Shown here: one piece after another, positions 1-64,000 of the stretch
How positions within the stretch are numbered: position 1 is the first letter of the stretch
Layout of the letters: each line of letters starts with the position of its first letter
From: a virus
Virus record (IMG/VR): IMGVR_UViG_3300012642_000011
Coordinates: 160,001-224,000 of that record
Strand: one strand, 5' to 3'
Length of the DNA stretch: 64,000 nucleotides
Notes under the pieces: model-generated
The model's input: the letters and a program-made list of their open reading frames with translations, nothing else
What the model was told of the DNA's origin: nothing
The model's database searches: none
Program-made: the position numbers and the translations under genes

Positions 1-128
1 GCATTAAATTGATTTTTGACATCGATGTAGATTCTGTTCACTCCTTTGCGAATGACTTTGATCTGATAGACAGGTTGACTGATTTCTTTGAAACGGCATA
101 CTATTACTCTATCGAACAGTTTTTCCAT
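1..128 (-). CDS. hypothetical protein, N-terminal part only; the gene runs off the left edge
   Basis: Minus-strand ATG at 128-126 preceded by AGGAGG; the ORF (MEKLFDRVIVCRFKEISQPVYQIKVIRKGVNRIYIDVKNQFN...) stays open to position 1. Confidence 0.4.
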   Translation of the reverse strand, partial: MEKLFDRVIVCRFKEISQPVYQIKVIRKGVNRIYIDVKNQFN

Positions 129-195
129 CCTCCTAACTGTCGATGTTTTTTCTTATCTTTTTTGATATAATATAATGATACAAGAGGGAGTTGAA

Positions 196-801
196 ATGAT
201 GAGTCAGAGAATGCGTATTGGTGAAGCGTGTGAGTACTTGGGTATTCACCAGCAAACTATGAGAAAATATGTAAAACAGGGAAAAATTCCCTGCTCCTAC
301 AATGACGCAGGACAAAGAATCTTCCTTCTTGAAGACCTCAAAAAATTCATTGGCGAACCCGTATCGCAAGAAAAATACTCCCCAATCTTCTATGTTCGAT
401 CATCAGACGGAGACAAAAAACTCATCCAAAAACAGATCGAACTTCTCACCGAAAAATATGGTGAGCACCCCGTCATCAAAGACACGGGATCAGGACTCAA
501 CGAAAAAAGACAAGGACTACAAAGACTCATAAAACTCGCCAAGAAAAGAGAAATATCCCACATCTACATCACCCACCAAGACCGACTCACCCGATTCGGA
601 TTCACCTACCTACAAGAACTCTTCACAGCATACGGAGTAGAAATCCACACTCTCAACCCAAAGAAAAACAACACACCACACGAAGAACTCATGCAAGACT
701 TCATGAGCCTCATCGCAAGTTTCAGCGGACGCTTCTACAGAATGAGAAGCAAAGAAAACCAAAGAAAACTCCTTGAAAAAGCAGCAAAAGAGGTCGCATG
801 A
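196..801 (+). CDS. tnpA: IS607-type transposase TnpA: MerR-like HTH followed by a serine recombinase catalytic domain
   Basis: N-terminal MerR-type HTH (MRIGEACEYLGIHQQTMRKYV) then a resolvase-like core (YVRSSDGDKK...ITHQDRLTRFG). RBS GAGGGAG lies upstream of ATGATG. The ORF track starts at 175; ATG at 196 is preferred. Confidence 0.8.
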   Translation: MMSQRMRIGEACEYLGIHQQTMRKYVKQGKIPCSYNDAGQRIFLLEDLKKFIGEPVSQEKYSPIFYVRSSDGDKKLIQKQIELLTEKYGEHPVIKDTGSGLNEKRQGLQRLIKLAKKREISHIYITHQDRLTRFGFTYLQELFTAYGVEIHTLNPKKNNTPHEELMQDFMSLIASFSGRFYRMRSKENQRKLLEKAAKEVA

Positions 802-2372
802 AAAACAGCATCTATCGTGGACTCACCCTACCCCTCCAAGAATACTACCGAATTATAAGAGGGAAGAAAAACTCGGAGTACTCACCTGTCAACAATCAAG
901 AAGTCATGGACAAGATCGGTAAAACCATAACGATTGTAAAAGACTGCGTAAAATGGGGGATCAACACCCCACAAAATGCAGAATACTACAAAGCCATCAA
1001 CAGCGGAGCACACCCAGAAACCGGCGAACAATTACCCACTAACCTCAATGAGCAAGCCCGCATTCTCAATCATAAGTACCAAGAATACTTACCGGAAGAA
1101 ATGAAAGGGAAATCCATTGTTGAACGTATGATCGGTCACAATCTTCTCGAACTTGAAAGCGCCTTTGGGAAGAAACTCAAAGCAATACATGGAGAAGAAT
1201 ACATTTCTCAAGGATGGGCGCGAACCATCAATAGCGTACTCCCACAACCCAGCGCAAAAATTAACATTGGTAGCACGAACAATGTCTACTCTTCCCAAAA
1301 AGTCGAGGAAAATAAAATTATTCTCGACATGATCTGCTACGATAACTGGTATCGACTTATTTTTACAATTCCTGAGAATTATCAAAAGACCGACTACAGT
1401 AAGATCTCAAAACCGTTGATTACGCTGAACGATCAAGGCGAGATGAAGTTCTATTTCAGTTTTGAATATGATCGTTATTATCCTGAAATCAGCGATCAGT
1501 ATGTTATTGGTGTTGATGTGGGCGTTGTAAAACCAATTGTTCTTAGCGTTATTGAGATCAAAACTGGAAGAATCGTTGCTTCTCATGAATCAACGCCACT
1601 GATTGATTCTCTGGTTCACGATATCAAGCAGACTCAGGAGCAGATCACGAACCTCTACAAAAAGGTTGAGAAATATATTAAAAATGGCGATTACCCTGCT
1701 TATGATAGAGCAATGACCGAAATCCAGCAGGAGCGTTTGGGATTGTCTCGTAAGAGGAAGGAGATGGCGAAGCGTATTGGTCAGTTTGTATCGGATATTG
1801 CTTGTGCTTGGGGCGATCCTGTGATTGCTGTTGAGGATCTTGGTTGGGTTCGCAATACGATGCAGAATGGTCGTTGGAATCGTGGTGAGATTGTGAATTG
1901 GGTGGAGCATTATGCGAATCTTGACGGGAGACTGTGTTATCGTGTGAATGCTGCTCATACTTCATCCACGTGTTGTCTTTGTGGTAGTAAGGGTTATTTT
2001 TCATCTGGTCGGGTTTTCAATTGTTCTTCTTGCGGTGAGAGAATCGATAGAGATGAAAATGCTGCGGCAAATATTGGCAAAAGAGTGATCAATAGCGCCC
2101 TGAAATCAAGCAAAACGAGAAAGAAAAGAAGGAAAGAAAAATGCATTACTGAACAATCTAAGCGTAGGTCACCAGTGAATAGGGGCGCTAAGAATCGCCC
2201 CACTCCTGTTCGTCCTGCTAAGAAGAAAAAGAAAACAGTTCTGAAAAGACAAGAAAAAGTAAAAGATTTTGGTTCCTGTACTAAGGGTAGTATGGGGTTC
2301 GAGAGAGCAGATTCTTCAAAGAACACCCTCACGGGTAACCACAACAATCTTACCATTACTCAAAAAGAGTAA
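798..2372 (+). CDS. tnpB: TnpB (IS605 OrfB / RuvC-like RNA-guided nuclease family), 524 aa, with a Lys/Arg-rich C-terminal tail
   Basis: RuvC-I IGVDVGVVKP, RuvC-II IAVEDLGW, zinc finger CCLCGS...CSSCGER, RuvC-III DRDENAAANIG. The ~100-aa C-terminal tail is rich in K and R (KKRRKEK...PAKKKKKT). Confidence 0.85.
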   Translation: MKNSIYRGLTLPLQEYYRIIRGKKNSEYSPVNNQEVMDKIGKTITIVKDCVKWGINTPQNAEYYKAINSGAHPETGEQLPTNLNEQARILNHKYQEYLPEEMKGKSIVERMIGHNLLELESAFGKKLKAIHGEEYISQGWARTINSVLPQPSAKINIGSTNNVYSSQKVEENKIILDMICYDNWYRLIFTIPENYQKTDYSKISKPLITLNDQGEMKFYFSFEYDRYYPEISDQYVIGVDVGVVKPIVLSVIEIKTGRIVASHESTPLIDSLVHDIKQTQEQITNLYKKVEKYIKNGDYPAYDRAMTEIQQERLGLSRKRKEMAKRIGQFVSDIACAWGDPVIAVEDLGWVRNTMQNGRWNRGEIVNWVEHYANLDGRLCYRVNAAHTSSTCCLCGSKGYFSSGRVFNCSSCGERIDRDENAAANIGKRVINSALKSSKTRKKRRKEKCITEQSKRRSPVNRGAKNRPTPVRPAKKKKKTVLKRQEKVKDFGSCTKGSMGFERADSSKNTLTGNHNNLTITQKE

Positions 2373-2709
2373 AGAAAAGATTGACCCTATAAGTTTCACC
2401 TTTGGAGAGAATCAAGATGGAAGCCCTGTTCATATTGTGACCACATCTTTCAACACTTATAGTGGTCCTTCTAGGATCAGGAAGAACAATGCGTTTTTCA
2501 ACGTCAATACTGGTGATTCTGATAATGACGATTCCCCTTTGAATCGCAAAGATATCGCTATAGAAGAATTGCTGATCTGGATCAAGCAGGGAAATCACAA
2601 GAAGGCAAAGAATGATTGCACAGAGAATGACTTCAAGATGATCCCGTGGTAATCACACATCTACGTAAGATGCTTCTCAAGAGATTCTTGAACTCAACAG
2701 GGAAGCAAG

Positions 2710-2738
2710 TTGACATGATGGCATACATCTGATATGAT
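2710..2738 (+). promoter_or_regulatory. sigma70-like promoter (TTGACA-N17-TATGAT)
   Basis: TTGACA at 2710-2715, 17-nt spacer, TATGAT at 2733-2738; upstream of a tRNA-like element. Confidence 0.4.
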
Positions 2739-2821
2739 GATGTCATCAACACGTTCAGAACGTATTTGATGTTTGATAACTTAATTGCCGATCTTTCTTA
2801 CACATTATTGTAAGAAACACT

Positions 2822-2897
2822 TAGGGTATGGAATTAATGGTATTTCGTCGTACTCAAGGTTATTACGAAGATACGGGTTCGATTCCCGTTACTCTAT
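2822..2897 (+). ncRNA. tRNA-like element with an aberrant (oversized) anticodon loop
   Basis: 7-bp acceptor TAGGGTA/TACTCTA and a perfect T-arm ACGGG-TTCGATT-CCCGT. The anticodon region folds only with an 11-nt loop or a mismatched stem. Confidence 0.25.
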
Positions 2898-3031
2898 CTC
2901 GTCCCGATGCCTCTGGTCTCTTTGGAGATTATGCACACTTCGTGGTCACTGGTGGCACTTGATCAATGCTGTCAAACCTGATCTATGAGTAGTCATAGGT
3001 TGGACTTCAACTTGTTCATTAGAAGGTATTC

Positions 3032-3060
3032 TTGACATGGTGAAAACTGTGTGGTATACT
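3032..3060 (+). promoter_or_regulatory. near-consensus sigma70 promoter (TTGACA-N17-TATACT, with TG extended -10)
   Basis: TTGACA 3032-3037, 17-nt spacer ending in TGG, TATACT 3055-3060. Drives the tRNA-like and tRNA-Cys genes. Confidence 0.55.
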
Positions 3061-3139
3061 TGATGATGTACAGTGGTTGTCCCGCTCTCCATGTGAGATG
3101 TCGGGCATCTTGGTACCTATGAAAACATGGGTACCACGT

Positions 3140-3219
3140 GCGCTTGCTGAGTAGATGGTTCTGCTGGCGGTCTGCAAAACCGTTGCGAAAGCCGAAGGGG
3201 TTCGATTCTCCCAAGCGCG
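3140..3219 (+). ncRNA. tRNA-like gene, anticodon GCA, long variable region, poorly formed D-arm
   Basis: Acceptor GCGCTTG/CAAGCGC, anticodon arm GCGGT-CTGCAAA-ACCGT, T-loop TTCGATT. The D-stem cannot be drawn cleanly, and a 13-nt variable region is odd for Cys. Confidence 0.3.
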
Positions 3220-3266
3220 TCGAGATTGTAGTACATTGAGTGGTCTTGATGTACTACAATTATAAT

Positions 3267-3340
3267 GGCACTGTGGCTGAATGGTTTTAGGCAACAGATT
3301 GCAAACCTGTTTTATGTGGGTTCAAATCCCATCGGTGCCT
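3267..3340 (+). tRNA. tRNA-Cys (GCA)
   Basis: Acceptor GGCACTG/CGGTGCC, anticodon loop TTGCAAA, T-arm GTGGG-TTCAAAT-CCCAT, 3-bp D-stem as in many tRNA-Cys. It overlaps the annotated start of ORF 3265. Confidence 0.6.
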
Positions 3341-3363
3341 CAAGAATAGAAAAGCGAACAAAG

Positions 3364-3702
3364 GTGATTACAGTGGCTATCTGCTATGCTTGCAAAAGAG
3401 AACTCAAGCCTGAGAATGAAAACATGACTACTGATTATCAGTTCGACAATGCTCTATGGATTGGTCTCTTTGGCGGTTATGGCATGTTCATTGAGTCAAA
3501 GTCATTCAATCAGTACTCTGACAAAGATCATGTAATCAAAGCAGACATGGAAGCAGTGCTATGTCATGATTGCGCTCATGAGGCTTGCGAGAAACTCCCA
3601 TGGCTTGAGAGCCTCATTGACACTCACAACGCTCATTCGCACACGATTGAATATATGAAGGAAAACCCTGACCACTATGGTTGGGATTATGATGAAGATT
3701 GA
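3364..3702 (+). CDS. small zinc-ribbon protein (CxxC...CxxC), hypothetical
   Basis: ORF 3265-3702 overlaps tRNA-Cys at its 5' end, so the true start must be internal (GTG 3364 or ATG MTTDYQ). Motifs CYAC and CHDC are present. Confidence 0.4.
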   Translation: MITVAICYACKRELKPENENMTTDYQFDNALWIGLFGGYGMFIESKSFNQYSDKDHVIKADMEAVLCHDCAHEACEKLPWLESLIDTHNAHSHTIEYMKENPDHYGWDYDED

Positions 3703-3869
3703 TTTTGTCACCCTCGAACAGCACACCCGTCCTTAAGGATTGCTCCACGGTCATTATCATATAGATATCTTGAGAATGTCTTTTGGCATGATGGTATCAT
3801 AAATGAAATGGGATCAATTCTGTACACGGTCTTGCATGTCTAGTCAACTATGGACACAATGATCACATC

Positions 3870-4373
3870 ATGAACAACTTATTGAAAGGTACTTCCATGA
3901 AAGTCATGATCTATACAGGCTACTTTGACTACGAGACCTTTGCGGATGGGAATAATAACATCTTCAAGGACAGGGCAAGAGTCTTTGATATCTCCACTGA
4001 TGAAAAGTTTAGAGCAGCAAAAGTTTTCTTCATCAAGCAGGAACTCCTCCAGTGGGATTACTATTTTGCCTACAGTGACATCAATTTAGATAAGCCTGAG
4101 GAACCTTCATTCACAATGAAAGAGATGAAGGATACTGACTTGGTGGCAGAGAGAACTAAAGAGTATGAACTTGCTATGGAAGAATACGAAGCAAGTCAGA
4201 GAAAGTACCGTGAGCGTGTATCGTTTTTCTCAAGGCTACAAAATGATGATGTGCATGAGAATGATGATCATATCATCGATGAGGTCTTTGACATGATCAT
4301 GGAAAAAGATAAGAATCAGGATTCTCATTACCCTGCAGTGTACTTCAAAGACCTTGAAGATCTGTCACTTTGA
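3870..4373 (+). CDS. hypothetical protein (acidic C-terminus)
   Basis: 167-aa ORF followed directly by a strong terminator. Confidence 0.5.
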   Translation: MNNLLKGTSMKVMIYTGYFDYETFADGNNNIFKDRARVFDISTDEKFRAAKVFFIKQELLQWDYYFAYSDINLDKPEEPSFTMKEMKDTDLVAERTKEYELAMEEYEASQRKYRERVSFFSRLQNDDVHENDDHIIDEVFDMIMEKDKNQDSHYPAVYFKDLEDLSL

Positions 4374-4378
4374 TTACA

Positions 4379-4431
4379 AGAGACCTAGAACGATGTTAAC
4401 AATGTCATCGTTCTAGGTCTCTTGTTTCTTT
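4379..4431 (+). terminator. rho-independent terminator
   Basis: 17-bp perfect stem AGAGACCTAGAACGATG / CATCGTTCTAGGTCTCT followed by TTGTTTCTTT. Confidence 0.75.
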
Positions 4432-4471
4432 AGAGATTATTCTATTGAATAAGAAGTTATGAGGTACCATC

Positions 4472-5536
4472 ATGAAGAAATACCACATCAATCTCAAAGG
4501 TAATGTGATGCCATGCGAGGCTGATGTCAAGCCTTGCAAATTCGGATCTGCAGATCACTTTGAAAGCAAAAAGGCAGCACAACAATCATTTGAAGATGCT
4601 GCAGAGAAAACGCCTTTAAAGAATAGAGAAAAATTCAAAGATCAATCAGATTATTTTGCCTCTATAGCCCAAGATTCCCTTGATTCTGAATATGTGATGG
4701 TAGGAGATAAAAATCGTGATGTTTTGAGTTTCTCATCTGCTGAACTTGCTAAAGGGAACAGTAAGATCGTGGCTGATTATATGAAATGGTATACAGAGCC
4801 ATATGAAGGAGATCATGATGATGACTATGATGACTATACACCTCCTCAAGAACTCTCTGTGACATGCTACAATCCCCGTGGACCACACTTCTCTGACGAT
4901 CACTATGCTAACTACTACATTGATGACAATGGGCAGAAGATCATTGTGGATTATGGATTCTCAGAGTTCGATGAAAATGAGAATCAACCTTATGTTGGTA
5001 CAGAAGATCAGTGGAAACGTGATATCAAGCATCATGCTTACATGGGTTCTGTGTTGTCAGAAAGAACTATAAAACTGCAACGTCGATCAGGTACTCTTCC
5101 TGTATTTCCTGCAGGAGAAAAGAACCCTCTTTTAGATAAGACTGTCTTGGAAGAGCCAGAAGGAAGAAATCCATTCAAGGGTCCAAAGGACAATTATCCT
5201 CACACACGCTTTCTTTCTGTTGATGGCATAAGAGTAGCGGCTGTTCAATATGGTCTTGACGAGGATGGCAAAACACCAAAGATTTGGTCTGCAGAGACAA
5301 GGAAAGAGTACAGAAATCAAGGTTACATGACCAAACTGTATAATATGCTTGCAGAGGATTACAACGTTCCTCATGTGACATCAGGAGGATCATACACTCC
5401 CGATGGTTATGCTTATATGAAGAGATATCACGATGCTCACGGTCAGACAGAGGGGAAAATCAACTTCCCCTACTATCAAGGAGAAAATAAGTTTTCCTTT
5501 ATACACGATTGGGTTGATAGAGGAGAATTTAATTGA
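4472..5536 (+). CDS. hypothetical protein
   Basis: 354-aa ORF; ATG preceded by GAGGTA; no recognisable motif. Confidence 0.5.
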   Translation: MKKYHINLKGNVMPCEADVKPCKFGSADHFESKKAAQQSFEDAAEKTPLKNREKFKDQSDYFASIAQDSLDSEYVMVGDKNRDVLSFSSAELAKGNSKIVADYMKWYTEPYEGDHDDDYDDYTPPQELSVTCYNPRGPHFSDDHYANYYIDDNGQKIIVDYGFSEFDENENQPYVGTEDQWKRDIKHHAYMGSVLSERTIKLQRRSGTLPVFPAGEKNPLLDKTVLEEPEGRNPFKGPKDNYPHTRFLSVDGIRVAAVQYGLDEDGKTPKIWSAETRKEYRNQGYMTKLYNMLAEDYNVPHVTSGGSYTPDGYAYMKRYHDAHGQTEGKINFPYYQGENKFSFIHDWVDRGEFN

Positions 5537-5642
5537 TCATAAGGAAAGTGCTTTGAATTCTTGTAGAGAAAAGGTTGACCCATGATGGCGGATCTGTTAT
5601 CATGGTTATGAGCAAGAACACCACGAGAAAGAAAGGCATCCC

Positions 5643-6035
5643 ATGATTAACACGAAAGTCATGACACGCATCAATGTCCCTATGTTTGCAGGAAGAGATT
5701 GTGTCGAAGGTATTCTCCCAAAGAACATGAATGATGTCTCCATGCCTGTGTACGTTGACTTCCTTAATACTATGGAGGCAAATGAGGCATTCATAGTAGA
5801 GTTGGCTTTTCAGTTGAAGATGGGACTGAATGAGAACATTGATATTGTCACACTTGCAGGAGATGAGCATGGAAAGATGCTCTTGGCCGAAATGGCTAGA
5901 ATCAACGCTAAGAACAAGTTGTCTTCATTGACCCATACGGAGATCACGAGGAAAGAGCATGATCTCGTGATGCAGTCTTTTGAAAACAAGGGGATGGTAT
6001 CAAAGGAAACAACGTCTTCTTCATGGTTGCATTGA
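5643..6035 (+). CDS. hypothetical protein
   Basis: 130-aa ORF. Confidence 0.4.
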   Translation: MINTKVMTRINVPMFAGRDCVEGILPKNMNDVSMPVYVDFLNTMEANEAFIVELAFQLKMGLNENIDIVTLAGDEHGKMLLAEMARINAKNKLSSLTHTEITRKEHDLVMQSFENKGMVSKETTSSSWLH

Positions 6036-6159
6036 TTTTCATAAACTATGCAACCTCCAAGGATCAATATGCTATAGAGTTAATATTGAATTAACTCACT
6101 TAAATAAGCACAAAAGTATGCTCATTAGCCAAAACACAAATATGAGCATACATATCTTC

Positions 6160-6188
6160 TTGACATCCTTAGACTAAGATGATATACT
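6160..6188 (+). promoter_or_regulatory. near-consensus sigma70 promoter (TTGACA-N17-TATACT)
   Basis: TTGACA 6160-6165, 17-nt spacer, TATACT 6183-6188, about 15 nt upstream of tRNA-Val. Confidence 0.55.
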
Positions 6189-6203
6189 TATCATTGCAAC
6201 ATG

Positions 6204-6277
6204 GTCGCATGGCTCAATCTGGTTAGAGCGCTTCCCTGACTCGGAAGAGGTTGTGGGTTCAAATCCCGCTGCGACTA
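6204..6277 (+). tRNA. tRNA-Val (GAC)
   Basis: Acceptor GGTCGCA/TGCGACT (one G-U), D-arm GCTC-AATCTGGTTA-GAGC, anticodon arm CTTCC-CTGACTC-GGAAG, T-arm GTGGG-TTCAAAT-CCCGC. Confidence 0.6.
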
Positions 6278-6377
6278 CTACAGCAAACATGCTGAACAAG
6301 TGTCACGGAGTTAGAATGTGCGCAACGGGTCAGGGGCGGAAGTCAGCATCCCACGCACATAATGGCTGGTGTGATAA

Positions 6378-6415
6378 CCAAGAGACCACTGAAAAGTGGT
6401 CTCTTGTGTTTTGAA
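6378..6415 (+). terminator. rho-independent terminator after tRNA-Val
   Basis: CCAAGAGACCACT-GAAA-AGTGGTCTCTTG followed by TGTTTTGAAT. It lies inside the annotated 5' end of ORF 6396, so that ORF start is wrong. Confidence 0.65.
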
Positions 6416-6548
6416 TCTTTCTTTTCATTCAGTAAACAGAATCATCACCTTCCCGAGATGTGTACAAAAGTATACACCAAAAAGCATAAAACAATGCAGT
6501 TACGTTGATAACATAGTAATGATAAGCAAATACAATAGGAGTATAAAA

Positions 6549-7043
6549 ATGATTTCAACAGGTTTTCTGGATGGATTGAGGGTGTGGATTGATGGATTGG
6601 ACGCGATATTGCAATGGTTAGGGATCTTGTTGATCTCTACCATTCCTTACGTTGAATCATATTTTGGATCATTCATTGGGACAGGTCTTGGCATCAATGT
6701 TTTCATTGCCATCATTTCTGCTATTATTGGAAACATCATCTCCATGCTTGTTTTTGTCTTTTTTGGAGAGAAAATTGGAATGCTAAGAGATGAGTCAAAA
6801 ATCTCTGAGAAGAAGAGAATGAAAAGACAAAAGTTAAGAGATAGGTTCGATAAGTATGGAATTATTGGTGTTTCATTAATGGGTCAAATTTTCTTGCCAA
6901 GTCAGATCACGTCATCTGTCATGGTAGGTTTTGGATTGAACAGAAACAAAGTGATATTCTGGCAAATCATTTCCATTATTCTATGGGGTATTGCTTTTGG
7001 AATCATCGGAATGTTTGCTTTCAGCGGACTTCATTTCAACTAA
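6549..7043 (+). CDS. small integral membrane protein
   Basis: ATG at 6549 preceded by AGGAG; several hydrophobic helices; the upstream part of ORF 6396 overlaps a terminator. Confidence 0.5.
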   Translation: MISTGFLDGLRVWIDGLDAILQWLGILLISTIPYVESYFGSFIGTGLGINVFIAIISAIIGNIISMLVFVFFGEKIGMLRDESKISEKKRMKRQKLRDRFDKYGIIGVSLMGQIFLPSQITSSVMVGFGLNRNKVIFWQIISIILWGIAFGIIGMFAFSGLHFN

Positions 7044-7248
7044 TACGTTATTGTCAATAATGTGGTTAACAAAATATCATTGTTAACCACGTTATCTATT
7101 TTAATAATTATAATAAACATAAAAGATTTAAATAGCATTAGAATACAAATGACAAATCTATTTCCGCTTGACAATTCCGTTGAAGCATGCTATCTTTGAC
7201 ACCATGAGATCATGACAATGAATCATAGACAACTACATAGAGGAACCT

Positions 7249-7297
7249 TGTCTGCAACTCAATTAGGGAAAACAAATGGTTCGATTCCATTTGCAGA
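7249..7297 (+). ncRNA. tRNA-like minihelix (acceptor stem + T-arm only)
   Basis: GTCTGCA-(18 nt)-AATGG-TTCGATT-CCATT-TGCAGAC: a perfect 7-bp acceptor plus canonical T-arm with no D or anticodon arms, ending 4 nt before the candidate RNase P RNA. Confidence 0.35.
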
Positions 7298-7301
7298 CAC
7301 T

Positions 7302-7564
7302 GGAAGCAAGCGCTGGATGCTGTCGCGGTGCATTGGAAACAATGGCTGAGGAACTTCCGAGCTACACAACCTTACCTTGCAGGAGAGGGAAACCTCGTTT
7401 TTACTGGGAAGCCACAACTTAAAAAGCAGAGGCGGCGGGAGTAACAACGCAAACAGAACAGAGAGTGGAGTTGCTCGTTGACGTTCGGGTATGCGGCTTA
7501 GACAGATGACAAGCAGCAATCAAAAGATTGTAACAGAACTCGGGGTATGAGGCGCTTGCTTCCT
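7302..7564 (+). ncRNA. rnpB: candidate reduced RNase P RNA (rnpB-like)
   Basis: 12-bp terminal helix GGAAGCAAGCGC/GCGCTTGCTTCC (P1-like) and a P3-like hairpin CATTG-GAAA-CAATG. GAGGAACTTCCGAGCTAC resembles CR-I GAGGAAAGTCCGGGCTCC, and ACAGAACTCGGGGTA resembles CR-V ACAGAACCCGGCTTA; the two can pair as P4. At 263 nt it is shorter than typical bacterial RNase P RNA. Confidence 0.4.
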
Positions 7565-7727
7565 TCTCTCATAGAATATGATTTTTGGAACAGATAAATT
7601 TATCTGGCATATAAATCAATCTCAATATTGATAACATAGAACACAACGTTATCTCATAGTTGCTTCTGTACGATAACTTAACTATGAGAGTATTCTCTTA
7701 TCAACGATAAACAGAAAGGTGATAATC

Positions 7728-8540
7728 ATGATGCCAAAAAATCTCGTCTTTGTCCGTCATGGCGAATCGGATGGAAACATTGCTGTAGAGAGGTCCAAAG
7801 TAGGAGACTACAGGCACTATACTGACGATTTTGTTAACATTCCCGGTAGCCAATGGCGACTTTCACCCAAGGGAATTGAGCAAGCGCAGACAACAGGCAC
7901 ATGGTTGAAGGATGTCTACAAACAGTTCCATCGACAGATTGTTTCTCCTTATGTGCGAACAAAGGAAACGGCAGGACACCTCGGAATGGGTGGGAACTGG
8001 ATGATGAACCGCGCCGTCCGTGAAAGGGATTGGGGCGACATTGGATCTGTTCTTCGAAAGGACTTCCAGACAGAGTATCCCCGTAACTTTACAATGAAGT
8101 CTATCGACCCATTGTACTGGCGTCCTCCGGGCGGAGAATCCATTGTTGACGTTTCAGAGAACCGAGTCAGAAACCTTCTGGACACTTTGCACAGAGAATG
8201 TGAAGGTGATGATGTCCTTGTTGTTTCTCATGGTGAGTTCATGTGGGCTTCTCGTCTCGTCCTAGAGAGGTGGAGTGATACTGAATTCATCAACAGGGAT
8301 TCTGATAAGAATGAGAAGATCCATAATGCTCAGGCCATCTGCTACACCAGAGTGAATCCGCACACTAATGAACTGGCAAAGCGTTTAGAATGGGTTCGCG
8401 TGGCTACGCCTGTGATCGATGATAACGGAGTGTGGTCAATGAATGTCAGCAAGTGGCAGAAGTTTGGAAGAGAACTCCTCACTGATGAGATGCTTCTTGA
8501 AGAAGTCAACAAGATTCCTCATTCCATTTCTTACGATTGA
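7728..8540 (+). CDS. histidine phosphatase superfamily protein (phosphoglycerate mutase-like)
   Basis: RHGESDGN catalytic motif near the N-terminus; SD AAAGGTG upstream of ATG 7728 (the ORF track start 7719 is GTG). Confidence 0.65.
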   Translation: MMPKNLVFVRHGESDGNIAVERSKVGDYRHYTDDFVNIPGSQWRLSPKGIEQAQTTGTWLKDVYKQFHRQIVSPYVRTKETAGHLGMGGNWMMNRAVRERDWGDIGSVLRKDFQTEYPRNFTMKSIDPLYWRPPGGESIVDVSENRVRNLLDTLHRECEGDDVLVVSHGEFMWASRLVLERWSDTEFINRDSDKNEKIHNAQAICYTRVNPHTNELAKRLEWVRVATPVIDDNGVWSMNVSKWQKFGRELLTDEMLLEEVNKIPHSISYD

Positions 8541-8548
8541 GAATCATC

Positions 8549-8577
8549 TTGACAAAAATGATCTCACCTGTTATCAT
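8549..8577 (+). promoter_or_regulatory. sigma70-like promoter (TTGACA-N17-TATCAT) overlapping an 11-bp-stem hairpin (8562-8602)
   Basis: TTGACA 8549-8554, 17-nt spacer, TATCAT. An inverted repeat CTCACCTGTTA...TAACAGGTGAG overlaps the -10 element. Upstream of tRNA-Thr. Confidence 0.4.
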
Positions 8578-8607
8578 TGTAGTATCACTTGGTAACAGGT
8601 GAGACAT

Positions 8608-8680
8608 GCATCCATAGCTTAGTTGGTAGAGCATTCCTCTCGTAAAGGAAAGGTCGTCGGTTCGATCCCGACTGGATGCC
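8608..8680 (+). tRNA. tRNA-Thr (CGT), CCA encoded at 8681-8683
   Basis: Acceptor GCATCCA/TGGATGC, D-arm GCTT-AGTTGGTA-GAGC, anticodon arm TTCCT-CTCGTAA-AGGAA, T-arm GTCGG-TTCGATC-CCGAC. Confidence 0.75.
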
Positions 8681-8708
8681 CCATATTGATTTCATCAATA
8701 ACACCAAT

Positions 8709-8796
8709 GGAAGATTGACAGAGTGGTAATGTGTCTGCCTCGAAAGCAGTAGCCATCCGTAAAACGGGTGCAGGAGTTCGATTCTCCTATCTTCCG
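8709..8796 (+). tRNA. tRNA-Ser (CGA), type II with long variable arm
   Basis: Acceptor GGAAGAT/ATCTTCC, anticodon loop CTCGAAA, long variable arm TAGCCATCCGTAAAACGGGTG, T-arm GGAGTTCGATTCTCC. Confidence 0.7.
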
Positions 8797-8906
8797 CTTC
8801 ACGTTGAATCAGTAACTTCTGTGAGTTCTTGAGTGAATTCATAGGAATCTCCATGCTAAAGCATAGAGAGGATGTCAAACGAGTATATAATTATTCTTTA
8901 ATCCTA

Positions 8907-9236
8907 TTACGATGAGACGCTCCAACAACCACTATTGTCAAATCTACTTCTGTATGCTTTATCGCCTCGTATAGCGCAATCAGATCTCCAAGCTTGAGTG
9001 CCAACACATATAGTATCACGATTCTGCATTAACGCTTGGCCATAATTAGTCACGCATCTAGCGGTATCCGCACCAACACCATACAAGGCAGTAGTGATCC
9101 AACCCACAATCGCAATTGCAGCAATAGCAAAACCAGCAACAATAATTATCATCTGGACGAGATCGCCACGATCTTTACCCTCAGCCTCTTGACTATTCAA
9201 GAAAACATCATGAATATTCTTCAAAAATCCTTTCAT
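8907..9236 (-). CDS. Flp/Tad-type prepilin paralog 1 (class III signal peptide, 4-Cys variable C-domain)
   Basis: MKGFLKNIH...KDRG|DLVQMIIIVAGFAIAAIAIVGW: charged leader, Gly, then a hydrophobic helix, followed by a Cys-containing variable C-terminus. SD AGGAGT precedes ATG. Confidence 0.65.
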   Translation of the reverse strand: MKGFLKNIHDVFLNSQEAEGKDRGDLVQMIIIVAGFAIAAIAIVGWITTALYGVGADTARCVTNYGQALMQNRDTICVGTQAWRSDCAIRGDKAYRSRFDNSGCWSVSS

Positions 9237-9265
9237 TAGTTAGTACTCCTGTGTATAAGATTATG

Positions 9266-9280
9266 ATCACATTGCGTGAT
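9266..9280. promoter_or_regulatory. palindromic operator-like site ATCAC-N5-GTGAT upstream of pilin paralog 1; repeated at 9836-9850 and 10781-10795
   Basis: ATCACATTGCGTGAT lies 30-45 nt upstream of the pilin start codon and is conserved with the flanking TGTATAAGAT in front of three of the four tandem pilins. Confidence 0.4.
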
Positions 9281-9440
9281 AACTCTTTAATTTATATCAA
9301 ACAATTTCTAATAATAATATCAAAGAAAGGTTATTTATTTACGATAAACTAACAGGGTGATAGTGCTTTTCTTCTTAAAAACACTATCACCCTGTTAAGT
9401 GTGCGTAAGATCTAAATCCTTTGATCTTCCGACTTATATG
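9281..9440. repeat. ~160-bp intergenic direct repeat, copy 1, containing a 15-bp-stem hairpin (9351-9396)
   Basis: Nearly identical to 9851-10010; hairpin AACAGGGTGATAGTG...CACTATCACCCTGTT sits between consecutive pilin genes; degenerate partial copies follow at ~10387 and ~10796. Confidence 0.7.
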
Positions 9441-9467
9441 AATGTATAATTACTCTTCAATGCTATT

Positions 9468-9803
9468 TTATACATAAACTTGTGACCAATAACAACCATT
9501 CTTATCAAATCTACTTTTGTATGCACTATCGCCTCGTATATCACACTCAGATTTCCAAGCATGCTCATCATAACATAGAGTATCACGATTCTGCATTAAC
9601 CCTTGACCATAATTAGTCATGCATCTAGCAGTATTAGCGCCAACACCATACAGAGCTGTAGTGATCCAGCCCACTATTGCTATTGCGGCAATAGCAAAGC
9701 CAGCAACAATGATTATCATCTGGACAAGATCTCCACGATCCTTGTCCTCAGTCTCTTGATTATTCAAGATAACAGCGTGAATATTCTTTAAAAACCCTTT
9801 CAT
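9468..9803 (-). CDS. Flp/Tad-type prepilin paralog 2
   Basis: N-terminal 55 aa almost identical to paralog 1; divergent Cys-containing C-terminus. Confidence 0.65.
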   Translation of the reverse strand: MKGFLKNIHAVILNNQETEDKDRGDLVQMIIIVAGFAIAAIAIVGWITTALYGVGANTARCMTNYGQGLMQNRDTLCYDEHAWKSECDIRGDSAYKSRFDKNGCYWSQVYV

Positions 9804-9850
9804 ATTGATTGGTGCTCCAGTGTATAAGATCAGTAATCACATAGTGTGAT

Positions 9851-10010
9851 AACTTTTTAATTTATATCAAATAATTTCTAATACTAACATCAAAGAAAGG
9901 GTATTAATTGATGATAAATTAACAGAGTGATAGTGCTTTTATTCTTAAAAACACTATCACCCTGTTAAGTGTGCGTAAGATCTAAATCCTTTGATCTTCC
10001 GCCTCATACA
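9851..10010. repeat. ~160-bp intergenic direct repeat, copy 2, with hairpin 9921-9966
   Basis: About 90% identical to 9281-9440. Confidence 0.7.
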
Positions 10011-10023
10011 AATCTATAAACTA

Positions 10024-10356
10024 TTACGAGGGCAAAGCAAGCAGACAACCATTATCATCAAATCTACTACTGTATGCTTTATCGCTTCGTATAGCACACT
10101 CAGAATCCAAAGCGTGATCATTATAACACGCAGTATCACGATTCTGCATTAAGCCTTCACCATAAGTAGTCAAGCATCTAGCACTATCAGCACCAACACC
10201 ATACAAGGCAGTAGTGATCCAACCTACAATTGCGATTGCAGCAATGGCAAAACCAGCAACAATGATTACCATCTGGACAAGATCTCCACGATCCCTGTCT
10301 TCAATCTCTTGATTATTCAAGATAACAGCATGAATATTCTTTAAAAATCCTTTCAT
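10024..10356 (-). CDS. Flp/Tad-type prepilin paralog 3
   Basis: Same leader and hydrophobic helix; variable C-terminus with conserved cysteines. Confidence 0.65.
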   Translation of the reverse strand: MKGFLKNIHAVILNNQEIEDRDRGDLVQMVIIVAGFAIAAIAIVGWITTALYGVGADSARCLTTYGEGLMQNRDTACYNDHALDSECAIRSDKAYSSRFDDNGCLLALPS

Positions 10357-10403
10357 TGTTTGGTGTTCCCTGTGTTGATTGAGTGAAAACTTTTTAACCT
10401 ATA

Positions 10404-10751
10404 TCAAGTAAGAACTTCCCCCACCCAATCATCATTCCAACAACTATCAGTATCAAATCTACTTTTGTATGCTTTATCGTCTTGTATAGCGCAATCAGAT
10501 TGGAAAGCATGACTGTCATAACACCAAGCATCATGATTCTGCATTAACCCTTGACCATAAGTAGTCAAGCATCTAGCACTATCAGCACCAACACCATACA
10601 AAGCAGTAGTGATCCAACCCACAATCGCAATTGCAGCAATGGCAAAACCAGCAACAATGATTACCATCTGGACAAGATCTCCACGATCCTTGTCCTCAAT
10701 CTCTTGACTATTCAAGAGAACAGCATGAATATTCTTTAAAAATCCTTTCAT
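10404..10751 (-). CDS. Flp/Tad-type prepilin paralog 4
   Basis: Start set at MKGFLKNIH (as in the paralogs) rather than the upstream MEHQL of the ORF track. Confidence 0.6.
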   Translation of the reverse strand: MKGFLKNIHAVLLNSQEIEDKDRGDLVQMVIIVAGFAIAAIAIVGWITTALYGVGADSARCLTTYGQGLMQNHDAWCYDSHAFQSDCAIQDDKAYKSRFDTDSCWNDDWVGEVLT

Positions 10752-10856
10752 TAGTTGGTGCTCCATTGTATAAGATAGTGATCACATTATGTGAAAACTT
10801 TTTAATTTATATCAAAGAATTCTAATACTAATATCTTATTCATTTATAATCTTTTC

Positions 10857-10885
10857 TTGACTTTCTTCCTCTATTGTGATATACT
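10857..10885 (+). promoter_or_regulatory. sigma70-like promoter (TTGACT-N17-TATACT)
   Basis: TTGACT 10857-10862, 17-nt spacer, TATACT 10880-10885; upstream of tRNA-Thr(GGT). Confidence 0.5.
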
Positions 10886-10939
10886 TAGAATGTAAAATTA
10901 AAGACATTAAGAATATGTTCGAAGATACTTACGATACAT

Positions 10940-11011
10940 GCCTGCATAGCTCAGTGGTAGAGCACTTTCTTGGTAAGAAAGAGGTCGTCGGATCAATCCC
11001 GACTGTAGGCT
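10940..11011 (+). tRNA. tRNA-Thr (GGT)
   Basis: Acceptor GCCTGCA/TGTAGGC, D-arm GCTC-AGTGGTA-GAGC, anticodon arm CTTTC-TTGGTAA-GAAAG, T-arm GTCGG-ATCAATC-CCGAC. Confidence 0.7.
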
Positions 11012-11018
11012 CCGCTTC

Positions 11019-11053
11019 AAGGTGGCTATGATTACCCATAGTCACCTTTTTAT
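11019..11053 (+). terminator. rho-independent terminator after tRNA-Thr
   Basis: AAGGTGGCTATG-attaccc-CATAGTCACCTT followed by TTTTATTT. Confidence 0.6.
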
Positions 11054-11233
11054 TTCATTAGAAGAATCGTCTATCACACTAGGAAACATATCCGTTCTAA
11101 TCGGTGACGTAAATGTGAAGAAATAGTGAGGATAGGCACGCTCAAGAACTGTTTGCTATTGCTCTCCTTATGTGGTACAATTTCTCTGTCACGTCATATC
11201 ATGATTCACACACTAAGAGGAAGAGCATAAACA

Positions 11234-11734
11234 ATGGACATCAAAGACAACAATGATTGCTGCTGTGGTAAAATCCACCATAGTGGCTTCAAGTTGTCCA
11301 AAGATGACAATGGATACTACTCTTTTATTGCTCGAAAGAAGTTTGACAGTGGAATGACAGGGGAAATTTCCTTTGACCTCTATCAGATGTCAGAAGGAAG
11401 TCATGATGTCCTTGTAGATATCTCATTTGTTGTCTATAGAAAGCGCAAGAGCGCATGGGGCGTGCCTAACGAAATCACAGGTCGTGATGGCGCTGCAACC
11501 CTTGTGTGGGCAAATGAGCAAATCAATGCTTTCAGCGAATTCGTTTGGAATAAGACTATAGCCAATGAAGTCACACTGGTTATTGGTTGGACGGATAAAA
11601 AGCGAGGGGATCTGTATAAGAAGGTTCTGACGCAACGTGGATTCTCTATTGTCAGAGATGAAGGAGAAATCGTCCTCAAAAAGAAAATCCATCGAATTCC
11701 CCTAAAGGATCGAAAGTATCAGTTTTCACGATAA
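11234..11734 (+). CDS. hypothetical protein
   Basis: 166-aa ORF; SD AAGAGGAAGAG upstream; bidirectional terminator downstream. Confidence 0.5.
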   Translation: MDIKDNNDCCCGKIHHSGFKLSKDDNGYYSFIARKKFDSGMTGEISFDLYQMSEGSHDVLVDISFVVYRKRKSAWGVPNEITGRDGAATLVWANEQINAFSEFVWNKTIANEVTLVIGWTDKKRGDLYKKVLTQRGFSIVRDEGEIVLKKKIHRIPLKDRKYQFSR

Positions 11735-11744
11735 GAAAACACAA

Positions 11745-11800
11745 GAAAACGCGTTGTGCAGTTAGTGGTTTTAATCCCATGTTGCACAACGCGTTTTCTT
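11745..11800. terminator. bidirectional terminator between convergent genes
   Basis: 16-bp stem GAAAACGCGTTGTGCA / TGCACAACGCGTTTTC flanked by T/A runs on both sides. Confidence 0.65.
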
Positions 11801-12908
11801 ATCGGGAAATCAAAGCATCGACTGCATTCATAGCCTGATTCAATCTACTGTAGTAGTTTCCAGAGATCACTTGATATTTCACACCTTGACTATCAAGCAG
11901 TGCTTTCAGTCTTTGAGATGACCTTTCTCTGACCTCTTGATCCCCAAACACGCGTGTACCATCATCCACCCATTCCACGTCGGGATCAAGGAACAACCAC
12001 AAATCAAACTTCTGAGACTTGGCAATAGCCTCAACAAGCGGTTGCTCAACATCTTCCCCTTCATACTCTACGCTGAAGTTCTGTGTCACATATGCTTCTG
12101 TGTCAACAAAAAGGATCTTGTTCGCTTCCTTTTGCTTTTTATAAACTTCATGCGCATGCTCAACAGCAATCTGTGAGAAGTCTTCAGGAAGAGTATTGTA
12201 GTCATTCATTTTCTCATAGAATGTTCTGCCGATTTCCTCCACATAACATGTTCCATACAGGGAAGCAAGATTCCTCACCATCGTGCTTTTCCCATTGGAT
12301 TCTGTGCCAACAATGACCACCTTCTTGACGAAATGCTCCCTGACTACAGAAGGAATCATATCCCAATGTTTAAGAACCCCATCCTGCCTTATTTTGGTAC
12401 CACTGATGTTGAACCTTGATCGCTGATGATCAATGATCACATGTGTTGCCTCTGGGTACAAACGCGCAAAGATGGAATCATACTCATATTCTGAAGAGAA
12501 AACCGCATCAATAGGCTTCCCGATAACATTTTTAATCCCATCAGCGCCCTTTTGCCAATCCTCAATATGACCAGTCTGTTCCTCGTAAACAGCGTGAACA
12601 TGAACATGAGGCATATCTTTAGTGATCTGTTTCCACCACCTGACTCTAAGTTTGTAATTGACCTTACTCACCTTGTTGTCTGCATACAGAGAATCTTCAT
12701 ATTTTTCATCATAAGAAACAATGATATGCAACTCTTTACACATAGTAGACGCCTGAATCATGGCATATAGGTGACCATTATGAGGGATGATGAATTTACC
12801 ACCATAGAATCCAACATCGAACTGATTTTCAATGACTTTGGACATTCCTGCATTTGTATCTTCTGTGATAACAATGGTCTCTGGTCTCAATTGGTTCTTA
12901 TCTTTCAT
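11799..12908 (-). CDS. nadR: NadR-like bifunctional NMN adenylyltransferase / ribosylnicotinamide kinase
   Basis: GGKFIIPHNGH (HxGH nucleotidyltransferase motif) and a C-terminal P-loop GTESNGKST. Start chosen at MKDKNQ with SD AAGGAAA, just after the stop of the upstream pnuC. Confidence 0.7.
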   Translation of the reverse strand: MKDKNQLRPETIVITEDTNAGMSKVIENQFDVGFYGGKFIIPHNGHLYAMIQASTMCKELHIIVSYDEKYEDSLYADNKVSKVNYKLRVRWWKQITKDMPHVHVHAVYEEQTGHIEDWQKGADGIKNVIGKPIDAVFSSEYEYDSIFARLYPEATHVIIDHQRSRFNISGTKIRQDGVLKHWDMIPSVVREHFVKKVVIVGTESNGKSTMVRNLASLYGTCYVEEIGRTFYEKMNDYNTLPEDFSQIAVEHAHEVYKKQKEANKILFVDTEAYVTQNFSVEYEGEDVEQPLVEAIAKSQKFDLWLFLDPDVEWVDDGTRVFGDQEVRERSSQRLKALLDSQGVKYQVISGNYYSRLNQAMNAVDALISR

Positions 12909-12946
12909 CACTATTTCCTTTTCCAATTCAAGAGTGTTAGCAATCA

Positions 12947-13708
12947 TCACAAAACCTCTTCCTTCTGGTTTCCTGCGATCTTTCTCCAATTGATGTAGCC
13001 ATACACGCTGTTGACCAAGAAAGCAATCCACATCACAAGGATGGAAAGGTTGTTTCCTCCTTGCTCAATCATTGTCATGATCCACATGGTGATAGTCAAA
13101 ATATTAATCACAATCCATACAAGCCACTGCTCCACGAACCTATTGATCATAAGGATTTGTGCAACAATGCTGAGAACAGTGGTCACACTATCAAGGCCAA
13201 TGGATCTTCCACCAATAGTAGAAAGGAAGAAGGCATAGACCACACTGAGAGCAATAGTGGACGCCACGAGGATTGCCCACTTCTTGAGATCCATTTTCTT
13301 AGCAATGACCTGTTCTCCTACTACACTCTCTTTGCTCTTTACGGCATTCTTCCTCCACAGATAGAACCCGATAAACTGCATGGGGATGTAGAAGAGCCAG
13401 TTAAGCATTACTTCACCGTAAATGGCATATGTATAAGAGATGTAGCCATACAAGGCTGCTTGAATAAAGCCGAAGAAGTAATTACTGATTTTACCCTTGG
13501 CGACCAGAACTACACAGATCATTCCTGCCATGGCAGCAATCAGACTGATTACTGTTCCATCTGTGAACAGAAATACAGCAAGGTTGACCAAGAAAAAGAT
13601 GGTTATCCATACTCTTTCAAATATAGTCCATTCAGAAAGAGATCCAAAAATAGATCTCAAAACATTCTTTGTAGTGAATCGAGGTGTAGTAACTGTAGCA
13701 GTACTCAT
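12947..13708 (-). CDS. pnuC: PnuC-like nicotinamide riboside transporter
   Basis: Multi-pass membrane protein (W..E..F..N..G..Y.. pattern) upstream of nadR in the same orientation. Start at MSTATV with SD AAGGAGAAAG. Confidence 0.6.
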   Translation of the reverse strand: MSTATVTTPRFTTKNVLRSIFGSLSEWTIFERVWITIFFLVNLAVFLFTDGTVISLIAAMAGMICVVLVAKGKISNYFFGFIQAALYGYISYTYAIYGEVMLNWLFYIPMQFIGFYLWRKNAVKSKESVVGEQVIAKKMDLKKWAILVASTIALSVVYAFFLSTIGGRSIGLDSVTTVLSIVAQILMINRFVEQWLVWIVINILTITMWIMTMIEQGGNNLSILVMWIAFLVNSVYGYINWRKIAGNQKEEVL

Positions 13709-14103
13709 TTCTTTCTCCTTTGTTTTTGTTCTGCTGGCGATGGAGACCAAAACCCAGCAAGGCATTCATAACCAAGTTTTCTTGATCAACACTAATATAT
13801 CAAAGTGACTACTAAGAAATCGACTAAAGTGACAATCACCACAATATCTTGGTTTTTAGTGATATCAAACCGACAATTCCTTTTGATATGATTATGTATC
13901 AGTTTTTGTATCCAAAAAGAAAGGGGAAATAAAATGGATAATCTCCCTATGACAGATACCGAAGAGTGGGGAATCGAAGTCGCAAAGGAAATAGATGCCA
14001 TGATTCGAGTGCAATCCTCATTCAATATGTAATTGAGCCTCTCGACAACCTCTTATACTTTGCCATCTTCTTTAGAGAAAAAGACATCCATCAAGGAGGA
14101 ATA

Positions 14104-15558
14104 ATGGCAAAGAAATACCACATTAGCGACAATGGAGAAGTCGTAGAATGCAGAGCAAACAAGATCCCCTGCAAAAAACAGAACTTCAACTCACAACAAG
14201 AAGCAGAAGAGCATCTTGAATCTACTTTGGCTTCACCATTGTCAAAGTTCTCTCCATCAGGAAGCAGACAAAACGCACACCTGTCAAAAATGAGAGACAA
14301 GTATGGCACAGACCATATTCACTCCTATACTATGTCTTCTATTGACAAGCCAACCAATGAGTTGCTGTCTTCATTGTCCTCTGTAGGAAGCCCTCTCATT
14401 GTTGGTGGATCAGTCAGGGATTCTTTGGTAGGGTCAGAATCTAAAGACATAGACATAGAAGTACACAAAACATCCATGAATGCGTTGATTAAACACCTGA
14501 AATCATCTGGATATAACGTTAACGAAGTTGGGAAACAATTCGGTGTGCTCAAAGTTACAGGACATGGCTTAGAAGAAACAGATATCTCTGTTCCCCGTAA
14601 AGAAAATAAGGTAGGTTCAGGACATAGGTCATTCAATACTTCATTTGATCCCGAGATGAGCATTACAGAGGCTGCAGAGCGAAGAGATTTCACTTTCAAT
14701 GCCATCATGTACGATCATCAGAACAATGTCCTCATTGATCCAACTGGAGGTAAAGAAGACCTTGAAAACAAAGTTATGAGACATGTTTCTGACAAGTTCA
14801 CTGAAGATCCCTTACGAGTTCTCAGGGGAGCGCAATTTGCAACACGATTCAATATGTCTTATCACCCCGATACAGCAAAGATCTCAAAACAGATCAGGCA
14901 TGAGTACAATGATCTCTCCAAAGAGAGGTTGCGAGAAGAATGGGGTAAATTCCTAGAAAAAGGAAAAAATCCTCGATCTGGAATAAAAGCGCTTCAAGAT
15001 TCTGGGTGGGATGACATGACTACTGGATTGAAAGAATCCCTCTCATCTGAGCATACTCAACAATCTCTTGAGAGAGTTACAGAACAACCTAAAGAATACA
15101 GAGCATTGCTAGGATCTGCTGCTATCATGACAAACATGGAGAAGAAGAACAGAGAAAAATTCTCCACAACTTCTTTAATGTCTAAATCAGATGAAAAAGT
15201 CGCCATGGCCCTTTGTGATCTTCAAGATTCCCAATGGGAGAGCACCTATGATAGAAAAGTTGCAGCGAAGTCATTCCCCAAAGGAGTCGATTTTGAACTT
15301 GTACACAGGTATGCAACTGTGACAGACAACAGCGTTCTCAAAGATCACAGCCGGAAAGCAATTAGTGAAGGACTAGGGAAAGAGCCTGAGAAGGACTTGA
15401 TAACAGGATCAGACATCATGATGAAGACAGATCGCACACCTGGGCCTTGGATGGCACAACTTCTCAATGAGATCAGAGACAACCAGTACAAGAATAACTG
15501 GACTGACAGAAAAGATGCTTTAAACTACATGAACAAGAGACTGGAACAGATGACATAA
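14104..15558 (+). CDS. cca: CCA-adding enzyme / tRNA nucleotidyltransferase (poly(A) polymerase head-domain family)
   Basis: GGSVRDSLVG...DIDIEV and ERRDFTFNAIMYD motifs; AGGAGG RBS 6 nt before ATG 14104. Confidence 0.75.
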   Translation: MAKKYHISDNGEVVECRANKIPCKKQNFNSQQEAEEHLESTLASPLSKFSPSGSRQNAHLSKMRDKYGTDHIHSYTMSSIDKPTNELLSSLSSVGSPLIVGGSVRDSLVGSESKDIDIEVHKTSMNALIKHLKSSGYNVNEVGKQFGVLKVTGHGLEETDISVPRKENKVGSGHRSFNTSFDPEMSITEAAERRDFTFNAIMYDHQNNVLIDPTGGKEDLENKVMRHVSDKFTEDPLRVLRGAQFATRFNMSYHPDTAKISKQIRHEYNDLSKERLREEWGKFLEKGKNPRSGIKALQDSGWDDMTTGLKESLSSEHTQQSLERVTEQPKEYRALLGSAAIMTNMEKKNREKFSTTSLMSKSDEKVAMALCDLQDSQWESTYDRKVAAKSFPKGVDFELVHRYATVTDNSVLKDHSRKAISEGLGKEPEKDLITGSDIMMKTDRTPGPWMAQLLNEIRDNQYKNNWTDRKDALNYMNKRLEQMT

Positions 15559-15707
15559 CGATAAACGTTTGGTACAATAAGTACAGAGAGTTACTCTTGC
15601 GGTAGCATTGTTGACCACGGATTGAGAACGTGAAGTTGACACGCTACCGCTTTTGTAGTAACTTAAGAACTATCACAACACGAAGAAGAAAAAGGAGACG
15701 ATTTACT

Positions 15708-15974
15708 ATGGCAAACATGCCTCGCAACAAGAACAAGAGTACTAAGCGACTGACCATCAAGCAGAAGGGCGGAAGCAACTTCCTCATTTCTTACGATCTC
15801 GAATCTGGATCTACTCTTCCTGTAGGAAAATGGGACAATAAGGATATTGATGTCTCCAAGGGCGTAGGCAAGAGTCTTATGCTGGAAATTGGCAAGATGG
15901 TCAAGGATGGATTCATTCCGTCAGTACTTGTTTCAAGTAATGAAGGTTTTGTTATTTCCATCGCGGAGATCTGA
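15708..15974 (+). CDS. hypothetical small protein
   Basis: ATG at 15708 preceded by AAAGGAGA. Confidence 0.45.
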   Translation: MANMPRNKNKSTKRLTIKQKGGSNFLISYDLESGSTLPVGKWDNKDIDVSKGVGKSLMLEIGKMVKDGFIPSVLVSSNEGFVISIAEI

Positions 15975-15977
15975 TCC

Positions 15978-16493
15978 ATGTCCAAACGAGATGATTATAG
16001 GACTTGGGATGACACATTCGTAGGAATGTCATTTGTCATCGCCGGAAGATCCAAAGATCCTCGAACTCAGGTAGGGGCAATCATTGTATCTGATGAGAAC
16101 AAAGTTCTCTCTGTAGGATACAATGGTGCCCCTCCTGGGCTATCTGATGACGATATGTATTGGGGTTCTTCAAGAGAATTCAATGACCCCCTGCAGACAA
16201 AGTATCCCTATGTCATCCATGCAGAAGAGAATGCTATCAGCAGTTATAAAGGCTACAAGAGAGATCTAGAAGGCGGGACAATCTACACTACTCATTTTCC
16301 CTGCAATGAATGCGCTAAAGACATTACCAAAGCGGGCATCAGAGAAGTTGTCTATGTCCACGATTATGAGTACCCCCTGAAACCTGCTGCTTATACTATC
16401 TTTACAAGCGCAAATGTACTTGTCAGAAAGATAGAAGAATACACAGGTCACACTATTCCCGCCTTGAATACAGGAGAAAAGGAAGTATCATGA
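15978..16493 (+). CDS. dCMP deaminase (cytidine/deoxycytidylate deaminase zinc-binding fold)
   Basis: HAEENAI...PCNECAK zinc motifs; length typical for ComEB/dCMP deaminase. Confidence 0.75.
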   Translation: MSKRDDYRTWDDTFVGMSFVIAGRSKDPRTQVGAIIVSDENKVLSVGYNGAPPGLSDDDMYWGSSREFNDPLQTKYPYVIHAEENAISSYKGYKRDLEGGTIYTTHFPCNECAKDITKAGIREVVYVHDYEYPLKPAAYTIFTSANVLVRKIEEYTGHTIPALNTGEKEVS

Positions 16494-16792
16494 TCCCAAT
16501 TATTATCATGTTGGCGTTCTTTGCAGGAATTGGAATCGGTGTTTATATTCCTTCCTTAATGGGGAAAAACACAGTTAAGCCTAATAACACTATTCAACTC
16601 AATGCACAGCAACGAGAAGCACTAGCATCCCTGTCAGAACACAAGGCAAGGCTGCTGGAAGAAGAGTCTGAAACTCTTTATGGAACAGGTATCATCTCAA
16701 CGGATATGCATACCTCCCATTCAAATGAGATTCAAACCTATAAAACACTGTCAAAAACTCTTCGCACGAGGAAAAGCATCTCCTCAAATTGA
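16490..16792 (+). CDS. small membrane protein
   Basis: N-terminal TM helix; start overlaps the upstream stop (ATGA). Confidence 0.45.
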   Translation: MIPIIIMLAFFAGIGIGVYIPSLMGKNTVKPNNTIQLNAQQREALASLSEHKARLLEEESETLYGTGIISTDMHTSHSNEIQTYKTLSKTLRTRKSISSN

Positions 16793-16826
16793 GAGACAAT
16801 TTGATATTTTCCTGTAAAAGAGAAGC

Positions 16827-16894
16827 CTTTTTGCTCTTATTGGTTGACAGCAAGAAACATATATGCCATACTGTCAACCAATAAGAGCAAAAAA
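16827..16894. terminator. long perfect hairpin (24-bp stem), terminator-like or regulatory
   Basis: CTTTTTGCTCTTATTGGTTGACAG...CTGTCAACCAATAAGAGCAAAAAA; the T-run precedes rather than follows the stem on the + strand. Confidence 0.4.
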
Positions 16895-16914
16895 CGATCT
16901 TTAAGGAGAGTATC

Positions 16915-17994
16915 ATGGAATTTATCAAGTTGTGGTGGATGGCTTTTTGGAGACTGTCCTTTGTCAGCATCATCTTTTCTGAACATGGAAACGGTAGCGC
17001 ACCGTTTTTCCTTTCTCTTCTTTTTGCCACCATCATGATTGTTGGGTTCAAGAAGAGTCTTCACACATTCCCTGTTCTCAAGGCAACTAGAGGAGAGAAC
17101 CCTCTTATCAACCTTGAACTTGCTCCCACCATGCCCAATTCCCTGCCTGCCATCACCAACCTTCGCAATGATTACATGGCTAAGGAAGACATTGCTGTTG
17201 ATCACAACAATGATTTCTCTTACTCTCCTGTCTCAAACCTTCGAGACGACATCCGCCATCAGGACGAGATGACTTCCCCTGAGTATTCTGTTGAGAAAAA
17301 TTCTGCTGTCCGTGTACAGAGGTCATCCAATAAGGGTAGAATGACGGGATATGAGCCTTATCACATGGATAATACTCCTATCCCTTCATCTTCCAAGATG
17401 GTTGGCACACCGGGTGAGTCTCTTTCTTCTTCTTCCAGAATCTCTGAGAAGAACAAGGAAATGGGAACCAAGGGTGAGATGAATTTTGCCAAGGCTCTTA
17501 AGTCTACAGGAATCCTTGACGAAGTATACACCTTCTGGTCTGTTCCTATGCCTTCTGAGAGTCATCTTGACACCCCTGACAACAGACTGAATACAGACAT
17601 TGACTGCATCGTTGTCAGCAATGGTGCAATGTTCCTGATTGATTTGAAGTTTTATCGTTCAGGTGATGTCACCTACAAGAACGCAGGTGATAACAAGATT
17701 CACGCTGTAGACAATGTGACTGGCAACATTGTTGGTGATGATTACACCATGAGCAAGAACATGGAAATCGCTAAGGAGAGATTCTCTAACTTCTTCGGAA
17801 AGGCTATCGCTGTCAAGTCTGCTGTTGTCTTGATGCCCAACAACGATGGTGAGCCTATGGTAGCCAAGGATACACTCTGGACTGGTGACATTCCTGTTTA
17901 TAATCTCACTACGATGCTCAAGATGTTGAAGCATCAGAAGGGTGATACTGCACCTGAGGTTGTCCTTAATCCCCTCCGCGCTTTAAAGTGGTGA
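16915..17994 (+). CDS. membrane-anchored protein with a C-terminal NERD-like (PD-(D/E)xK) domain
   Basis: N-terminal hydrophobic segments; NTDIDCIVVSNGAMFLIDLKFY resembles the NERD motif. Confidence 0.45.
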   Translation: MEFIKLWWMAFWRLSFVSIIFSEHGNGSAPFFLSLLFATIMIVGFKKSLHTFPVLKATRGENPLINLELAPTMPNSLPAITNLRNDYMAKEDIAVDHNNDFSYSPVSNLRDDIRHQDEMTSPEYSVEKNSAVRVQRSSNKGRMTGYEPYHMDNTPIPSSSKMVGTPGESLSSSSRISEKNKEMGTKGEMNFAKALKSTGILDEVYTFWSVPMPSESHLDTPDNRLNTDIDCIVVSNGAMFLIDLKFYRSGDVTYKNAGDNKIHAVDNVTGNIVGDDYTMSKNMEIAKERFSNFFGKAIAVKSAVVLMPNNDGEPMVAKDTLWTGDIPVYNLTTMLKMLKHQKGDTAPEVVLNPLRALKW

Positions 17995-18042
17995 CAATTT
18001 GTTAGAATACTCCATGTCAAACATCAACAGAAGGAGACAAAC

Positions 18043-18657
18043 ATGGAGAAAGATTCTTTCAAGGAAAAGGTCTCTAAAGACGCAGATCATGTCATCAATG
18101 AGGTTAAGGACGGATTGGACTCCCCTAAAGTGAGAAGCCTTTCTGAAAAGGTAATCCCTAACCAGAAGAAGACAGACAATGAAAAGGTTCAGGAGTTCTA
18201 TCGATCCTTCAACCAGCATGAATTCATGGGAACAAAACCATCTCTTGAAGACATGACAGAGGACCGCATCCACTTAAAGATGAAACTCATTCTTGAGGAG
18301 TTCGTTGAATTGGTGGAGGCTGTCTACAATAAGGAAAGTGCTGACATTATTCAGGAAGCATGGGATAGAATTCATTCCGAAGAAACCTATCAGCCTATGA
18401 TTAAAGACACCATTGAGATGGCAGATGCCACTGCCGACCTGAAGTATGTCATTGAAGGATTTAACATAGAAGCAGGCATCCCTGCTGACGAGATCTTTGA
18501 TGAAGTTCACAGATCAAACATGTCAAAACTAGATGAGAACGGAAACCCCATCATTTCTGATGGAAGCGTTTACCCTCTTGGAAAGATCCTTAAGAGCGAA
18601 AGATACTTTGCTCCTGATATCCTCGGTATCATCAACGAACATAAAAGGAATGCGTGA
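18043..18657 (+). CDS. MazG-like / all-alpha NTP pyrophosphohydrolase-like protein
   Basis: EEFVELVEA...EE motif pattern typical of MazG-type NTP-PPases; moderate similarity only. Confidence 0.35.
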   Translation: MEKDSFKEKVSKDADHVINEVKDGLDSPKVRSLSEKVIPNQKKTDNEKVQEFYRSFNQHEFMGTKPSLEDMTEDRIHLKMKLILEEFVELVEAVYNKESADIIQEAWDRIHSEETYQPMIKDTIEMADATADLKYVIEGFNIEAGIPADEIFDEVHRSNMSKLDENGNPIISDGSVYPLGKILKSERYFAPDILGIINEHKRNA

Positions 18658-18664
18658 TAATAGC

Positions 18665-19336
18665 ATGAAGAAAAAGTCTATCACATCAGCAGTAGTCCTC
18701 ATGGGGTCTCTTCTTCTTTCTGGGTGTTCATCATCTGGCTCAGAGCCAATTGACATGAATGATGCACAAACAGGGATCACTACTTTTTACAATAACTACG
18801 CTGAAAAGATCTCATCTGAAGATTTCAATACTGCCCCAGTGAATGATTTCCTCAAATCTAAAATTGACCACAAGGAATCAAAGGATTACTCTGCAACTGT
18901 AGTAAAAGAGATCTCTAAGATGAGCAAGAGTGATCTTGATTCCCTCAATGAGAACATCAACAAGACCATCAATCTGGATGATTTCGTTGAAGAGGAAGAA
19001 TTAAATACAAAGCAGAAAGCAATCCTTGGGTACATGCTGGTTGCAGATTCTTCACGATTGGCATCTTTGAATGTTTCTCCTGAAATCAAGATGGCAGATG
19101 ATGCCATTGCTTTGACTGGTGATAACAAGATTACTATCAAGACAGATGCAGGAGACAGGGTAATCAAAGAGGAAAAGGGGTATGTCAAAGCATACTCTGA
19201 TTCCATCACTGATGCTGCTGGTACGCCTGTTGACATCATGAACCTTGATGTGATATACTTTGATAAGAATTCTGATGGAAACTGGAAGATCAGTGGAAAA
19301 GAAACCATTGATATGATGGAATCTATCAGTAAATAA
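18665..19336 (+). CDS. lipoprotein
   Basis: MKKKSITSAVVLMGSLLLSGC lipobox (LSGC); start inside ORF 18533. Confidence 0.55.
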   Translation: MKKKSITSAVVLMGSLLLSGCSSSGSEPIDMNDAQTGITTFYNNYAEKISSEDFNTAPVNDFLKSKIDHKESKDYSATVVKEISKMSKSDLDSLNENINKTINLDDFVEEEELNTKQKAILGYMLVADSSRLASLNVSPEIKMADDAIALTGDNKITIKTDAGDRVIKEEKGYVKAYSDSITDAAGTPVDIMNLDVIYFDKNSDGNWKISGKETIDMMESISK

Positions 19337-19394
19337 TGATGTTACACAACTGAATATGTAATCCATCAGCAGCCTTGAGAAAGGCTGCTGACAT

Positions 19395-19738
19395 GGGCTT
19401 GACAGGTTTCGATTGGCAACGAAAAAAGTCAGATGCAAGTCACCTTTGGGTAAGAGGTGTAAAAAAGATCCAAAAAAATAATTGCAAACTCTGCAAAGAA
19501 CGATTTCGCCCTAGCTGCGTGATCCATCAGTGTGGTAACTCTGGTTTCTGGTCCACACTGGTGTCGCTTTAAGAAACCACCATCATTCCTTCGCCATAGG
19601 GGAATGAAATGGTACAATATGGCAACATCTATGAAAGGGTCTGCCATCGCTTTCATAGATTACTCAATGGCAGTAAACTTGTGAACGAATCTTTCTTTGG
19701 AAATTGTCAAGACCCCGGTTCGATTCCGGGCAGGTCCA
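19395..19738 (+). ncRNA. ssrA: tmRNA (ssrA), tag peptide ANSAKNDFALAA
   Basis: 5' GGGCTTGACAGGTTTCGATTGG resembles the tmRNA 5' end and pairs with 3' CAGGTCC (acceptor). The internal reading frame GCA AAC TCT GCA AAG AAC GAT TTC GCC CTA GCT GCG TGA ends in ALAA-stop, and the 3' T-arm is CCCGGTTCGATTCCGGG. Confidence 0.75.
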
Positions 19739-19768
19739 CTCTCAATTTAAGGTATTGGTGATGAAAAG

Positions 19769-20851
19769 ATGCGGAAAGACTCTGCGTGGAAATCTTCGAT
19801 TGTACAAACATTAAAAGAAAACGCTAATCTTATCACTGCATTCACTGCTCTTGTAGTGTTGTTCAGTGGAATTGCCATCGTCAACAATCCTTCTCAATGG
19901 TGGGTGCCACTTATAGGTATATCATCCATCTTCCTTATAATTTTCTTGATGATGAACGCTAGAGTCATCATCAAGTCTACTGTAGCATTCATTGCTATCA
20001 TCTTACTTGCTTCCTTTGGGTTACAATTAGGATTCTTCTATGACCCCCTTGGCTCTGCAGGATTCTCATGGATGTCAATAACTATTGCTATCCCTCTTGC
20101 ACTCTTAGGAATCAGTTATCTCTTCCCCAGAGGAAGGAGTAGGTGGGGATCTCTTACCGCATCATCAATTGCTGGTTTCTTCACCACATATATCCTCTTA
20201 TTTGCACCATTGAATATTTATATTAACATTCTGATCGGTGCATTGGTCAACATAGCATTCTTCCTTGTCCCCTACTATGTCTTTGGCAAAACCAGATACA
20301 AAAAAGACATCATGCCTCAGAATGGTCTAACCAAAAATGCTTTGAATAGCATTACAACTGGTCTAATGAATGATGGATGGAACGTATCAGTTCTCAATTA
20401 TGATGAAGAATCAAATGAGGGTCAGGTATTGACATGGAAGGACAATAAAGCATTCCTTCTAGTGCCTTCTGTGTTAGACAATGAACTGACTCTTATTGGA
20501 AGCGCTAAAAAGCCTTCGCTTGGTTACAATGGAAAATCAATAAATCCATGGTTACTCAATATAATTTATAACAAGATCCCTTCATTGAGGTCAAAAAACG
20601 CCCCAATCACAGCTGTGATCTTGGATATGAGAAGTTCCAATGGAAATAATGCAAGATCTATTGGCGCATCTCTTCCTGACACAAAGAAAAGAATCCCCGT
20701 CGTGATTTCACCTGCTCTCAATGCAATCCAAAACAATAGAAAAATGGCTGATGTCATGGACATGATTGTACGTGAATCATCTGAATATTCCCATGATCTC
20801 AAGCCAAAACACCTGAAGGCGCTCGACAAGTTCTCTCGTCTATCTCTTTGA
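19769..20851 (+). CDS. polytopic membrane protein with a soluble C-terminal domain, hypothetical
   Basis: Five or more hydrophobic helices in the first 180 aa. Confidence 0.5.
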   Translation: MRKDSAWKSSIVQTLKENANLITAFTALVVLFSGIAIVNNPSQWWVPLIGISSIFLIIFLMMNARVIIKSTVAFIAIILLASFGLQLGFFYDPLGSAGFSWMSITIAIPLALLGISYLFPRGRSRWGSLTASSIAGFFTTYILLFAPLNIYINILIGALVNIAFFLVPYYVFGKTRYKKDIMPQNGLTKNALNSITTGLMNDGWNVSVLNYDEESNEGQVLTWKDNKAFLLVPSVLDNELTLIGSAKKPSLGYNGKSINPWLLNIIYNKIPSLRSKNAPITAVILDMRSSNGNNARSIGASLPDTKKRIPVVISPALNAIQNNRKMADVMDMIVRESSEYSHDLKPKHLKALDKFSRLSL

Positions 20852-20915
20852 TAGAATAGAAGAACAAGAACCGGATCAAGAAAATATTCTGATCCAATGA
20901 AACATTGGAGTGCAT

Positions 20916-22397
20916 ATGAGTAACTACGACTTCGCGCACCTTCATGTTCACTCACACGGGTCTTTGTTGGATGGATTTTCCAAGCCTGAAGAGTATATTG
21001 AAGCTGCCTTGAAAAACGGACAGAAAAGCCTTGGGTTGACAGACCACGGAAACAACTTCCTCACCTATGAGTTCATCAAATTAGCAAATGACAAAGGCAT
21101 TCGACCCATTCCAGGATGTGAGTTCTATGTTGCTCCGCAAAACCCTGAGGGAGCATTCTGTCAAGAGAGAGTATTCTATGGCACACCATCTCAGAAAAAA
21201 GATGATGTTTCTGCCAATGGCGCATATCTTCACCTGACTGTATGGGCTATAAATAATACAGGATTGAACAATCTCTTCAAACTTTCTACTCTTTCCTATG
21301 ACCCGAATAGACAGTTCATGAACACCAAGAAGCCCAGAATTGATTTCGATCTTCTTGCTGAGTACTCTGAAGGTCTCGTTGTCTCTACAGGATGCCCCTC
21401 ATCTGAGGTATCTACACGACTTCGACTTGGACAAGAAAAAGAGGCATATGAGTATGCTTCACGTCTAAAAGATGTGTTTGGTGACAGACTCTTCGTTGAA
21501 ATCATGGATCACAAGATGACTATTGATCTTGAAAAATCACTTCTTCCTCAGCAAATGGAACTTTCTCGTAAACTAGGCATACCTCTTCTTGCCACCAATG
21601 ACGCACACTATGCATACAAAGAAAATGCTAAACCTCACGAAGAAATGCTTGCTCTACAAACAGGAAGTAAGATGAGTGAACTTCCTTATGATGAAGATGG
21701 TGGAACTCGTTTTGCCTTCAATGGCAGCGGTTACTACCTTAAGTCATCGGAGGAAATGTATCACCTCTTCCCTGACCATGATTTCCCAAATGCCAACAAG
21801 AACACTCTACTCATTGCGGAGATGGCGTCAGACATCAAGTTGCAATACAACCCGCATTTGAAACCCACGCCTTTCATTCCTGAAGGATTTGATAGTAGTT
21901 ATTCCTACTATCGACACCTCATTAAAAAGGGATTGAAAGAAAGGTATGGCAATCATCCTGCACACATCAAAGAAGAAGCAATGAGAAGAGCAAAGTACGA
22001 GATGGAAGTTATTTACTCTTCTGATTTTGTGGATTACATGCTAGTTGTAGAATCTTATTTGAACTGGAGTAAGGAAAAATTCTCTACTAGAAATTCAGAA
22101 GGAAAGATTATGGCATCTAGTATCGGAGCGGGAAGAGGATCTGTGGGTGGATCAATCCATGCTTACTGCCTCGGAATCTCAGAAGTTGATCCTATTCGCT
22201 TTGGATTGTTCTTTGAAAGGTTCTTGTCAGCAGGACGTGGACCTGAATACATGATTGAATTTAATGATGGAAGCCTTGAAAAACACGTTGCTTCCAACTC
22301 TTTCCTTGCTCAAAGAAACAAGGAAGAGCGTGAAAAAATGTACGTTCACCAGTTAAACGTTGGGGACACAGTATACTACGAACAGGAGCATTGCTGA
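20916..22397 (+). CDS. dnaE: DNA polymerase III alpha (DnaE) N-terminal fragment: PHP domain to start of palm, ending at ...ERFLSAGRGPE
   Basis: FAHLHVHSHGSLLDG (PHP) ... GRGSVGGSIHAYCLGISEVDPIRFGLFFERFLS. The ORF stops right where the PDID catalytic motif should follow. Confidence 0.75.
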   Translation: MSNYDFAHLHVHSHGSLLDGFSKPEEYIEAALKNGQKSLGLTDHGNNFLTYEFIKLANDKGIRPIPGCEFYVAPQNPEGAFCQERVFYGTPSQKKDDVSANGAYLHLTVWAINNTGLNNLFKLSTLSYDPNRQFMNTKKPRIDFDLLAEYSEGLVVSTGCPSSEVSTRLRLGQEKEAYEYASRLKDVFGDRLFVEIMDHKMTIDLEKSLLPQQMELSRKLGIPLLATNDAHYAYKENAKPHEEMLALQTGSKMSELPYDEDGGTRFAFNGSGYYLKSSEEMYHLFPDHDFPNANKNTLLIAEMASDIKLQYNPHLKPTPFIPEGFDSSYSYYRHLIKKGLKERYGNHPAHIKEEAMRRAKYEMEVIYSSDFVDYMLVVESYLNWSKEKFSTRNSEGKIMASSIGAGRGSVGGSIHAYCLGISEVDPIRFGLFFERFLSAGRGPEYMIEFNDGSLEKHVASNSFLAQRNKEEREKMYVHQLNVGDTVYYEQEHC

Positions 22398-22398
22398 G

Positions 22399-23487
22399 AT
22401 GAGCGATAACTACATGGAAATCTACAAGAAATACCGCCCTAATCGTTGGGAAGATGTTATTGGTCAGGACAAGACTGTTAAAAGCCTGAAGGTATCTCTT
22501 CTCAAAGACAGCCTTCCTACAGGATACGGCTTCTTCGGAAAAAGAGGAACGGGAAAGACCACTCTTGCACTCTTGTTAGCAAAAGCGGTCAACTGTGAGA
22601 AGATGTCTTCTACAGGCAACCCTTGTAATGAATGTTCTTCATGTGTCAGCATTGACTTTAACAATAACCCAGATGTGGTTTATGAGTCCATGGCTAACAA
22701 TGGTGGCGTAGAAGACGTAAGAAAGATGGTGGAAAAGGCAAACTTTGCACCTCTTTATAAGAAAAGAGTATTCATCTTTGATGAGGTTCATAATCTTTCG
22801 AAGGCTGCATTTGAATCTCTTCTGATTCCCCTTGAATCCCCCACGACAAAAGCCCTTTTCATCCTTTGCTCAACCGATCCCCAGAAGATCCCTGAGACAA
22901 TTTTCTCTCGTATCAAGAAGAGGAATCTCATGCTAGTAAGCAATGAGACTATGAGAAAGAAAGTCGAGGAGATTCTTGAGAAAGAGGGAGAGAGTCTTTC
23001 TGACGATCAAATTGATTCCATTGTCCGACAGGGAAAAGGATCTGTCAGAGATACTTTGAACATTCTTGAATCAGAACTCATTGATGTAAATGATGATGAC
23101 GATGATGAAGAAGAAGTAGACTTTTATAGTCTGTTGATTCACTCTGTCAGTGAACATGACATCAGTAAGACTTATAGGACAATTGCAGAAGCAACTGCTG
23201 CTGGTGTCTCAGGAGATGACCTTGCAGAACAGTTGTTCTCGGATGTGCGAGATCTGATGATCATTGCATCAGGGGGAGATAGGGAATTGACTCCTAACCT
23301 TCCAGAAGCAGACTATACGGCAGTGATTAAGGGCATGATGGGATTGGGAGGATTGAATATGGTGGCACAGAGCATTGGCGAAGCCATCAGCAAAATGGGA
23401 ATGAATGTAGATTCAAGAATCATGCTAGAAGTTGCTCTAGGCAACTCTATCAGAAAACTTAAAGCGGCTAAAGCAAAGAGGGGATGA
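22399..23487 (+). CDS. dnaX: clamp-loader subunit DnaX (gamma-like, domains I-III) with an acidic insert
   Basis: YRPNRWEDVIGQD, Walker A GKRGTGKTTLA, zinc module CNECSSC, DEVH box IFDEVHNLS, SRC-like TIFSRI. Includes a poly-Asp/Glu stretch DDDDDEEEVD. Confidence 0.8.
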   Translation: MSDNYMEIYKKYRPNRWEDVIGQDKTVKSLKVSLLKDSLPTGYGFFGKRGTGKTTLALLLAKAVNCEKMSSTGNPCNECSSCVSIDFNNNPDVVYESMANNGGVEDVRKMVEKANFAPLYKKRVFIFDEVHNLSKAAFESLLIPLESPTTKALFILCSTDPQKIPETIFSRIKKRNLMLVSNETMRKKVEEILEKEGESLSDDQIDSIVRQGKGSVRDTLNILESELIDVNDDDDDEEEVDFYSLLIHSVSEHDISKTYRTIAEATAAGVSGDDLAEQLFSDVRDLMIIASGGDRELTPNLPEADYTAVIKGMMGLGGLNMVAQSIGEAISKMGMNVDSRIMLEVALGNSIRKLKAAKAKRG

Positions 23488-23495
23488 GATAATCA

Positions 23496-26183
23496 ATGAC
23501 TACAAACAATACCAAGACGATTACTAAGATCATTCCTCTTAGCCCTGGCTCTCCCCCTGACATTGATTCCGATTTCTCTCAAAAGAGTAGGGATCATGCT
23601 ATTCATCATGTTACTGAGAAATATGGAAGAGATAAAGTGTGCAGCATTGTCACCTTTGGAACCTTGAAGTCTAAGGGTGCTTTCAAATCCATGTGTACAA
23701 TTTATGATATCCCCTTCTCTACAGCCAACAAAATCACATCATTGATCCCAAATCCGCAAGAAGGTGTGCAGTTCGATCTAAGAGACGCATATAATCCCGA
23801 TGCGGATAGGTATGCCGAGGCGGAAGACTTCCGAAACGCTCTTGCTGACGACGATAGAATGAAGGATATTTTTGATGGTGCAGTCCAGATTGAAGGTAGG
23901 AACAGGACAACAGGAATCCATGCTGCTGGTATTGTCATTTCCCAGCAGCCTTTGATTGACTCAATCCCCCTTCAAGTTGTCAAGAAGGAAGACAAAGTAG
24001 TAAGCCAATGGGTTTATAAAGATCTTGAAAAAATGGGATTGATCAAGATGGACTTCCTTGGCCTTGAAACTATTGACATTATCCAAAGAGCAGTTGAGTA
24101 TGTTTTGAAGAATAACAAGGACATCATTTCCATGATTGATCTTATTCATGGTCCTATGGATGATCCTAAGGTTTATGATCTTTTCCAGAAAGGCAACACT
24201 ATCGGAATTTTCCAGTTTGGATCATCCATGGTGATAGACCTTCTGAAGAAAATCATGCCTACAAAGTTTGAGCATCTTTCCGCTACCACTGCTATCGCAA
24301 GACCTGGCCCTATGGGAATGGATTCTCATAACAAGTATGCTGCTCGAAAGAATGGGTTTGAGGAGATTGACTTCATCCACCCTGACTTCGATAATAGCCC
24401 CCTAGAAAAGATTCTAGGGGAGACTTATGGCCTCTTGGTGTATCAGGAGCAGGTCATGCAGATCGCCTCTGAGATCGCAGGTATGACGCTTCAGCAAGGT
24501 GATGATCTTCGAAGCGCCATGGGCAAGAAGAAGATTGCTGTTATGGAGAGCATGAAGCCTCTCTTCTTTGAAGGATCAATCAAAAATGGGTATTCTGAGG
24601 AAGCAGTTTCTCTTCTTTGGGATATCATTGCAGAAATGGCTAAGTACGGGTTCAATAAAGCGCACTCTGTATCCTACGCTATGAACTCATACCAATCTGC
24701 TTACTTGAAAGTCCATTATCCTGTTGAATTCATGGCTTCCTTGATCACACAGGCTACATCTAACAATGCTAAGAAGGATAAAGTTCTTGAGTATTTGAAA
24801 GAATGCAATCGCATGGGGATCAAGGTATTGACTGCAGATGTCAACTCATCTGATGTCTTTGTCTCCCCAGATTTTGCCAACGGCGGAAACAACATCATCT
24901 TCGGCTTGTCTGCATTAAGAGATGTTTCAGAAACCAATGCTGAAATCATTGTCAATGAAAGAGAGAAAAATGGTAAGTACACTTCACCTCAAGACTTCAT
25001 CAATAGATGCCACGCTCTTGGGATAAGAACAGCAAAAGTGTATGAATCTATTGCGTTATCTGGCGGATTTGATGGTTTTGGAATGTCACGAAAAGGAATT
25101 GTCGAAGCAATTCCAGCCATGATTAATTCTGCAAAGAAAAAGAATTCTTCTGGCGATTCTCTATTTGATATCTTTGAGGATCTAAATGAGATTGGAAATA
25201 TAAATATATCCGATGAAGAATATGATTTTGTTGAAAAATTAAAACTTGAGGCAAATACTGTTGGTCTATACTTGACAGGTCATCCACTGGAAAAGGTTGG
25301 CATTTCTTCAAGACTCAACACAATTGATTCCATCTTCAAACGGAACAAAAAGGATTCATACAATATTCTTTCCTCCATCACCAGTATTGAAGTCAAGCAA
25401 TCACGAGGTGGCGGAAACAAGGGCATCATCGTTGGTCTTGATGATGGCACTGGATACATGAACGCACGACTATCTAAGGAAGCAGTTAAATCAATCGAGA
25501 AATGGGAGGCAAGAGAAAAGCTAAAGAGTCTTTATTGCAAAGGAAGCAATGCTATCCCCGACTATCTTAAAGTACAAATCCTTAATCAGCATGTTCCTGC
25601 TAGACCGCCACTGGAAGTCAATGCTACGTACATTGCTAAAGTGTCCTATAACAGAGGATGGGGCGATGATGATTACAGGGCAACAATTGAATGGATCTTC
25701 CCTCTCAGGCTTTCCAAAGATGGAGAACTACCATTGAGGATGAGGTTTGAAATCAATAAAGACAACCATGAGAAAATGAAGAAAGCCTATGCTGGTCTTC
25801 CCAAAGTTATCTCTGGGAAGATAGAAGGCAATTCTCCAATCTTTAAGGCTGTTCACAAAGGCATTGACAATATTCCTGTATCTTCAGGTGACCTGCCCTA
25901 TTTCCAGGCACTTCAAGATACTAAGAGATTGTATATGGAGAATAAGACAACCACAGATCCACGAGTATGGCCTCCACAGGAGATCAGCGACAGGGTGAAA
26001 GATATTGTCAAAAAAGGAACAGTCTACTTTGAGGACCAAGAGGAAGCAATCGAATCACTTGAATATAAAGATTCAGGATATTCCACTGAGAAGTCACAAA
26101 GAGTAGAGATGGGGATTGAAAAATATCTTGGTCATAACTCTTATGATTTTGGTGTTCCGAAAACTTTCTTAAGAGAAGAGTAA
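23496..26183 (+). CDS. dnaE: DNA polymerase III alpha (DnaE) C-terminal fragment: palm (PDIDSDF) through fingers and beta-binding/OB region
   Basis: Starts ...LSPGSPPDIDSDF...KYGRDKV (palm Asp pair); GIHAAGIVIS, MDFLGL, YQEQVMQ, FNKAHSVSYA are DnaE hallmark blocks. Confidence 0.8.
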   Translation: MTTNNTKTITKIIPLSPGSPPDIDSDFSQKSRDHAIHHVTEKYGRDKVCSIVTFGTLKSKGAFKSMCTIYDIPFSTANKITSLIPNPQEGVQFDLRDAYNPDADRYAEAEDFRNALADDDRMKDIFDGAVQIEGRNRTTGIHAAGIVISQQPLIDSIPLQVVKKEDKVVSQWVYKDLEKMGLIKMDFLGLETIDIIQRAVEYVLKNNKDIISMIDLIHGPMDDPKVYDLFQKGNTIGIFQFGSSMVIDLLKKIMPTKFEHLSATTAIARPGPMGMDSHNKYAARKNGFEEIDFIHPDFDNSPLEKILGETYGLLVYQEQVMQIASEIAGMTLQQGDDLRSAMGKKKIAVMESMKPLFFEGSIKNGYSEEAVSLLWDIIAEMAKYGFNKAHSVSYAMNSYQSAYLKVHYPVEFMASLITQATSNNAKKDKVLEYLKECNRMGIKVLTADVNSSDVFVSPDFANGGNNIIFGLSALRDVSETNAEIIVNEREKNGKYTSPQDFINRCHALGIRTAKVYESIALSGGFDGFGMSRKGIVEAIPAMINSAKKKNSSGDSLFDIFEDLNEIGNINISDEEYDFVEKLKLEANTVGLYLTGHPLEKVGISSRLNTIDSIFKRNKKDSYNILSSITSIEVKQSRGGGNKGIIVGLDDGTGYMNARLSKEAVKSIEKWEAREKLKSLYCKGSNAIPDYLKVQILNQHVPARPPLEVNATYIAKVSYNRGWGDDDYRATIEWIFPLRLSKDGELPLRMRFEINKDNHEKMKKAYAGLPKVISGKIEGNSPIFKAVHKGIDNIPVSSGDLPYFQALQDTKRLYMENKTTTDPRVWPPQEISDRVKDIVKKGTVYFEDQEEAIESLEYKDSGYSTEKSQRVEMGIEKYLGHNSYDFGVPKTFLREE

Positions 26184-26186
26184 GAT

Positions 26187-27536
26187 ATGTCTCCATTGCC
26201 AAAAAGACCGCAGAAGCCTGAAGGGTATGATTTCCCTCCTTCATCACCTCAAAGGGAGGAGTCGTACCCTGGGCAAAGCGAAATTGACCTTGATTCCCTC
26301 ATGACAAGTCCAGATTTTTGGGAAGATGATTCAGATGATCTTCCTGATCTTCCAAACGATGTAGAAGATGAGACTTCTGATGATAATGTTGATGAAGAAT
26401 TCAATGACAGCATGGAAACGCACACCCATCCACTCGACTTGTCAAACGATGAATTCTACGAAGATGACATTGACGAAAGTCAGTATTATGATGATGAAGA
26501 CAATGAAGAAAATCAAGAAGAATTCTCATTTGACAGTTCAGAATTCTCCTTCATGAATGAAGATTCTGATGATGAATATTCCAATGAAGGCTACGGATTA
26601 CTTGAAGGCAATGATAGTCACGAAACGTTTGAATCTCACGAATTCTCTGATTCCAAAGACGATCCAGAACCAGAAAACCCCTACTCTGCAATTGACATCA
26701 ATGGCGAAGGCTTGGAATGGGAAAGAAATGAGGATGGTTTTGAGAATTCTTCAGATCCATTTTCCACTATGGAAAACACAGATGAGGAAGACTGGACTGA
26801 AGAAGATGATACAGACCTAAGCATCCTTGACGACGAAATAGAAGACGAAGATGAAATGGAAGATACATCTGCTATTAAGTCTCTGTCTAAATCAAAGAAT
26901 AAAAAGAAATCAGATCAAGAAAAGCCTAAAACACGAGGATCTTCTTCAAGTGAGAAAGATTCTAATCCTCTCAGTATGAAGATTTCAAAGATCCCTGTTA
27001 TTGGATGGGTTTACTCTTTCGTCAAGAACCTATACTTCAAACTCGTAGATCTCTCCTTCTCTCTGATCATAGGGATTCTTGGCATCTTATCTCGTATCCC
27101 ATTTATTGGAAAGTTCTTTGGGGCTGCAAAGAGTGCTGTAAACATTGTTCGCAAGATTGCATCTCTCTTCCCACTTGTTTTCTTAATTCTGTTACTTGTA
27201 TTCTTGAACTGGAAGTCTGTTGATTCAAATACCACCTCTCAACTTCCAGATGAAGCAAAATTCTCAATTTCCCAAGGAGAATTCAACAAAGACAACGGAA
27301 CGGCATCAGCGAAAGTTGAAAACATCTCTGATGTTTCAATGGGAGCAGATGTCACCATGACTGTATATTCATGGCAGCCCTCCCTTAACCCCGTAACATG
27401 GGTACTACACCAAGAAGATATTACGTGTGATCCTACATTTGTTGAATTACAGTCAGGAGAATCCAAAGAAATAGATTTCACATGTCAAGGAGAATTGCAC
27501 GGAATGTTCGCAAGAGTAAGCGGTGATGCTAAATGA
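26187..27536 (+). CDS. hyperacidic protein (about 40% Asp/Glu over 230 aa) with C-terminal transmembrane segments
   Basis: Long D/E-rich low-complexity region, then hydrophobic helices (IPVIGWVYSF...FPLVFLILLLVFL). Confidence 0.55.
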   Translation: MSPLPKRPQKPEGYDFPPSSPQREESYPGQSEIDLDSLMTSPDFWEDDSDDLPDLPNDVEDETSDDNVDEEFNDSMETHTHPLDLSNDEFYEDDIDESQYYDDEDNEENQEEFSFDSSEFSFMNEDSDDEYSNEGYGLLEGNDSHETFESHEFSDSKDDPEPENPYSAIDINGEGLEWERNEDGFENSSDPFSTMENTDEEDWTEEDDTDLSILDDEIEDEDEMEDTSAIKSLSKSKNKKKSDQEKPKTRGSSSSEKDSNPLSMKISKIPVIGWVYSFVKNLYFKLVDLSFSLIIGILGILSRIPFIGKFFGAAKSAVNIVRKIASLFPLVFLILLLVFLNWKSVDSNTTSQLPDEAKFSISQGEFNKDNGTASAKVENISDVSMGADVTMTVYSWQPSLNPVTWVLHQEDITCDPTFVELQSGESKEIDFTCQGELHGMFARVSGDAK

Positions 27537-28324
27537 CAAATATAAATATTGAAAAACCCAATAGTTCCATTGAAGGCGTAAACTCCAAAGTGGCACAGGG
27601 AATCTACAGTATGCTCAAAGATAAAGGGAGAAGAAGATTTGGTGTATCAGGAAGTTATATGATGCACCAGTCTGGTTCTGAAGAGTATAAAATTAAAGGC
27701 GTCAAACGTACTATTGCAAAAGAATTCCTCCAAGCAGAAAATGATCTATCAAAATTTCTTTTGGGTTGGGTGAAAGACAAGCCCAATGCTGTCCTGATTG
27801 AATCAGCCCGTGTGCCTGGTGCGGAAAACTCAGAGCCATCTGAAGTTGATGAAGAAAAAGGAATCATTGATGGCATTGACACTGACCACATTGTGATCAT
27901 TGGGGATGAAGTCATACTCATAGACACGACAGCATGGCCTAAAAAGAAGACTTATACCATTGGTGACGAAGGTGAAGTCTTGATGACCAAGAAAACTTTC
28001 GCTTTCTCTGATGTCCCTATGAAAAAGAACATCTACCAATGGTATCATTACCTTGATGAATCTGCATCCTTAATAGGAATTGTATGCATCAACTCCCCTG
28101 AAACCACTGTCATCAGAAACAAGAACTGGTATTTACAAGACTTTAGAGTAGTGGAATTCGGAAGATTTGAAGAGTTATTGAACAAAAAATACGATGAGAT
28201 TGATGATGATGACAGAAACAAAATCAACAGTACATTGGTTGCTCAATGCGTAGTCAGATGCATCAAGCCTTATGATGAGAGAACTAAAGTCATTAACTCC
28301 CGTGGACTATCGGAGTTGAGATGA
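27533..28324 (+). CDS. NERD-domain (nuclease-related, PD-(D/E)xK) protein, paralog 1
   Basis: GIDTDHIVIIGDEVILIDTTAW matches the NERD motif; start overlaps the upstream stop. Confidence 0.55.
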   Translation: MTNINIEKPNSSIEGVNSKVAQGIYSMLKDKGRRRFGVSGSYMMHQSGSEEYKIKGVKRTIAKEFLQAENDLSKFLLGWVKDKPNAVLIESARVPGAENSEPSEVDEEKGIIDGIDTDHIVIIGDEVILIDTTAWPKKKTYTIGDEGEVLMTKKTFAFSDVPMKKNIYQWYHYLDESASLIGIVCINSPETTVIRNKNWYLQDFRVVEFGRFEELLNKKYDEIDDDDRNKINSTLVAQCVVRCIKPYDERTKVINSRGLSELR

Positions 28325-29085
28325 CAGATATAATACAACCTGACAATGAAATCTATGGTGTTAATCCACAAGTAGCAGAAAAAATCCAAGAGATGCTTCA
28401 TAAAGGTAGAAGATACTTCGGGTCTGCAGGTGCATCTCTCACACATCATGTCAACAACCCTGAACACGAATCAGACTTCAGACTTCCTTTAGTGAGAAGC
28501 GGTATGGAAGGAGAAAGATCAACATCTTACTCCATCAGAAAATGGATGGAAGATAAAGATGATGTTGTCCTTATTGATTCAGTTCACATCAAGGGGATGG
28601 GAAAAGAGTACATTGATGAAGAAACTGGTGTTGCTGAAGGCGGAGACACTGATCACGTTCTAATCATAGGAAACAATGTAATCATCATTGATACAAAAAG
28701 ATGGAAATCAAAGAGAAAATACTCTATCAGTAATAAAAACACCGTACTGAGACAGGGCAGATCCTTCGGCGGCGGAAACGTCAGCACAAGAGAGGCAAAG
28801 CACTTATGGAGACAGTATGTTGGAAAGAAAGTGGGAGTATCTGGAATTGTTGTCATCAACCAAGAAAAAATCTTTGTTGTCTATGACAATAACTGGAAGA
28901 AAGCACCATTCCGATTGGTAACGATTGAAAACCTTTATGAAACCCTTGATTTTCAATATGAGCGAATTCAACATAAAGGATTCATTAATTCATCATTGGT
29001 CTCTCAAGTTGTCGTCTGTGCCATCAAGCCATATGACTCAATGAAGAGGGTTTTCGATATGGAGAAAATTAAAGACTTCAAATGA
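28321..29085 (+). CDS. NERD-domain protein, paralog 2
   Basis: GGDTDHVLIIGNNVIIIDTKRWKS; collinear similarity to paralog 1 throughout. Confidence 0.55.
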   Translation: MTDIIQPDNEIYGVNPQVAEKIQEMLHKGRRYFGSAGASLTHHVNNPEHESDFRLPLVRSGMEGERSTSYSIRKWMEDKDDVVLIDSVHIKGMGKEYIDEETGVAEGGDTDHVLIIGNNVIIIDTKRWKSKRKYSISNKNTVLRQGRSFGGGNVSTREAKHLWRQYVGKKVGVSGIVVINQEKIFVVYDNNWKKAPFRLVTIENLYETLDFQYERIQHKGFINSSLVSQVVVCAIKPYDSMKRVFDMEKIKDFK

Positions 29086-29146
29086 TGTCCCACTATATTT
29101 TCTGATATGAAAAGTAGGACAAAAAACTTAAAGAACGGAGATAAAT

Positions 29147-29755
29147 ATGAGCAAGAAGTACATTGCTAAGAGTGAAGATCTTGAGAACAGACTTGGCGAC
29201 AAATTGAAAGGGACAATCTTCAAGGATGTAGACACATTCATTGAAAATTACAACCTTGAGATCATCAACAAGAATTCCCCCTCTGTTAAAGAAATTGCTG
29301 AAGACATTCTCTCTACATACAAGAATGTCACACAACCCAAGAGAGGCGTTCTCTCCGTATTATCCAGTAGAGAAATCATGATCTCTGACACCATCGACAA
29401 ACTCAAGTCATGGGTTATGGTCACAAAATTGAAGAGAATTCTTTCTGAGAAAATTGATCTTGGTTTGATCACACCTGATGACTATGTTGCCTTCAGTTCA
29501 GAGGTCAAGAATCCCGGCATTGTCAGAGTAGAAGAGCATGAAGACGAAAACGGAAACGAAGTTAAAACCGGAGTGATCGAAGAGATCAATGAAGAGAAGA
29601 TCCCAGTAGATGAAAGCACTATCACCGCATTGTCTTCCATCAGAGGAACAGATGTGCCATTTACAGATGAGGTTGACGCTCACGTTCTACAGGTGAAAGA
29701 GATTCTTGAGTTTGATGATGCATTCATTGAATCCATACATGATCTCGTAAAGTGA
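29147..29755 (+). CDS. hypothetical protein
   Basis: 202-aa ORF; terminator downstream. Confidence 0.5.
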   Translation: MSKKYIAKSEDLENRLGDKLKGTIFKDVDTFIENYNLEIINKNSPSVKEIAEDILSTYKNVTQPKRGVLSVLSSREIMISDTIDKLKSWVMVTKLKRILSEKIDLGLITPDDYVAFSSEVKNPGIVRVEEHEDENGNEVKTGVIEEINEEKIPVDESTITALSSIRGTDVPFTDEVDAHVLQVKEILEFDDAFIESIHDLVK

Positions 29756-29773
29756 CTATTTAGAATAAGAACA

Positions 29774-29810
29774 CGGGAGAGCAATTGATATCGTTGCTCT
29801 CCCTTTTCAC
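29774..29810 (+). terminator. rho-independent terminator
   Basis: GGGAGAGCAA-ttgatatcg-TTGCTCTCCC followed by TTTTCACT. Confidence 0.65.
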
Positions 29811-29849
29811 TCAACACAATAATCGTGAAATCCGAAGAGGTGTTAACCA

Positions 29850-30905
29850 TTGAAAATTAAAAGAATGAAAGAAGTCACTCCAACAATGTCTCGTTGTATT
29901 GAGGTTGACTCTGCCAACAGGTTGTTTGCATCTGGTGGAGAAGACGCAGTATCTTTCGTTACACACAACTCTGTGGTGCAGAGGAACATTATTTTTGGTG
30001 CTATCTTGAGACCAGATAGGTGGAGATTCCTTGGCATTGACCTTAAACGTGTAGAACTTTCAGCTTTCCGTGCTTATTCAAATGTTGTCCTTGGAATTGC
30101 CACAACGATTGAAGATGCACTCATTGTTCTAAGATTTGCCCAACAGACCATGATGAAAAGATACACAGAAATGGAAGAGTTGGGAATTAACAACTTCCTT
30201 GATCTACCAGAAGCAGGTCAGGCACTTATGGTCATGGTAGACGAGATGGGTGAGTTACTCGGTGATTCAGGAAAAGCAGTCACTGATGAGCAAAAAGAAG
30301 AAGCACTACTTAAAGGAGAAGCATCTGCCATTATTGGATCTATTGCCCGTTTGGGAAGAGCAGCAGGTGTTCATTTAGTGGATGCAACACAGAGACCTGA
30401 CGCTACCATCATTGCTGGTGAAACTAAAGAGAATCACCCCGTGAGAATCAACTGTGGCAGAACTAGATCAACAGCATCCAGCATGATTCTTGACAGCAGT
30501 GAAGGAACCAGAGTAAAGGCAAACCCACGTGGACGACTCTATCTTCAGATTCACGGAAACGGAAACCACGGACAAGGATTCTTTGCAGAACCTTCATGGA
30601 TAGATGAATATCTCGCCAGTGTCGGAAAGAACCCTGACGGATCACCGTTGTCTGAAAGAAAACCAAAGGTTCAGAACATCACCAATATATCTGAATTTGA
30701 AAATGCAGACCTTGATGCCAAAGAAGGAATTGATAACAGCAGTATCATTAACAAGATGAGAGAAGAAGATGAAATAGCAGCACAAGAATCTTCTGAATCT
30801 CTTGTAAGGCCGGAACTTGGTGGAGGAATAGGAAAAGATAAGTTCCATCGCCCAGAGGATGATTGGGATGATGAACTTGATGCCTTGATCAATGAAAACA
30901 ACTAA
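29850..30905 (+). CDS. FtsK/SpoIIIE-family protein with a degenerate Walker A (probably not an active ATPase) and an acidic C-terminal tail
   Basis: Aligns to the FtsK motor: SGGEDAVS sits where GTTGSGKS should be; Walker B MVMVDEMGELL and IARLGRAAGVHLVDATQRP are retained. The TTG start follows the ORF track. Confidence 0.55.
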   Translation: MKIKRMKEVTPTMSRCIEVDSANRLFASGGEDAVSFVTHNSVVQRNIIFGAILRPDRWRFLGIDLKRVELSAFRAYSNVVLGIATTIEDALIVLRFAQQTMMKRYTEMEELGINNFLDLPEAGQALMVMVDEMGELLGDSGKAVTDEQKEEALLKGEASAIIGSIARLGRAAGVHLVDATQRPDATIIAGETKENHPVRINCGRTRSTASSMILDSSEGTRVKANPRGRLYLQIHGNGNHGQGFFAEPSWIDEYLASVGKNPDGSPLSERKPKVQNITNISEFENADLDAKEGIDNSSIINKMREEDEIAAQESSESLVRPELGGGIGKDKFHRPEDDWDDELDALINENN

Positions 30906-30923
30906 AGCAATAAGGAAAATGAC

Positions 30924-31136
30924 ATGATTAATTCAAGCAATAAATTAGAAGAACTCAGAAATGCCTATAAAGAGATGTATCGTAGATACTCATCTAAGAA
31001 AGTCAACCCGTCCCCAAACATCATTGTAAACGTTGATAAGAATTGGATTCTTTCTGATCAAAGCACTGGAGAGGTGAAAGCGTTATATGTCGCTATTGAT
31101 CGTTTGGGAAGATCAGCAGGCGTCTTTGTGAAATAA
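30924..31136 (+). CDS. hypothetical small protein
   Basis: 70-aa ORF. Confidence 0.35.
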   Translation: MINSSNKLEELRNAYKEMYRRYSSKKVNPSPNIIVNVDKNWILSDQSTGEVKALYVAIDRLGRSAGVFVK

Positions 31137-31248
31137 AATGATATATAAATAAGAATGCTAAATAAAGATTGCGCTGTTCAGTCAAATGCTGACTAAGACA
31201 CAGCGTAATCTTTTTGCTAACAACCAACGTACAGAAGAAGAGGGAAAA

Positions 31249-32019
31249 ATGGAACAGAACATGAAAGTCATCAAAGAAGACGATGAAAATATCTATGTAA
31301 AAGTAAAGAACATCAAAGGGAGAAGAAAGGCTCTAGGATTCCTCTCTCCTTTGACAGTCATGGCGTTTACAATTGTGTTCTCAATAGTCGCATCACTCTT
31401 ACTCATTGTATTCCCATCTGCCACACTTCTGATTTTGTTGATTGTCACCTCATTGTCAATGTTCGCAACTATGATTTTCGGACTTTGGTTCACTGACGAT
31501 ACGAAAAACTATAAGGAACTATTAAGATTCAGACTTCCCAATAAGAAGAAGTGGTATTTCATAGCGCCGATTGCCGGAATTCTCTTCTTCGCTGGACTAC
31601 AAGGTGCTGCATGGCTGATGGGGCAAATGGGACTCAGCGTTGAATCAAGTGATACATCAACTTCAGTTTCACAAGCACCAGGAGTAGTAGGAATTATTCT
31701 CATGGCTGTCTTTGTCCCAATCCTTGTCCCCATAATGGAAGAAATATTCTACCGTGGATATATTCTCTCCACTTTTGAACATTCCACAGAGAACAAGAAT
31801 ACAGGTTTAAAACTCGGTATCATCATGTCATCTGTCTTCTTCGGACTTGCTCACATTCAATTTACTGGAACAGCAACTGATTTCTTTATCCCGCTGTGGA
31901 CAGGTCTACTAGGTCTTGCCAATGCACTCTTGGTTGTGAAATCAAACTCCATCATCCCACCTATTCTTTTTCATGTGTTTTACAATGGAATCACTGTGTT
32001 GGCTATGGCCTTACTCTGA
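31249..32019 (+). CDS. CPBP-family intramembrane metalloprotease (CAAX protease / Abi domain)
   Basis: Multi-pass membrane protein with EEIFYRG and FFGLAH motifs (EExxxR and FxxxH). Confidence 0.65.
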   Translation: MEQNMKVIKEDDENIYVKVKNIKGRRKALGFLSPLTVMAFTIVFSIVASLLLIVFPSATLLILLIVTSLSMFATMIFGLWFTDDTKNYKELLRFRLPNKKKWYFIAPIAGILFFAGLQGAAWLMGQMGLSVESSDTSTSVSQAPGVVGIILMAVFVPILVPIMEEIFYRGYILSTFEHSTENKNTGLKLGIIMSSVFFGLAHIQFTGTATDFFIPLWTGLLGLANALLVVKSNSIIPPILFHVFYNGITVLAMALL

Positions 32020-32064
32020 TTGTTTTTGTTAAAATAATGCTGAAACAGAGGAGAATGATAACTT

Positions 32065-33057
32065 ATGGCACCAAATTTGATTATACCAGATGATTATAGC
32101 CCCGTGATTTCTTTAGATGAAGAGGGAATCCACGTGATTGACGAGAAAATTGCGGAGAAGTTGAACAAGAAGTCACTCTCTCCTTCTGCAGTCACGGCCC
32201 TCTTGGGATGTCCTGCCAAGTTCCTCTTCTCAAGCTTTGTTGAGAGAGATGTCTTTGATGATAGTGGCAGCATGGCTGCAAAGAAAGGCTCCCTATTCCA
32301 CAAAGTCATGGAAGATTTCTTTGCCCTGCCAAATCAAGAGAGAACACCTGAGAGAGTAAAAGAATTTGTCAACAGCACACTTCTGTCAAAAGAATTTTCC
32401 TCTATGGCATCAGATGTAGAAGTGATTGCATGGCTTAGAGATGCTGTCAATGGCTACTATTCCATGGGGGCAAAACCTGAAAACGTTGAGATCGCTATGG
32501 TTGACCTCGATCACAGAGGAAAACCAAAACCAGGATTGGAAGTCTTCATCAAAGGGCGAATTGGGGAAGCATCAAGAGATACTCTAGGTTTTATTGATAG
32601 GCTTACGGTAGATAAGAAAAGCGATGGTAAATCAGTCATTGTCGAAGACTGGAAAACTGGCGAGAAAGCAAAAAGATATACTGTAGGAAGTAAAGATGAA
32701 ATGGGTCTCGGAGAAGCAAGACAACAGGTGATATACAAGATCCTTCTAGAGCAAAAAGGAATCTCTGTATCCAAAGCAAGGCTGATTTTTCCTGTTGCCA
32801 GAGATATCGTCAACGTTGACGTACACGATGAAAAATTCATCCAGAAAACTGTTAATGACGTAGAAGAAGCAGATAAGGTGCTTTCCAACTCTATTAAGAA
32901 CAACACTTTTGAGTATGGCCCTAGTTTTCTGTGCGCATGGTGCCCATTAGTGAAGATTTGCCCTGCTGCAAACACCTCGCAGTTCAGAGGCGGTAAGCCA
33001 TTAAAAGCATTTGAATCCCAGCCGCCTGTAGAAGATCTTCAAAGAATTATTGCTTGA
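32065..33057 (+). CDS. Cas4/RecB-like PD-(D/E)xK exonuclease with 4-Cys Fe-S cluster signature
   Basis: VEDWKTGEK (RecB motif III, xDYKTG-like), one N-terminal Cys (LLGCPAKF) plus C-terminal C-x2-C-x5-C (CAWCPLVKIC). Confidence 0.6.
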   Translation: MAPNLIIPDDYSPVISLDEEGIHVIDEKIAEKLNKKSLSPSAVTALLGCPAKFLFSSFVERDVFDDSGSMAAKKGSLFHKVMEDFFALPNQERTPERVKEFVNSTLLSKEFSSMASDVEVIAWLRDAVNGYYSMGAKPENVEIAMVDLDHRGKPKPGLEVFIKGRIGEASRDTLGFIDRLTVDKKSDGKSVIVEDWKTGEKAKRYTVGSKDEMGLGEARQQVIYKILLEQKGISVSKARLIFPVARDIVNVDVHDEKFIQKTVNDVEEADKVLSNSIKNNTFEYGPSFLCAWCPLVKICPAANTSQFRGGKPLKAFESQPPVEDLQRIIA

Positions 33058-33105
33058 TGAGAGATATTCTTAATAATAAAAGTTCAATCATTCAAGGAGT
33101 AAGAT

Positions 33106-33366
33106 ATGAGCGTTGAAGTAGATCCCGCGTCAGGCAAGAGAATTGTTTACGTCAAAGAAAAAAGTCCCATACTGAAGATGGTCATTATCTGCGTAGTGTC
33201 TATGCTCTCTCTATGTTTCCTCGTTGTTCTTGCTGGCTTCATCATGGGACTCAATGGCATGTCAAAAGTACAAATGGACCCGCAAATAATCAATGACGCA
33301 ATTACATGGGCACAAGGAAAGGAACCTGAGCCACTTCCAGATGAATTAACTAAGGTTGATAAATGA
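33106..33366 (+). CDS. small membrane protein
   Basis: Single TM helix. Confidence 0.4.
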   Translation: MSVEVDPASGKRIVYVKEKSPILKMVIICVVSMLSLCFLVVLAGFIMGLNGMSKVQMDPQIINDAITWAQGKEPEPLPDELTKVDK

Positions 33367-33956
33367 CACTCATTAACAGGCAAAGAAAAACAGTAGAAAT
33401 TCCTCAAGACAGACCTCTTAAAGAAAAAGAGTACCAAAGGATTAAAAAATACGCTTACAATACTACGTTATGGTATGCACAGCGTTATCCCTCTGGGAAA
33501 TCAAAACTCATTGATAGACTCATCCGAAAAGGGTATCCTGTTGATGGTGTGATGGTTGAATCAGAAGATGGAGAAGAAGTTAACAAAGATGTCATTGCTG
33601 AAGTCATGCAATCTCTTCAAAGTGATAATGACGAATTGATGAATGAGCATAATATTGCTGAGAATGTGATTAATTCCTACCTTAGATCTGGCAAAAACGT
33701 TAAAAATGCATGGTTTAAATGTATGCAGAAGGGCGTGTCGAGGACAGTTTTTGATGAAGTTGTAGAAAAATATGTCACACAAGAAGATATAAATGATGCT
33801 CTTGACATAGCAGGTCGAAAAATTTTGAGATCGAGCACATACAAGAAGAAGGAAAAAGAGTTTGACAAGAGGAATACATTCTTGAAATCAATGATGACAA
33901 AGGGATTTGATTTCTCAGACGCATCGCAATGGTACGAAGATAACAAAGATGAATGA
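33363..33956 (+). CDS. RecX-like regulatory protein (tentative)
   Basis: YAYNTTLWYAQRYPSGKSKLIDRLIRKGYP resembles the RecX helical repeat A..LL..R..S..EL..KL..KG. Confidence 0.35.
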   Translation: MTLINRQRKTVEIPQDRPLKEKEYQRIKKYAYNTTLWYAQRYPSGKSKLIDRLIRKGYPVDGVMVESEDGEEVNKDVIAEVMQSLQSDNDELMNEHNIAENVINSYLRSGKNVKNAWFKCMQKGVSRTVFDEVVEKYVTQEDINDALDIAGRKILRSSTYKKKEKEFDKRNTFLKSMMTKGFDFSDASQWYEDNKDE

Positions 33957-33974
33957 CACAAAGGTGATAGATAC

Positions 33975-34427
33975 ATGGATCTTGATACAGGAAGATTTTC
34001 AGTAAGAAAGGATTTCTTCAACAAAGTTATGATGGGTAAAAATGTCACACCCATCACCGCGTCAGAACAATTGATCCTGAAACAAACCAATAAACTAAAA
34101 GAGATACAAAGGTATCATGATCTCAATTTGTCATCTTTTGTGTTCGATGATCTCGCAAACTGTGTTTTTCCTGATGATGCCATCAAGTTCCTTGTAGAAT
34201 CATACAAGAAAGGGTTAGATGGGTATGCGATTGATATCATGGAAGCATGCCAACGACACAAGAGGAAGTTGTCATTTGATGATCTCATGGAGTCTTTGAC
34301 GATTGTTGCAACAGGTATGAGAACACCTATGATTACTGTAGAATTGTTGGGCGAAGAGGTAGTGGATAAGAACACAAAAAGATATGCTCAAAAGCAATCA
34401 ATTAACTTGGGAAATCTCCATATCTAA
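33975..34427 (+). CDS. hypothetical protein
   Basis: 150-aa ORF. Confidence 0.4.
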   Translation: MDLDTGRFSVRKDFFNKVMMGKNVTPITASEQLILKQTNKLKEIQRYHDLNLSSFVFDDLANCVFPDDAIKFLVESYKKGLDGYAIDIMEACQRHKRKLSFDDLMESLTIVATGMRTPMITVELLGEEVVDKNTKRYAQKQSINLGNLHI

Positions 34428-34539
34428 TACTACTCAAAAAATTAAATCAACATGTGCCCATCAGAGGCACGAAATATGAGACTGTACGAACCTCTTCTTG
34501 ATAAAATAAGCGTAATGCTAAAGTACAAGGAGAAAATAG

Positions 34540-37299
34540 ATGTCGGATTCACTTTTTGACGCCTTTGATGGCTTTGATGAAAAAACAGACGAGAATAATG
34601 AAGTAGCACAGGATAAGACAACCTCTGTAGAGGACAACCAGAAGAGCGATCAGACCTCATTAGAAGGCATCAGGAAGGCCGCTAGAGACGCTGATGAGAG
34701 GTACACAGAGGAAAGCGACACAGGCAACACTGTAGCCCGTTATACGGCCACTGGTGAGATCCTGACATCAGAGGGAGAGATCATTGACCCCATTACTATT
34801 CCTGATGATAGTGATGAAGAGATGGATGAAGATCCTGACGAAACAGATTTCGCCAAAGAAGTCATCAAAAAGGATGGATCAATCTGGCTTCCTGAAGAGT
34901 ATGAACCTTACACCAAAATGGTTTTGACAGATCGTGCCTTTGCTGATTCTGACGGTCAGAAGCCTGTTAACAGAAGAATCCTTTGGAGCATGTACCAGAC
35001 CAAGGCTACAAGTCAGGATAAGCACGTTAAGGCCGCTAAGATTGTCGGTAACACTATGGGTTCCTATCACCCCCACGGTGATGCAGCAATCTCTGATGCC
35101 CTTGCACGTATGGCGCAGTCCTTTGTTAACAGAGTTCCCCTTGTTGACCCTGAAGGAACAGTTGGAAAGGTAGCAGGAGATGAGGCTGCTGCACCACGTT
35201 ATTGGGAAGCAAGACTCACACCTGCCGCAATGGAACTTCTTTCTGAAGTAAACCAAGGTGCTGCCGTCATGATTGACAGTTATGACGGAGAGAATCAAAT
35301 CCCCGCTATTCTACCATCTCGTTGGCCTGCACTTATTGTCAATGGAACAAGTGGTATTGGTGTTGGGTATGCGTCCAACGTCCCACCTCACAACCCTTCT
35401 GAAGTGATGGATGCTGTAATTGCTTACATCCGAAACCCAGAGATCAGTGTAGATGAAATCCTCAAAATCTCTAAGGGTCCAGACTTCCCTGACGGCGGTG
35501 TAGTTGAAGGTATCGACGGAATCAAGAACTACTATGAAACAGGTAGAGGAACCTTTTATATTAAGGCTCATTATGAGATTGAATATCCTAAGAAGGGGCT
35601 TGCGAAGATTATATTCACAGACATTCCTTATGGTGTGTCAGCAGAGGCTATCAAGAAGAAGGTTCAATCCCTTATTGATCCTAAGCCTACTTCAAAAAAT
35701 AAAAAACCTAAGCCAAATGAGATTCTTGCCAAAGGTCTTTCTTCAATAGAAGATCTCAGTGATAAAGAGACCAACGGAATCCTTATCGAATGCACTGTCA
35801 ACGTAGGGCACAACCCTAAAGATATTGCACGAGAACTGATGGACAAAACGCCATTGAAAACGTCATTCTCTGTCAACAGTAACATTCTTGTTGATGGAAA
35901 AGTTGAGCAAGCATCCATCTTCGACATGATTAGGATCTTTGTTGACTCACGCAGAATCTCAACTGTAAGAAGGCTTGATACAAGGATTGAGAAGATCAGT
36001 GACAAGGTTCATCAACTTGAAGGAATCTTGCTTGCCCTTGTTGACCTTGACAAAGTGATCAAGATTATCCGAGGATCAGAGTCTCAAGCAGAAGCCAAGG
36101 CTGAATTGGTCAAGGAAATGAAACTTTCTGATTCTCAGGCTGATTATATTCTTGCAATGCAGTTGAGAAGGTTGACAAAATCTGATGCTCACGCTATCGA
36201 GAGCGAAAAGAAAGAACTTGATGCAGAAGTCGAGGAGATCAATCGTATTCTTTCAACACCTGAATTGCTTGATGAAAACATCATTGAGGAACTCTTGAAG
36301 ACAAAGAAAGTCATTGATTCTGAAAGAAGAACAACAATTCTTGATGTCACAACAAAAGATGTTGCTGAAAGAAAGAAGAAGGCGCTTCAGATGAGCAGGA
36401 ACGTGTCTAAGAACATTGATTGCTACATTACGAGATTTGCCAATGGACACTTCTTGAAAACCTATGAACCCTTTACCTATGATGACGAGAAGTACAAAAG
36501 AACTCTTGATCACACCCCTGCAATAGAGCAGATCAAGACGAAAACTCAGGAAACTATTGTCATTGTCACCAGTGAGGGAAATGGTCACAGAATCCCTGTT
36601 TCTTACATTCCTGATGACGTTGCTCTTGGTATTCATGCTTTTGGATTGGAGGAGGTCAACCCTGATGAGATAGTTGTAGGAATCTCAAAGGACAAGGTAG
36701 CGCCCAGGGCTAAAGATGTTGGTCTTGCTATCGCTACATCCAATGGTGGAATTAAGATCACCAAGGCAGGAGACTACCCCACAAAGGATACTTTCCCTGT
36801 CATCTCTCTTGCAGAGGGAGAAAAGGTTGTTGGATGCAGATGGATCAGCACACAGGATGACTTGTTGTTCTCTATGGTTTCATCAGATGGAAACATTATT
36901 CTCTTTGAATCATCCAGTGTCAGACCAGCGGGACATAAGGCTGGTTCTGTTAAGGGAATGAAATTGAAGAATGATGATTCTCAGGTGATCTATTTCAATA
37001 CTGTCAACCCTGAAGCAGAAATGAATGTTGTGATCACGCTCTCTGACAAGACCATCAAGCAAACTGGACTGCATGAGATCACAATTAAAGGTCGCGGTGG
37101 AATGGGTGTAGCAACACAGGGATTCCGAAAAGGTGAAGGAAAACTCATTGATGCTTTCGTTGGAAGCAAACCAGTGATTTCTACAGCATCTGATACACAC
37201 GGAAGAATGCTTCTTCCTCAGTTGAAGGCAAGGTCTGTATCAGGAGACCCATTTGAGATGAAAGTTCTTCTTGGGGAAACATCTCCTGAGATAGTGTGA
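34540..37299 (+). CDS. type IIA topoisomerase subunit A (GyrA/ParC-like) with a ~100-aa acidic N-terminal extension
   Basis: HPHGDAAI, active-site AAPRYWEARL (catalytic Tyr), GTSGIGVGYASN, and C-terminal beta-pinwheel repeats. No B subunit within the window. Confidence 0.7.
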   Translation: MSDSLFDAFDGFDEKTDENNEVAQDKTTSVEDNQKSDQTSLEGIRKAARDADERYTEESDTGNTVARYTATGEILTSEGEIIDPITIPDDSDEEMDEDPDETDFAKEVIKKDGSIWLPEEYEPYTKMVLTDRAFADSDGQKPVNRRILWSMYQTKATSQDKHVKAAKIVGNTMGSYHPHGDAAISDALARMAQSFVNRVPLVDPEGTVGKVAGDEAAAPRYWEARLTPAAMELLSEVNQGAAVMIDSYDGENQIPAILPSRWPALIVNGTSGIGVGYASNVPPHNPSEVMDAVIAYIRNPEISVDEILKISKGPDFPDGGVVEGIDGIKNYYETGRGTFYIKAHYEIEYPKKGLAKIIFTDIPYGVSAEAIKKKVQSLIDPKPTSKNKKPKPNEILAKGLSSIEDLSDKETNGILIECTVNVGHNPKDIARELMDKTPLKTSFSVNSNILVDGKVEQASIFDMIRIFVDSRRISTVRRLDTRIEKISDKVHQLEGILLALVDLDKVIKIIRGSESQAEAKAELVKEMKLSDSQADYILAMQLRRLTKSDAHAIESEKKELDAEVEEINRILSTPELLDENIIEELLKTKKVIDSERRTTILDVTTKDVAERKKKALQMSRNVSKNIDCYITRFANGHFLKTYEPFTYDDEKYKRTLDHTPAIEQIKTKTQETIVIVTSEGNGHRIPVSYIPDDVALGIHAFGLEEVNPDEIVVGISKDKVAPRAKDVGLAIATSNGGIKITKAGDYPTKDTFPVISLAEGEKVVGCRWISTQDDLLFSMVSSDGNIILFESSSVRPAGHKAGSVKGMKLKNDDSQVIYFNTVNPEAEMNVVITLSDKTIKQTGLHEITIKGRGGMGVATQGFRKGEGKLIDAFVGSKPVISTASDTHGRMLLPQLKARSVSGDPFEMKVLLGETSPEIV

Positions 37300-37345
37300 C
37301 ATTCCGATATTTCCTTTAAATTGCTAAAGAAAAGGAAATATCTAT

Positions 37346-38296
37346 ATGTCTTTACAGAAGAGTATGACCCATGATTGTGATGAAGAATGCTTCGGGCACA
37401 AAATAGTTCATAGGATAGTCCACAAAGACAGAGATTCTGGCTTCATGGGTTATACTCATGCGCTTAGCGCGTTGGCTGTAGTTACTTTGTCATTAGGCAT
37501 TATCGGATTGGCTTTTGGCGACTTGAAGAATTTTCTTGAATCCACTATTGGCAGTTCTGTGTTCCCTGTTATTATTCTTTCAATCAACGCTGTCTTGGGT
37601 TCAGTTATGTTAAATGACCTTGACAACACATCATCAAGGGCAAGAAACGATCTTGGACTCTTTGGCGTTGCTATCAGTGGTCTCTTCAGGGGAACTTCCC
37701 TTGTCGTCCAGAACACAGTGAGAACAAAGCGTGACCCCGCCGAACCCAACCCACACAGAGGGTTCTATCACACGCTTCCTGGCGCAGCATTGATTTCCTT
37801 GCTCGTATTGCTTGGAACAAGACTTGATCACGAGATATCTTTAAGCATGATCCCTAATCAACCTGTAGTCACTCTAGGTTGGCTGATCGGCATGGTCACT
37901 GTGTTCATTCTCACACACCTTGCTCTGTCAACTCTTGCTAAAGAATACATGGACAAAGTAAGAAAATCAGCCCTCATGGGAGAAGTGATTGCTTTTGGTA
38001 TCTCAGCAGTCATCTCCATTGCATTACTTCTTTCTGTCCCCCAAGGAATCGACTTCTGGTGGCTCTCTGTTGCCATCTTCATCGGTATGACAATTCACGT
38101 CATGGGAGACATTTTCACCACAGCAGGCGCCCCAATCTGGTTCCCCATCCCTATCAACGGAAAAATGTGGTGGAACGTCAGATTGAGTACAATCAAAGCA
38201 GGCGGTGACTTTGAGAACAAAATCCTCGTCAAACTCCTTACAGTATTGTCCGTGATAGGAATTATTTTGACCACTATTGCGTTGATCAAAATGTGA
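37346..38296 (+). CDS. polytopic membrane protein
   Basis: Six or more hydrophobic helices. Confidence 0.5.
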   Translation: MSLQKSMTHDCDEECFGHKIVHRIVHKDRDSGFMGYTHALSALAVVTLSLGIIGLAFGDLKNFLESTIGSSVFPVIILSINAVLGSVMLNDLDNTSSRARNDLGLFGVAISGLFRGTSLVVQNTVRTKRDPAEPNPHRGFYHTLPGAALISLLVLLGTRLDHEISLSMIPNQPVVTLGWLIGMVTVFILTHLALSTLAKEYMDKVRKSALMGEVIAFGISAVISIALLLSVPQGIDFWWLSVAIFIGMTIHVMGDIFTTAGAPIWFPIPINGKMWWNVRLSTIKAGGDFENKILVKLLTVLSVIGIILTTIALIKM

Positions 38297-38374
38297 ACAA
38301 TTTATAAAAGTAAATTAAATTCTTTACCATTGTTTAGATAAACAATAAACTTATTTCTCATGGGAAGGTAAATC

Positions 38375-38929
38375 GTGAAATTCCACATCAACAATAATAA
38401 CGAAGCCAAAAGATGTAGAGCAAAAACCGATGCTTCCTGCCGTTTTGCTTCTAACGATGAAAACCAACACTTCTCTACCCAGAAAGAAGCAGAGCAAGAA
38501 ATCGAAAGAAGAAATAAAACAAGGGAAAAAGCATCCCAAGAACAAAAGACCTTTAATGCTAGGAAAAACAGGATTGCAACAGCACTGGAATCTTTTGGCG
38601 GCATCGATAAGAAGAATCTCGCCCCTGTAAAGAATGAAAAAGAAATGATCAATAAATGGTTCAATGAAGACAAAGAAACTTTTAACCAGTTCATCACCCA
38701 CGTCAACAATGACAAAATAAGTGATCAAACCAAGAAATTCATTGGAACCATGACCATCAAAGGGTTGAACATCGATACCGAAAGCAAAGCCACAGACATC
38801 TCCATGGATAAGTCATGGGATACTGATAGTAACATCAGTCACCTCACTTTCATCGAAGAAGATGATGACAAGGAAACACTTGACAGCATTCTATCAGGAA
38901 AAGAGAAAGCATTCAGTTTCTCCCACTGA
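38375..38929 (+). CDS. hypothetical Lys/Glu-rich protein
   Basis: 184-aa ORF. Confidence 0.4.
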   Translation: MKFHINNNNEAKRCRAKTDASCRFASNDENQHFSTQKEAEQEIERRNKTREKASQEQKTFNARKNRIATALESFGGIDKKNLAPVKNEKEMINKWFNEDKETFNQFITHVNNDKISDQTKKFIGTMTIKGLNIDTESKATDISMDKSWDTDSNISHLTFIEEDDDKETLDSILSGKEKAFSFSH

Positions 38930-39008
38930 CCTTATAGTATTTAAAACCAATCGACCATACACGAATTCACCTTATAATTGCTTTCGTCTCACTTTGGTAT
39001 AATCAATC

Positions 39009-40412
39009 ATGGCTAAAAGAGATATAAAAACATACGTACATATTTGCGGTTATGAAAAGAGATCCGCAAACAGACCATCAGGACTCTGCCCGCAATGTGG
39101 AACATACATCACCGATGAGTCCATCAGGGTTGTATCTGATGCGCCTGAAGGAGAAAAGATCTCTACAGGTCTTAAAACGCGATCCACAGGAAGCATTGAA
39201 ACCAGAGCATCCAGCATCAACGAAATCAAAGGGACAGTTCTTGAAAGATTCCAAACAGGTATCGAAGAACTGGATAGAGTTCTGGGTGGTGGCTTTGTCA
39301 CAGGAGAAGTTGTCCTTCTTTCTGGTTTCCCCGGATCAGGAAAGTCCACGCTCAGTTTAAGGATCGCTGAAGAGTTCGCTAAGAGGTCAGGAACAGTTCT
39401 CTACTCATCAGGTGAGGAATCCGTACAGCAGATCGGTATGAGGGCTATGAGAATGAATGTTGACAATGATAACATCAAAGTCATCAATGAAACGAACCTT
39501 TCTACCTTGCATGCTCATATTATGGAAGAAAAACCAAAGTTCATTGTAGTTGACTCCCTACAGACTATTGCATCTGATGATGTCAATTCATCCATTGGTT
39601 CTATTGCACAATCTAAAGAAGCCGCACACTTCCTTACAGCACTTGCAAAGAAGCACGACATCACAATGGTTCTGATTTCACAGGTATCAAAGTCAGGAGA
39701 TTTCTCAGGATCAGAAGCAATTCAGCACATCGTTGACTGTACTCTCATGCTTGAATCTGACAGCAACAGCCCATTGAAGTTCCTCCGAGCAAAGAAGAAC
39801 AGATTTGGAGATACATCTGAAGTCGGAATCTTCCAGCATTCAGATGAAGGACTTACTGAAGTCTCAGACCCCAGTGGAATCTTAATTGATGAAGATGAAG
39901 ATGCCATTCAAGGCGTATCAAGAACTTTCATCAGCGAAGGTGTAAGGCAGATTCCCGTGGAGATACACTCACTGGTCACATCAGAAGCATTCTTCACCAA
40001 TCCGAGGATCACATTTGAAGGCGCAGACTACGGCAGAGGACAAATGATCATTGCAGCAATGAATAAGTACTGCAACCTCAGACTCCAAGATCACGATGTA
40101 TTCGTTGGAACAGTCTCAGGACTCAAAGTACATGATCCCATGTCTGACCTTGCTATTGCTGCAGCTATCATGTCCTCCTTAAAAGACATCAAGAGTAAGA
40201 ACAGAACTGCCTATGTGGGTGAAGTCACACTAACGGGTCAAATACGAGGATCATTCATGATGGAGCAAAAGATCAAAGAAGCAGAAAGACTTGGATTTGA
40301 TCGTATTATTATTCCAGACACCTCCTACAAAAGCATTGACCTCAAGAAGTTCCAGAAAATCAAAATCATTGGAATAAAAAACATTTACGAACTAAAATCA
40401 AAGATTGTATGA
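39009..40412 (+). CDS. radA: DNA repair protein RadA/Sms
   Basis: C4 zinc finger CGYEKRSANRPSGLCPQCG, Walker A GFPGSGKST, KNRFG motif (KNRFGDTSEVGIF), C-terminal Lon-protease-like domain. Confidence 0.85.
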   Translation: MAKRDIKTYVHICGYEKRSANRPSGLCPQCGTYITDESIRVVSDAPEGEKISTGLKTRSTGSIETRASSINEIKGTVLERFQTGIEELDRVLGGGFVTGEVVLLSGFPGSGKSTLSLRIAEEFAKRSGTVLYSSGEESVQQIGMRAMRMNVDNDNIKVINETNLSTLHAHIMEEKPKFIVVDSLQTIASDDVNSSIGSIAQSKEAAHFLTALAKKHDITMVLISQVSKSGDFSGSEAIQHIVDCTLMLESDSNSPLKFLRAKKNRFGDTSEVGIFQHSDEGLTEVSDPSGILIDEDEDAIQGVSRTFISEGVRQIPVEIHSLVTSEAFFTNPRITFEGADYGRGQMIIAAMNKYCNLRLQDHDVFVGTVSGLKVHDPMSDLAIAAAIMSSLKDIKSKNRTAYVGEVTLTGQIRGSFMMEQKIKEAERLGFDRIIIPDTSYKSIDLKKFQKIKIIGIKNIYELKSKIV

Positions 40413-40475
40413 TGATTTTTCTACCTTTCCTTGATATAAATTCTGAGTAACTTTAAAACAAGACAGCCAGAAAAG

Positions 40476-40913
40476 GTGATTAAATTTATGACTTCGAATA
40501 ACCATTTCAACGATGATGACTGGGATGATCTTCCAGATGAAGAAGAGGACACAGAGCACAGTGATGACGTGTGGGTAACTGACCCTAAAACGGGAAAAAG
40601 ATATAAGAAAATTCACGGTGTAGAATCAGACAAAATAAAGAACTTTATCAAAAGCAAAGGGAATCTTAGCCTTCAACAGATGAAATCTATGATTAAAGAG
40701 GATGACGATGTGAACGGATTCTTCGATCTTGAAGAATCTGCAAAGATATTTCTACCCCATTTGCAAGTGCCACCCACAAAGAAAGAACTCAGCGAACTCA
40801 GAAGAGAAAAACGCGAAAACCAGAAGAAGCAACTTGAAGAGTATAAGAAAGAACAGTTGAGTATCAAGAACAGTAATAGTAAAAAGAATAATTCACCTGA
40901 TGACGACGAATAA
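40476..40913 (+). CDS. hypothetical acidic/basic protein
   Basis: 145-aa ORF. Confidence 0.4.
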   Translation: MIKFMTSNNHFNDDDWDDLPDEEEDTEHSDDVWVTDPKTGKRYKKIHGVESDKIKNFIKSKGNLSLQQMKSMIKEDDDVNGFFDLEESAKIFLPHLQVPPTKKELSELRREKRENQKKQLEEYKKEQLSIKNSNSKKNNSPDDDE

Positions 40914-40971
40914 TTTATCCATATTTTAGAAAATAGTTCATCATCAAATTTAGTACTCAGGAGTATCTTAC

Positions 40972-41172
40972 ATGTCTAAAGCAGTTGAACAAACCAAAGG
41001 AGCATTTAAAGCAATGTTCTTCTTTGCCTTTATTGCAGTCTTCATTATAATGGTGCTGGCAGCATTCAACTATGATCTTGAAGTACTGGTCATGTGGGTT
41101 GCAAACAAGATAGTGGCAATTGGAGAATGGTTCTCAAATCTCGAATTCATCAGGAACTTCTTCCAAGCCTGA
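40972..41172 (+). CDS. small membrane protein
   Basis: 66 aa with one TM helix. Confidence 0.35.
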   Translation: MSKAVEQTKGAFKAMFFFAFIAVFIIMVLAAFNYDLEVLVMWVANKIVAIGEWFSNLEFIRNFFQA

Positions 41173-41304
41173 CTCCTTAACAAAAATATTAAATATCTTT
41201 CTCTGACCTCTCTGATATCATGTGTATCAGAGAGGTCATCTTGTTATAATAACGGTGTAACAAGCTCGATACAAGTTTAAGTCCGAAAAAGGAGAGCAAA
41301 TAAA

Positions 41305-42285
41305 ATGAGCGAGAACACAGCCACATACATGGAACGACCATTCATCTCTTACGACGCACCAGATAATGATGGTGTAAGAGAAGAAATCAAGGTTACTAAG
41401 GGAACAGCCGTCGTTGATAACAGGCAAGAGATCGCTAAAATGGTCAAATACCATTTCATTGCAGACAACCTTAAAAAGCATAATGGATTTCCAGCATCCA
41501 TCTCCAAAGATGATAAAGAAATCATTAGAATTCTTGACGAATCACTTGAAAACGGTACACCTGTCTACGTCCGAAAGGAAACCGTCAGGGATCGTAAGAA
41601 GCATACTGATCGCTCTGTCCCCATCGAAGACATCAAGGACAATGAGAAATTTGCTAGAGTTGCAGCAGTGAAGGATGAAAACGGAGAGTACATTTTCGCC
41701 TCCAACAACATGGCTTTAACCAATCCTAAGGAAGATCCCGTCACTGGACCCAAGTCAGCATTGGACATGGAAATCCCTGATGAGATTCCTGTAAACAACG
41801 CCAAACAGTCTTTCTCAAGTCGCAACACCCATGCTGTCGAACTTCCCGCATGGGAGAAGGAGAACAGAGATGGTGCATCTAATCCCGGATCATTTGTAAC
41901 ACAAGCCAATGTATCAGCATACTTCTTTGCTGTAGAAAAACTCAAGGCTGCTGGACTCAGCACCGATCATGAAGATGTTCTCCCTGTTGCAGAAGAGATC
42001 CTTCGTGCTGCCGACATTCTTCAGTTGCTTGTTTACAAGAAAACAGAAGGCAGAGAAGATGTCCTTGACAGTGCAGACAGGTCAATCAACTCTCACTCCC
42101 GCGCACGACATATCATTTTCGAGATGATCAACAATCTTCACCCCATCACTGAAGATGCTGTTGAGGCTATCAAGAACAAGGAGAAGGCAACAGTACCAAC
42201 CCCTTGGATGAAGGAAATCATTAGTGCTTCCAAGGTTATTTTCTTCTGGTCAAATGGATATGACGAGAGTGGCACTGCCTTCTGA
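41305..42285 (+). CDS. hypothetical protein
   Basis: 326-aa ORF; terminator downstream. Confidence 0.5.
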   Translation: MSENTATYMERPFISYDAPDNDGVREEIKVTKGTAVVDNRQEIAKMVKYHFIADNLKKHNGFPASISKDDKEIIRILDESLENGTPVYVRKETVRDRKKHTDRSVPIEDIKDNEKFARVAAVKDENGEYIFASNNMALTNPKEDPVTGPKSALDMEIPDEIPVNNAKQSFSSRNTHAVELPAWEKENRDGASNPGSFVTQANVSAYFFAVEKLKAAGLSTDHEDVLPVAEEILRAADILQLLVYKKTEGREDVLDSADRSINSHSRARHIIFEMINNLHPITEDAVEAIKNKEKATVPTPWMKEIISASKVIFFWSNGYDESGTAF

Positions 42286-42299
42286 TATCGCACACCTAT

Positions 42300-42332
42300 A
42301 GAAAAACCCCCAATTATTTGGGGGTTTTTCTT
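42300..42332 (+). terminator. rho-independent terminator
   Basis: AAAAACCCCCAA-ttatt-TGGGGGTTTTT followed by CTTTGC. Confidence 0.75.
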
Positions 42333-42438
42333 TGCTCTAAAGTATAATTCTTTAATTATTTATTTCTGATATTTTTGATTGTAACTTTACAATAAAGTTA
42401 TAACTGTTTCCATGGAACTACTAACAGGAATTGATAAC

Positions 42439-42750
42439 ATGAAGAATTTCTTTAACAACATTGAGTCTGTTATCGCTGCATCCAAGGCTCAGGAAGAGCA
42501 GGATCGCGCAGACCTCGTACAGACAATCATCATCATCGCCGGATTCGCAATTGCTGCAATCGCAGTTGTTGGTTGGATCTCAACCGCTCTCTTCGGAATC
42601 GGTGCTGACACTGCTAGGTGCATCACTGGTGTACAGACATATGGCGGATCAGCTGCTACAACACAGGAGAACTGTGAGGCTCAGGGTAACGCTGCGAAAG
42701 CTGATGGTCAAATCACTAATGACGCAGCATACAAAGGCCGCTTTGGCTGA
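42439..42750 (+). CDS. Flp/Tad-type prepilin (fifth paralog, first gene of the Tad-like locus)
   Basis: MKNFFNNIESV...DRA|DLVQTIIIIAGFAIAAIAVVGWISTALFG is homologous to the four tandem paralogs at 8.9-10.8 kb; start set by homology (the ORF track starts at 42412). Confidence 0.6.
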   Translation: MKNFFNNIESVIAASKAQEEQDRADLVQTIIIIAGFAIAAIAVVGWISTALFGIGADTARCITGVQTYGGSAATTQENCEAQGNAAKADGQITNDAAYKGRFG

Positions 42751-42816
42751 TACCAATAAAGGTCAGGGACTGGTTCATCTGATCTGAAGTTTCAGAGACT
42801 CATCTGAAATAAATAA

Positions 42817-42850
42817 GAGAATCCCACTCTATACGGGTGGGATTCTTTTA
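42817..42850 (+). terminator. rho-independent terminator after the pilin gene
   Basis: GAGAATCCCAC-tctatacg-GTGGGATTCTTTT. Confidence 0.65.
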
Positions 42851-42996
42851 TGCCCAATTACCATTGAATTAATTTCTCACAAGAAAACTCTGATCAGAAA
42901 AATAGAAAGAAAACCAGAACGAATCTCTTAGTAAATAAAAGGATATGTTGATATTTCACAACATCAGGATAAGACAAGACAAAAGGACAAAAGACT

Positions 42997-43902
42997 ATGG
43001 ACTACCCTCTCATCATTGGCATACTCGTTGCTCTGATTTTTATCATCATAATGTATGAACTGCTTGTCCCCAAGTCAACTAGAGGACTAGTCTTCCATGA
43101 TGAGAATGCCTTCAATAAGAACCCCATTATGAAAGGATTTGCTGCGTTCGGAAACGAACTCTACACAGCATTACCTGAAGGTGTTCAAGTGGGCAACAAA
43201 GAGCGATACCCTCTCATCGAAGAATTAATTGTCAAATCAGGCAACCCATGGAACATCAACGCAAGAGAATACAAGATGATGCAAATCGTCCTTGCCGTCG
43301 TCGGTGCCATTGTCGGCGTTGCACTCTGGGCATCATTATACTTTGCACAAGGATTAACATGGTTACCATGGTGGGCATGTATTCTCGCCGGTACTGGATT
43401 GGGTTACATCACACCACACTCCAAGTATAAAGAACAAGCCAACCTCAGAGACCTTGAATTCAGAAGGCAACTACCAGAAGCCCTAGACCTTCTCATTATC
43501 ACTGTTGCATCAGGAGCCACAGTAGTCAACGGAATGAAGAACATTCTCCCTGACCTTCAGCCTGGCGTGGTTAAAGAAGAGTTCAAAAACATTGTCACCC
43601 ACGTTGAATCAGGTGGATCATTTGATGCTGCACTAGAAAACCTTGCTCTCAGAGCACCCAATGATGGTGTGGAAACATTCGTCAGGGCGCTTCAGGAAGC
43701 CAACAAGAGAGGATCAGACACTGTGGAGATCCTTGAATCCAGAGCAGAAGAATCCCGAAAAGATTTCTTCACGCTTCTAGAAAAGAAAGTTGCTACACTT
43801 TCCAGTAGGGTATTTATGATCCTCACGCCTACACTTATGCCCGCAGTTATGATTATTGCTATTGCACCATCTGCTGCATCACTTGCCGAGTCCCTTGGAT
43901 GA
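42997..43902 (+). CDS. TadB/TadC-like platform protein (T2SS-F domain)
   Basis: N-terminal TM, soluble GspF-like domain, two C-terminal TM helices; position next to the TadA-like ATPase. Confidence 0.55.
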   Translation: MDYPLIIGILVALIFIIIMYELLVPKSTRGLVFHDENAFNKNPIMKGFAAFGNELYTALPEGVQVGNKERYPLIEELIVKSGNPWNINAREYKMMQIVLAVVGAIVGVALWASLYFAQGLTWLPWWACILAGTGLGYITPHSKYKEQANLRDLEFRRQLPEALDLLIITVASGATVVNGMKNILPDLQPGVVKEEFKNIVTHVESGGSFDAALENLALRAPNDGVETFVRALQEANKRGSDTVEILESRAEESRKDFFTLLEKKVATLSSRVFMILTPTLMPAVMIIAIAPSAASLAESLG

Positions 43903-43913
43903 TTGGAGAAGAA

Positions 43914-46625
43914 ATGAAGAAATCTATTTTTGACCGTAAGAACAATGAAAACGATAGGGACAGAGGAACCATTGGATCACACCATGATGACCCTATGAGC
44001 GAAACCACAGATGCCCCACGACGCACCACTGGACTGCCTACCAACATCAGCAAGGACTTTGTTGAAATGCTCAATGATGATGCCAGTATGAAAGAGGCAT
44101 CAGAGAAAAGAAAGCAAAGAATTCTTTCATCGCATGATAACGATCCTGTAGCAAAGGCCATTCTTGAACAAGAAGGAAGATTAAAAGAGAAGTATGCTAT
44201 GGGAGGCGCAAGAGCAAAAAGAATACTCACTACAGACATCCTCATTGATGCTCCTAAAGATTATTTCACCAAGTACTATGACTTCGTAGCGAAAGCCGTC
44301 AGTGAGGCCAGAGAAGCCATCACGGCTAGAGGATTCTCCGATCACCTTGCTGATGCACTTGACAACCCCGCTGACGAGAAAATACAAGAAGAAACATACA
44401 GGAAGATTGAAGGAATCATTTCTGAGAAAATAGAAAATTCTCCCTTCACATCTACTATTGATACTCTCATCATTAGAACACTTGCCATTAACGATATCAT
44501 GGGATTCGGAATCATTGACCCATTATGGAGAGATAAAGAAGTATCCGAAATCATCATCAATGGACCTTACGATGTGCAAATTGAAAGACACGGAAAACTT
44601 TCTCGTGTGCCAGGTGCTCAATTCATTGACACTGCGCACCTCTATGACCTTATAGAAAAAATCTATAGGACGACAGGTAAAATGCCTTCTGCAACTTCTC
44701 CTCTCGTCAAAGGAAACCTCCCCGACAAGTCACGTGTCTTTGCTGTGGACACTTCAATTGCACCTGCTGGACCCAACCTCAGCATCAGAAAGCACCCTGA
44801 AAGATACTGGACTCCTGAAGATATGGTGAAACTTGGGTCTGCCAGCGAAGAACTCATGACTTACATAGGAAACCTTATTTACAAGGGCGCATCAGTTCTG
44901 GTTGTAGGCGGAACACACTCAGGAAAAGCACTGACACTTGACACTTTGATCAACACCCCACAAGGTCAAATCTCCATGAATGACATCAAAGAAGGAGATC
45001 AGGTCATTGATCATAATGGCATCATCGGAACTGTGCAAGCAAAGTATCCACAGCCTGCACGTCAAGTGTATGCTGTTGTCTTCTCCAATAAGGAAGTCGC
45101 ATTCTGTGATCTTGAGCACAATTGGTATGTCTATGATACTGATGGTCAATCACATGTAATGACCACAGAAGAAATCATTAACAGCGGAATCAGCAACGGT
45201 GAAGGAGAATACAAATTCAGTATACCATCATTGTCTACCCCTGTAGAATATGAATCAGGAATGACTCCTGATGAATTCGCACATCATCCCTACAAGATAG
45301 GCATTTCAGTTGGAAGAAAATGCGCTCTTCCTGACTACTTAAATGACATTGATTCCCCAAACAATAACAAGTACAGGGCAAACCTCGTCCAGCATGGTAT
45401 TATTGAACGCACTGAAAGCATCGAGAAAATAAAGATCAATGCTGACAGGTATGTTGGCCCACACCACATTGAAGACCAATACAAATTCTCCTCTGTGGAA
45501 TCAAGAAGGCACCTTCTTGCAGGATTAATTGACAGCATTGGATACAGCGGCAACTCCACAGGAACATGGAACCTTAAAGTTACCTCTGAAACACTGGCAT
45601 CTGACATTCAATTCATTGCGTCCTCTCTTGGATACATTGTAGAAATCTGCACTGCAAAGAAAGAAAGTTACGTTCAAGAGGGTACACGAGTTGAAGATGT
45701 AGAACTCTGGGAAGTTAAGATCAATTCCTCAGAAACTCTTGGATACAGCCATATATGGGAAACAATGATCGAAGAGATGGACATTGAGCATCAAGCAACC
45801 AATGTCAACATTGTTTCTATTCAACCCGTTGAGGGAAGAGTTGAGGAAATGGCATGCATCACTGTGGACACACCAGAAAACACCTATACTATAGGCAATG
45901 GGTTTACCACTACTCACAACACTACTCTCCTCAATGCATTCACAGGGTTCTATAAGAACACAGTAAGAATTGTCACCATTGAAGATAACATCGAAATGAA
46001 GCCCAACCCCAAGAAAATGTTGGCTCAAGCCATGGAGACAAAACCTGCATCAAGGAGTTCAAGTTCTACACCTGTAGAGATGACAGACTTGGTAAGGGCA
46101 TCTACACAGATGAGACCTGACGTAATCATTGTTGGTGAGGTTACTGACCAAAGCGCCCTTGACCTCATGGAAGTCATGAATACAGGTCACGCCGGAGCAT
46201 CCACTGTCCACGCTAACACTGCAGGCACATCCGTCAACAGAATGATTTCTCTGGCAAAGAAATCACAATTGGTTGACTACCAGGCAGCACTGGATATGTT
46301 TGCACAGGCATTTGACATCATTGTTGTCACACAATATTCCACTGTTGACCATTCAAGAAGGATTGTGAATGTCTCAGAAGTGGGACATAGACCTACAATC
46401 ATTGATGGTATCCCTACAGTTGAAACCTACCCACTATGGAAGTTCGTCAGCAGTGGAAGAGATGCCAATGGAAAGATTCAAGGAGATTGGGTAAAAGTAC
46501 AAGATATATCTGAAAGAAAGAAAGAAGACAAGAACTTGAACATGGAAGAAGATCTCACATGGGAACAATTGAAAGAAATCAGTAGCATCCCAGAAGAGAT
46601 GCAGCCAAAAATCGAAGATGACTGA
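43914..46625 (+). CDS. TadA/CpaF/KlbA-family secretion ATPase interrupted by an intein (aa 344-674) with a LAGLIDADG homing endonuclease
   Basis: Walker A is split: VVGGTHSGK | ALTLDTLINTPQG...LLAGLIDSIGYSG...IGNGFTTTHN | TTLLNAFTGF. The exteins join to GGTHSGKTTLLNAF. The intein starts with Ala and ends HN before Thr. Confidence 0.75.
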   Translation: MKKSIFDRKNNENDRDRGTIGSHHDDPMSETTDAPRRTTGLPTNISKDFVEMLNDDASMKEASEKRKQRILSSHDNDPVAKAILEQEGRLKEKYAMGGARAKRILTTDILIDAPKDYFTKYYDFVAKAVSEAREAITARGFSDHLADALDNPADEKIQEETYRKIEGIISEKIENSPFTSTIDTLIIRTLAINDIMGFGIIDPLWRDKEVSEIIINGPYDVQIERHGKLSRVPGAQFIDTAHLYDLIEKIYRTTGKMPSATSPLVKGNLPDKSRVFAVDTSIAPAGPNLSIRKHPERYWTPEDMVKLGSASEELMTYIGNLIYKGASVLVVGGTHSGKALTLDTLINTPQGQISMNDIKEGDQVIDHNGIIGTVQAKYPQPARQVYAVVFSNKEVAFCDLEHNWYVYDTDGQSHVMTTEEIINSGISNGEGEYKFSIPSLSTPVEYESGMTPDEFAHHPYKIGISVGRKCALPDYLNDIDSPNNNKYRANLVQHGIIERTESIEKIKINADRYVGPHHIEDQYKFSSVESRRHLLAGLIDSIGYSGNSTGTWNLKVTSETLASDIQFIASSLGYIVEICTAKKESYVQEGTRVEDVELWEVKINSSETLGYSHIWETMIEEMDIEHQATNVNIVSIQPVEGRVEEMACITVDTPENTYTIGNGFTTTHNTTLLNAFTGFYKNTVRIVTIEDNIEMKPNPKKMLAQAMETKPASRSSSSTPVEMTDLVRASTQMRPDVIIVGEVTDQSALDLMEVMNTGHAGASTVHANTAGTSVNRMISLAKKSQLVDYQAALDMFAQAFDIIVVTQYSTVDHSRRIVNVSEVGHRPTIIDGIPTVETYPLWKFVSSGRDANGKIQGDWVKVQDISERKKEDKNLNMEEDLTWEQLKEISSIPEEMQPKIEDD
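44928..45920 (+). other. intein coding segment (331 aa, class with Ala1; LAGLIDADG endonuclease) within the TadA-like ATPase P-loop
   Basis: Block A ALTLDTLI, LAGLIDADG-like LLAGLIDSIGY, block F/G ACITVDTPENTYTIGNGFTTTHN; +1 residue Thr. Confidence 0.65.
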
Positions 46626-46634
46626 TGAGAACCA

Positions 46635-46680
46635 AAGGCAGGTTGTCAGCACTAATCGCTGGCAACCTGCCTTTTCGTTG
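46635..46680 (+). terminator. rho-independent terminator after the ATPase gene
   Basis: AAGGCAGGTTGTCAGC...GCTGGCAACCTGCCTT followed by TTCGTTG. Confidence 0.6.
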
Positions 46681-46748
46681 ATATATAAAATGAGTTGATT
46701 TCATCTTGAAATCCCCCAATACGAAAACGAGAAAAGGTTGACAAAGAC

Positions 46749-47711
46749 ATGACATTAGATCAACTATTACCCTACATCATCGCAATTCTTTCAGGATTAC
46801 TGGTGGTCGTAGTAGCCTATGCTGTTCAGAAGTATCTTAGACAAAATTCCCTTGATGAGAACTTTCAAGCACAATTTGAAGCAATCACAAGAGATCCTGT
46901 TGACGCTGCCGATGAAGAACTTCTTCAAAAGGAAAAAGGACTGTCCATATTGGACAGATGGAACAGAGGATGGGACAGGAGTTTTAAAGCAGCAGGATTC
47001 AAGAGGTATGCTGAAGACCCCAATAGAGCTGGAACAGATATGCTCATTCTTTCCCTCATACTCATGGTTGCAGCATCAATCTTTGCCAAGAACATTCTTG
47101 CTGGTGTCTTTGGTGTCGTCATTGGAATGTCCATTGTCGGAATGATGGCAAGAAGCGCAGCCAATAAGAAAATTGCTAGAATTGATGAACAACTCAATGG
47201 ATTCCTTTTCTCATTCAAAGCCAACATTCAATCAGGAATGTCAAATGAAATCTCCTTTATCAACATTGTAGACAAGACAAAAGATCCACTTAAAAGCGAA
47301 CTCATACCTGCTAAAAATGATATCTTGTCCAGCAAAGGATTCGTGACATCCCTCATGAACCTCAGAGCGCACACCCCATCAAAAGATCTTCAGTTCCTTT
47401 GCTCATGTCTTATTCAGGGAACACAAAGCGGATCTGGATTAGAAAACCAGATCGACAAAATCCAAGATGTCATGAAATCAAGACGAGATATCAATAATAA
47501 GATTGAAGTTGCCATGAAGGAACCCCAACCAGCCATCTGGTTGTCCAGCTTCATCCTCCCTGCCCTCTTCATCTACTCCTATACTACAAGCCCACCCGGA
47601 TTTTGGTTCGTCAACCCTTGGTCATGGTTAGCATTGGCAGGCGTTGCAATTCTTTACTTCATTGGCATCTTTGTCATGAGAAAGATGGTGGATAAGATCA
47701 AAAACTTGTGA
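46749..47711 (+). CDS. second TadB/TadC-like platform protein (T2SS-F domain)
   Basis: N-terminal TM, central soluble domain, C-terminal TM pair. Confidence 0.5.
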   Translation: MTLDQLLPYIIAILSGLLVVVVAYAVQKYLRQNSLDENFQAQFEAITRDPVDAADEELLQKEKGLSILDRWNRGWDRSFKAAGFKRYAEDPNRAGTDMLILSLILMVAASIFAKNILAGVFGVVIGMSIVGMMARSAANKKIARIDEQLNGFLFSFKANIQSGMSNEISFINIVDKTKDPLKSELIPAKNDILSSKGFVTSLMNLRAHTPSKDLQFLCSCLIQGTQSGSGLENQIDKIQDVMKSRRDINNKIEVAMKEPQPAIWLSSFILPALFIYSYTTSPPGFWFVNPWSWLALAGVAILYFIGIFVMRKMVDKIKNL

Positions 47712-47758
47712 ATAAAACAGTTGATCATAAACGCCAAAAATCAAAGAAAGAGTAAACA

Positions 47759-48316
47759 ATGAAAACAAAAGAATTCCTTTTCACCATCCCAGCAAAGAAA
47801 ATCATCAACTCAAACCAATCTATTCACTTGATGGTCAAATCACAAAGAAGCGCATACCTGAGAAAGATCTCTCAGGATGCCGGTGCTTACGAGCACACTC
47901 AAAAAGAAGAAGCACAACAGTACTTAGATCGTAACAGGGGATTGCAAGAAAGAAGCAATAAAAAGGGATCAGTTACAAAGAAGATGAAGAAAGCAAACTG
48001 CACACCAGAAGAAATTGCAGAAGCAATGGAAGACATTGATAGGACGTTCCCTATTGTTGATACTCCCTCTGGACTTGAATATGAATTCAAAGGAAGATTT
48101 GAAGCAACCTGTATCATACATACTCCCACCAAAAGACACATAGACCCACCAAACCTATGGCCTACAGTAAAACCCCTCCTTGACGGGCTGACAGACAGTG
48201 GGTGGTGGGAAGACGATGATTCTACCAGATTGGTCAGAACCTCTTTTGAAAGAGGGGAGAACTCAACTTCTAAAGGGGACTACCAAATCACCATTATCAT
48301 CAAAGAAATTTCTTGA
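47759..48316 (+). CDS. RusA-like Holliday-junction resolvase (tentative)
   Basis: RHIDPPNLWPTVKPLLDGLTDSGWWEDDDSTRLV resembles the RusA core D.DN..K...DAL.....DD. Confidence 0.4.
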   Translation: MKTKEFLFTIPAKKIINSNQSIHLMVKSQRSAYLRKISQDAGAYEHTQKEEAQQYLDRNRGLQERSNKKGSVTKKMKKANCTPEEIAEAMEDIDRTFPIVDTPSGLEYEFKGRFEATCIIHTPTKRHIDPPNLWPTVKPLLDGLTDSGWWEDDDSTRLVRTSFERGENSTSKGDYQITIIIKEIS

Positions 48317-48376
48317 TGATATCAATGAAAAGATACTTAACTAAGACGTAAACAAAGAAGCGGAGAGAATGCCACC

Positions 48377-48847
48377 ATGGAAAAGAACTATATTACGGTC
48401 CAAATGTTCACCGATTTCTTCAACAGGAAGAGATCGATGTATGCAATTGGTGACGTTCGCCTTCCTGCACCCATCCCATTGGCATTCATGGGATGGTTCG
48501 TAGGTGGCTTAATAATTTACTCTATACCTCTGTTCCTTTTCATTGGCATAGAGAACATGTCCCTCATCAACCTTGCTATAATTCTTGGCCCACCCATTCT
48601 TTTTGCATCCATTTCGAGCAAACCTATTTTTGGAGGAAGAAGTTTCCTCGGTTTTCTCAAGTATGCTTTCTCTTACATCACATCACCTAAAGGATGGATT
48701 GACACAGAAGGATATTACAGTAAAGAGGAAGGCAATTATGTAGTCAATTCATACATCTGGATCAGCCGAAGAAGAGAATTCTATCGACTTGCCGAACTTG
48801 AAGATGAGGAAAAAAGAGCTAAAAAGAAAGATCAATCTAATTCATAA
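48377..48847 (+). CDS. membrane protein, hypothetical
   Basis: Two or three TM helices, basic C-terminus. Confidence 0.45.
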   Translation: MEKNYITVQMFTDFFNRKRSMYAIGDVRLPAPIPLAFMGWFVGGLIIYSIPLFLFIGIENMSLINLAIILGPPILFASISSKPIFGGRSFLGFLKYAFSYITSPKGWIDTEGYYSKEEGNYVVNSYIWISRRREFYRLAELEDEEKRAKKKDQSNS

Positions 48848-48914
48848 TACACTGAATCATAAATAAAAATTCTATTAAATAAAATTATTTTTCCCCAGTT
48901 AAGGAGAGATTATC

Positions 48915-50111
48915 ATGACAGTAAAATCTACCAGCCTACTCATAGGACAGACAAGCAGAGGCGTAAGGAACCCCGTCCCCTTTGACTTACACACCCCCAT
49001 AAGGAACAATCAACCACCGGGATGTGTCATCACCGGAAAACCAGGATCGGGAAAGACATACCTCCTACAATTGCTCACAACCATGTCAGCGCTGCTTGGT
49101 AAAACAACTATCGTTATTGACCTTAAAGGCGACTTCCTCAACCTGAAGCCTATTGCTGACGAAATCGGAGTAGATGCAAGATTCATTGACATTGCGAAAA
49201 AGAAAGGCGCTCTAGACCCCTTCTACATCGGAGAAAACCCAGGAGACAAACTCAGCCTTATTCTTCAAGTCATTGATACACTTGTTGGTGGCATCACACG
49301 AGATGAATCCACACTGCTCACACCAGAAATCCGAGACCTCATCCAAGCCAGTGAAAATAAAAGAAACCAGATATCACTAACCAATGTTGTCAGCAACCTC
49401 CTAAGATCCACACATAAGGATCTTGTGAACATTGGATCAGAATTAGAATCCATCAGCACACTACCCTATGCTAATCTTCTCTTTGCACCAGGTGGCGGAG
49501 CAAAAAGCAAAATTAATTACTATAAAGGTCTAACCATCTTCCCACTTATAGGACTCAAACTTCCTAACGAAGAGGACTTTGATGAAAATAATTCAAGGAG
49601 ATCAGGCGCTTCAACAAACATCAACGAAAACCTCTCATCAGCAATCATGCTCATGCTCACAGAAGTTGTTTCAAGACTCATGATGAGAGAAACGCCAGAA
49701 CCAAAGACACTGGTCATCGATGAGGCATGGGTATTGGCATCAAACAAATCAGGACAGGAATGTATTAAGAAAATCGCACTTCTAGGAAGAAGCAAGAATA
49801 TTGCTCTCGTCATGGGATCACAGAAGAACTCCCACTACAGTAATTTCGACATTGATGTGACAATCTCCACGAGATTCTGCTTCAAAACAAGTATCAAAGA
49901 AGCAGAAATGCTTGTTAAAGAAATGCAACTACCTGAAGAAGAAGGTTTTGAAAACAACCTCACAGAACTCCAAACAGGAGAATGTCTCATGATGGACTGG
50001 AAAGGAAACTACTCCACAGTACAAATCAAAACCATTAAATCATCATGGCATTACTACTTCAGAAGCGACCCACAAAAGGACGCCGCAATAAGAAGATCCA
50101 AAGGAAAATAA
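48915..50111 (+). CDS. P-loop NTPase of the HerA/FtsK/VirB4 (DUF87-like) clade
   Basis: Walker A GKPGSGKTYLL near the N-terminus; Walker B LVIDEAWVL about 250 aa downstream; arrangement typical of VirB4/HerA-type ATPases. Confidence 0.5.
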   Translation: MTVKSTSLLIGQTSRGVRNPVPFDLHTPIRNNQPPGCVITGKPGSGKTYLLQLLTTMSALLGKTTIVIDLKGDFLNLKPIADEIGVDARFIDIAKKKGALDPFYIGENPGDKLSLILQVIDTLVGGITRDESTLLTPEIRDLIQASENKRNQISLTNVVSNLLRSTHKDLVNIGSELESISTLPYANLLFAPGGGAKSKINYYKGLTIFPLIGLKLPNEEDFDENNSRRSGASTNINENLSSAIMLMLTEVVSRLMMRETPEPKTLVIDEAWVLASNKSGQECIKKIALLGRSKNIALVMGSQKNSHYSNFDIDVTISTRFCFKTSIKEAEMLVKEMQLPEEEGFENNLTELQTGECLMMDWKGNYSTVQIKTIKSSWHYYFRSDPQKDAAIRRSKGK

Positions 50112-50164
50112 TATGATATTGATTTCATAATGTCTGCTTCACAATACATTCAAAAGGATAAAAA

Positions 50165-51139
50165 ATGAAAAATAAACTCGGCACGAAAAGCGCCAACACA
50201 AACCTCATTATATGGATCGTCGTCCTTCTCATTGCGCTGGCAATCATGTTCCTCGTCGCACTTGTCATGAGGAACGCCACAGAAACAGACCAGTTCTACG
50301 TACTGAACACACCAGTGGCAGCAAAGAGTCAGATCACACCAGAAATGCTTGAACCAATGAACGCAGTCAAAGACCAAGCACCACCTAATGCTCTCGACAT
50401 TGGTGACATTCAAGCAGGTGGAATCTACGCTCAATACCCACTGAACAAGGGTGACATTGTCTCAGGATCAAACGTATCAGGATTCACAGATATCTCAACA
50501 GGAATCCCAGATAACTGGGTTGTCACCAACTTCGCAGTAAGCCCAGACAACGCTGTTGGCGGTAGAATCACCCGAGGCACATACTTCGACATCATGGCAT
50601 ACGATAAAGACAAGGGAGCATACTACCCCTTCGTCAACGTACTTGCACTTGACACCACTGTATCCACCAACAGCCTCTCCAGCGCACAAGCAATTGACAG
50701 CCCAGAGGCACAAGACGGACAGACACAACAATACTACGTTGGCATGTCACCTCAAGATGCAGGAAAACTTCAAGCACTCATGTCATCAGGAGACCAGATC
50801 AAACTTGTCCTCTCCCCACGACAGAATGAGTACCAGAACCCTGACCTCAACGCTTACAAGGGATTCTTCAAGTACGAGAATGACAAGGGTGAAGCCATCT
50901 GGCCAGGTAAGTCTGCAGGAGGAGAAATCACAGACTACACCTTCTCAAAGGTCGAAAGAGATGAATTCGGAAGGCCCCTACAAGGACCAGACGCTGGTAG
51001 CATAGGAAACGCTGGAATCCCAGCAAACGGAAACTCAACCGCGCCAACAGAGGACGCTCCTGAGGAATCCGCAAGCCCATCAGCATCTGAATCCACACCT
51101 ACTGAAAGCGCAAGCCCATCAGCAAGCCCCACAAGTTGA
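50165..51139 (+). CDS. CpaB/RcpC-like Flp pilus assembly protein (SAF domain) with Ser/Pro/Ala-rich C-terminal tail
   Basis: N-terminal TM anchor, SAF-like region (QITPEMLEPMNAVKDQAPPNALDIGDIQ), low-complexity ESASPSASESTPTESASPSASPTS tail. Confidence 0.5.
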   Translation: MKNKLGTKSANTNLIIWIVVLLIALAIMFLVALVMRNATETDQFYVLNTPVAAKSQITPEMLEPMNAVKDQAPPNALDIGDIQAGGIYAQYPLNKGDIVSGSNVSGFTDISTGIPDNWVVTNFAVSPDNAVGGRITRGTYFDIMAYDKDKGAYYPFVNVLALDTTVSTNSLSSAQAIDSPEAQDGQTQQYYVGMSPQDAGKLQALMSSGDQIKLVLSPRQNEYQNPDLNAYKGFFKYENDKGEAIWPGKSAGGEITDYTFSKVERDEFGRPLQGPDAGSIGNAGIPANGNSTAPTEDAPEESASPSASESTPTESASPSASPTS

Positions 51140-51156
51140 TAGGGAATAAGTAAAAT

Positions 51157-51190
51157 AGGCGGGATGCTCATGTCCCGCCTATTTTGTTGC
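51157..51190 (+). terminator. rho-independent terminator
   Basis: AGGCGGGA-tgctcatg-TCCCGCCT followed by ATTTTGTTG. Confidence 0.65.
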
Positions 51191-51398
51191 TTCTAAACTG
51201 AACGAATATGCTAAAATCATCATAATACAACTCTTGATATGAATCATTGGATAGCAAATAAAAACACACATAAATTAAGAACAAGACATTTAAAATAAAT
51301 ACAGTCAAGGATTCAAGCAAGAAATCACTGGACTCAAAAGAAAGAACAGATATTCACTTATAGTAAAACTGTTCGATGTAAAGACGAGAGGGAGAGGC

Positions 51399-52775
51399 AT
51401 GGTTAACAAGCCCAAAGCAGTATATATAGGACCACCTAAGATCGGTGCTGCAATTATGAAAAGAGTGACAGAATGGTCATTCGTTTACGCAGACTCCACC
51501 ATACAAGGGTTCACAGACAAACTGGACAATGATGAGATCGACAACGACATACAATGTATTCTCATCCACGATTCCCTCTACGTGCCCACAGCAGACAACT
51601 CTCCACAGCCATTCAACGTGTTTGCAGCACAGTACTCACCCTACTGCTTCTTCGGCATTCTAGAGTACCATGAGAACTACACACCAAGGATCAAGGAAGG
51701 CGTCTCATCCATCCTCAGCAACATGACAGGAGAAGATGAAACAGACCTTTACTTCATCTCAAAAGAAAACTTCAAACCAAGGCTCATCTCCAAAGTAGAA
51801 AGCTACATCTCCAAGCACGATAATGAAGTTGCCGCAATACTTGCAGGAAGAGAACCACAAAACATTGTTGACGAAGAAATCGAAACACGAAAAAGAGAAA
51901 TCGAAGACAACAATCACAGGATCGAAGAAGCCAAGTCCAAGTACCAATCAGGAGACCGTGACGGAAAAATCATTGCCTGCACCTCATCCAAGGGAGGATC
52001 AGGAAAATCAACCATCACACTTCTACTTGCAACCTACCTTGCTCATTCATCCATCCAATCTGTCAAAGACGGAGCAGAAAAAGAACCTCTCAAAATCTGC
52101 GTACTCGACCTTGACACCAAGGACGGGCAAATAGGATTCATCACAGGTGCTGTCAAGCCAACCATTACACATCTACAACGACATGGCATCACCAAAGAGA
52201 CAGTTGAACAAACTGCCATCTTCAACGACAGGCTCAAGGTTGACCTCTTCCTTGCTCCACAACGACTGCAAACAGCATTAGAGATCGAAGCAGGATTCTA
52301 CCAAGAACTCATAGCATTCCTGAGAACACAGTATGATTACGTCATCCTCGACACCTCAGTGAACTACTACGACCCCCTCCTTGGACAAGTCGCCTACCCC
52401 ATGGCAGACTTCATCATTTTCGTCACAGACATCGTGATCAACTCCATCTTCTCCATGAGCAGATGGATCACCAACGTCACCATGCCCATTGAGCGAAAAG
52501 GACTCGGAATCCCCAAAAGGAAAATCGGTATCATCATCAACAAAGCATCTACTGGTGTAAACATGCCACCAGAAAGAATCAGCAGCTTTGCAAATGGTGT
52601 CAGAATCATCACCGCAATCCCATCACAAGCCAAACTAATGGCAAACGCAGCCAACACTCAATCAATGGACCAAGCACTCAGAGACCCAACCATTAGAAAA
52701 CGAATAAGGAAGATCGCACAAGGCGTAGCAGGAAGAAACTACAAACTTGCCGAAAACTTCGCCATTGGTAGATAA
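51399..52775 (+). CDS. CpaE/TadZ-like ParA/MinD-family ATPase
   Basis: Deviant Walker A IIACTSSKGGSGKSTITLLLA with an N-terminal receiver-like region, as in CpaE/TadZ. Confidence 0.6.
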   Translation: MVNKPKAVYIGPPKIGAAIMKRVTEWSFVYADSTIQGFTDKLDNDEIDNDIQCILIHDSLYVPTADNSPQPFNVFAAQYSPYCFFGILEYHENYTPRIKEGVSSILSNMTGEDETDLYFISKENFKPRLISKVESYISKHDNEVAAILAGREPQNIVDEEIETRKREIEDNNHRIEEAKSKYQSGDRDGKIIACTSSKGGSGKSTITLLLATYLAHSSIQSVKDGAEKEPLKICVLDLDTKDGQIGFITGAVKPTITHLQRHGITKETVEQTAIFNDRLKVDLFLAPQRLQTALEIEAGFYQELIAFLRTQYDYVILDTSVNYYDPLLGQVAYPMADFIIFVTDIVINSIFSMSRWITNVTMPIERKGLGIPKRKIGIIINKASTGVNMPPERISSFANGVRIITAIPSQAKLMANAANTQSMDQALRDPTIRKRIRKIAQGVAGRNYKLAENFAIGR

Positions 52776-52793
52776 CAATTAAATACACGACAC

Positions 52794-52837
52794 GCAGAGG
52801 GGCCACTGATAACACTTGCTATCAGTGGCCCCTCTGC
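52794..52837. terminator. bidirectional terminator between convergent genes
   Basis: 18-bp stem GCAGAGGGGCCACTGATA / TATCAGTGGCCCCTCTGC. Confidence 0.7.
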
Positions 52838-52868
52838 TATGAACTCAACCATCAGGAAAATCTCAAGA

Positions 52869-54416
52869 TCAAGACTCACCACGCATGATCTTATTGAACA
52901 ATTCCAAATTGGGAGCATAAGAAGCCGCAACCTCCAAAGTACAATCATTCTTCCTCACAGCATTAGCTAAAGCATGCTCCATCGTCAACCCATTCCTAAT
53001 CATATATTGTTTAATAGACCACGTATCACCCTTCAAGATCATGGGCCTGATCTCATCAACAACAGGAAGAGCACAAGATACACTAATCAAGTTACCATTC
53101 TTCTTAGAAGGAACCAATACCTGATTCACCACCCCAATCAACTGCTCATTCAAAGAAGTCAACACCGTCTGCCTCTCCTCACCAGAATACTGAGCAATAA
53201 TTCTCGTAATAGCAGTCTCAGGACTATCAACGTGCATAGTAGACATAGAAAAGTGACCAGACTCAGCAGCCCTCAAAAACTCATCGACCTCAGACCTATC
53301 CCTAATCTCACCCACCATAATCATCTGAGGATGCTGACGCAAAGCACCCTTGATACCATCAGCAAAAGTCCTCAAATCAGTACCCAACTCCCTCTGAACA
53401 ATAAGACCTGCAGAATCATCAAAAACATACTCAATAGGATTCTCCAACGACACAATCTTCTTCGGATCTCTTCTCAAAACCTCATTCACAATAGAAGCAA
53501 ACGTCGTTGACTTACCGGAACCAGTAGCACCACACACCAAAACCATACCAGACGCCCTCTTCACCCACTCCAAAAGATAAGGATGAACACCAATCGCTTC
53601 AGGAGTAGGAATCTTAGAATTAATAATACGGAACGTCATATCCGGCGAATCACTAGTATGAGCAATATTCAACCTCGTCCTCACACCCCTATGCCTACCA
53701 GAATTAATCACATAAGCAGTATCAGCACCACGATTCTGAGCAAACTCACGCCTCTTCACATTACTGACAATCTCCGTCAAAAACCTTTCCACAACAGACA
53801 CAGGAATAACCCCGAAATCATTATAAGAACTCACTTTCTTATTAATCGTCAACCACACAGGAGCATCAGGCTTAATATGCACATCAGAGGCACCCTTATC
53901 AATCCCAAAAGCAAGAATCTCATCAATCTTTATATGAGCATAAGGATCATCTTCTTCATCATCGTCATCCTCATCAAAATAACCCTCAGAAGGATCAAGA
54001 GAGGCACGAGAGAGAATAGCATCCAGATCTGAATCAACTACACCACCACCTGATGAAACCCTCTCAGAATCGCTCTCAGGCTGTTCTACAACACCACCAT
54101 CCCTCAGAGCCAAAATGCTCTCAAAGTCATCCTCATCATCATCGTCATCATCCTCAACGATCTCTACAACCTCTTCCTCAACATCAATATTAGTATCCAT
54201 ATAGACATCAGCAGGAGAACGAGAAAGATCAACAGGAGTATCATCATCAGGCAAATCATCATCCTCATCAGAATCAAACGTAGAATTAATGATTTCCGTC
54301 TTATCCAAAAGACTCTGCTCCCTCAAAGCAAAAAAATCATCATCAGAAAACTCATCATTCTCATCTGGAAGATCATCATTCTCATCAGGCAAATCATCAT
54401 CAAAAGAAAAACTCAT
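52869..54416 (-). CDS. PilT/PilB-like (GspE-family) secretion ATPase with an acidic repeat N-terminal extension
   Basis: ASDVHIKPDAPV, Walker A VLVCGATGSGKSTT, Walker B MIMVGEIRD; N-terminal repeats DDLPDENDDLPDEND and poly-D/E. Confidence 0.7.
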   Translation of the reverse strand: MSFSFDDDLPDENDDLPDENDEFSDDDFFALREQSLLDKTEIINSTFDSDEDDDLPDDDTPVDLSRSPADVYMDTNIDVEEEVVEIVEDDDDDDEDDFESILALRDGGVVEQPESDSERVSSGGGVVDSDLDAILSRASLDPSEGYFDEDDDDEEDDPYAHIKIDEILAFGIDKGASDVHIKPDAPVWLTINKKVSSYNDFGVIPVSVVERFLTEIVSNVKRREFAQNRGADTAYVINSGRHRGVRTRLNIAHTSDSPDMTFRIINSKIPTPEAIGVHPYLLEWVKRASGMVLVCGATGSGKSTTFASIVNEVLRRDPKKIVSLENPIEYVFDDSAGLIVQRELGTDLRTFADGIKGALRQHPQMIMVGEIRDRSEVDEFLRAAESGHFSMSTMHVDSPETAITRIIAQYSGEERQTVLTSLNEQLIGVVNQVLVPSKKNGNLISVSCALPVVDEIRPMILKGDTWSIKQYMIRNGLTMEHALANAVRKNDCTLEVAASYAPNLELFNKIMRGES

Positions 54417-54488
54417 CCCAACACCACCTCATATATACAATAAAGACAAAAACTTCTCATCATCTATTATCAACCACAAAAAGACAAA

Positions 54489-56540
54489 TCAAATCTTCCA
54501 CAAATCATTCCCCTTGAAAACACCATCCTCAGTAATCACAGGAACAATAGAAATCTTCCTCTTCTGAAAAAGATTAATCGTAGCCTTCTTAGCAATAGAC
54601 TCAAGCTTCATAGCAGCACCACGTGAATGACACACCCACACAACCTTACTATAAATCCTCTCATCATCAGCATAAGCCCTCAACGTTCGCTCATAACTAG
54701 CAGCATCCTTATTAGCAATCTCCACCTCAACAGCAATAGAACGCGGAGAACCATCAGCAGCACGAGGACGTGCAATCACAAGATCAGGAACATGATAAGA
54801 AGAACGCGTCGCCCTCTGCCTAGGCAACAAAGTCCACATAAACTCATTACCCGGCATCATCTCAGGAGAAGGAATTCTAGCACGATCAGAATGAGACAAC
54901 CACGTTTTAAAATCCGCATCCATCCTATTCATGATCTTCGGACGAAAATCATCAGCAACCTCAGTACCCCTCAACCTCGTCAAAGAAGACTGAATCTGCA
55001 ACTCCGAAACCAAATTCTCACCAGAAACACGATTACCACTCACATCAATCCTGTTATCAGAAGGAAAATCATTCAAATACAACACATTCAAACCACCACT
55101 CCACAAATGAGCAGCAACATGATTCGTAGTAAACGTATGATTAAACATAGAATACGTCACACCACTCTTCAACGTCCTCTTCACATCAAGACCAGTCAAC
55201 AACATACCAGCCTCAGTCAAATACCACACACTACCAACATGATAAATCTTCTGCCTCGTCACCAAACCCTGCTTCAACAATTTACCCATTCTCAAATTAG
55301 TCTGATTCTGCTTCGTATTCACCAAAATAGAAATATTCCTCGTCGTAGCATACTTAAACATAGCCAAAAATCTCAAAACCTCAAGATCCTTCGCATTCAC
55401 ACCAGGCAACATCCTACCCTTCTTAAAAGCATCCTCACCCTCAACAATCTGCTCCAACACCCGCACAGCCCGCACACCAGAACCATCCCTCTCCAAAGCC
55501 TTCTGAGCAAACCCCCTCACATCAGGATCATTACGCAACTTATTCACAGAAGAATTCAACCTCTTAAAAAAGTCCACCTCCTGCTCAGCCAACCTCATTC
55601 TAGAACCATCAGAACGCTTCCTACGCACCCTCTTCTGAGCACCAAAAATAATCTCCGTCTCACCATCACCAGAACCAGAATCATCCTCAACAACCATCTC
55701 AAAAGCATCCCTCGACCTAAACTCAGTCTGAGAATCCTGCACGCCAACCTTCTTATGATCATCCGACACAACAACATTAGACTCTAAGAAATCATCCCGA
55801 CGAGCACTCTTCCTACTACTCTTCTTCCTCTTCTCAGTAGCAGACCTCCTAAACTCATCCAACTCCTCACGATGCACCCTAGCCTGAGGAGTCTCAGGAA
55901 CATCCTCCGACAACACATCAGCCAACACATCACGATCCACACCAATAGCAGAATCACCACTAGGATCAGAAACAGCATCAACACCAGAAACAGAAGCATC
56001 AGAAGAAATCACATCAGTAAACTCTTCATCATCCTCATCCTCAAGGAAAAAATCAGACTCCCCATCATCAGAATCATCCTCATCCTCAACAACCAAATCA
56101 GAAGACCCACCAACAACATCATCAACACTTCCCTGACCAGAAGAAACACCCACTGAATCATCAACGCCAACCAAAGCAGACCCCATAGGCAAAGAAGGCA
56201 ACGCATCACCAGAATCAGAAGAAATCACATCAGTAAACTCTTCATCATCCTCATCCTCAAGAAAGAAATCAGACTCCACATCATCAGAATCGGAAATCAA
56301 ATCACCCTCAAAATCAAAATCATCCTCATCAAAATCCTCCCCCAAAGATTCACGCATACGAGCAATCTCCTGACGCATCAAAGCATCCTGCTGCATACGA
56401 TTCTTCTCCATCTCAGCCCTCAACTGATCAGGAGTCAACACAACCTCATCATCCTCAAAAAAGAAATCAGACTCCCCATCCACAGAATCATAATCCGAAT
56501 CACCAAAAGAAGACATACCCCTAGGAATCATCACAATCAC
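54489..56540 (-). CDS. large acidic repeat protein with a C-terminal globular domain (possible wHTH + PD-(D/E)xK-like)
   Basis: Repeated DFFLEDEDDEEFTDVISSD modules; the C-terminal 330 aa is non-repetitive with ...VPDLVIARP...IAVEVEIANKD. Confidence 0.55.
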   Translation of the reverse strand: MIVMIPRGMSSFGDSDYDSVDGESDFFFEDDEVVLTPDQLRAEMEKNRMQQDALMRQEIARMRESLGEDFDEDDFDFEGDLISDSDDVESDFFLEDEDDEEFTDVISSDSGDALPSLPMGSALVGVDDSVGVSSGQGSVDDVVGGSSDLVVEDEDDSDDGESDFFLEDEDDEEFTDVISSDASVSGVDAVSDPSGDSAIGVDRDVLADVLSEDVPETPQARVHREELDEFRRSATEKRKKSSRKSARRDDFLESNVVVSDDHKKVGVQDSQTEFRSRDAFEMVVEDDSGSGDGETEIIFGAQKRVRRKRSDGSRMRLAEQEVDFFKRLNSSVNKLRNDPDVRGFAQKALERDGSGVRAVRVLEQIVEGEDAFKKGRMLPGVNAKDLEVLRFLAMFKYATTRNISILVNTKQNQTNLRMGKLLKQGLVTRQKIYHVGSVWYLTEAGMLLTGLDVKRTLKSGVTYSMFNHTFTTNHVAAHLWSGGLNVLYLNDFPSDNRIDVSGNRVSGENLVSELQIQSSLTRLRGTEVADDFRPKIMNRMDADFKTWLSHSDRARIPSPEMMPGNEFMWTLLPRQRATRSSYHVPDLVIARPRAADGSPRSIAVEVEIANKDAASYERTLRAYADDERIYSKVVWVCHSRGAAMKLESIAKKATINLFQKRKISIVPVITEDGVFKGNDLWKI

Positions 56541-56544
56541 ACCT

Positions 56545-58040
56545 CACACTAGAATCCCATATACATATAAGATCACAACAATCAACCCTGAACAAAAACA
56601 ATCCCAACAGAAAAATCCAAGATCACGTAATTGAACAGATCAATGTATTGTAACAAAAATAAACCTACCACAACGCAAAAATATACAGCGCAAACTCCAC
56701 ACCACCAACCAAAACAACACCCTCACACAACCACACCACAATACCCAAAACAGACCATCCTATACTTTAAAATAAATAAATAAAAACAGCCAACAACGCA
56801 CACTCAAGCCAACAAACCCACAACCAACATCCAAAGCACCACAATAGACAAACACCACCTACTACACCAAACCATTAAAACAATCAGTACTAAGAACACC
56901 CACACAACAATAAACTTCATAAGCACACCACAACAACCAACAACACTCAAAGACACAAGAACACAAGCACACAAGACAACCAAGCACACAAAAGAAATAC
57001 ACCAGCAGCGCACATAACCTGAGCATAGACATCAAAGCCAAACCACGATTACAAAAACACAAATCAACCCAAAGCCACGCACACACAAAACAAAAATGTA
57101 TAAATTAAAACCTAAAATCAAACATTCAAAACACCAAAACAACGCACACCAAGACTACAAAGAACACAAACAAGCGCCCAAAACCGCCAGTATAAAATCC
57201 CACAACACACAACGTGCTATACAAACCAACCCAACACAAGCACACAAAACAAACTCTTCTACACTATAAAACTACACAACCCAACCTCAATCACGCAACA
57301 CAGTCATCACAATCAAAGCCCAAAAACAAACCTCAAAGACTCCACAGCCCAACCTAAAAACCATATAACCTAAACCAAAAACAACACAACTGAACCTAAA
57401 ACTTTACAACAAGACACTACACAGACAGAAAAATAACTCATTAAAACCTTAAAACCAATCACCACAAATTTTAAACCCAAGCATCACAAACTCCAAAATG
57501 ATGCAACACAAACCTTAAACCAAGTATTAAAAACCGCATGGCACAAAATACAAACTTTAAAATCATGCCTCACAAACTTTAAAATCGCGCCTTACAAAAC
57601 CGCACCACACATATTACAAACTTTAAAACCACGCAACAGAAGACAAAACAACCACGATACAAATACATACTACAGAACACAAACACAGTCAAACCAACAC
57701 TGCAAACACACCCAAACCAATACTTTCAAACATTCAAATCAACTTCGCCAAACACCTAAACTAACACCGCCAAACAATCAACACCAATACCCAAACAACA
57801 CCCTAAAACAAAAAACAAACACTCCAAAATAAAAATCAACAATGAAAACACTACTACACCAACAATGAAAACGCTACTACTACAACCAGAAATAAATCAA
57901 AATTATCAACACCCTGTGCAAAACATGATTCCCAACCCAAAAACCCCAATAACAACACTAAAAAATAGGAAAAAATAGAAACCATTCGAAAACGAATATA
58001 AAAATAGAAACCAGGGTACAAACCAGGTTTTACTGTCAAA
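56545..58040. repeat. 1.5-kb G-depleted A/C-rich non-coding tract with embedded 22-23-nt periodic ACAAACTTTAAAAYC repeats (57455-57640)
   Basis: The + strand is almost entirely A and C with no ORF of 60 aa or more. ACAAACTTTAAAATC occurs at 57550, 57572 and 57616, with related units upstream. Confidence 0.8.
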
Positions 58041-58041
58041 A

Positions 58042-58063
58042 GATTTCAGAAGCTTCTGAAATC
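58042..58063. promoter_or_regulatory. 22-bp perfect palindrome GATTTCAGAAGCTTCTGAAATC
   Basis: Exact inverted repeat centred on AAGCTT at the junction between the A/C tract and the DnaA-box cluster. Confidence 0.6.
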
Positions 58064-58126
58064 CTTTGTATCAAAAATCATAATTATCAACAATCCCGCT
58101 CCCGCCACACCCAGAACTACTTCTTC

Positions 58127-58178
58127 TGTGGATAACTAAACAACGAATGTGGATAAGAATACTTCTACATGTGGACAA
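58127..58178. promoter_or_regulatory. cluster of three same-orientation DnaA boxes (TGTGGATAA x2, TGTGGACAA) at 21-22-bp spacing; candidate origin of replication
   Basis: TGTGGATAA at 58127 and 58148 is the reverse complement of the consensus DnaA box TTATCCACA; TGTGGACAA at 58170; a TTATCAACA variant sits at 58084. The cluster lies at the A/C to G/T strand-composition switch. Confidence 0.55.
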
Positions 58179-58399
58179 GATGTTAACACTACAACTACAA
58201 CAAACATATATACAAATACAACGACAACAAACACACCTACCACAACTACGAATACCACCACCACGAACACGATCACAGTTAACACGATGAAGACCCTCAC
58301 AGCCTTCATCACAACCAGTACACACGCTCACGCGAACACCCCCACGCGCTCAGTACACGATCTCACGATCATCACCAACCAGCACACGCTCAAGGAACA

Positions 58400-59450
58400 G
58401 TGACCTGTACATGCTGACATGGGAAGGGGTGTGCGCATACTCTTGAGAGGCATGATCACCATGGCATCGAACAGCACCCATGGGAGGGAAGGGGTGTGCG
58501 CACATGGTTGCAAGGTCAGCGTAAGAGGACAATGGTCACGTTGATCTCATGGGGTAACGGGTGTGCGCATATAGTTGGTCTGATGGCAGGGGTCACCACG
58601 TAGGTAAAGAACTCGTGAGAGGTATAAGTCAATGCGTGGTGTTGCTCGTGAGAGAGGTACTGAGTGATGACGCGTGAGCGTGGGGATGGGTGTGCGCATA
58701 CAGTTGATGGGGAGAGTTGATCGGAGAATCTCACCTCGTGGGTAAAGTAATCATGAGGAGGAGAGAACGGGTGTGCGCACACTGTTGTGAGCAGTAGGTC
58801 AGAGAAATAAAGTGGGACTATGATGAGGTAGGTTCCTCGTGAGAGGTCATCATCTGAAGAAGGGGAATCATGAGGGGGATAGTTTCCGTAGAGAACCTAA
58901 AGGGAACTCATGACGCGTGAGCGTTGATCATCACGTTGGTACAGGGGAGCAGAGCGGGTACTCATGAGGGGAACTGGGTACTCACGATGGTTGACTGTTG
59001 GAGGGTACTGATGGTTGCGGGGAGAGATCATGGAGCAGGAGAGATCATCATGAGGCAGGGAGATCACGGTGGAACAGGGAGATCACATGGTGGGCGGAGA
59101 GCGTGGAGATCAGAGCGGGGGAACTCATGGGTCAGTTGGTGGTTGGGGAGCGAGGGGAACTCATGGTATGGGAGGCTACTGTTGAGAGCGAGGGAGGTCA
59201 TGGTGGGAGCAGGAGAGGTCATGGTGGTTGCTGTTGGGAGCGGGAGCAGGGGAGGAGAGTGTGATGGGGAGATGATGATGGCTGAGGGGGAGGTGAGGAG
59301 AGGGTACTGTTGGGAGCAGGGGTGAGGGCGAGGAAGAGCATGATGGCTAGGTGAGGAGGCTGTGTGAGGTTGGGGAGGAGAGGGTGCTGGGGAGAGCGCG
59401 TGAGCGTGTGACGGGGGAGGTTGTTGGTGACGGCGCTGCGCGGGCGGTGT
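58400..59450. repeat. C-poor G-rich degenerate tandem-repeat region with five GGGTGTGCGCAYA motifs (58424-58790) and GGTCATGGTGG / ACTCATGAGG-type repeats
   Basis: GGGTGTGCGCA at 58428, 58491, 58559, 58690 and 58771; downstream many variants of GAGATCATGG, GGTCATGGTGG, GGGAGCAGG; no credible ORF. Confidence 0.7.
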
Positions 59451-59765
59451 CGTAGGTTTTTATTTTTTTGAGGGGGCTGCGCTCGCGGTGGGGGAGGTTT
59501 TTTAGGGACACAGTTTGGGGAGAGGAAATAATTTCATGGGGAGAGTAATAATTCTGGTCATGGTAGTGTATGCTGGTGTGGTGTTTTATTTCTTAGGGTG
59601 TGCTGTCGCCGTGGTCAGGTTGGAGTGTGCTGTGGGTTTGTGTTGTGTCGGCGGGGTAGTGAATTCGTGAGTTGACTTTTATTGTTCTCTGTGTGAGCAT
59701 GTTCTCTGTGTGAGCGTGGGAGATATAATTCGGTTGTTGTTGCAGTGTAGTGTTTGTAATGTGGT

Positions 59766-59810
59766 GCGACCCGCTGTTCTCCCGTGTGGGGTACTGGGCG
59801 GGCCGCTTGT
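59766..59810. repeat. conserved GC-hairpin element, copy 1 of 3 (others at 60044-60085 and 62700-62745)
   Basis: CCCGCTGTTCTCCCGTGTGGGGTACTGGGCGGG: GC stems around a conserved loop TGTYYTCYCGTGTGRGGTWCTRG; each copy lies just 3' of a minus-strand gene. Confidence 0.6.
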
Positions 59811-59820
59811 GATCGTGGGG

Positions 59821-59922
59821 TCAGGCGTCCATGTCGTCCATCTGGTCGGCAACGTAGCCGGAGCTCTTCGTGAGGAGGAAGAGGAAGATGGCGAAGTAGA
59901 GGATGATGAAGATGATTTCCAT
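59821..59922 (-). CDS. 33-aa hydrophobic peptide MEIIFIILYFAIFLFLLTKSSGYVADQMDDMDA
   Basis: Minus-strand ATG preceded by AAGGAGAACATC; single TM helix; followed 3' by hairpin copy 1. Too short for the ORF track. Confidence 0.45.
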   Translation of the reverse strand: MEIIFIILYFAIFLFLLTKSSGYVADQMDDMDA

Positions 59923-60043
59923 GATGTTCTCCTTGTGGAGTGTGGGGGTTTGGTCTCTTCCCTTGCCCTGTTGATGGTTTAATCATAGCATGGGGGACGC
60001 TCCATGCGCAAGGTGGTGTGGGAATTAATTTGTCGTGAAGTGG

Positions 60044-60085
60044 CCCGCTGTTTTCTCGTGTGAGGTACTAGGACGGGCCGCTTGC
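60044..60085. repeat. conserved GC-hairpin element, copy 2
   Basis: GGCCCGCTGTTTTCTCGTGTGAGGTACTAGGACGGGCC. Confidence 0.6.
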
Positions 60086-60165
60086 TGCCGTGGGACGGAC
60101 ATTTGTGTGCTGCTGGTTGGGTGCAGCAGTGTGTTTCCTTGTGGTTGGTGGTGTTGCCTTTGGTG

Positions 60166-60309
60166 TCAGCCGAGGTTGTTCCAGTGGGTATCGGGGGTGT
60201 GTCGGGGCTGGGTCTTGTCGTATCGCACGGTCTGGGCCTTGGGGGTGGGGTTGAGGGCGAAGAAGGATGCGATCACGAGGGTGGCGATGACGATGAGCAG
60301 GGCGGTCAT
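60166..60309 (-). CDS. 47-aa small membrane protein MTALLIVIATLVIASFFALNPTPKAQTVRYDKTQPRHTPDTHWNNLG
   Basis: Minus-strand ATG preceded by TAAGGAGAACACC; N-terminal TM helix; hairpin copy 2 downstream. Confidence 0.45.
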   Translation of the reverse strand: MTALLIVIATLVIASFFALNPTPKAQTVRYDKTQPRHTPDTHWNNLG

Positions 60310-60578
60310 GGTGTTCTCCTTAGGTGTCGTTGTTGGTTTAATCGTATCATGTGGTTTGGGTGTTGTCTATGTGTGCTGGTGTTCGTGTGTGGTTTTATTT
60401 AGGGACACAGGTTTGCGTAGTGGTGGTTTTCGGTTTAATTGTTCATGTTGAGTGTGTGCAAGTGTCCTCTCCGTGCGCAAGTGTCTTCTCCATGCTACCA
60501 CACGCACGCTTGCATATGCAGGAACGCTTGCACACGCCTCCCTGTGCAAGCGTTGTGTGGAGTGTTCTTGTGGGTGTG

Positions 60579-60899
60579 TTAGCCCATGAGGTAGTTGCTG
60601 TATGCGTTGGAGCATCGTGGGGAGCATACGCTGTCGTTTCCGGCGTCTTCTACGGAGAAGGTGTCACCGCAGTTGAGGCATTTGGCCCAGTGTTCTCCGA
60701 GGATAAGGATGCGGAGGTTGATGGCTGCGATTTCTCTGTGTTCTGGGTAATCACTGTTGAGGTTTTCTAGGGTGCTGGTGATGTGTTCTCGTTTGGGGTC
60801 GTTGGGGTCGAGGTTGTTCACGTATTCATTGATGGCGTGGTCTGTGAGGTTGGGGTGGGAGAGGAGGATGTTTACTTTGAGGTTGTTGATGCTTGTCAT
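60579..60899 (-). CDS. small zinc-ribbon protein
   Basis: CLNCGD...CSPRC (CxxC...CxxxC) in a 106-aa ORF. Confidence 0.5.
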   Translation of the reverse strand: MTSINNLKVNILLSHPNLTDHAINEYVNNLDPNDPKREHITSTLENLNSDYPEHREIAAINLRILILGEHWAKCLNCGDTFSVEDAGNDSVCSPRCSNAYSNYLMG

Positions 60900-61124
60900 T
60901 GTGTTCTTCTTTCTCTTTGTATTGATGTGATGCCGTTTTTTGTTGTGAACGTGGGTAGTGTTGTTGTTTTATCGATTTCTTCTAGTTTCTTTGTCCATTC
61001 TTGTATCTGTTGCTGGTGTTGGTTTTGGTTGGTGTGATGGTGTTCTCCCTGTTGGTGGTTTTGTTTATTGTGTCGTTTGTGTTTTCTTTTCATGTTTTAC
61101 CTAGGGGCTGTATGATTTGTGCTT

Positions 61125-61382
61125 TTAATATGCGTGTTTTATTGGGAGTGTTCCTTTTCGCATGAGTGTGGTGAAGGTCCAGATGCAGGCTAGTGTGGAT
61201 GCCAGCGGCCAGAGTGGGGCGATGATGGCGATGAGGGCACCGATTTTGCGCATGTGTAGTGAGCGGTTTGTGACGTAGTTGGTAGTGTTGCTTCCTACGC
61301 AACCAGCTACGATCCAGAGGGCTACGGTGACAATCGACCATACGGTGAGGATTGTGATGTATAGAGTGTCTGGGTTGTTCAT
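61125..61382 (-). CDS. small membrane protein
   Basis: Start set at MNNPDTLYITI directly after the stop of the upstream paralog gene with SD AAGGAAG; two TM helices. Confidence 0.5.
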   Translation of the reverse strand: MNNPDTLYITILTVWSIVTVALWIVAGCVGSNTTNYVTNRSLHMRKIGALIAIIAPLWPLASTLACIWTFTTLMRKGTLPIKHAY

Positions 61383-61384
61383 GG

Positions 61385-61846
61385 TTAGTTCTTCCTTACC
61401 TTCCATGTTCCGATGATGACTTTTTCTCGGGCGATGCATTTTCTGATTTCAGAGTCGGATGTCCATATTCCATACCAGTATCCACCTATACCGAGTACGG
61501 CTTTCTGGGTGCGCCATGTTTTTCCGCATACTACGGCTTCGATAAAGTTACGGTTATCTGCGGGGATGATGACTGTTTTTCGTGTCTGGAAGATGGTGTC
61601 AGGCTGTTTCTCGCGTCGGATTGTGAGCGTGATGCCGTCTCCTTCGCCGTAGGTGATCCATCTGCCGTCTTCGCTTCGGCACATACCATAAGCATCTCTG
61701 TGGTGGAAGATTCCTTCGCGGCGTTCGATGACGGTCATCCCGTTCACTTTTCTTTTCCACACCCATGTGAGGTGGTCTCCCAAGATGGCGTCGTTGGCTC
61801 GTGCGTTCTCGATGATCTGCATGTTCGTGTGATCTTGTGTAGTCAT
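61385..61846 (-). CDS. member A of a 3-gene paralogous family (~150 aa; N-terminal M..QTIENA...LPGD..TW)
   Basis: Shares MxxQ.IENA, LPGDH.TW, REG.AHH, WI.GG.G, TI.R, IIPA, IEAV blocks with 62000-62467 and 63186-63638. Its start overlaps the stop of the upstream small gene (ATGA). Confidence 0.6.
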   Translation of the reverse strand: MTTQDHTNMQIIENARANDAILGDHLTWVWKRKVNGMTVIERREGIFHHRDAYGMCRSEDGRWITYGEGDGITLTIRREKQPDTIFQTRKTVIIPADNRNFIEAVVCGKTWRTQKAVLGIGGYWYGIWTSDSEIRKCIAREKVIIGTWKVRKN

Positions 61847-61995
61847 TTCGTTTCCTTGACGTCGATGTGGTATGCGGCCATGATGGCTGTGATGAATGCG
61901 CAGTAGGCGGAGATTGTGTATAACTCTTGCGCTCCTGTCTTCAGGCCGATGACGACGAGGGCGAGGAGAATGAAGGTGGCTGCGATGTATTTCAT
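61843..61995 (-). CDS. 50-aa small membrane protein MKYIAATFILLALVVIGLKTGAQELYTISAYCAFITAIMAAYHIDVKETK
   Basis: Open frame between paralogs B and A; ATGA overlaps at both ends; two hydrophobic helices. Confidence 0.45.
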   Translation of the reverse strand: MKYIAATFILLALVVIGLKTGAQELYTISAYCAFITAIMAAYHIDVKETK

Positions 61996-62467
61996 GGTTC
62001 TACTTTACATGTACCGTTGATGATGTTTTCTGGGGCGACCGAGGTGTGCAGTTTATAGGATATGTCCAATTTCTTATCTGATGTGAGGATAACTTTAAAC
62101 TCTCGCCATGCTGCTTGCCATTGTCCATTGTGGTCAAGGACGGCTTCACGTGCTCTGTACTTTTTCCTTCTACCACGGCTTGGATGCGTTCATGCCCGTC
62201 AGCGGGGATGATGGCTGTCATTGGTTTTGTGGGGAGGGTTGTTTGTAGGGTTCTGTGGATGGTGAGTTCGCTTTCGCCTGCTGTGATCCATGCACCTTCT
62301 TTGTTTTTCCAGTCGCCGTTTGCGTCTTGGTGGTAGGCGGTTCCTTCGCGTTGTTGTGTGACGGTGATCATGCCATCATGGCGGGTCCGTGTCCAGATGA
62401 GGTAGTCACCGGGGAGTACGTCTTTGCATTTGGCGTTCTCGATGGTCTGTATGTTATGATTGCTCAT
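61992..62467 (-). pseudogene. member B of the paralogous family carrying a -1 frameshift at an A5 run (~62150-62160)
   Basis: The frame from ATG 62467 matches the paralogs up to ...IQAVVEGK. The conserved C-terminal block (HNGQWQAAW..., GTCKVEP-stop) continues in the -1 frame and ends in an ATGA overlap with the next gene. Confidence 0.55.
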
Positions 62468-62699
62468 TGTGCTCCTGATTATGGGAATATTTACACTACT
62501 GATCTATCCACTGTAGCATATGTGTGTCTCGTTTTCAACCCTATTGGGGATGTTTTCTTTAGGTTGCTGTGAAGTGTTCGTGACTTTGGGGTTAGGTTGC
62601 TGTGGGGACACAATGTTGGGTGTAATAATCTTGTGTTTTCGTCATGGTGTTTTATCTGTTCTGTGTACTTTGTCATCTGTGTGCTTTGTTCAATCACTA

Positions 62700-62745
62700 A
62701 CGGCCCGCTGTCCTCCCGTGTGGGGTTCTAGCGGGCCGTTAGTGA
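62700..62745. repeat. conserved GC-hairpin element, copy 3
   Basis: CGGCCCGCT-GTCCTCCCGTGTGGGGTTCT-AGCGGGCCG: 9-bp perfect stem. Confidence 0.6.
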
Positions 62746-62787
62746 TTGCTTCTGATGTGCTGACAGGAGTGAGCAGCGTGGGGGCGT

Positions 62788-63189
62788 TCAGTCGTGCGTC
62801 TTGGGGCGTCGAATCGTGATGCCGGTGATTTCTCTCTTGCCATCGCCCCAGTAGTCATCCTTGAGCATGACAGTTCCCCACGTCACATGATCTCCGACTC
62901 GGATGTGCTTGCCGGTATCGTCGTGGATGATTTCCATGTTGTCGTTGATCTGTTGTGCCGTGTTGTTGGGGGTGGCTTTACGGTTCTGCAGGTCGTTGAA
63001 GAAGTACACTCCCCAGATGCAGAGGAAGGGGAGAATCATGAGGCAGATCATGAAGTAGACGGCAGCGGTTGCATCGGTCAGCACGGGGGTGATGTCTGCG
63101 ACCATCCATGCGAGCAGGTTGTTGAAGGGGTGAGAGGCGTGCGCGTAGTTGAGCGTTTCGATGAACGTCTCGATCAGCGTTTCAATCAT
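62788..63189 (-). CDS. membrane protein, hypothetical
   Basis: Start set at MIETLIETF where ATG overlaps the stop of the upstream paralog (ATGA); TM helices followed by a soluble C-terminus. Confidence 0.5.
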   Translation of the reverse strand: MIETLIETFIETLNYAHASHPFNNLLAWMVADITPVLTDATAAVYFMICLMILPFLCIWGVYFFNDLQNRKATPNNTAQQINDNMEIIHDDTGKHIRVGDHVTWGTVMLKDDYWGDGKREITGITIRRPKTHD

Positions 63190-63638
63190 GATGCTCTCTC
63201 CTTCGTCTTCCATGTGTCTGGGGTGATGTAGCTGGCGTACATTTCATAGGTCGAGTGGTCGTTCTCGCCCCGCCAGACACCCACCCAGACACCTTCTGTT
63301 GCGTCGTAGGTGGCATGGCGCGTCGTGTAGGTCACCTCGTCCCACACGGCCTCGATAACTCCGTGGGCAGGGATGATCTGTGTGCCGTCCTCCGTGGGGA
63401 GGCTCTTGACGGGGCGGCGGATCGTGATGGCGCTGCCATTGCCGTCGCCACCCGCGATCCACATGCCGTCCTCGGCGCACCAGTCGTCGTCCTCGTTGCG
63501 GTGGTGGGCGATCCCCTCACGGATTTCGGTGCAGGTCACGCCGCGCGCCGCCCAGGTTTTTTTCCAGGTGATGTGGTCGCCGGGGAGCACGTCGTCAGGG
63601 GTCGCGTTCTCGATGGTCTGTACGTTCTGCTCGCTCAT
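63186..63638 (-). CDS. member C of the paralogous family
   Basis: MSEQNVQTIENA...LPGDHITW...REGIAHH...WIAGGDGNGSAITIRR...IIPAHGVIEAV...GVWVGVW; SD AAGGAGAG upstream. Confidence 0.6.
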   Translation of the reverse strand: MSEQNVQTIENATPDDVLPGDHITWKKTWAARGVTCTEIREGIAHHRNEDDDWCAEDGMWIAGGDGNGSAITIRRPVKSLPTEDGTQIIPAHGVIEAVWDEVTYTTRHATYDATEGVWVGVWRGENDHSTYEMYASYITPDTWKTKERAS

Positions 63639-63743
63639 TCTGTTCTCTCCTTCAGAAGAAATTGGTAGGGAGTGCTTTGCTCTGTGTTGTCCTCCCTGTT
63701 AACGTGATTATTTTACCAAGCGAGGGGACGCTCTGCTGTTTAC

Positions 63744-63995
63744 TCAATCGGTGGATCGAATTACAGCGTTGTTCTTCAGCCACGTTTCACCAGACACCAG
63801 CGCATCACCGAATACATCTGCTCGCTCGGATACCCACGCGTTATCACACACGTGTGCATTGCCGGACACATTTGCCATACCGAAAATCATCGCATTACCG
63901 GACACCAACGCATTTCCAGACACGCGTGCGTTACCAAATACCCATGCTGTGCCGATCACTCGTGCATTGCCGTCCACGCCTGCATTGCCAGACAC
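63744..63995 (-). CDS. hexapeptide-repeat ([GD]NAxV[SF]) protein; may extend beyond the window edge
   Basis: 12 consecutive 6-residue repeats GNARVI GTAWVF GNARVS GNALVS GNAMIF GMANVS GNAHVC..., suggesting a left-handed beta-helix-like repeat. Confidence 0.5.
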   Translation of the reverse strand: MSGNAGVDGNARVIGTAWVFGNARVSGNALVSGNAMIFGMANVSGNAHVCDNAWVSERADVFGDALVSGETWLKNNAVIRSTD

Positions 63996-64000
63996 GCATA

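Follow-up and report, generated by a model that had tools for sequence, protein, structure and literature searches.

A Tad pilus operon with a nested VirB3/VirB4 pair: a candidate transfer apparatus of giant Inocle-like elements

Part of the 64-kb window (the whole stretch of DNA analysed here, GC 41%) carries genes for a Tad-type pilus interleaved with genes of the kind used in type IV secretion, which raises the question of what such a combination might do. An initial annotation proposed an undescribed hybrid system for DNA uptake or transfer, or for phage-like DNA delivery. Of these roles, transfer is the best reading, and no evidence of phage-like delivery was found. With roughly even confidence, we regard the locus as a chimera, part Tad pilus and part minimal type IV secretion apparatus, that serves to pass a giant Inocle-like element from cell to cell. 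The host of the element is probably single-membraned (monoderm). To our knowledge, transfer of any such giant element has never been observed, and this locus is the best candidate for how elements of 0.25 to 0.8 Mb move between bacteria.

A string of co-directional, tightly spaced genes extends from 41305 to 52775, all on the + strand with intergenic gaps of -4 to 259 nt, and a strong hairpin (41204-41238) lies ahead of it (Table 1). The string encodes pilin-like, TadB, TadA/CpaF, TadC, CpaB and TadZ-like ParA proteins, and nested among these genes are those for TcpE and a VirB4 reduced to its motor domain, along with an optional RusA-fold gene. Converging on the string is a two-gene unit on the - strand, consisting of a Replic_Relax/MobC-like gene and a gene for an ATPase of the PilT/DotB/TraJ clade. 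Directly beyond this unit comes an origin-like region, marked by DnaA boxes, iterons and a switch in strand composition. The first gene of the conserved block, g326, has no match in Pfam, PHROG or PDB searches, and its orthologues occur upstream of the module in the related loci L012 to L016, L018, L019, L021 and L023. All ORFs named in the initial annotation exist where it placed them, and profile searches reproduced nearly every domain call, including the HerA/VirB4-like and RusA-like ones.

Table 1. Coordinates of the locus and associated features within the 64-kb window
Feature	Position	Strand	Basis or remark
Second pilin-like paralogue, 120 aa, DRG followed by DLVQMVIIVAGFAIAAIAIV	10404..10766	-	51% identity to locus pilin
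FtsK-like pseudo-ATPase	29850-30905		without Walker A motif
g326, conserved soluble protein, first gene of conserved block	41305..42285	+	follows hairpin 41204-41238
Pilin-like protein (Flp or mini type IV pilin candidate)	42412..42750	+	leader/helix features, position, conservation
TadB-like platform, single T2SSF domain	42997..43902	+	PF00482, E 1.3e-15
TadA/CpaF-family ATPase with intein	43899..46625	+	T2SSE 1.4e-28 + Hom_end
TadC-like platform, single T2SSF domain	46749..47711	+	PF00482, E 2.2e-7
RusA-fold protein with ~70-aa helical insertion	47759..48316	+	profile and structure-model matches
TcpE-family small membrane protein (VirB3 equivalent)	48377..48847	+	PF12648, 7.5e-14
Short VirB4/TcpF-type ATPase, 398 aa	48915..50111	+	AAA_10 7.8e-46
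CpaB/RcpC-like, N-terminal membrane anchor, Ser/Pro/Ala-rich C-terminal tail	50165..51139	+	weak profile matches
ParA/MinD-type ATPase, TadZ/CpaE-like architecture	51399..52775	+	AAA_31, CbiA, MinD matches
PilT/DotB/TraJ-clade ATPase, acidic N-terminal extension	52869..54416	-	pilT_fam 6.8e-77
Replic_Relax/MobC-like protein, 683 aa	54489..56540	-	family matches PF13814 Replic_Relax
Non-coding stretch, 77-84% A+C on + strand	56541..58000	.	composition
DnaA-box cluster, candidate replication origin	57903..58178	-	at strand-composition switch
Five iterons, GGGTGTGCGCAYA	58421..58787	+	spacing 65, 67, 129, 81 nt

The initial annotation began the locus at 42439, a position that corresponds to the second Met codon in the pilin-like ORF. 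The predicted protein has a polar leader ending in DR followed by G or A, a hydrophobic helix of ~25 aa and a Cys pair; both this pair and the leader/helix junction are conserved in an alignment with seven homologues, and the position of the gene upstream of TadB is conserved in relatives. These features agree with the call of a prepilin, although the protein had no HMM match in profile searches. Searches of the 64-kb window turned up no prepilin peptidase, and a secretin is absent, as in monoderm Tad systems. The two predicted TadB/C platforms both match T2SSF, and the intein-containing TadA-like ATPase was likewise recovered, its best NCBIfam match being the TadA family TIGR03819 (3e-47) and its best plasmid matches the CpaF family (~31% identity). 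The intein (331 aa; residues 344-674, nt 44928-45920) interrupts the Walker A motif between GGTHSGK and TT; four orthologues lack it, and its boundaries were set by alignment to intein-free orthologues. CpaB matches were reproduced weakly (TIGR03177, 1.4e-9, below the cutoff; RcpC PF16976, 0.003), and the profile matches of the CpaE/ParA-type ATPase bear out its assignment. This ATPase has a 180-aa N-terminal domain and a deviant Walker A motif, KGGSGKS.

The membrane protein annotated between the RusA-like and HerA/VirB4-like genes belongs to the TcpE family (PF12648), and in every relative its gene immediately precedes the VirB4-like gene. TcpE is the VirB3 homologue of Gram-positive type IV secretion systems (PMC12857230). 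Placement of the neighbouring ATPase in the HerA/VirB4 clade is upheld by AAA_10 and by TcpF, with which it aligns at positions 467-807 of 813, in the C-terminal half (5e-28), and by PDB profile matches to HerA-like YjgR and the VirB4 C-terminal domain 4ag5. It comprises the C-terminal motor domain only, with Walker A sequence GKPGSGKT, and all 88 clusters of its family are ~320-415 aa long. Its match to a PHROG, the one terminase-labelled match among the ORFs scanned, is a weak P-loop match (2.9e-9). The N-terminal domain of VirB4 normally docks the ATPase to the channel, and the lack of this domain from the window VirB4 counts against transfer. The 64-kb window yielded no VirD4-type coupling protein, VirB6, VirB8/TcpC or cell-wall hydrolase, which counts in the same direction, as do the missing prepilin peptidase and the lack of profile support for the pilin.

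The supposed RusA-like resolvase does have a RusA fold: it matches PHROG_34 (2.8e-16), RusA is the top match in a PDB profile search (0.009), and RusA accounts for the top seven Foldseek matches (E ~2e-6) of an AF2 model (pLDDT 87). It shares with the RusA Holliday-junction resolvase this fold and a core motif, with invariant equivalents of D70, K76 and D90/D91, but differs in its helical insertion and in an invariant Pro at the D72 position. The usual context of RusA is phage, whereas here it resides in a pilus/T4SS operon. It is not a fixed part of the locus, however; the gene is present in L012, L013, L014, L021 and probably L024, and is optional in the module, as it is absent from L023.

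The 683-aa product of the convergent unit was described as acidic and nuclease-like. Its N-terminus indeed carries acidic repeats, and is followed by a winged helix (~nt 55218-55394) and a PD-(D/E)xK-like core (~nt 54540-55013) with a conserved E...PD...ExE(K) signature, in which E...PD...ExE is invariant or nearly so across 56 diverse family members. Fold searches, however, returned the winged helix only and no nuclease fold. Although its family matches PF13814, the protein alone is below every Pfam threshold, and it has no BLAST similarity to any PLSDB plasmid. PF13814 represents the superfamily of MobC relaxases (PMC5357655), and a relationship links MobC to PD-(D/E)xK nucleases (PMC12857230). 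On sequence grounds the protein is a divergent member of the Replic_Relax/MobC family, and its probable counterpart among Inocles is the marker InoC. Since it adjoins the origin-like site, it may serve as relaxase, as initiator or in both roles; the location of its gene beside this site, as expected of a possible initiator, also counts against transfer.

Within the non-coding stretch of the origin-like site, 22-nt-phased repeats occupy 57444-57641. Two perfect DnaA boxes (TTATCCACA; 58127-58135 and 58148-58156, - strand) are the only ones in the window, and the cluster also includes three one-mismatch boxes, one on the - strand and two on the + strand; the strand-composition switch at this cluster is extreme. 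At the place equivalent to that of the window iterons, L024 has different repeats, again beside a Replic_Relax-like gene. The PilT-like ATPase, which also matches TraJ (4.5e-45) and DotB (3.8e-37), is convergent with the string as annotated, but the retraction role assigned to it is less likely, as its gene tracks the Replic_Relax-like gene, being its downstream partner in 10 of 10 loci checked; the pair also occurs in L024. Because the pairing extends to lineages without detectable Tad genes, a VirB11/TraJ/DotB-type partner is more likely than a Tad retraction motor.

Diverged relatives preserve the gene order of the locus in at least seven loci, on contigs of 35 to 828 kb. The order pilin-TadB-TadA-TadC-(RusA)-TcpE-VirB4-CpaB-ParA is found in L012, L013, L014, L021 (the 828-kb contig), L023 and L024. 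Relatives with this order have 30-57% protein identity to the window and, as measured for L012 to L014, GC contents of 28% to 56%. Since gene order is conserved in such diverged relatives, the cluster is more than a chance adjacency, and the placement of VirB3/VirB4 between TadC and CpaB over this range of identity argues for functional coupling. A two-pattern scan of GTDB species genomes did not detect these relatives, whose backbone is shared with that of the published oral Inocles. The FtsK-like pseudo-ATPase, the only FtsK-like protein of the window, lacks a Walker A motif; in relatives its gene shows no linkage to the module, and it is not part of the system.

All but one of the relatives examined contain the block TcpE-VirB4(short)-ParA. 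The ParA/MinD gene accompanies VirB4 in nearly all relatives; none was detected in L017, which has pilins and a T2SSF platform beside TcpE/VirB4 and no detectable TadA. Tad genes beside the core blocks are widespread but not universal, and are an add-on to the TcpE-VirB4-ParA and Replic_Relax-PilT blocks. Both blocks are kept in L015, L016, L018 and L019 (GC ~30%), which have no Tad genes within 10 kb; this lineage, absent from a TadA scan of IMG/VR, probably corresponds to the published Inocles. Because it keeps the core without Tad genes nearby, the Tad part appears dispensable for core function, and the existence of such a lineage is a further observation that counts against transfer. Relatives with GC ~30% share backbone synteny with the window.

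If the locus is a transfer apparatus, the Replic_Relax-like protein would bind the element-specific iterons and nick or process the DNA, in the role of a relaxase and perhaps of an initiator too. The PilT-like partner ATPase and a membrane-anchored TcpE/VirB4 hexamer could power passage of DNA across the cytoplasmic membrane, and the Tad platform and pilus would form the envelope-spanning, recipient-contacting part. The envelope part of ordinary Gram-positive type IV secretion systems consists of VirB6, VirB8 and a cell-wall hydrolase. The ParA/TadZ-like protein might position the machine, and RusA, where present, might clear branched DNA before or after transfer. VirB4 and VirD4 matches were reported in all Inocles, and horizontal transmission was proposed (PMC12340149).

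The operon could instead combine two unrelated functions, a pilus for adhesion or colonisation, to the benefit of the host, and a set of genes that handle the DNA of the element. The classical role of Tad pili is adhesion, for example in Bifidobacterium or Aggregatibacter, and one lineage has VirB4 and Replic_Relax blocks with no detectable Tad genes nearby. Moreover, the Inocle paper stresses cell-surface functions (PMC12340149), and a study of Cutibacterium acnes leaves a functional link between Tad and conjugation open (PMC5696575). We nevertheless think this explanation unlikely, if a serious contender, given that VirB3/VirB4 is nested between TadC and CpaB/ParA in at least seven deeply diverged loci and that L017 retains pilins and a platform by TcpE/VirB4 even without detectable TadA. 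A role in maintenance, with the Replic_Relax-like protein as iteron-binding initiator and with ParA and a membrane-anchored HerA/FtsK-type VirB4 pump that partition or clear the giant DNA at division, is decidedly doubtful. Partition would have no use for a pilin, a pair of T2SSF platforms, a CpaF-type motor or CpaB. Elsewhere, TcpE/AAA_10 pairs are known from conjugative systems alone (PMC12857230), and the literature counts PF13814 proteins among the MobC relaxases (PMC5357655). What speaks for maintenance is that the Replic_Relax-like gene abuts the DnaA-box cluster, iterons and composition switch, with L024 arranged alike; that its family occurs universally and in what looks like a single copy, a pattern also reported for InoC (PMC12340149); and that ParA is linked to VirB4, itself in the FtsK/HerA pump clade, in nearly all relatives.

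Competence-like uptake would have the Tad pilus capture DNA, the PilT-type motor retract it and VirB4 act as in the ComB system of H. pylori, so that DNA is brought into the host of the element. A PilT-like ATPase is indeed encoded here, ComB is an example of type IV secretion that serves uptake (PMC12857230), and a passage of PMC5696575 cites a requirement for Tad pili in M. luteus transformation. However, the window has no ComEA, ComEC or DprA genes, the PilT-like gene follows the Replic_Relax gene rather than the Tad genes, and uptake has no need of a relaxase-like protein, all of which make this role improbable. It is scarcely credible that the element is a huge phage that uses the locus in virion-related DNA delivery or superinfection control, even though relatives are filed as viral contigs in IMG/VR, RusA is typical of phages, and the window encodes tRNAs, a tmRNA and a CCA-adding enzyme, a set also found in huge phages. 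No capsid, portal or tail family was matched among the larger window and relative ORFs scanned, and published Inocles, which were enriched in the cell pellet, were considered to be plasmid-like (PMC12340149).

The transfer reading, which we prefer, can be set against several known systems. Inocles, described from oral Streptococcus (Kiguchi et al. 2025, PMC12340149), share contig sizes of 245-420 kb and more, an origin in oral or HMP samples, a core with DNA polymerase III, gyrase and exonuclease, a reported VirB4 and a single conserved PF13814-type marker, InoC. Published taxa have GC contents of 24-32%, whereas the window has 41% and relatives reach GC 56% and 828 kb; the marker is ~454 aa rather than 683 aa, and the Inocle paper describes neither Tad genes nor operon structure. 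MobC relaxases such as TraX of pAD1 and MobC of CloDF13 have the same PF13814-type winged helix, PD-(D/E)xK-like core and conserved acidic residues (PMC5357655, PMC12857230), but the window protein differs in its long acidic repeat N-terminus and in adjoining an origin-like site.

Monoderm Tad/Flp systems (Bifidobacterium, Micrococcus luteus) likewise have split TadB/TadC, CpaF/TadA, a CpaB-like protein, a TadZ-like ParA and a small pilin, and no secretin. By contrast, neither a TadV peptidase nor TadE/F pseudopilins were detected here, the pilin has a Cys pair and no Flp G/XXXXEY motif, and the operon contains the foreign genes RusA, TcpE and VirB4. MPF-FA type IV secretion systems (pCW3 Tcp, ICEBs1, Tn916) also place a TcpE-family VirB3 immediately upstream of an AAA_10/TcpF-type VirB4 (PMC12857230), whereas here VirB4 is half length and TcpH/VirB6, TcpC/VirB8, the TcpG hydrolase and the TcpA coupling protein were not detected. 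A large plasmid of C. acnes, to which a 40-kb clostridial contig was noted as related, is another Gram-positive extrachromosomal element with Tad/Flp genes by conjugation-type genes, its tad locus lying beside FtsK-, VirB4- and TcpC-like genes (PMC5696575). That plasmid is tens of kb in size, and its loci are adjacent but separate, with a full VirB4, a TcpC/VirB8-like protein and an FtsK-type translocase, whereas the present element is giant, its genes are interleaved and channel parts were not found.

PAPI-1 and ICE-type elements combine a type IV pilus with VirB4 and VirD4, and IncI1 R64 combines a thin type IVb pilus with a Dot/Icm-like T4SS that includes the TraJ ATPase (PMC12857230). As in our locus, a pilus of the type IV filament superfamily and VirB4 occur on a mobile element and are used or proposed for DNA transfer, and a PilT/DotB/TraJ-clade ATPase is present. 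These systems differ in their Gram-negative hosts, in type IVb rather than Tad pili, and in a full-length VirB4 plus VirD4, where the window has VirB4 cut to the motor domain and no VirD4 found. The hybrid locus is real, conserved and operon-like, but PAPI-1, R64 and the C. acnes plasmid are precedents that make it less than undescribed. The pairing of such a pilus with VirB4 is itself precedented in PAPI-1 and R64 (PMC12857230), in which pilus and T4SS genes form separate clusters; what sets the present locus apart from them is a VirB3/VirB4 pair nested in a Tad operon and kept there across relatives.

Identifiable Tad, TcpE/VirB4 and Replic_Relax/PilT-type components lie in an operon-like layout, in an interleaved order that is deeply conserved among relatives, and next to an origin-like site. 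The genes are spaced by -4 to 259 nt. Just upstream of g326, the first gene of the conserved block, lies a strong hairpin with a 15-bp perfect stem and a T-rich tail, and the transcription unit holding the Tad and VirB4 genes probably begins there. The soluble g326 protein lacks Pfam, PHROG, or PDB similarity. All ORF positions in the initial annotation were borne out, and its domain calls were reproduced by Pfam, NCBIfam, PHROGs, and PDB profile searches and by one structure prediction, with the prepilin lacking a profile and CpaB being weak.

Features of the window discussed in the text
Feature	Position	Strand	Remark
IS607-type pair	175-2372		Serine resolvase with MerR-type HTH; TnpB (Cas12f1-like TNB domain)
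tRNA-like gene	2822-2898		Apparent 4-base anticodon (caag)
tRNA	3138-3221		Cys (ARAGORN) versus tRNA-Sec (Rfam)
SRP RNA	6297-6383		Borderline
Second pilin-like paralogue	10404-10766	-	120 aa
tmRNA	19395-19741		Tag ANSAKNDFALAA
DNA polymerase III alpha, first ORF	20910-22397		PHP and first part
DnaX/clamp-loader-like gene	22360-23487		Between polymerase III alpha halves
DNA polymerase III alpha, second ORF	23496-26183		Rest
p449	26187-27536		Acidic/aromatic end motif
FtsK-like	29850-30905		Acidic/aromatic end motif
p145	40476-40913		Acidic/aromatic end motif
Hairpin	41204-41238		
g326	41305-42285	+	
TadB/TadC platform gene	42997-43902		T2SSF (PF00482)
TadB/TadC platform gene	46749-47711		T2SSF (PF00482)
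TcpE	48377-48847	+	
VirB4, short	48915-50111	+	398 aa
ParA	51399-52775	+	458 aa
PilT-like ATPase	52869-54416	-	515 aa; acidic/aromatic end motif
Replic_Relax-like protein	54489-56540	-	683 aa; acidic/aromatic end motif
A+C-rich stretch	56541-58000		No ORFs
22-nt-phased repeats	57444-57641		AAACTTTAAAA type
Origin-like site	57903-58787		
Perfect DnaA boxes	58127-58135; 58148-58156		
Iterons (five)	58421-58787		GGGTGTGCGCAYA
G+T-rich stretch	58500-60500		
High-GC region	59800-64000		
Paralogues right of origin (three)	61385-61846; 62000-62467; 63186-63638		

Both platform genes encode a single T2SSF domain, as expected of TadB and TadC. The intein-bearing, TadA-like ATPase (908 aa) has T2SSE (1.4e-28) and homing-endonuclease domains; its best NCBIfam match is TIGR03819 ("TadA family conjugal transfer-associated ATPase", 3e-47, under the equivalog cutoff), and its best plasmid matches are annotated as CpaF. 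Alignment with four intein-free orthologues places an intein of 331 aa at residues 344-674, within the TadA Walker A sequence (GGTHSGK/TT, with the slash at the insertion point); the intein begins with Ala and terminates HN/T. Inteins are frequent among P-loop ATPases of this element family. A Hom_end insertion is present in the PilT-like gene of the related locus L012 (16761-19844 there), PilT-like genes of the lineage with a GC content of 30% (L049, L051, L052, and L062, ~4430-5400) contain an insert resembling the window TadA intein, and TadA genes of three further loci (L025, L026, and L033) also seem to carry inserts.

The proposed prepilin matches no profile, including the Flp HMM, but alignment of eight homologues reveals conserved pilin-like features, namely a polar leader whose last residues are DR[G/A], a following hydrophobic helix of ~25 residues, and a conserved Cys pair. 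Q (E in relatives) is found at +4/+5, and the EY of the G/XXXXEY motif of Flp prepilins is absent. Judged by its sequence, this candidate is pilin-like and non-canonical as an Flp pilin. A paralogue that is 51% identical to it is located 32 kb from the Tad genes. The CpaB assignment is tentative, with a match to TIGR03177 (1.4e-9) that falls under the cutoff. The CpaE/ParA-type ATPase has a clear ParA/MinD domain and no match in the PDB; we infer a TadZ-type N-domain in this protein, which is also present where Tad genes are absent. No Peptidase_A24-type ORF, as expected for a prepilin peptidase (TadV/CpaA), is among the window ORFs scanned or read, and this enzyme could be encoded by the host or elsewhere on the element.

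What had been annotated simply as a membrane protein belongs to the TcpE family (PF12648, 7.5e-14), which is the counterpart of VirB3 in conjugation systems of Gram-positive bacteria (PMC12857230). Its gene is directly upstream of that for VirB4, and the two are adjacent in all relatives. The assignment of the 398-aa ATPase to the HerA/VirB4 clade is confirmed (AAA_10, 7.8e-46). This protein corresponds to the C-terminal half of TcpF (alignment over positions 467-807 of 813, 5e-28), the PDB matches of its profile include the VirB4 C-terminal domain 4ag5 (6.7e-8) and a HerA-like helicase, and it consists of the motor domain only (398 aa versus ~800 aa). Searches of the locus and the rest of the window with Pfam, NCBIfam, and PHROGs detected no VirB6-like channel, VirB8/TcpC-like protein, or cell-wall hydrolase, and no coupling protein of the VirD4 or TcpA/FtsK type was found in the window. 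The sole FtsK_SpoIIIE ORF, 13 kb upstream, is indeed a pseudo-ATPase that keeps Walker B, and was rejected as a coupling protein because it has neither Walker A nor synteny. VirD4 matches are reported elsewhere on Inocles, which are giant extrachromosomal elements of oral Streptococcus (PMC12340149). The nearest plasmid VirB4, from Nocardiopsis (29% identity), belongs to a T4SS that is ordinary and full-length and lacks Tad genes.

The RusA-like call for a 185-aa protein agrees with a match to PHROG_34 (2.8e-16) and with RusA being the top PDB match of the family profile. The seven best Foldseek matches of its AF2 model (pLDDT 87) are all RusA (E 2e-6 to 4.5e-5, TM(target) 0.57-0.69), and the protein bears a helical insertion of ~70 aa. 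The catalytic Asp triad of E. coli RusA is reportedly D70, D72, and D91. Equivalents of D70, K76, and D90/D91 are invariant in this family, and Pro invariably occupies the position of D72, so that catalysis by this RusA-fold protein is uncertain.

The C-terminal 354 aa of the Replic_Relax-like protein have 14 relatives in a word-indexed search, two of which carry precomputed PF13814 matches. PF13814 (Replic_Relax, the family of the MobC relaxases) was matched by 6 of 15 family members scanned singly, two of them above the gathering score. An exhaustive profile search with the family yielded 1330 representatives (237 at E<=1e-30), and PF13814, matched by 13 of 56 diverse members, is by far the commonest family. 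An E...PD...ExE(K) pattern is invariant or nearly so across these 56, and a PD-(D/E)xK-type core is consistent with the predicted order of alpha and beta elements; fold searches with the 683-aa protein are dominated by winged helix. Neither the C-terminus nor the most PF13814-like relative had a BLAST match in PLSDB.

The neighboring 515-aa ATPase had been proposed to be a PilT-like retraction ATPase. It matches TIGR01420 end to end (pilT_fam, 6.8e-77, positions 2-340 of 343, 259 bits versus a cutoff of 319), but the gene tracks the Replic_Relax gene and not pilus genes. TraJ and DotB are also matched, less well. In all 10 loci tested, as well as in L024 (a relative on a 300-kb contig), the PilT-like gene directly follows the homologue of the 683-aa protein. 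Because this pairing includes a lineage without detected Tad genes, we re-assign the ATPase as a probable partner of the relaxase-like protein, with a role like that of VirB11, TraJ, or DotB, rather than a Tad retraction motor. Short acidic/aromatic motifs (DDLPD, DDWDD, and SDFF[FL]ED) are found repeatedly at the termini of both proteins and of three others in the window, and NPF(L)DDDD occurs at the N-termini of PilT or Replic_Relax proteins in relatives. The recurring motif may be a shared docking motif.

Beyond the Replic_Relax-like gene, a noncoding stretch of ~3.3 kb (56.5-59.8 kb) has a mirror-image composition, with almost no G/T and then almost no A/C. The + strand is 77-84% A+C over 1.5 kb, then switches to 61-74% G+T, and the skew runs into a region of small genes to ~60.5 kb. 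The only two perfect DnaA boxes in 64 kb, 21 nt apart start to start, and three one-mismatch boxes nearby cluster exactly at the switch in strand composition (~82% A+C to ~70% G+T), and are followed by the iterons. Based on these sequence features, the site resembles an origin of bidirectional replication whose iterons are specific to the element; the iterons are also candidate sites for nicking at an oriT. Since the Replic_Relax-like gene adjoins this site, its product could be a relaxase, an initiator, or both. The same flip is found directly upstream of the Replic_Relax gene in L024, where the repeats differ and no perfect DnaA box is present. Farther right, GC content rises to ~52% among small genes on the - strand and tiny membrane proteins. 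The paralogous genes of this GC content have no similarity in phage or plasmid collections, and the region may be acquired or hypervariable.

Gene order was compared using tblastn and jackhmmer against relatives' loci, with gene tables from exact-protein look-ups. The conserved order is g326 - pilin(s) - TadB - TadA - TadC - (RusA) - TcpE - VirB4 - CpaB - ParA, with DnaX-GyrA-YdjM(-RadA) upstream of the block. It is seen in L012 (GC 48%), L013 (56%), L014 (28%), L021 (an 828-kb contig), L023, and L024; RusA is absent from L023. A second lineage in IMG/VR (L015, L016, L018, and L019, GC ~30%) retains g326, TcpE, VirB4, and ParA, and has genes for thymidylate synthase (fusion) and DUF3882 where the window has Tad genes. 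No Tad, RusA, or CpaB gene is present within 10 kb in this lineage, its contigs are absent from a TadA scan of IMG/VR, and its homologue of the 683-aa protein is 16-18 kb from VirB4. Genes for SecA and a TET-associated glycosyltransferase occur near this locus. The lineage probably corresponds to the published Inocles. The core of nearly all relatives consists of two blocks, TcpE-VirB4(short)-ParA and Replic_Relax-PilT; the first of these is frequently interleaved with a module of Tad genes.

The window has a GC content of ~41%, and nearly every gene up to 52.8 kb is on the + strand. Its RNA genes, all carried on an extrachromosomal element, are those for seven tRNAs, a tmRNA, and a borderline SRP RNA. 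Its protein products include DnaE, whose two halves are separated by a DnaX-like gene, GyrA, RadA, NadR/PnuC, a CCA-adding enzyme, a PDDEXK exonuclease, and an IS607-type resolvase with TnpB. Exact matches to the VirB4-like protein are in a 332-kb ENA contig and other contigs of the 0.2-1 Mb class. The short-VirB4 family comprises 88 clusters, nearly all of 364-415 aa with one 320-aa member, on contigs of up to 828 kb, including IMG/VR contigs of 75-420 kb. When GTDB species genomes were scanned with two patterns, no member of this family turned up, only proteobacterial ATPases that are 22-25% identical. Their loci (L007-L011) were discounted as relatives, since the ATPase alone matches and no other locus protein does.

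We considered, in view of the contigs of 0.5-0.8 Mb, whether the window is part of a Saccharibacteria/CPR genome; this was dropped because the short VirB4 is undetected in that scan of GTDB species and the backbone is of Inocle type. Integration of a genomic island at the tmRNA gene was set aside, as replication genes come after the tmRNA and the window is uniform in style. Published Inocles are circular, 245-395 kb in length, with GC content of 24-32%; polymerase III, gyrase, and an exonuclease belong to their core, they carry the PF13814 marker InoC, and VirB4 and VirD4 are reported for all contigs (PMC12340149). The window likewise has DnaE, GyrA, a PDDEXK exonuclease, and an InoC-like gene (likened by description), its IS607-type pair is consistent with the IS-richness reported for Inocles, and its backbone is syntenic with contigs of GC ~30% from HMP and oral samples. 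However, exact identity with the published Inocles was rejected on its GC content of 41% versus 24-32% (PMC12340149). From the shared traits and the synteny with relatives of GC ~30%, we conclude that the window is part of an Inocle-like giant element outside the four described taxa. L024 is a member of the family already in GenBank (GCA_020054605.1, contig JAHZTR010000020.1).

If the components cooperate in DNA transfer, the Replic_Relax-like protein would bind the iterons and process DNA, and its PilT-clade partner and a TcpE-anchored VirB4 hexamer would drive DNA out across the membrane. Envelope crossing and recipient contact would fall to the Tad platform and pilus, which would stand in for the missing VirB6, VirB8, and hydrolase, while ParA/TadZ would place the machine and RusA would trim branched DNA. 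Against this model, neither a coupling protein nor a channel protein nor a prepilin peptidase was found in the window, VirB4 is truncated, Tad genes are undetected in one lineage, and transfer has never been observed. We regard as speculative, and rather unlikely, the broadest form of the proposal: a new class of machine in which a Tad filament apparatus takes the place of the Gram-positive VirB6/VirB8 channel, a TcpE-anchored, motor-only VirB4 docks on TadB/TadC, and the pilus is a conduit or harpoon for replicons of 0.25-0.8 Mb, serving as the defining, near-universal transfer organ of a large, overlooked superfamily of giant elements that includes oral Inocles.

Inocle-type giants are common in human mouths; with regard to their spread, the original paper noted just VirB4 and VirD4 and does not mention pili (PMC12340149). 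The locus is a concrete, testable candidate for this spread. The analysis also widens the family to relatives with GC content of 28-56% and contigs as long as 828 kb, well outside the range of the four Inocle taxa described so far, and the TcpE-VirB4-ParA and Replic_Relax-PilT blocks could serve as family markers.

A chimera of type IV filament and VirB4 has already been proposed for PAPI-1, and in IncI R64 a pilus is known to assist transfer (PMC12857230). Plasmids of C. acnes have tad beside FtsK-, VirB4-, and TcpC-like genes, a link that the authors left open (PMC5696575). Our literature search found no paper that names all of Tad, VirB4, and TcpE. The novelty lies in a motor-only VirB4 and TcpE being nested within a Tad operon, in the constant association of a MobC-like protein and a PilT-clade ATPase next to an origin-like site, and in the conservation of both features over a much wider giant-element family than described. 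If the parts cooperate, VirB4 would be able to work without its N-terminal domain and the usual channel proteins, and the system would be a Tad-based counterpart, in a host that is probably Gram-positive, of the chimeric pilus/VirB4 conjugation suggested for PAPI-1.

Follow-up and report, generated by a model that had tools for sequence, protein, structure and literature searches.

A conserved non-coding kilobase with a five-repeat array beside a divergent Replic_Relax-like gene: a candidate origin-type DNA site

The G-rich kilobase at 58400-59450 of the DNA analysed here (a stretch of 64 kb, referred to as the window) is a real conserved non-coding element and not an assembly artefact. Positions 52001-64000 were 100% identical in contigs of two different samples made with different assemblers, and the concern raised in a sequence-only reading of this DNA, that the region might be artefactual, was thereby answered. 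Our leading interpretation, held tentatively and somewhat short of probable, is that the kilobase forms the right arm of an origin-type cis site, non-coding and conserved, and carries a predicted binding array for the neighbouring Replic_Relax/MOB_C-like protein. The element most likely marks the start of strand-specific DNA processing (transfer or replication).

The base counts of the kilobase were A 246, C 146, G 448 and T 211 (43% G, 14% C), in agreement with the C-poor, G-rich composition first noted. The region was a mosaic of a five-repeat array, six GTGA-loop hairpins and degenerate G-rich filler. The 13-mer GGGTGTGCGCAYA, earlier described as five spaced copies, occurred exactly five times in the 64 kb, always on the + strand, compared to an average of 0.05 in shuffled sequences; outside the array, no copy was found in the 64 kb even when one mismatch was allowed. 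The cores were located at 58427-58439, 58492-58504, 58559-58571, 58688-58700 and 58769-58781 (65, 67, 129 and 81 bp from start to start) within an array spanning 58421-58787 on the + strand, and each core includes the imperfect palindrome GTGTGCGCAYAY. The conserved unit is longer than originally described, at about 25 nt (GGGAAGGGGTGTGCGCAYAnnnTTG).

Short repeat units occur as the sequence-only reading had claimed, but they do not form a regular tandem array. TRF detected two short weak arrays only, at 59027-59090 (period 19, 3.4 copies, 73% matches) and at 59186-59227 (period 21, 2 copies), and elsewhere the kilobase consisted of scattered short repeats of several families; TRF found no minisatellite-like run of a single head-to-tail unit through the region. 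A protein-coding reading was rejected: the open reading frames at 58924-59325, 58998-59264 and 58516-58782 were low-complexity, had no Pfam match and were not conserved in relatives, which upholds the initial view of them as artefacts. A CRISPR-like array and tandem small-RNA genes were also rejected, the repeats being too degenerate and the units too short, with no cas gene among the ORFs scanned. Searches of the region with megablast and blastn against phage and plasmid collections gave no match.

The first description of the kilobase was incomplete, as the covarying GTNA-loop hairpins, the terminator-like right edge and the polarity of the core 7-mer had been missed. Six hairpins with a GTGA tetraloop spanned 58612-59408 on the + strand, with CTC-GTGA-GAG at 58612, 58645 and 58835 and (A)CGC-GTGA-GCG(T) at 58670, 58913 and 59397; 0.06 were expected, and the maximum in 500 shuffles was 1. 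The stems of the GC-GTNA-GC hairpins covaried across relatives (z about 9-10), with 1.61 extra Watson-Crick pairs compared to 0.41 when partners were permuted; allowing G-U added more pairs than chance, and allowing A-C added fewer. The filler, composed of short dispersed repeats (GGTCATGGTGG, GGGGAACTCATGG, GGGAGCAGG and similar), occupied 58830-59430 on the + strand. CATG was strongly enriched in the kilobase (19 observed, 2.8 expected, z = 10). Folding z-scores, which are inflated for the whole region by compositional segmentation, were modest in the repeat part (-3.3) and about 0 relative to shuffled sequence in the second half (58830-59470); the repeat units fold with extended stems rich in G-U. 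At the right boundary (59430-59502, + strand), a GC-rich hairpin (59430-59453; -16.8 kcal/mol, z -3.0) is followed by a T-run and then by a second, weaker copy, a combination similar to an intrinsic terminator acting on + strand transcripts. Equally oriented counterparts were observed in locus L022 and more weakly in L014, and T-runs were found in L009, L010 and L029.

At least 18 related loci from metagenomes, with genome GC of 37-61%, shared this layout upstream of the corresponding gene, including loci whose proteins were only 41-49% identical. The conserved order ran from the gene through a leader and a hairpin-rich centre to same-orientation repeats, GC-GTNA-GC hairpins whose stems covary, and a T-run. 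At the place of the array, at least 18 loci carried 3-10 copies, all in one orientation, of GTGTGCG or of its variant GTGTGACAC, which replaces it in some lineages with the location beside the gene unchanged. Between close relatives, the centre adjoining the array was the best conserved part (92-97%); the array itself showed 46-71% identity, with motif cores retained and with changes in copy number and spacing among relatives. Binding-site arrays would be expected to diverge in this way, quickly but with the cores kept. Five or more helices with compensatory changes were present in the centre of the high-GC clade. A covariance model of this centre recovered it within the clade only, with weak reverse-strand matches in right arms, and detected no homologue in the window, where the centre is G-depleted. 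The DNA to the right of the site was hypervariable between close relatives, with 50-58% GC compared to 41%.

The left arm is a non-coding A/C-rich, G-poor tract (56541-58030; the - strand is G/T-rich) with a GC skew of -0.59 to -0.66, and it carries short tandem repeats and GTGTGCG on the - strand at 56797, 57078 and 57143. The GC skew flipped at the site, from -0.66 at 57-58 kb to +0.54 at 59-60 kb; the mirror-composition pair that the kilobase had been proposed to form with the A/C tract is therefore real. The cumulative skew reached its minimum at about 58 kb, and the same switch was observed in relatives. The flip is independent of gene orientation, because the genes to the right lie on the - strand. 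The left arm ends on its inner side with a C-rich segment (58314-58392, - strand) which, read on the - strand, contains the GTGA-loop hairpins CGC-GTGA-GCG around 58334 and GATC-GTGA-GATC around 58370, and which is complementary to several G-rich right-arm segments. The hairpins are mirror-imaged, lying on the outward strand of each arm. A 32-bp near-perfect palindrome (58037-58068; -12.6 kcal/mol, z -4.0) adjoins an AT-rich stretch (57950-58030), and short-read contigs from other samples diverged or broke just left of it, at about 57850-57970.

The gene beside the site (54489-56540, - strand) encodes a 683-aa protein. Its N-terminal half is acidic and low-complexity, and its C-terminal ~340 aa comprise a MarR-type winged helix (residues about 365-436) followed by a PD-(D/E)XK nuclease core; D583, E602, E604 and K608 are invariant in the family, in the context PDLV...EVEIxxK. 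PF13814 (Replic_Relax), which corresponds to the MOB_C relaxase superfamily (PMC5357655), was matched by 9 of 12 family members (best E 1.9e-6). The window's own protein, 41-49% identical to family members in the C-terminal half, was below the Pfam threshold, and membership therefore holds at the family level only. At that level, its sequence assigns the protein to a divergent Replic_Relax/MOB_C relaxase family, and we regard it as a candidate binder or processor of the repeat array. The suggestion to look beyond the window for a Rep- or ParB-like gene was right in that a candidate gene exists, but the gene is adjacent and within the window. A distant Leucobacter homologue was the sole return of the representative-genome scan, and the C-terminal domain had no tblastn match in plasmids. 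Downstream on the same strand lies a gene for a T2SSE-family (VirB11/CpaF-like) secretion ATPase (52869-54416, - strand; PF00437, E 1e-34), a pairing kept in all related loci. The T4SS-type genes adjoining the site were AAA_10, TcpE and T2SSE; no clear VirD4/TcpA coupling protein was found next to the site.

The arrangement resembles oriT2 of pAD1/pAM373 (Enterococcus faecalis, TraX), where a cis site also lies directly beside a Replic_Relax/MOB_C gene and a hairpin or inverted-repeat region is flanked by about five same-orientation direct repeats. The pAD1 oriT repeats are short (6 bp), and they are much shorter and closer together than the 13-25-nt units spaced 65-129 bp apart here. TraX of pAD1 combines a winged helix with a restriction-endonuclease-like core, and the five direct repeats to which it binds lie 70-120 bp from nic; these repeats are the binding site of the relaxase, away from the nick (PMC12857230). 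Features of a MOB_C-type oriT were found at our site: an adjacent Replic_Relax (PF13814)/MOB_C gene, at the family level; a winged helix and then a PD-(D/E)XK core with conserved acidic and lysine residues, as judged from the sequence; and same-orientation repeats beside a hairpin region (five in the window, 3-10 in at least 18 relatives). In contrast to pAD1 oriT2, the site here is chromosomal and in a tiny genome, its arm is a kilobase long and extremely G-rich with extra GTNA-loop hairpins, its strand composition is mirrored on both sides, and the putative relaxase has diverged strongly and carries a long acidic extension at its N-terminus.

We propose that the five repeats are the protein's putative binding sites, in parallel to the TraX repeats of pAD1 oriT, and that cutting or unwinding would begin where the two arms meet, near 58395. 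On either side, the strand with an outward 5'->3' direction would repeatedly become exposed in single-stranded form; such exposure could leave the outward strand C-depleted on both sides and place the GTNA-loop hairpins and GTGTGCG on that strand, and the degenerate G-rich filler would be mainly a by-product of strand-biased mutation and local duplication. Protein binding, nicking, single-stranded exposure and the outcome (transfer or replication) are what we infer from these patterns. A single nick alone would not yield a symmetric two-sided skew, which speaks against an origin-type site, as do a repeat spacing far wider and less regular than that of pAD1 oriT or of iteron origins and the sub-threshold Pfam score of the window's own protein. 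Substitutions between close relatives, compared unpolarised as C/T versus A/G, gave no clear strand signal.

The main rival, serious though rather unlikely, is that the kilobase encodes a non-coding RNA of ~1.0-1.1 kb on the + strand, from ~58445 to the terminator at ~59470, in which the repeated GGGUGUGCGCAYA and the GUGA-capped hairpins would act as protein- or RNA-binding modules (sponge or scaffold) and the mirror-image hairpins on the left would belong to the extended 5' leader of the mRNA that is transcribed divergently from the relaxase-like gene. Such a transcript would be delimited by a promoter-like site (58414-58441) and by the terminator-like hairpin with its U-run (59430-59470), with the counterparts in L022 and L014, and the excess of GUGA-loop hairpins, the covarying GC-GUNA-GC stems, the G-U pairs above chance, the G-U-rich extended stems of the repeat units and the compensated helices of the high-GC clade all point to RNA. 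The GNRA-like loops, the G-U excess, the promoter-like site and the terminator-like hairpin suit transcribed RNA at least as well as an origin-type site. The kilobase shares with OLE, GOLLD, ROOL and the sponge RNAs CsrB/RsmZ a long non-coding extent, many GNRA-type-loop hairpins, covarying stems, repeated motifs and an end terminator; it differs from them in that half of it lacks detectable structure, its turnover is very fast and its composition bias runs well outside, and it matched no Rfam family even at permissive thresholds. Scans of the window and of eight related loci with the covariance models of Rfam 15 gave nothing at the gathering score, only chance-level snoRNA matches (E 0.4-0.7). 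The promoter match was weak (9/12), and promoter-like sites were not enriched in the region; moreover, the second half folds no better than shuffled sequence, and copy number and spacing shift in an array that evolves very fast. The G-richness and skew extend kilobases past the putative RNA and ignore gene orientation, and they are therefore unexplained by it. Short GC-GNNA-GC hairpins are also very stable in single-stranded DNA.

It is distinctly improbable that the region is a chromosomal oriC or an origin-proximal control region, in which DnaA boxes and an AT-rich tract initiate replication, the skew is an exaggerated replication skew and the repeats bind a regulator unrelated to the neighbouring gene. 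Three same-orientation DnaA boxes were located by motif scan on the - strand at 58127-58178 with 21-22 bp spacing, just left of the kilobase as had been noted: perfect TTATCCACA boxes at 58127 and 58148, the sole perfect boxes in the 64-kb window, and a single-mismatch box, TTGTCCACA, at 58170. Two more one-mismatch boxes (TTATCAACA) were on the + strand at 57903 and 58084. The cluster lies beside the AT-rich tract and the palindrome, the sign of the skew switch and its cumulative minimum are origin-like, and the polar 7-mer diverges from the site. T4SS loci of Patescibacteria often adjoin dnaA/oriC (PMC12102498), and the T4SS genes of Southlakia (numbers 6-19) follow dnaA-dnaN-recF directly. 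However, with approximate queries, no dnaA or dnaN, genes commonly linked to oriC, was found within 58 kb to the left, within 15 kb to the right or in any related locus, and the upstream regions searched in related loci had no perfect-consensus DnaA box at this place. The 40 kb of genes that point toward the site (among them DnaE, GyrA, RadA, tmRNA and tRNAs) make it terminus-like rather than origin-like, and the extreme skew is local, fading within about 6-10 kb.

The DnaA-box cluster, AT-rich tract and palindrome beside the site in the window also suit the origin-type site that we favour; the perfect DnaA boxes are not conserved in the relatives searched, which counts against it. Iteron origins (RK2 oriV, pSC101, P1 oriR) likewise have direct repeats by DnaA boxes and an AT-rich tract, beside a winged-helix protein gene. 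The 17-22-bp repeats of classical iterons recur about every 22 bp, in phase with one or two turns of the helix, whereas the distances in the window are irregular and three to six times larger; among the loci searched, perfect DnaA boxes occur in the window's species only, and the neighbouring protein is outside known Rep families, with no Rep match in Pfam or PHROG among the neighbouring genes scanned. The earlier proposal of an iteron-like array thus stands in that the array behaves like an iteron or binding-site array with equivalents in at least 18 loci, but not in its spacing, which is 65-129 bp rather than ~22 bp. For the other roles proposed at first, a centromere-like site or a recombination hot spot, the analysis gave no evidence in either direction.

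We consider it very unlikely that the array is a dense cluster of a genome-wide polar signal for a DNA translocase or recombination enzyme (like KOPS/SRS for FtsK/SpoIIIE, clt/TRS for Streptomyces TraB, or Chi) instead of sites for the neighbouring protein. Left of the site, the GTGTGCG core was found 13 times on the - strand and twice on the + strand, and right of the site it was on the + strand; GTGTGCG and the overlapping GGTGTGC were the two commonest - strand words among 105 of the same composition. In 10 related loci, GTGTGCG counts were 42 (-) versus 8 (+) on the left side and 44 (+) versus 0 (-) in the arrays. The over-representation and polarity of the core fit such a signal, and the polarity, like the skew flip, also speaks for the origin-type site that we favour. 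In high-GC relatives, another dense array lies at a distance of about 7 kb; its polarity is the one predicted by its location, and it alone contains pairs 20-21 bp apart. The window contains an FtsK/SpoIIIE-family gene (29850-30905). FtsK KOPS, SpoIIIE SRS and Streptomyces TraB TRS/clt are similar in that a short G-rich word forms a cluster at one place and is also dispersed over the chromosome, its strand polarity switching at a definite position. Here, in contrast, the motif has partial palindromic symmetry, its clusters lie at the point from which the polarity diverges, and there is no FtsK-like gene next to it; the motif change to GTGTGACAC in some lineages follows the locus of the neighbouring gene, and the place of the motif beside that gene stays fixed. 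The polarity in the window comes from about 11 scattered copies only, and gene orientation is confounded with position except at the locus itself and in a small block of genes (about 9-11 kb) that contains the two + strand exceptions. Arrays of 5-10 copies are not known for KOPS, SRS or Chi.

Least probable of all is a decaying spacer without a function of its own at the edge of the hypervariable, GC-richer island, shaped by strand-biased mutation and replication slippage only: the low-complexity second half without structure signal, the compositionally distinct DNA to the right and the nearby breaks in short-read contigs would fit, but motif cores, hairpins and the order of parts are kept across lineages of 37% to 61% GC, and the remaining cytosines gather in motifs and self-complementary words such as CATG.

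The host is probably a small-genome uncultured oral bacterium of the Patescibacteria/Saccharibacteria, given the oral source and the gene content. In cultivated Saccharibacteria, type IV secretion is essential for epibiotic life and no relaxase is recognisable in the system; most Patescibacterial T4SS clusters likewise have no recognisable relaxase and are probably non-conjugative, not moving DNA (PMC10633639, PMC12102498). That published view speaks against an origin-type site. The secretion locus described here is of this kind and includes both a divergent gene of the MOB_C family and an elaborate cis-element conserved among relatives, which coincide with a sharp flip in strand composition. 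If functional, the element would offer a testable handle (repeats, hairpins and candidate protein) on the cargo of the secretion system, and it would account for the assembly breaks at the locus and for the hypervariable island next to it. A further conjecture, which we think doubtful, is that small-genome epibionts of this lineage retain a functional, strongly diverged relaxase of the MOB_C type together with a bidirectional processing site in their secretion locus, that single-stranded DNA or a structured kilobase RNA produced at the site is the real substrate or regulator of the secretion machine, and that the GC-rich hypervariable island is a place of DNA exchange. A working relaxase with its processing site would overturn the view of a T4SS without relaxase or DNA handling.

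Inocle, a giant oral plasmid-like element, was considered for the oral source and the Replic_Relax marker gene and was rejected. Inocles have 24-32% GC, and in their marker InoC (about 454 aa) the domain is N-terminal; the window also carries tmRNA, SRP RNA and tRNAs, which counted against an Inocle identity.

The G-rich kilobase at 58400-59450 (43% G and 14% C) carried five copies of GGGTGTGCGCAYA (58427, 58492, 58559, 58688, and 58769), all on the + strand and as the sequence-only reading had described, compared with 0.05 expected in the 64-kb window. The 13-mer was confined to this array, with no other copy in the 64 kb even when one mismatch was allowed. The conserved part of the repeat unit spans about 25 nt (GGGAAGGGGTGTGCGCAYAnnnTTG), and the units are spaced by 65, 67, 129, and 81 bp. 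The kilobase is not a regular tandem repeat: TRF yielded only two short weak arrays, the remainder being dispersed short repeat families. The ORFs were of low complexity and matched no Pfam family, in agreement with a non-coding region. CATG occurred 19 times in the C-poor strand versus 2.8 expected (z = 10), and GATC, GCGC, and GTAC likewise exceeded expectation, indicating that the surviving cytosines lie largely in motifs and self-complementary words. The 12 kb spanning the region was 100% identical between contigs of two samples generated by different assemblers, which argues for a genuine region rather than an assembly artefact. Contigs assembled from short reads of other samples (L003, L004, and L035) ended or diverged at ~57850-57970 and ~60230, flanking the element, suggesting strain-level variation or assembly difficulty centred on the locus.

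The element was compared with related loci encoding homologues (41-49% identity, GC 37-61%) of the neighbouring relaxase-like gene product (54489-56540, - strand). In the window orientation, the common order was the gene (- strand), a G-poor leader, a hairpin-rich centre, the repeat array, GC-GTNA-GC hairpins, G-rich sequence, and a T-run. Arrays in the related loci contained 3-10 repeats in one orientation, followed by several GC-GTNA-GC hairpins, and the T-run was often accompanied by a terminator-like hairpin. The window and 14 loci had GTGTGCG as the repeat core, and four other loci had GTGTGACAC(C); two loci lacked an obvious array despite enough sequence. In close relatives, the centre was best conserved (92-97%), and the array was only 46-71% identical, diverging fast with its cores retained; DNA past the T-run was unalignable in two of the three close-relative pairs having sequence there. 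High-GC relatives (L020, 12089-12533; L021, 12096-12424; L022, 11088-11379) had another array, consisting of 6-9 GTGTGCGCGTNA repeats, ~7 kb to the left between convergent genes, past the genes for the relaxase-like protein, the ATPase, and a DNA ligase. Its ~58-nt units each paired a repeat with a GTGTGACAC half-site, many copies being 20-21 bp apart, and its polarity was that expected for the left side.

The relaxase-like protein has an acidic, repetitive N-terminal half and a conserved C-terminal half, whose winged helix is MarR-like and whose PD...E-x-E...K motif is invariant. Nine out of 12 family members matched Pfam Replic_Relax (PF13814, best E 1.9e-6), and the match of the window's own copy alone was below significance. 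The counterpart of PF13814 is the MOB_C relaxase superfamily (PMC5357655). Its studied representative, the pAD1 protein TraX, joins a winged helix to a restriction-endonuclease-like core, and its binding sites are five direct repeats lying 70-120 bp away from the nick (PMC12857230). It is well supported that the element is conserved, strand-specific, non-coding, and tied to a Replic_Relax/MOB_C-like gene, combining an imperfect-palindrome repeat array with small, stable, covarying hairpins. Our preferred reading, to which we give slightly less than an even chance, is an origin-type DNA site where binding, nicking, and exposure would occur; by analogy with the pAD1 oriT, whose repeats are bound by TraX, the neighbouring protein may bind the window repeats. 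The suggestion of iterons was partly supported, the gene for the candidate protein lying within the window and not outside it. The literature searched contained no description of such an architecture, and we rate it as a variant akin to relaxase or initiator binding arrays. The gene itself carries a 78-bp internal repeat (55997-56074 and 56213-56290, 96% identical, 216 bp apart) and a 45-bp tandem repeat (56027-56123), both in its acidic N-terminal half, and the N-terminal region is highly length-variable among homologues (606-857 aa).

The window also encodes a secretion locus with pilus and T4SS-type genes (T2SSE, T2SSF, TcpE, AAA_10, and ParA-like). No recognisable relaxase has been reported for the Southlakia T4SS (PMC10633639) or for most Patescibacterial T4SS clusters (PMC12102498). 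The Southlakia locus adjoins dnaA, and its gene set is unlike that of the window. The relaxase-like gene and the element are of interest because, for the essential secretion system of this lineage, the literature reports no recognisable relaxase.

A second motif, half-seen in the earlier reading, was a GTGA-loop hairpin (CGCGTGAGCGT, CTCGTGAGAGG), found six times in the window region versus 0.06 expected. These hairpins were on the + strand right of ~58395 and on the - strand to its left (58334 and 58370). Relatives showed the same mirror arrangement, with which weak reverse-strand matches in right arms to a covariance model built on the high-GC centre were consistent. Across species, the loop of the GC-GTNA-GC core was kept, and the outer stem varied in sequence yet stayed complementary, with 1.61 extra Watson-Crick pairs versus 0.41 when partners were permuted (z about 10). 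In the high-GC clade, compensatory changes were seen in at least five helices of the centre. The pairs gained by allowing G-U exceeded chance and those gained by allowing A-C fell below it, a weak hint that the folded strand is the G-rich one. The main rival, a + strand RNA of ~1 kb, would end at a strong terminator-like hairpin; we regard it as rather unlikely, and it could hold together with an origin-type DNA site.

GC skew changed from -0.66 (57-58 kb) to +0.54 (59-60 kb), bearing out the mirror composition proposed for the two arms; it decayed over about 6-10 kb on both sides and flipped sign at the same place in related loci. A coding-strand effect was ruled out, since coding strands are composed oppositely on the two sides: left of the site, the relaxase-like gene and the ATPase gene have the G/T-rich strand as their coding strand, whereas the real genes to the right, namely three paralogues and tiny genes for membrane peptides with AAGGAG sites, lie on the - strand and have a C/A-rich coding strand. 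In an origin-type site, processing would begin between the two arms, and the outward strands would be exposed single-stranded, which might explain mirrored C-depletion and hairpins placed on those strands. Just left of the array lay three DnaA boxes 21-22 bp apart, two of them perfect (58127 and 58148; no others in the window were) and one with a mismatch (58170), beside a 32-bp palindrome (58037-58068) and an AT-rich tract. A plain chromosomal oriC is a weaker explanation because 40 kb of genes are oriented toward the site; neither dnaA nor dnaN was found within 58 kb leftward or 15 kb rightward. In the A/C-rich left arm, ~1 kb upstream of where the relaxase-like gene starts, there were also 2.3 copies of a 66-bp tandem repeat (57486-57638), within which a 22-bp unit (ACAAACTTTAAAATCAYGC...) was nested.

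GTGTGCG was polar across the whole window, with 13 copies on the - strand versus 2 on the + strand left of the site. Of 105 words of the same composition, GTGTGCG and the overlapping GGTGTGC had the two highest counts on the - strand. Ten non-redundant related loci had 42 (-) versus 8 (+) core 7-mers on the left side and 44 (+) versus 0 (-) in the arrays. A KOPS/clt/Chi-like cluster of polar signals is a weaker reading, as is functionless decay. The two + strand copies on the left (9399 and 9969), the sole + strand cores left of the switch, lie in identical 40-nt intergenic elements 570 bp apart, among small - strand genes (8907-10766).

The presence of tmRNA, SRP RNA, tRNAs, DnaE, GyrA, and RadA indicates cellular DNA, not a phage or plasmid, and the window matched none of the phage and plasmid records searched. 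An Inocle was ruled out by GC content, marker-gene architecture, and the cellular RNA genes. The window proteins are known from metagenomes only, human oral among them (contigs up to 437 kb), and relatives of the neighbouring gene are on contigs of 0.67-0.73 Mb; together with the pilus/T4SS-type locus, these point to a probable small-genome Patescibacteria/Saccharibacteria-like bacterium. DnaE was split across three consecutive ORFs (20910-22397, 22360-23487, and 23496-26183), suggesting an intein or insertion, and a 908-aa T2SSE ATPase (43899-46625) contained a homing-endonuclease (intein-type) domain. An IS607-like pair of a serine recombinase and a TnpB/Cas12f-like protein occupied the left end (175-2372). 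ARAGORN assigned a four-base anticodon (caag) to the tRNA at 2822-2898 and tRNA-Cys to that at 3138-3221, which was tRNA-Sec in Rfam (just over threshold).

Right of the element, an island of at least 15 kb (59500-64000 and beyond; positions 1-10000 of the continuing contig L033 are window 63.6-73.6 kb) contained small unknown ORFs at GC 50-58%, versus 41% in the rest of the window to its left. It included a second TnpB-like gene and a Phage_VG64-domain ORF and was hypervariable among close relatives, its edge being the exact position of the repeat array. Three paralogous - strand genes of 150-155 aa (61385-61846, 62000-62467, and 63186-63638) shared the N-terminal motif QxIENA...LPGDHxTW, matched no family, and had an unusually C/A-rich coding strand. 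Two repeated mini-modules on the - strand (59826-59930 and 60167-60310) each comprised a promoter-like TGnTATGAT...TTAAACC, an AAGGAG ribosome-binding site, and a very short hydrophobic ORF (~34 and ~47 aa) that could encode a small pilin-like or toxin-like membrane peptide, with a similar ~44-nt imperfect palindrome downstream (hairpins 59767-59810 and 60040-60083). Similar mini-modules were present in the related loci L009 and L010.
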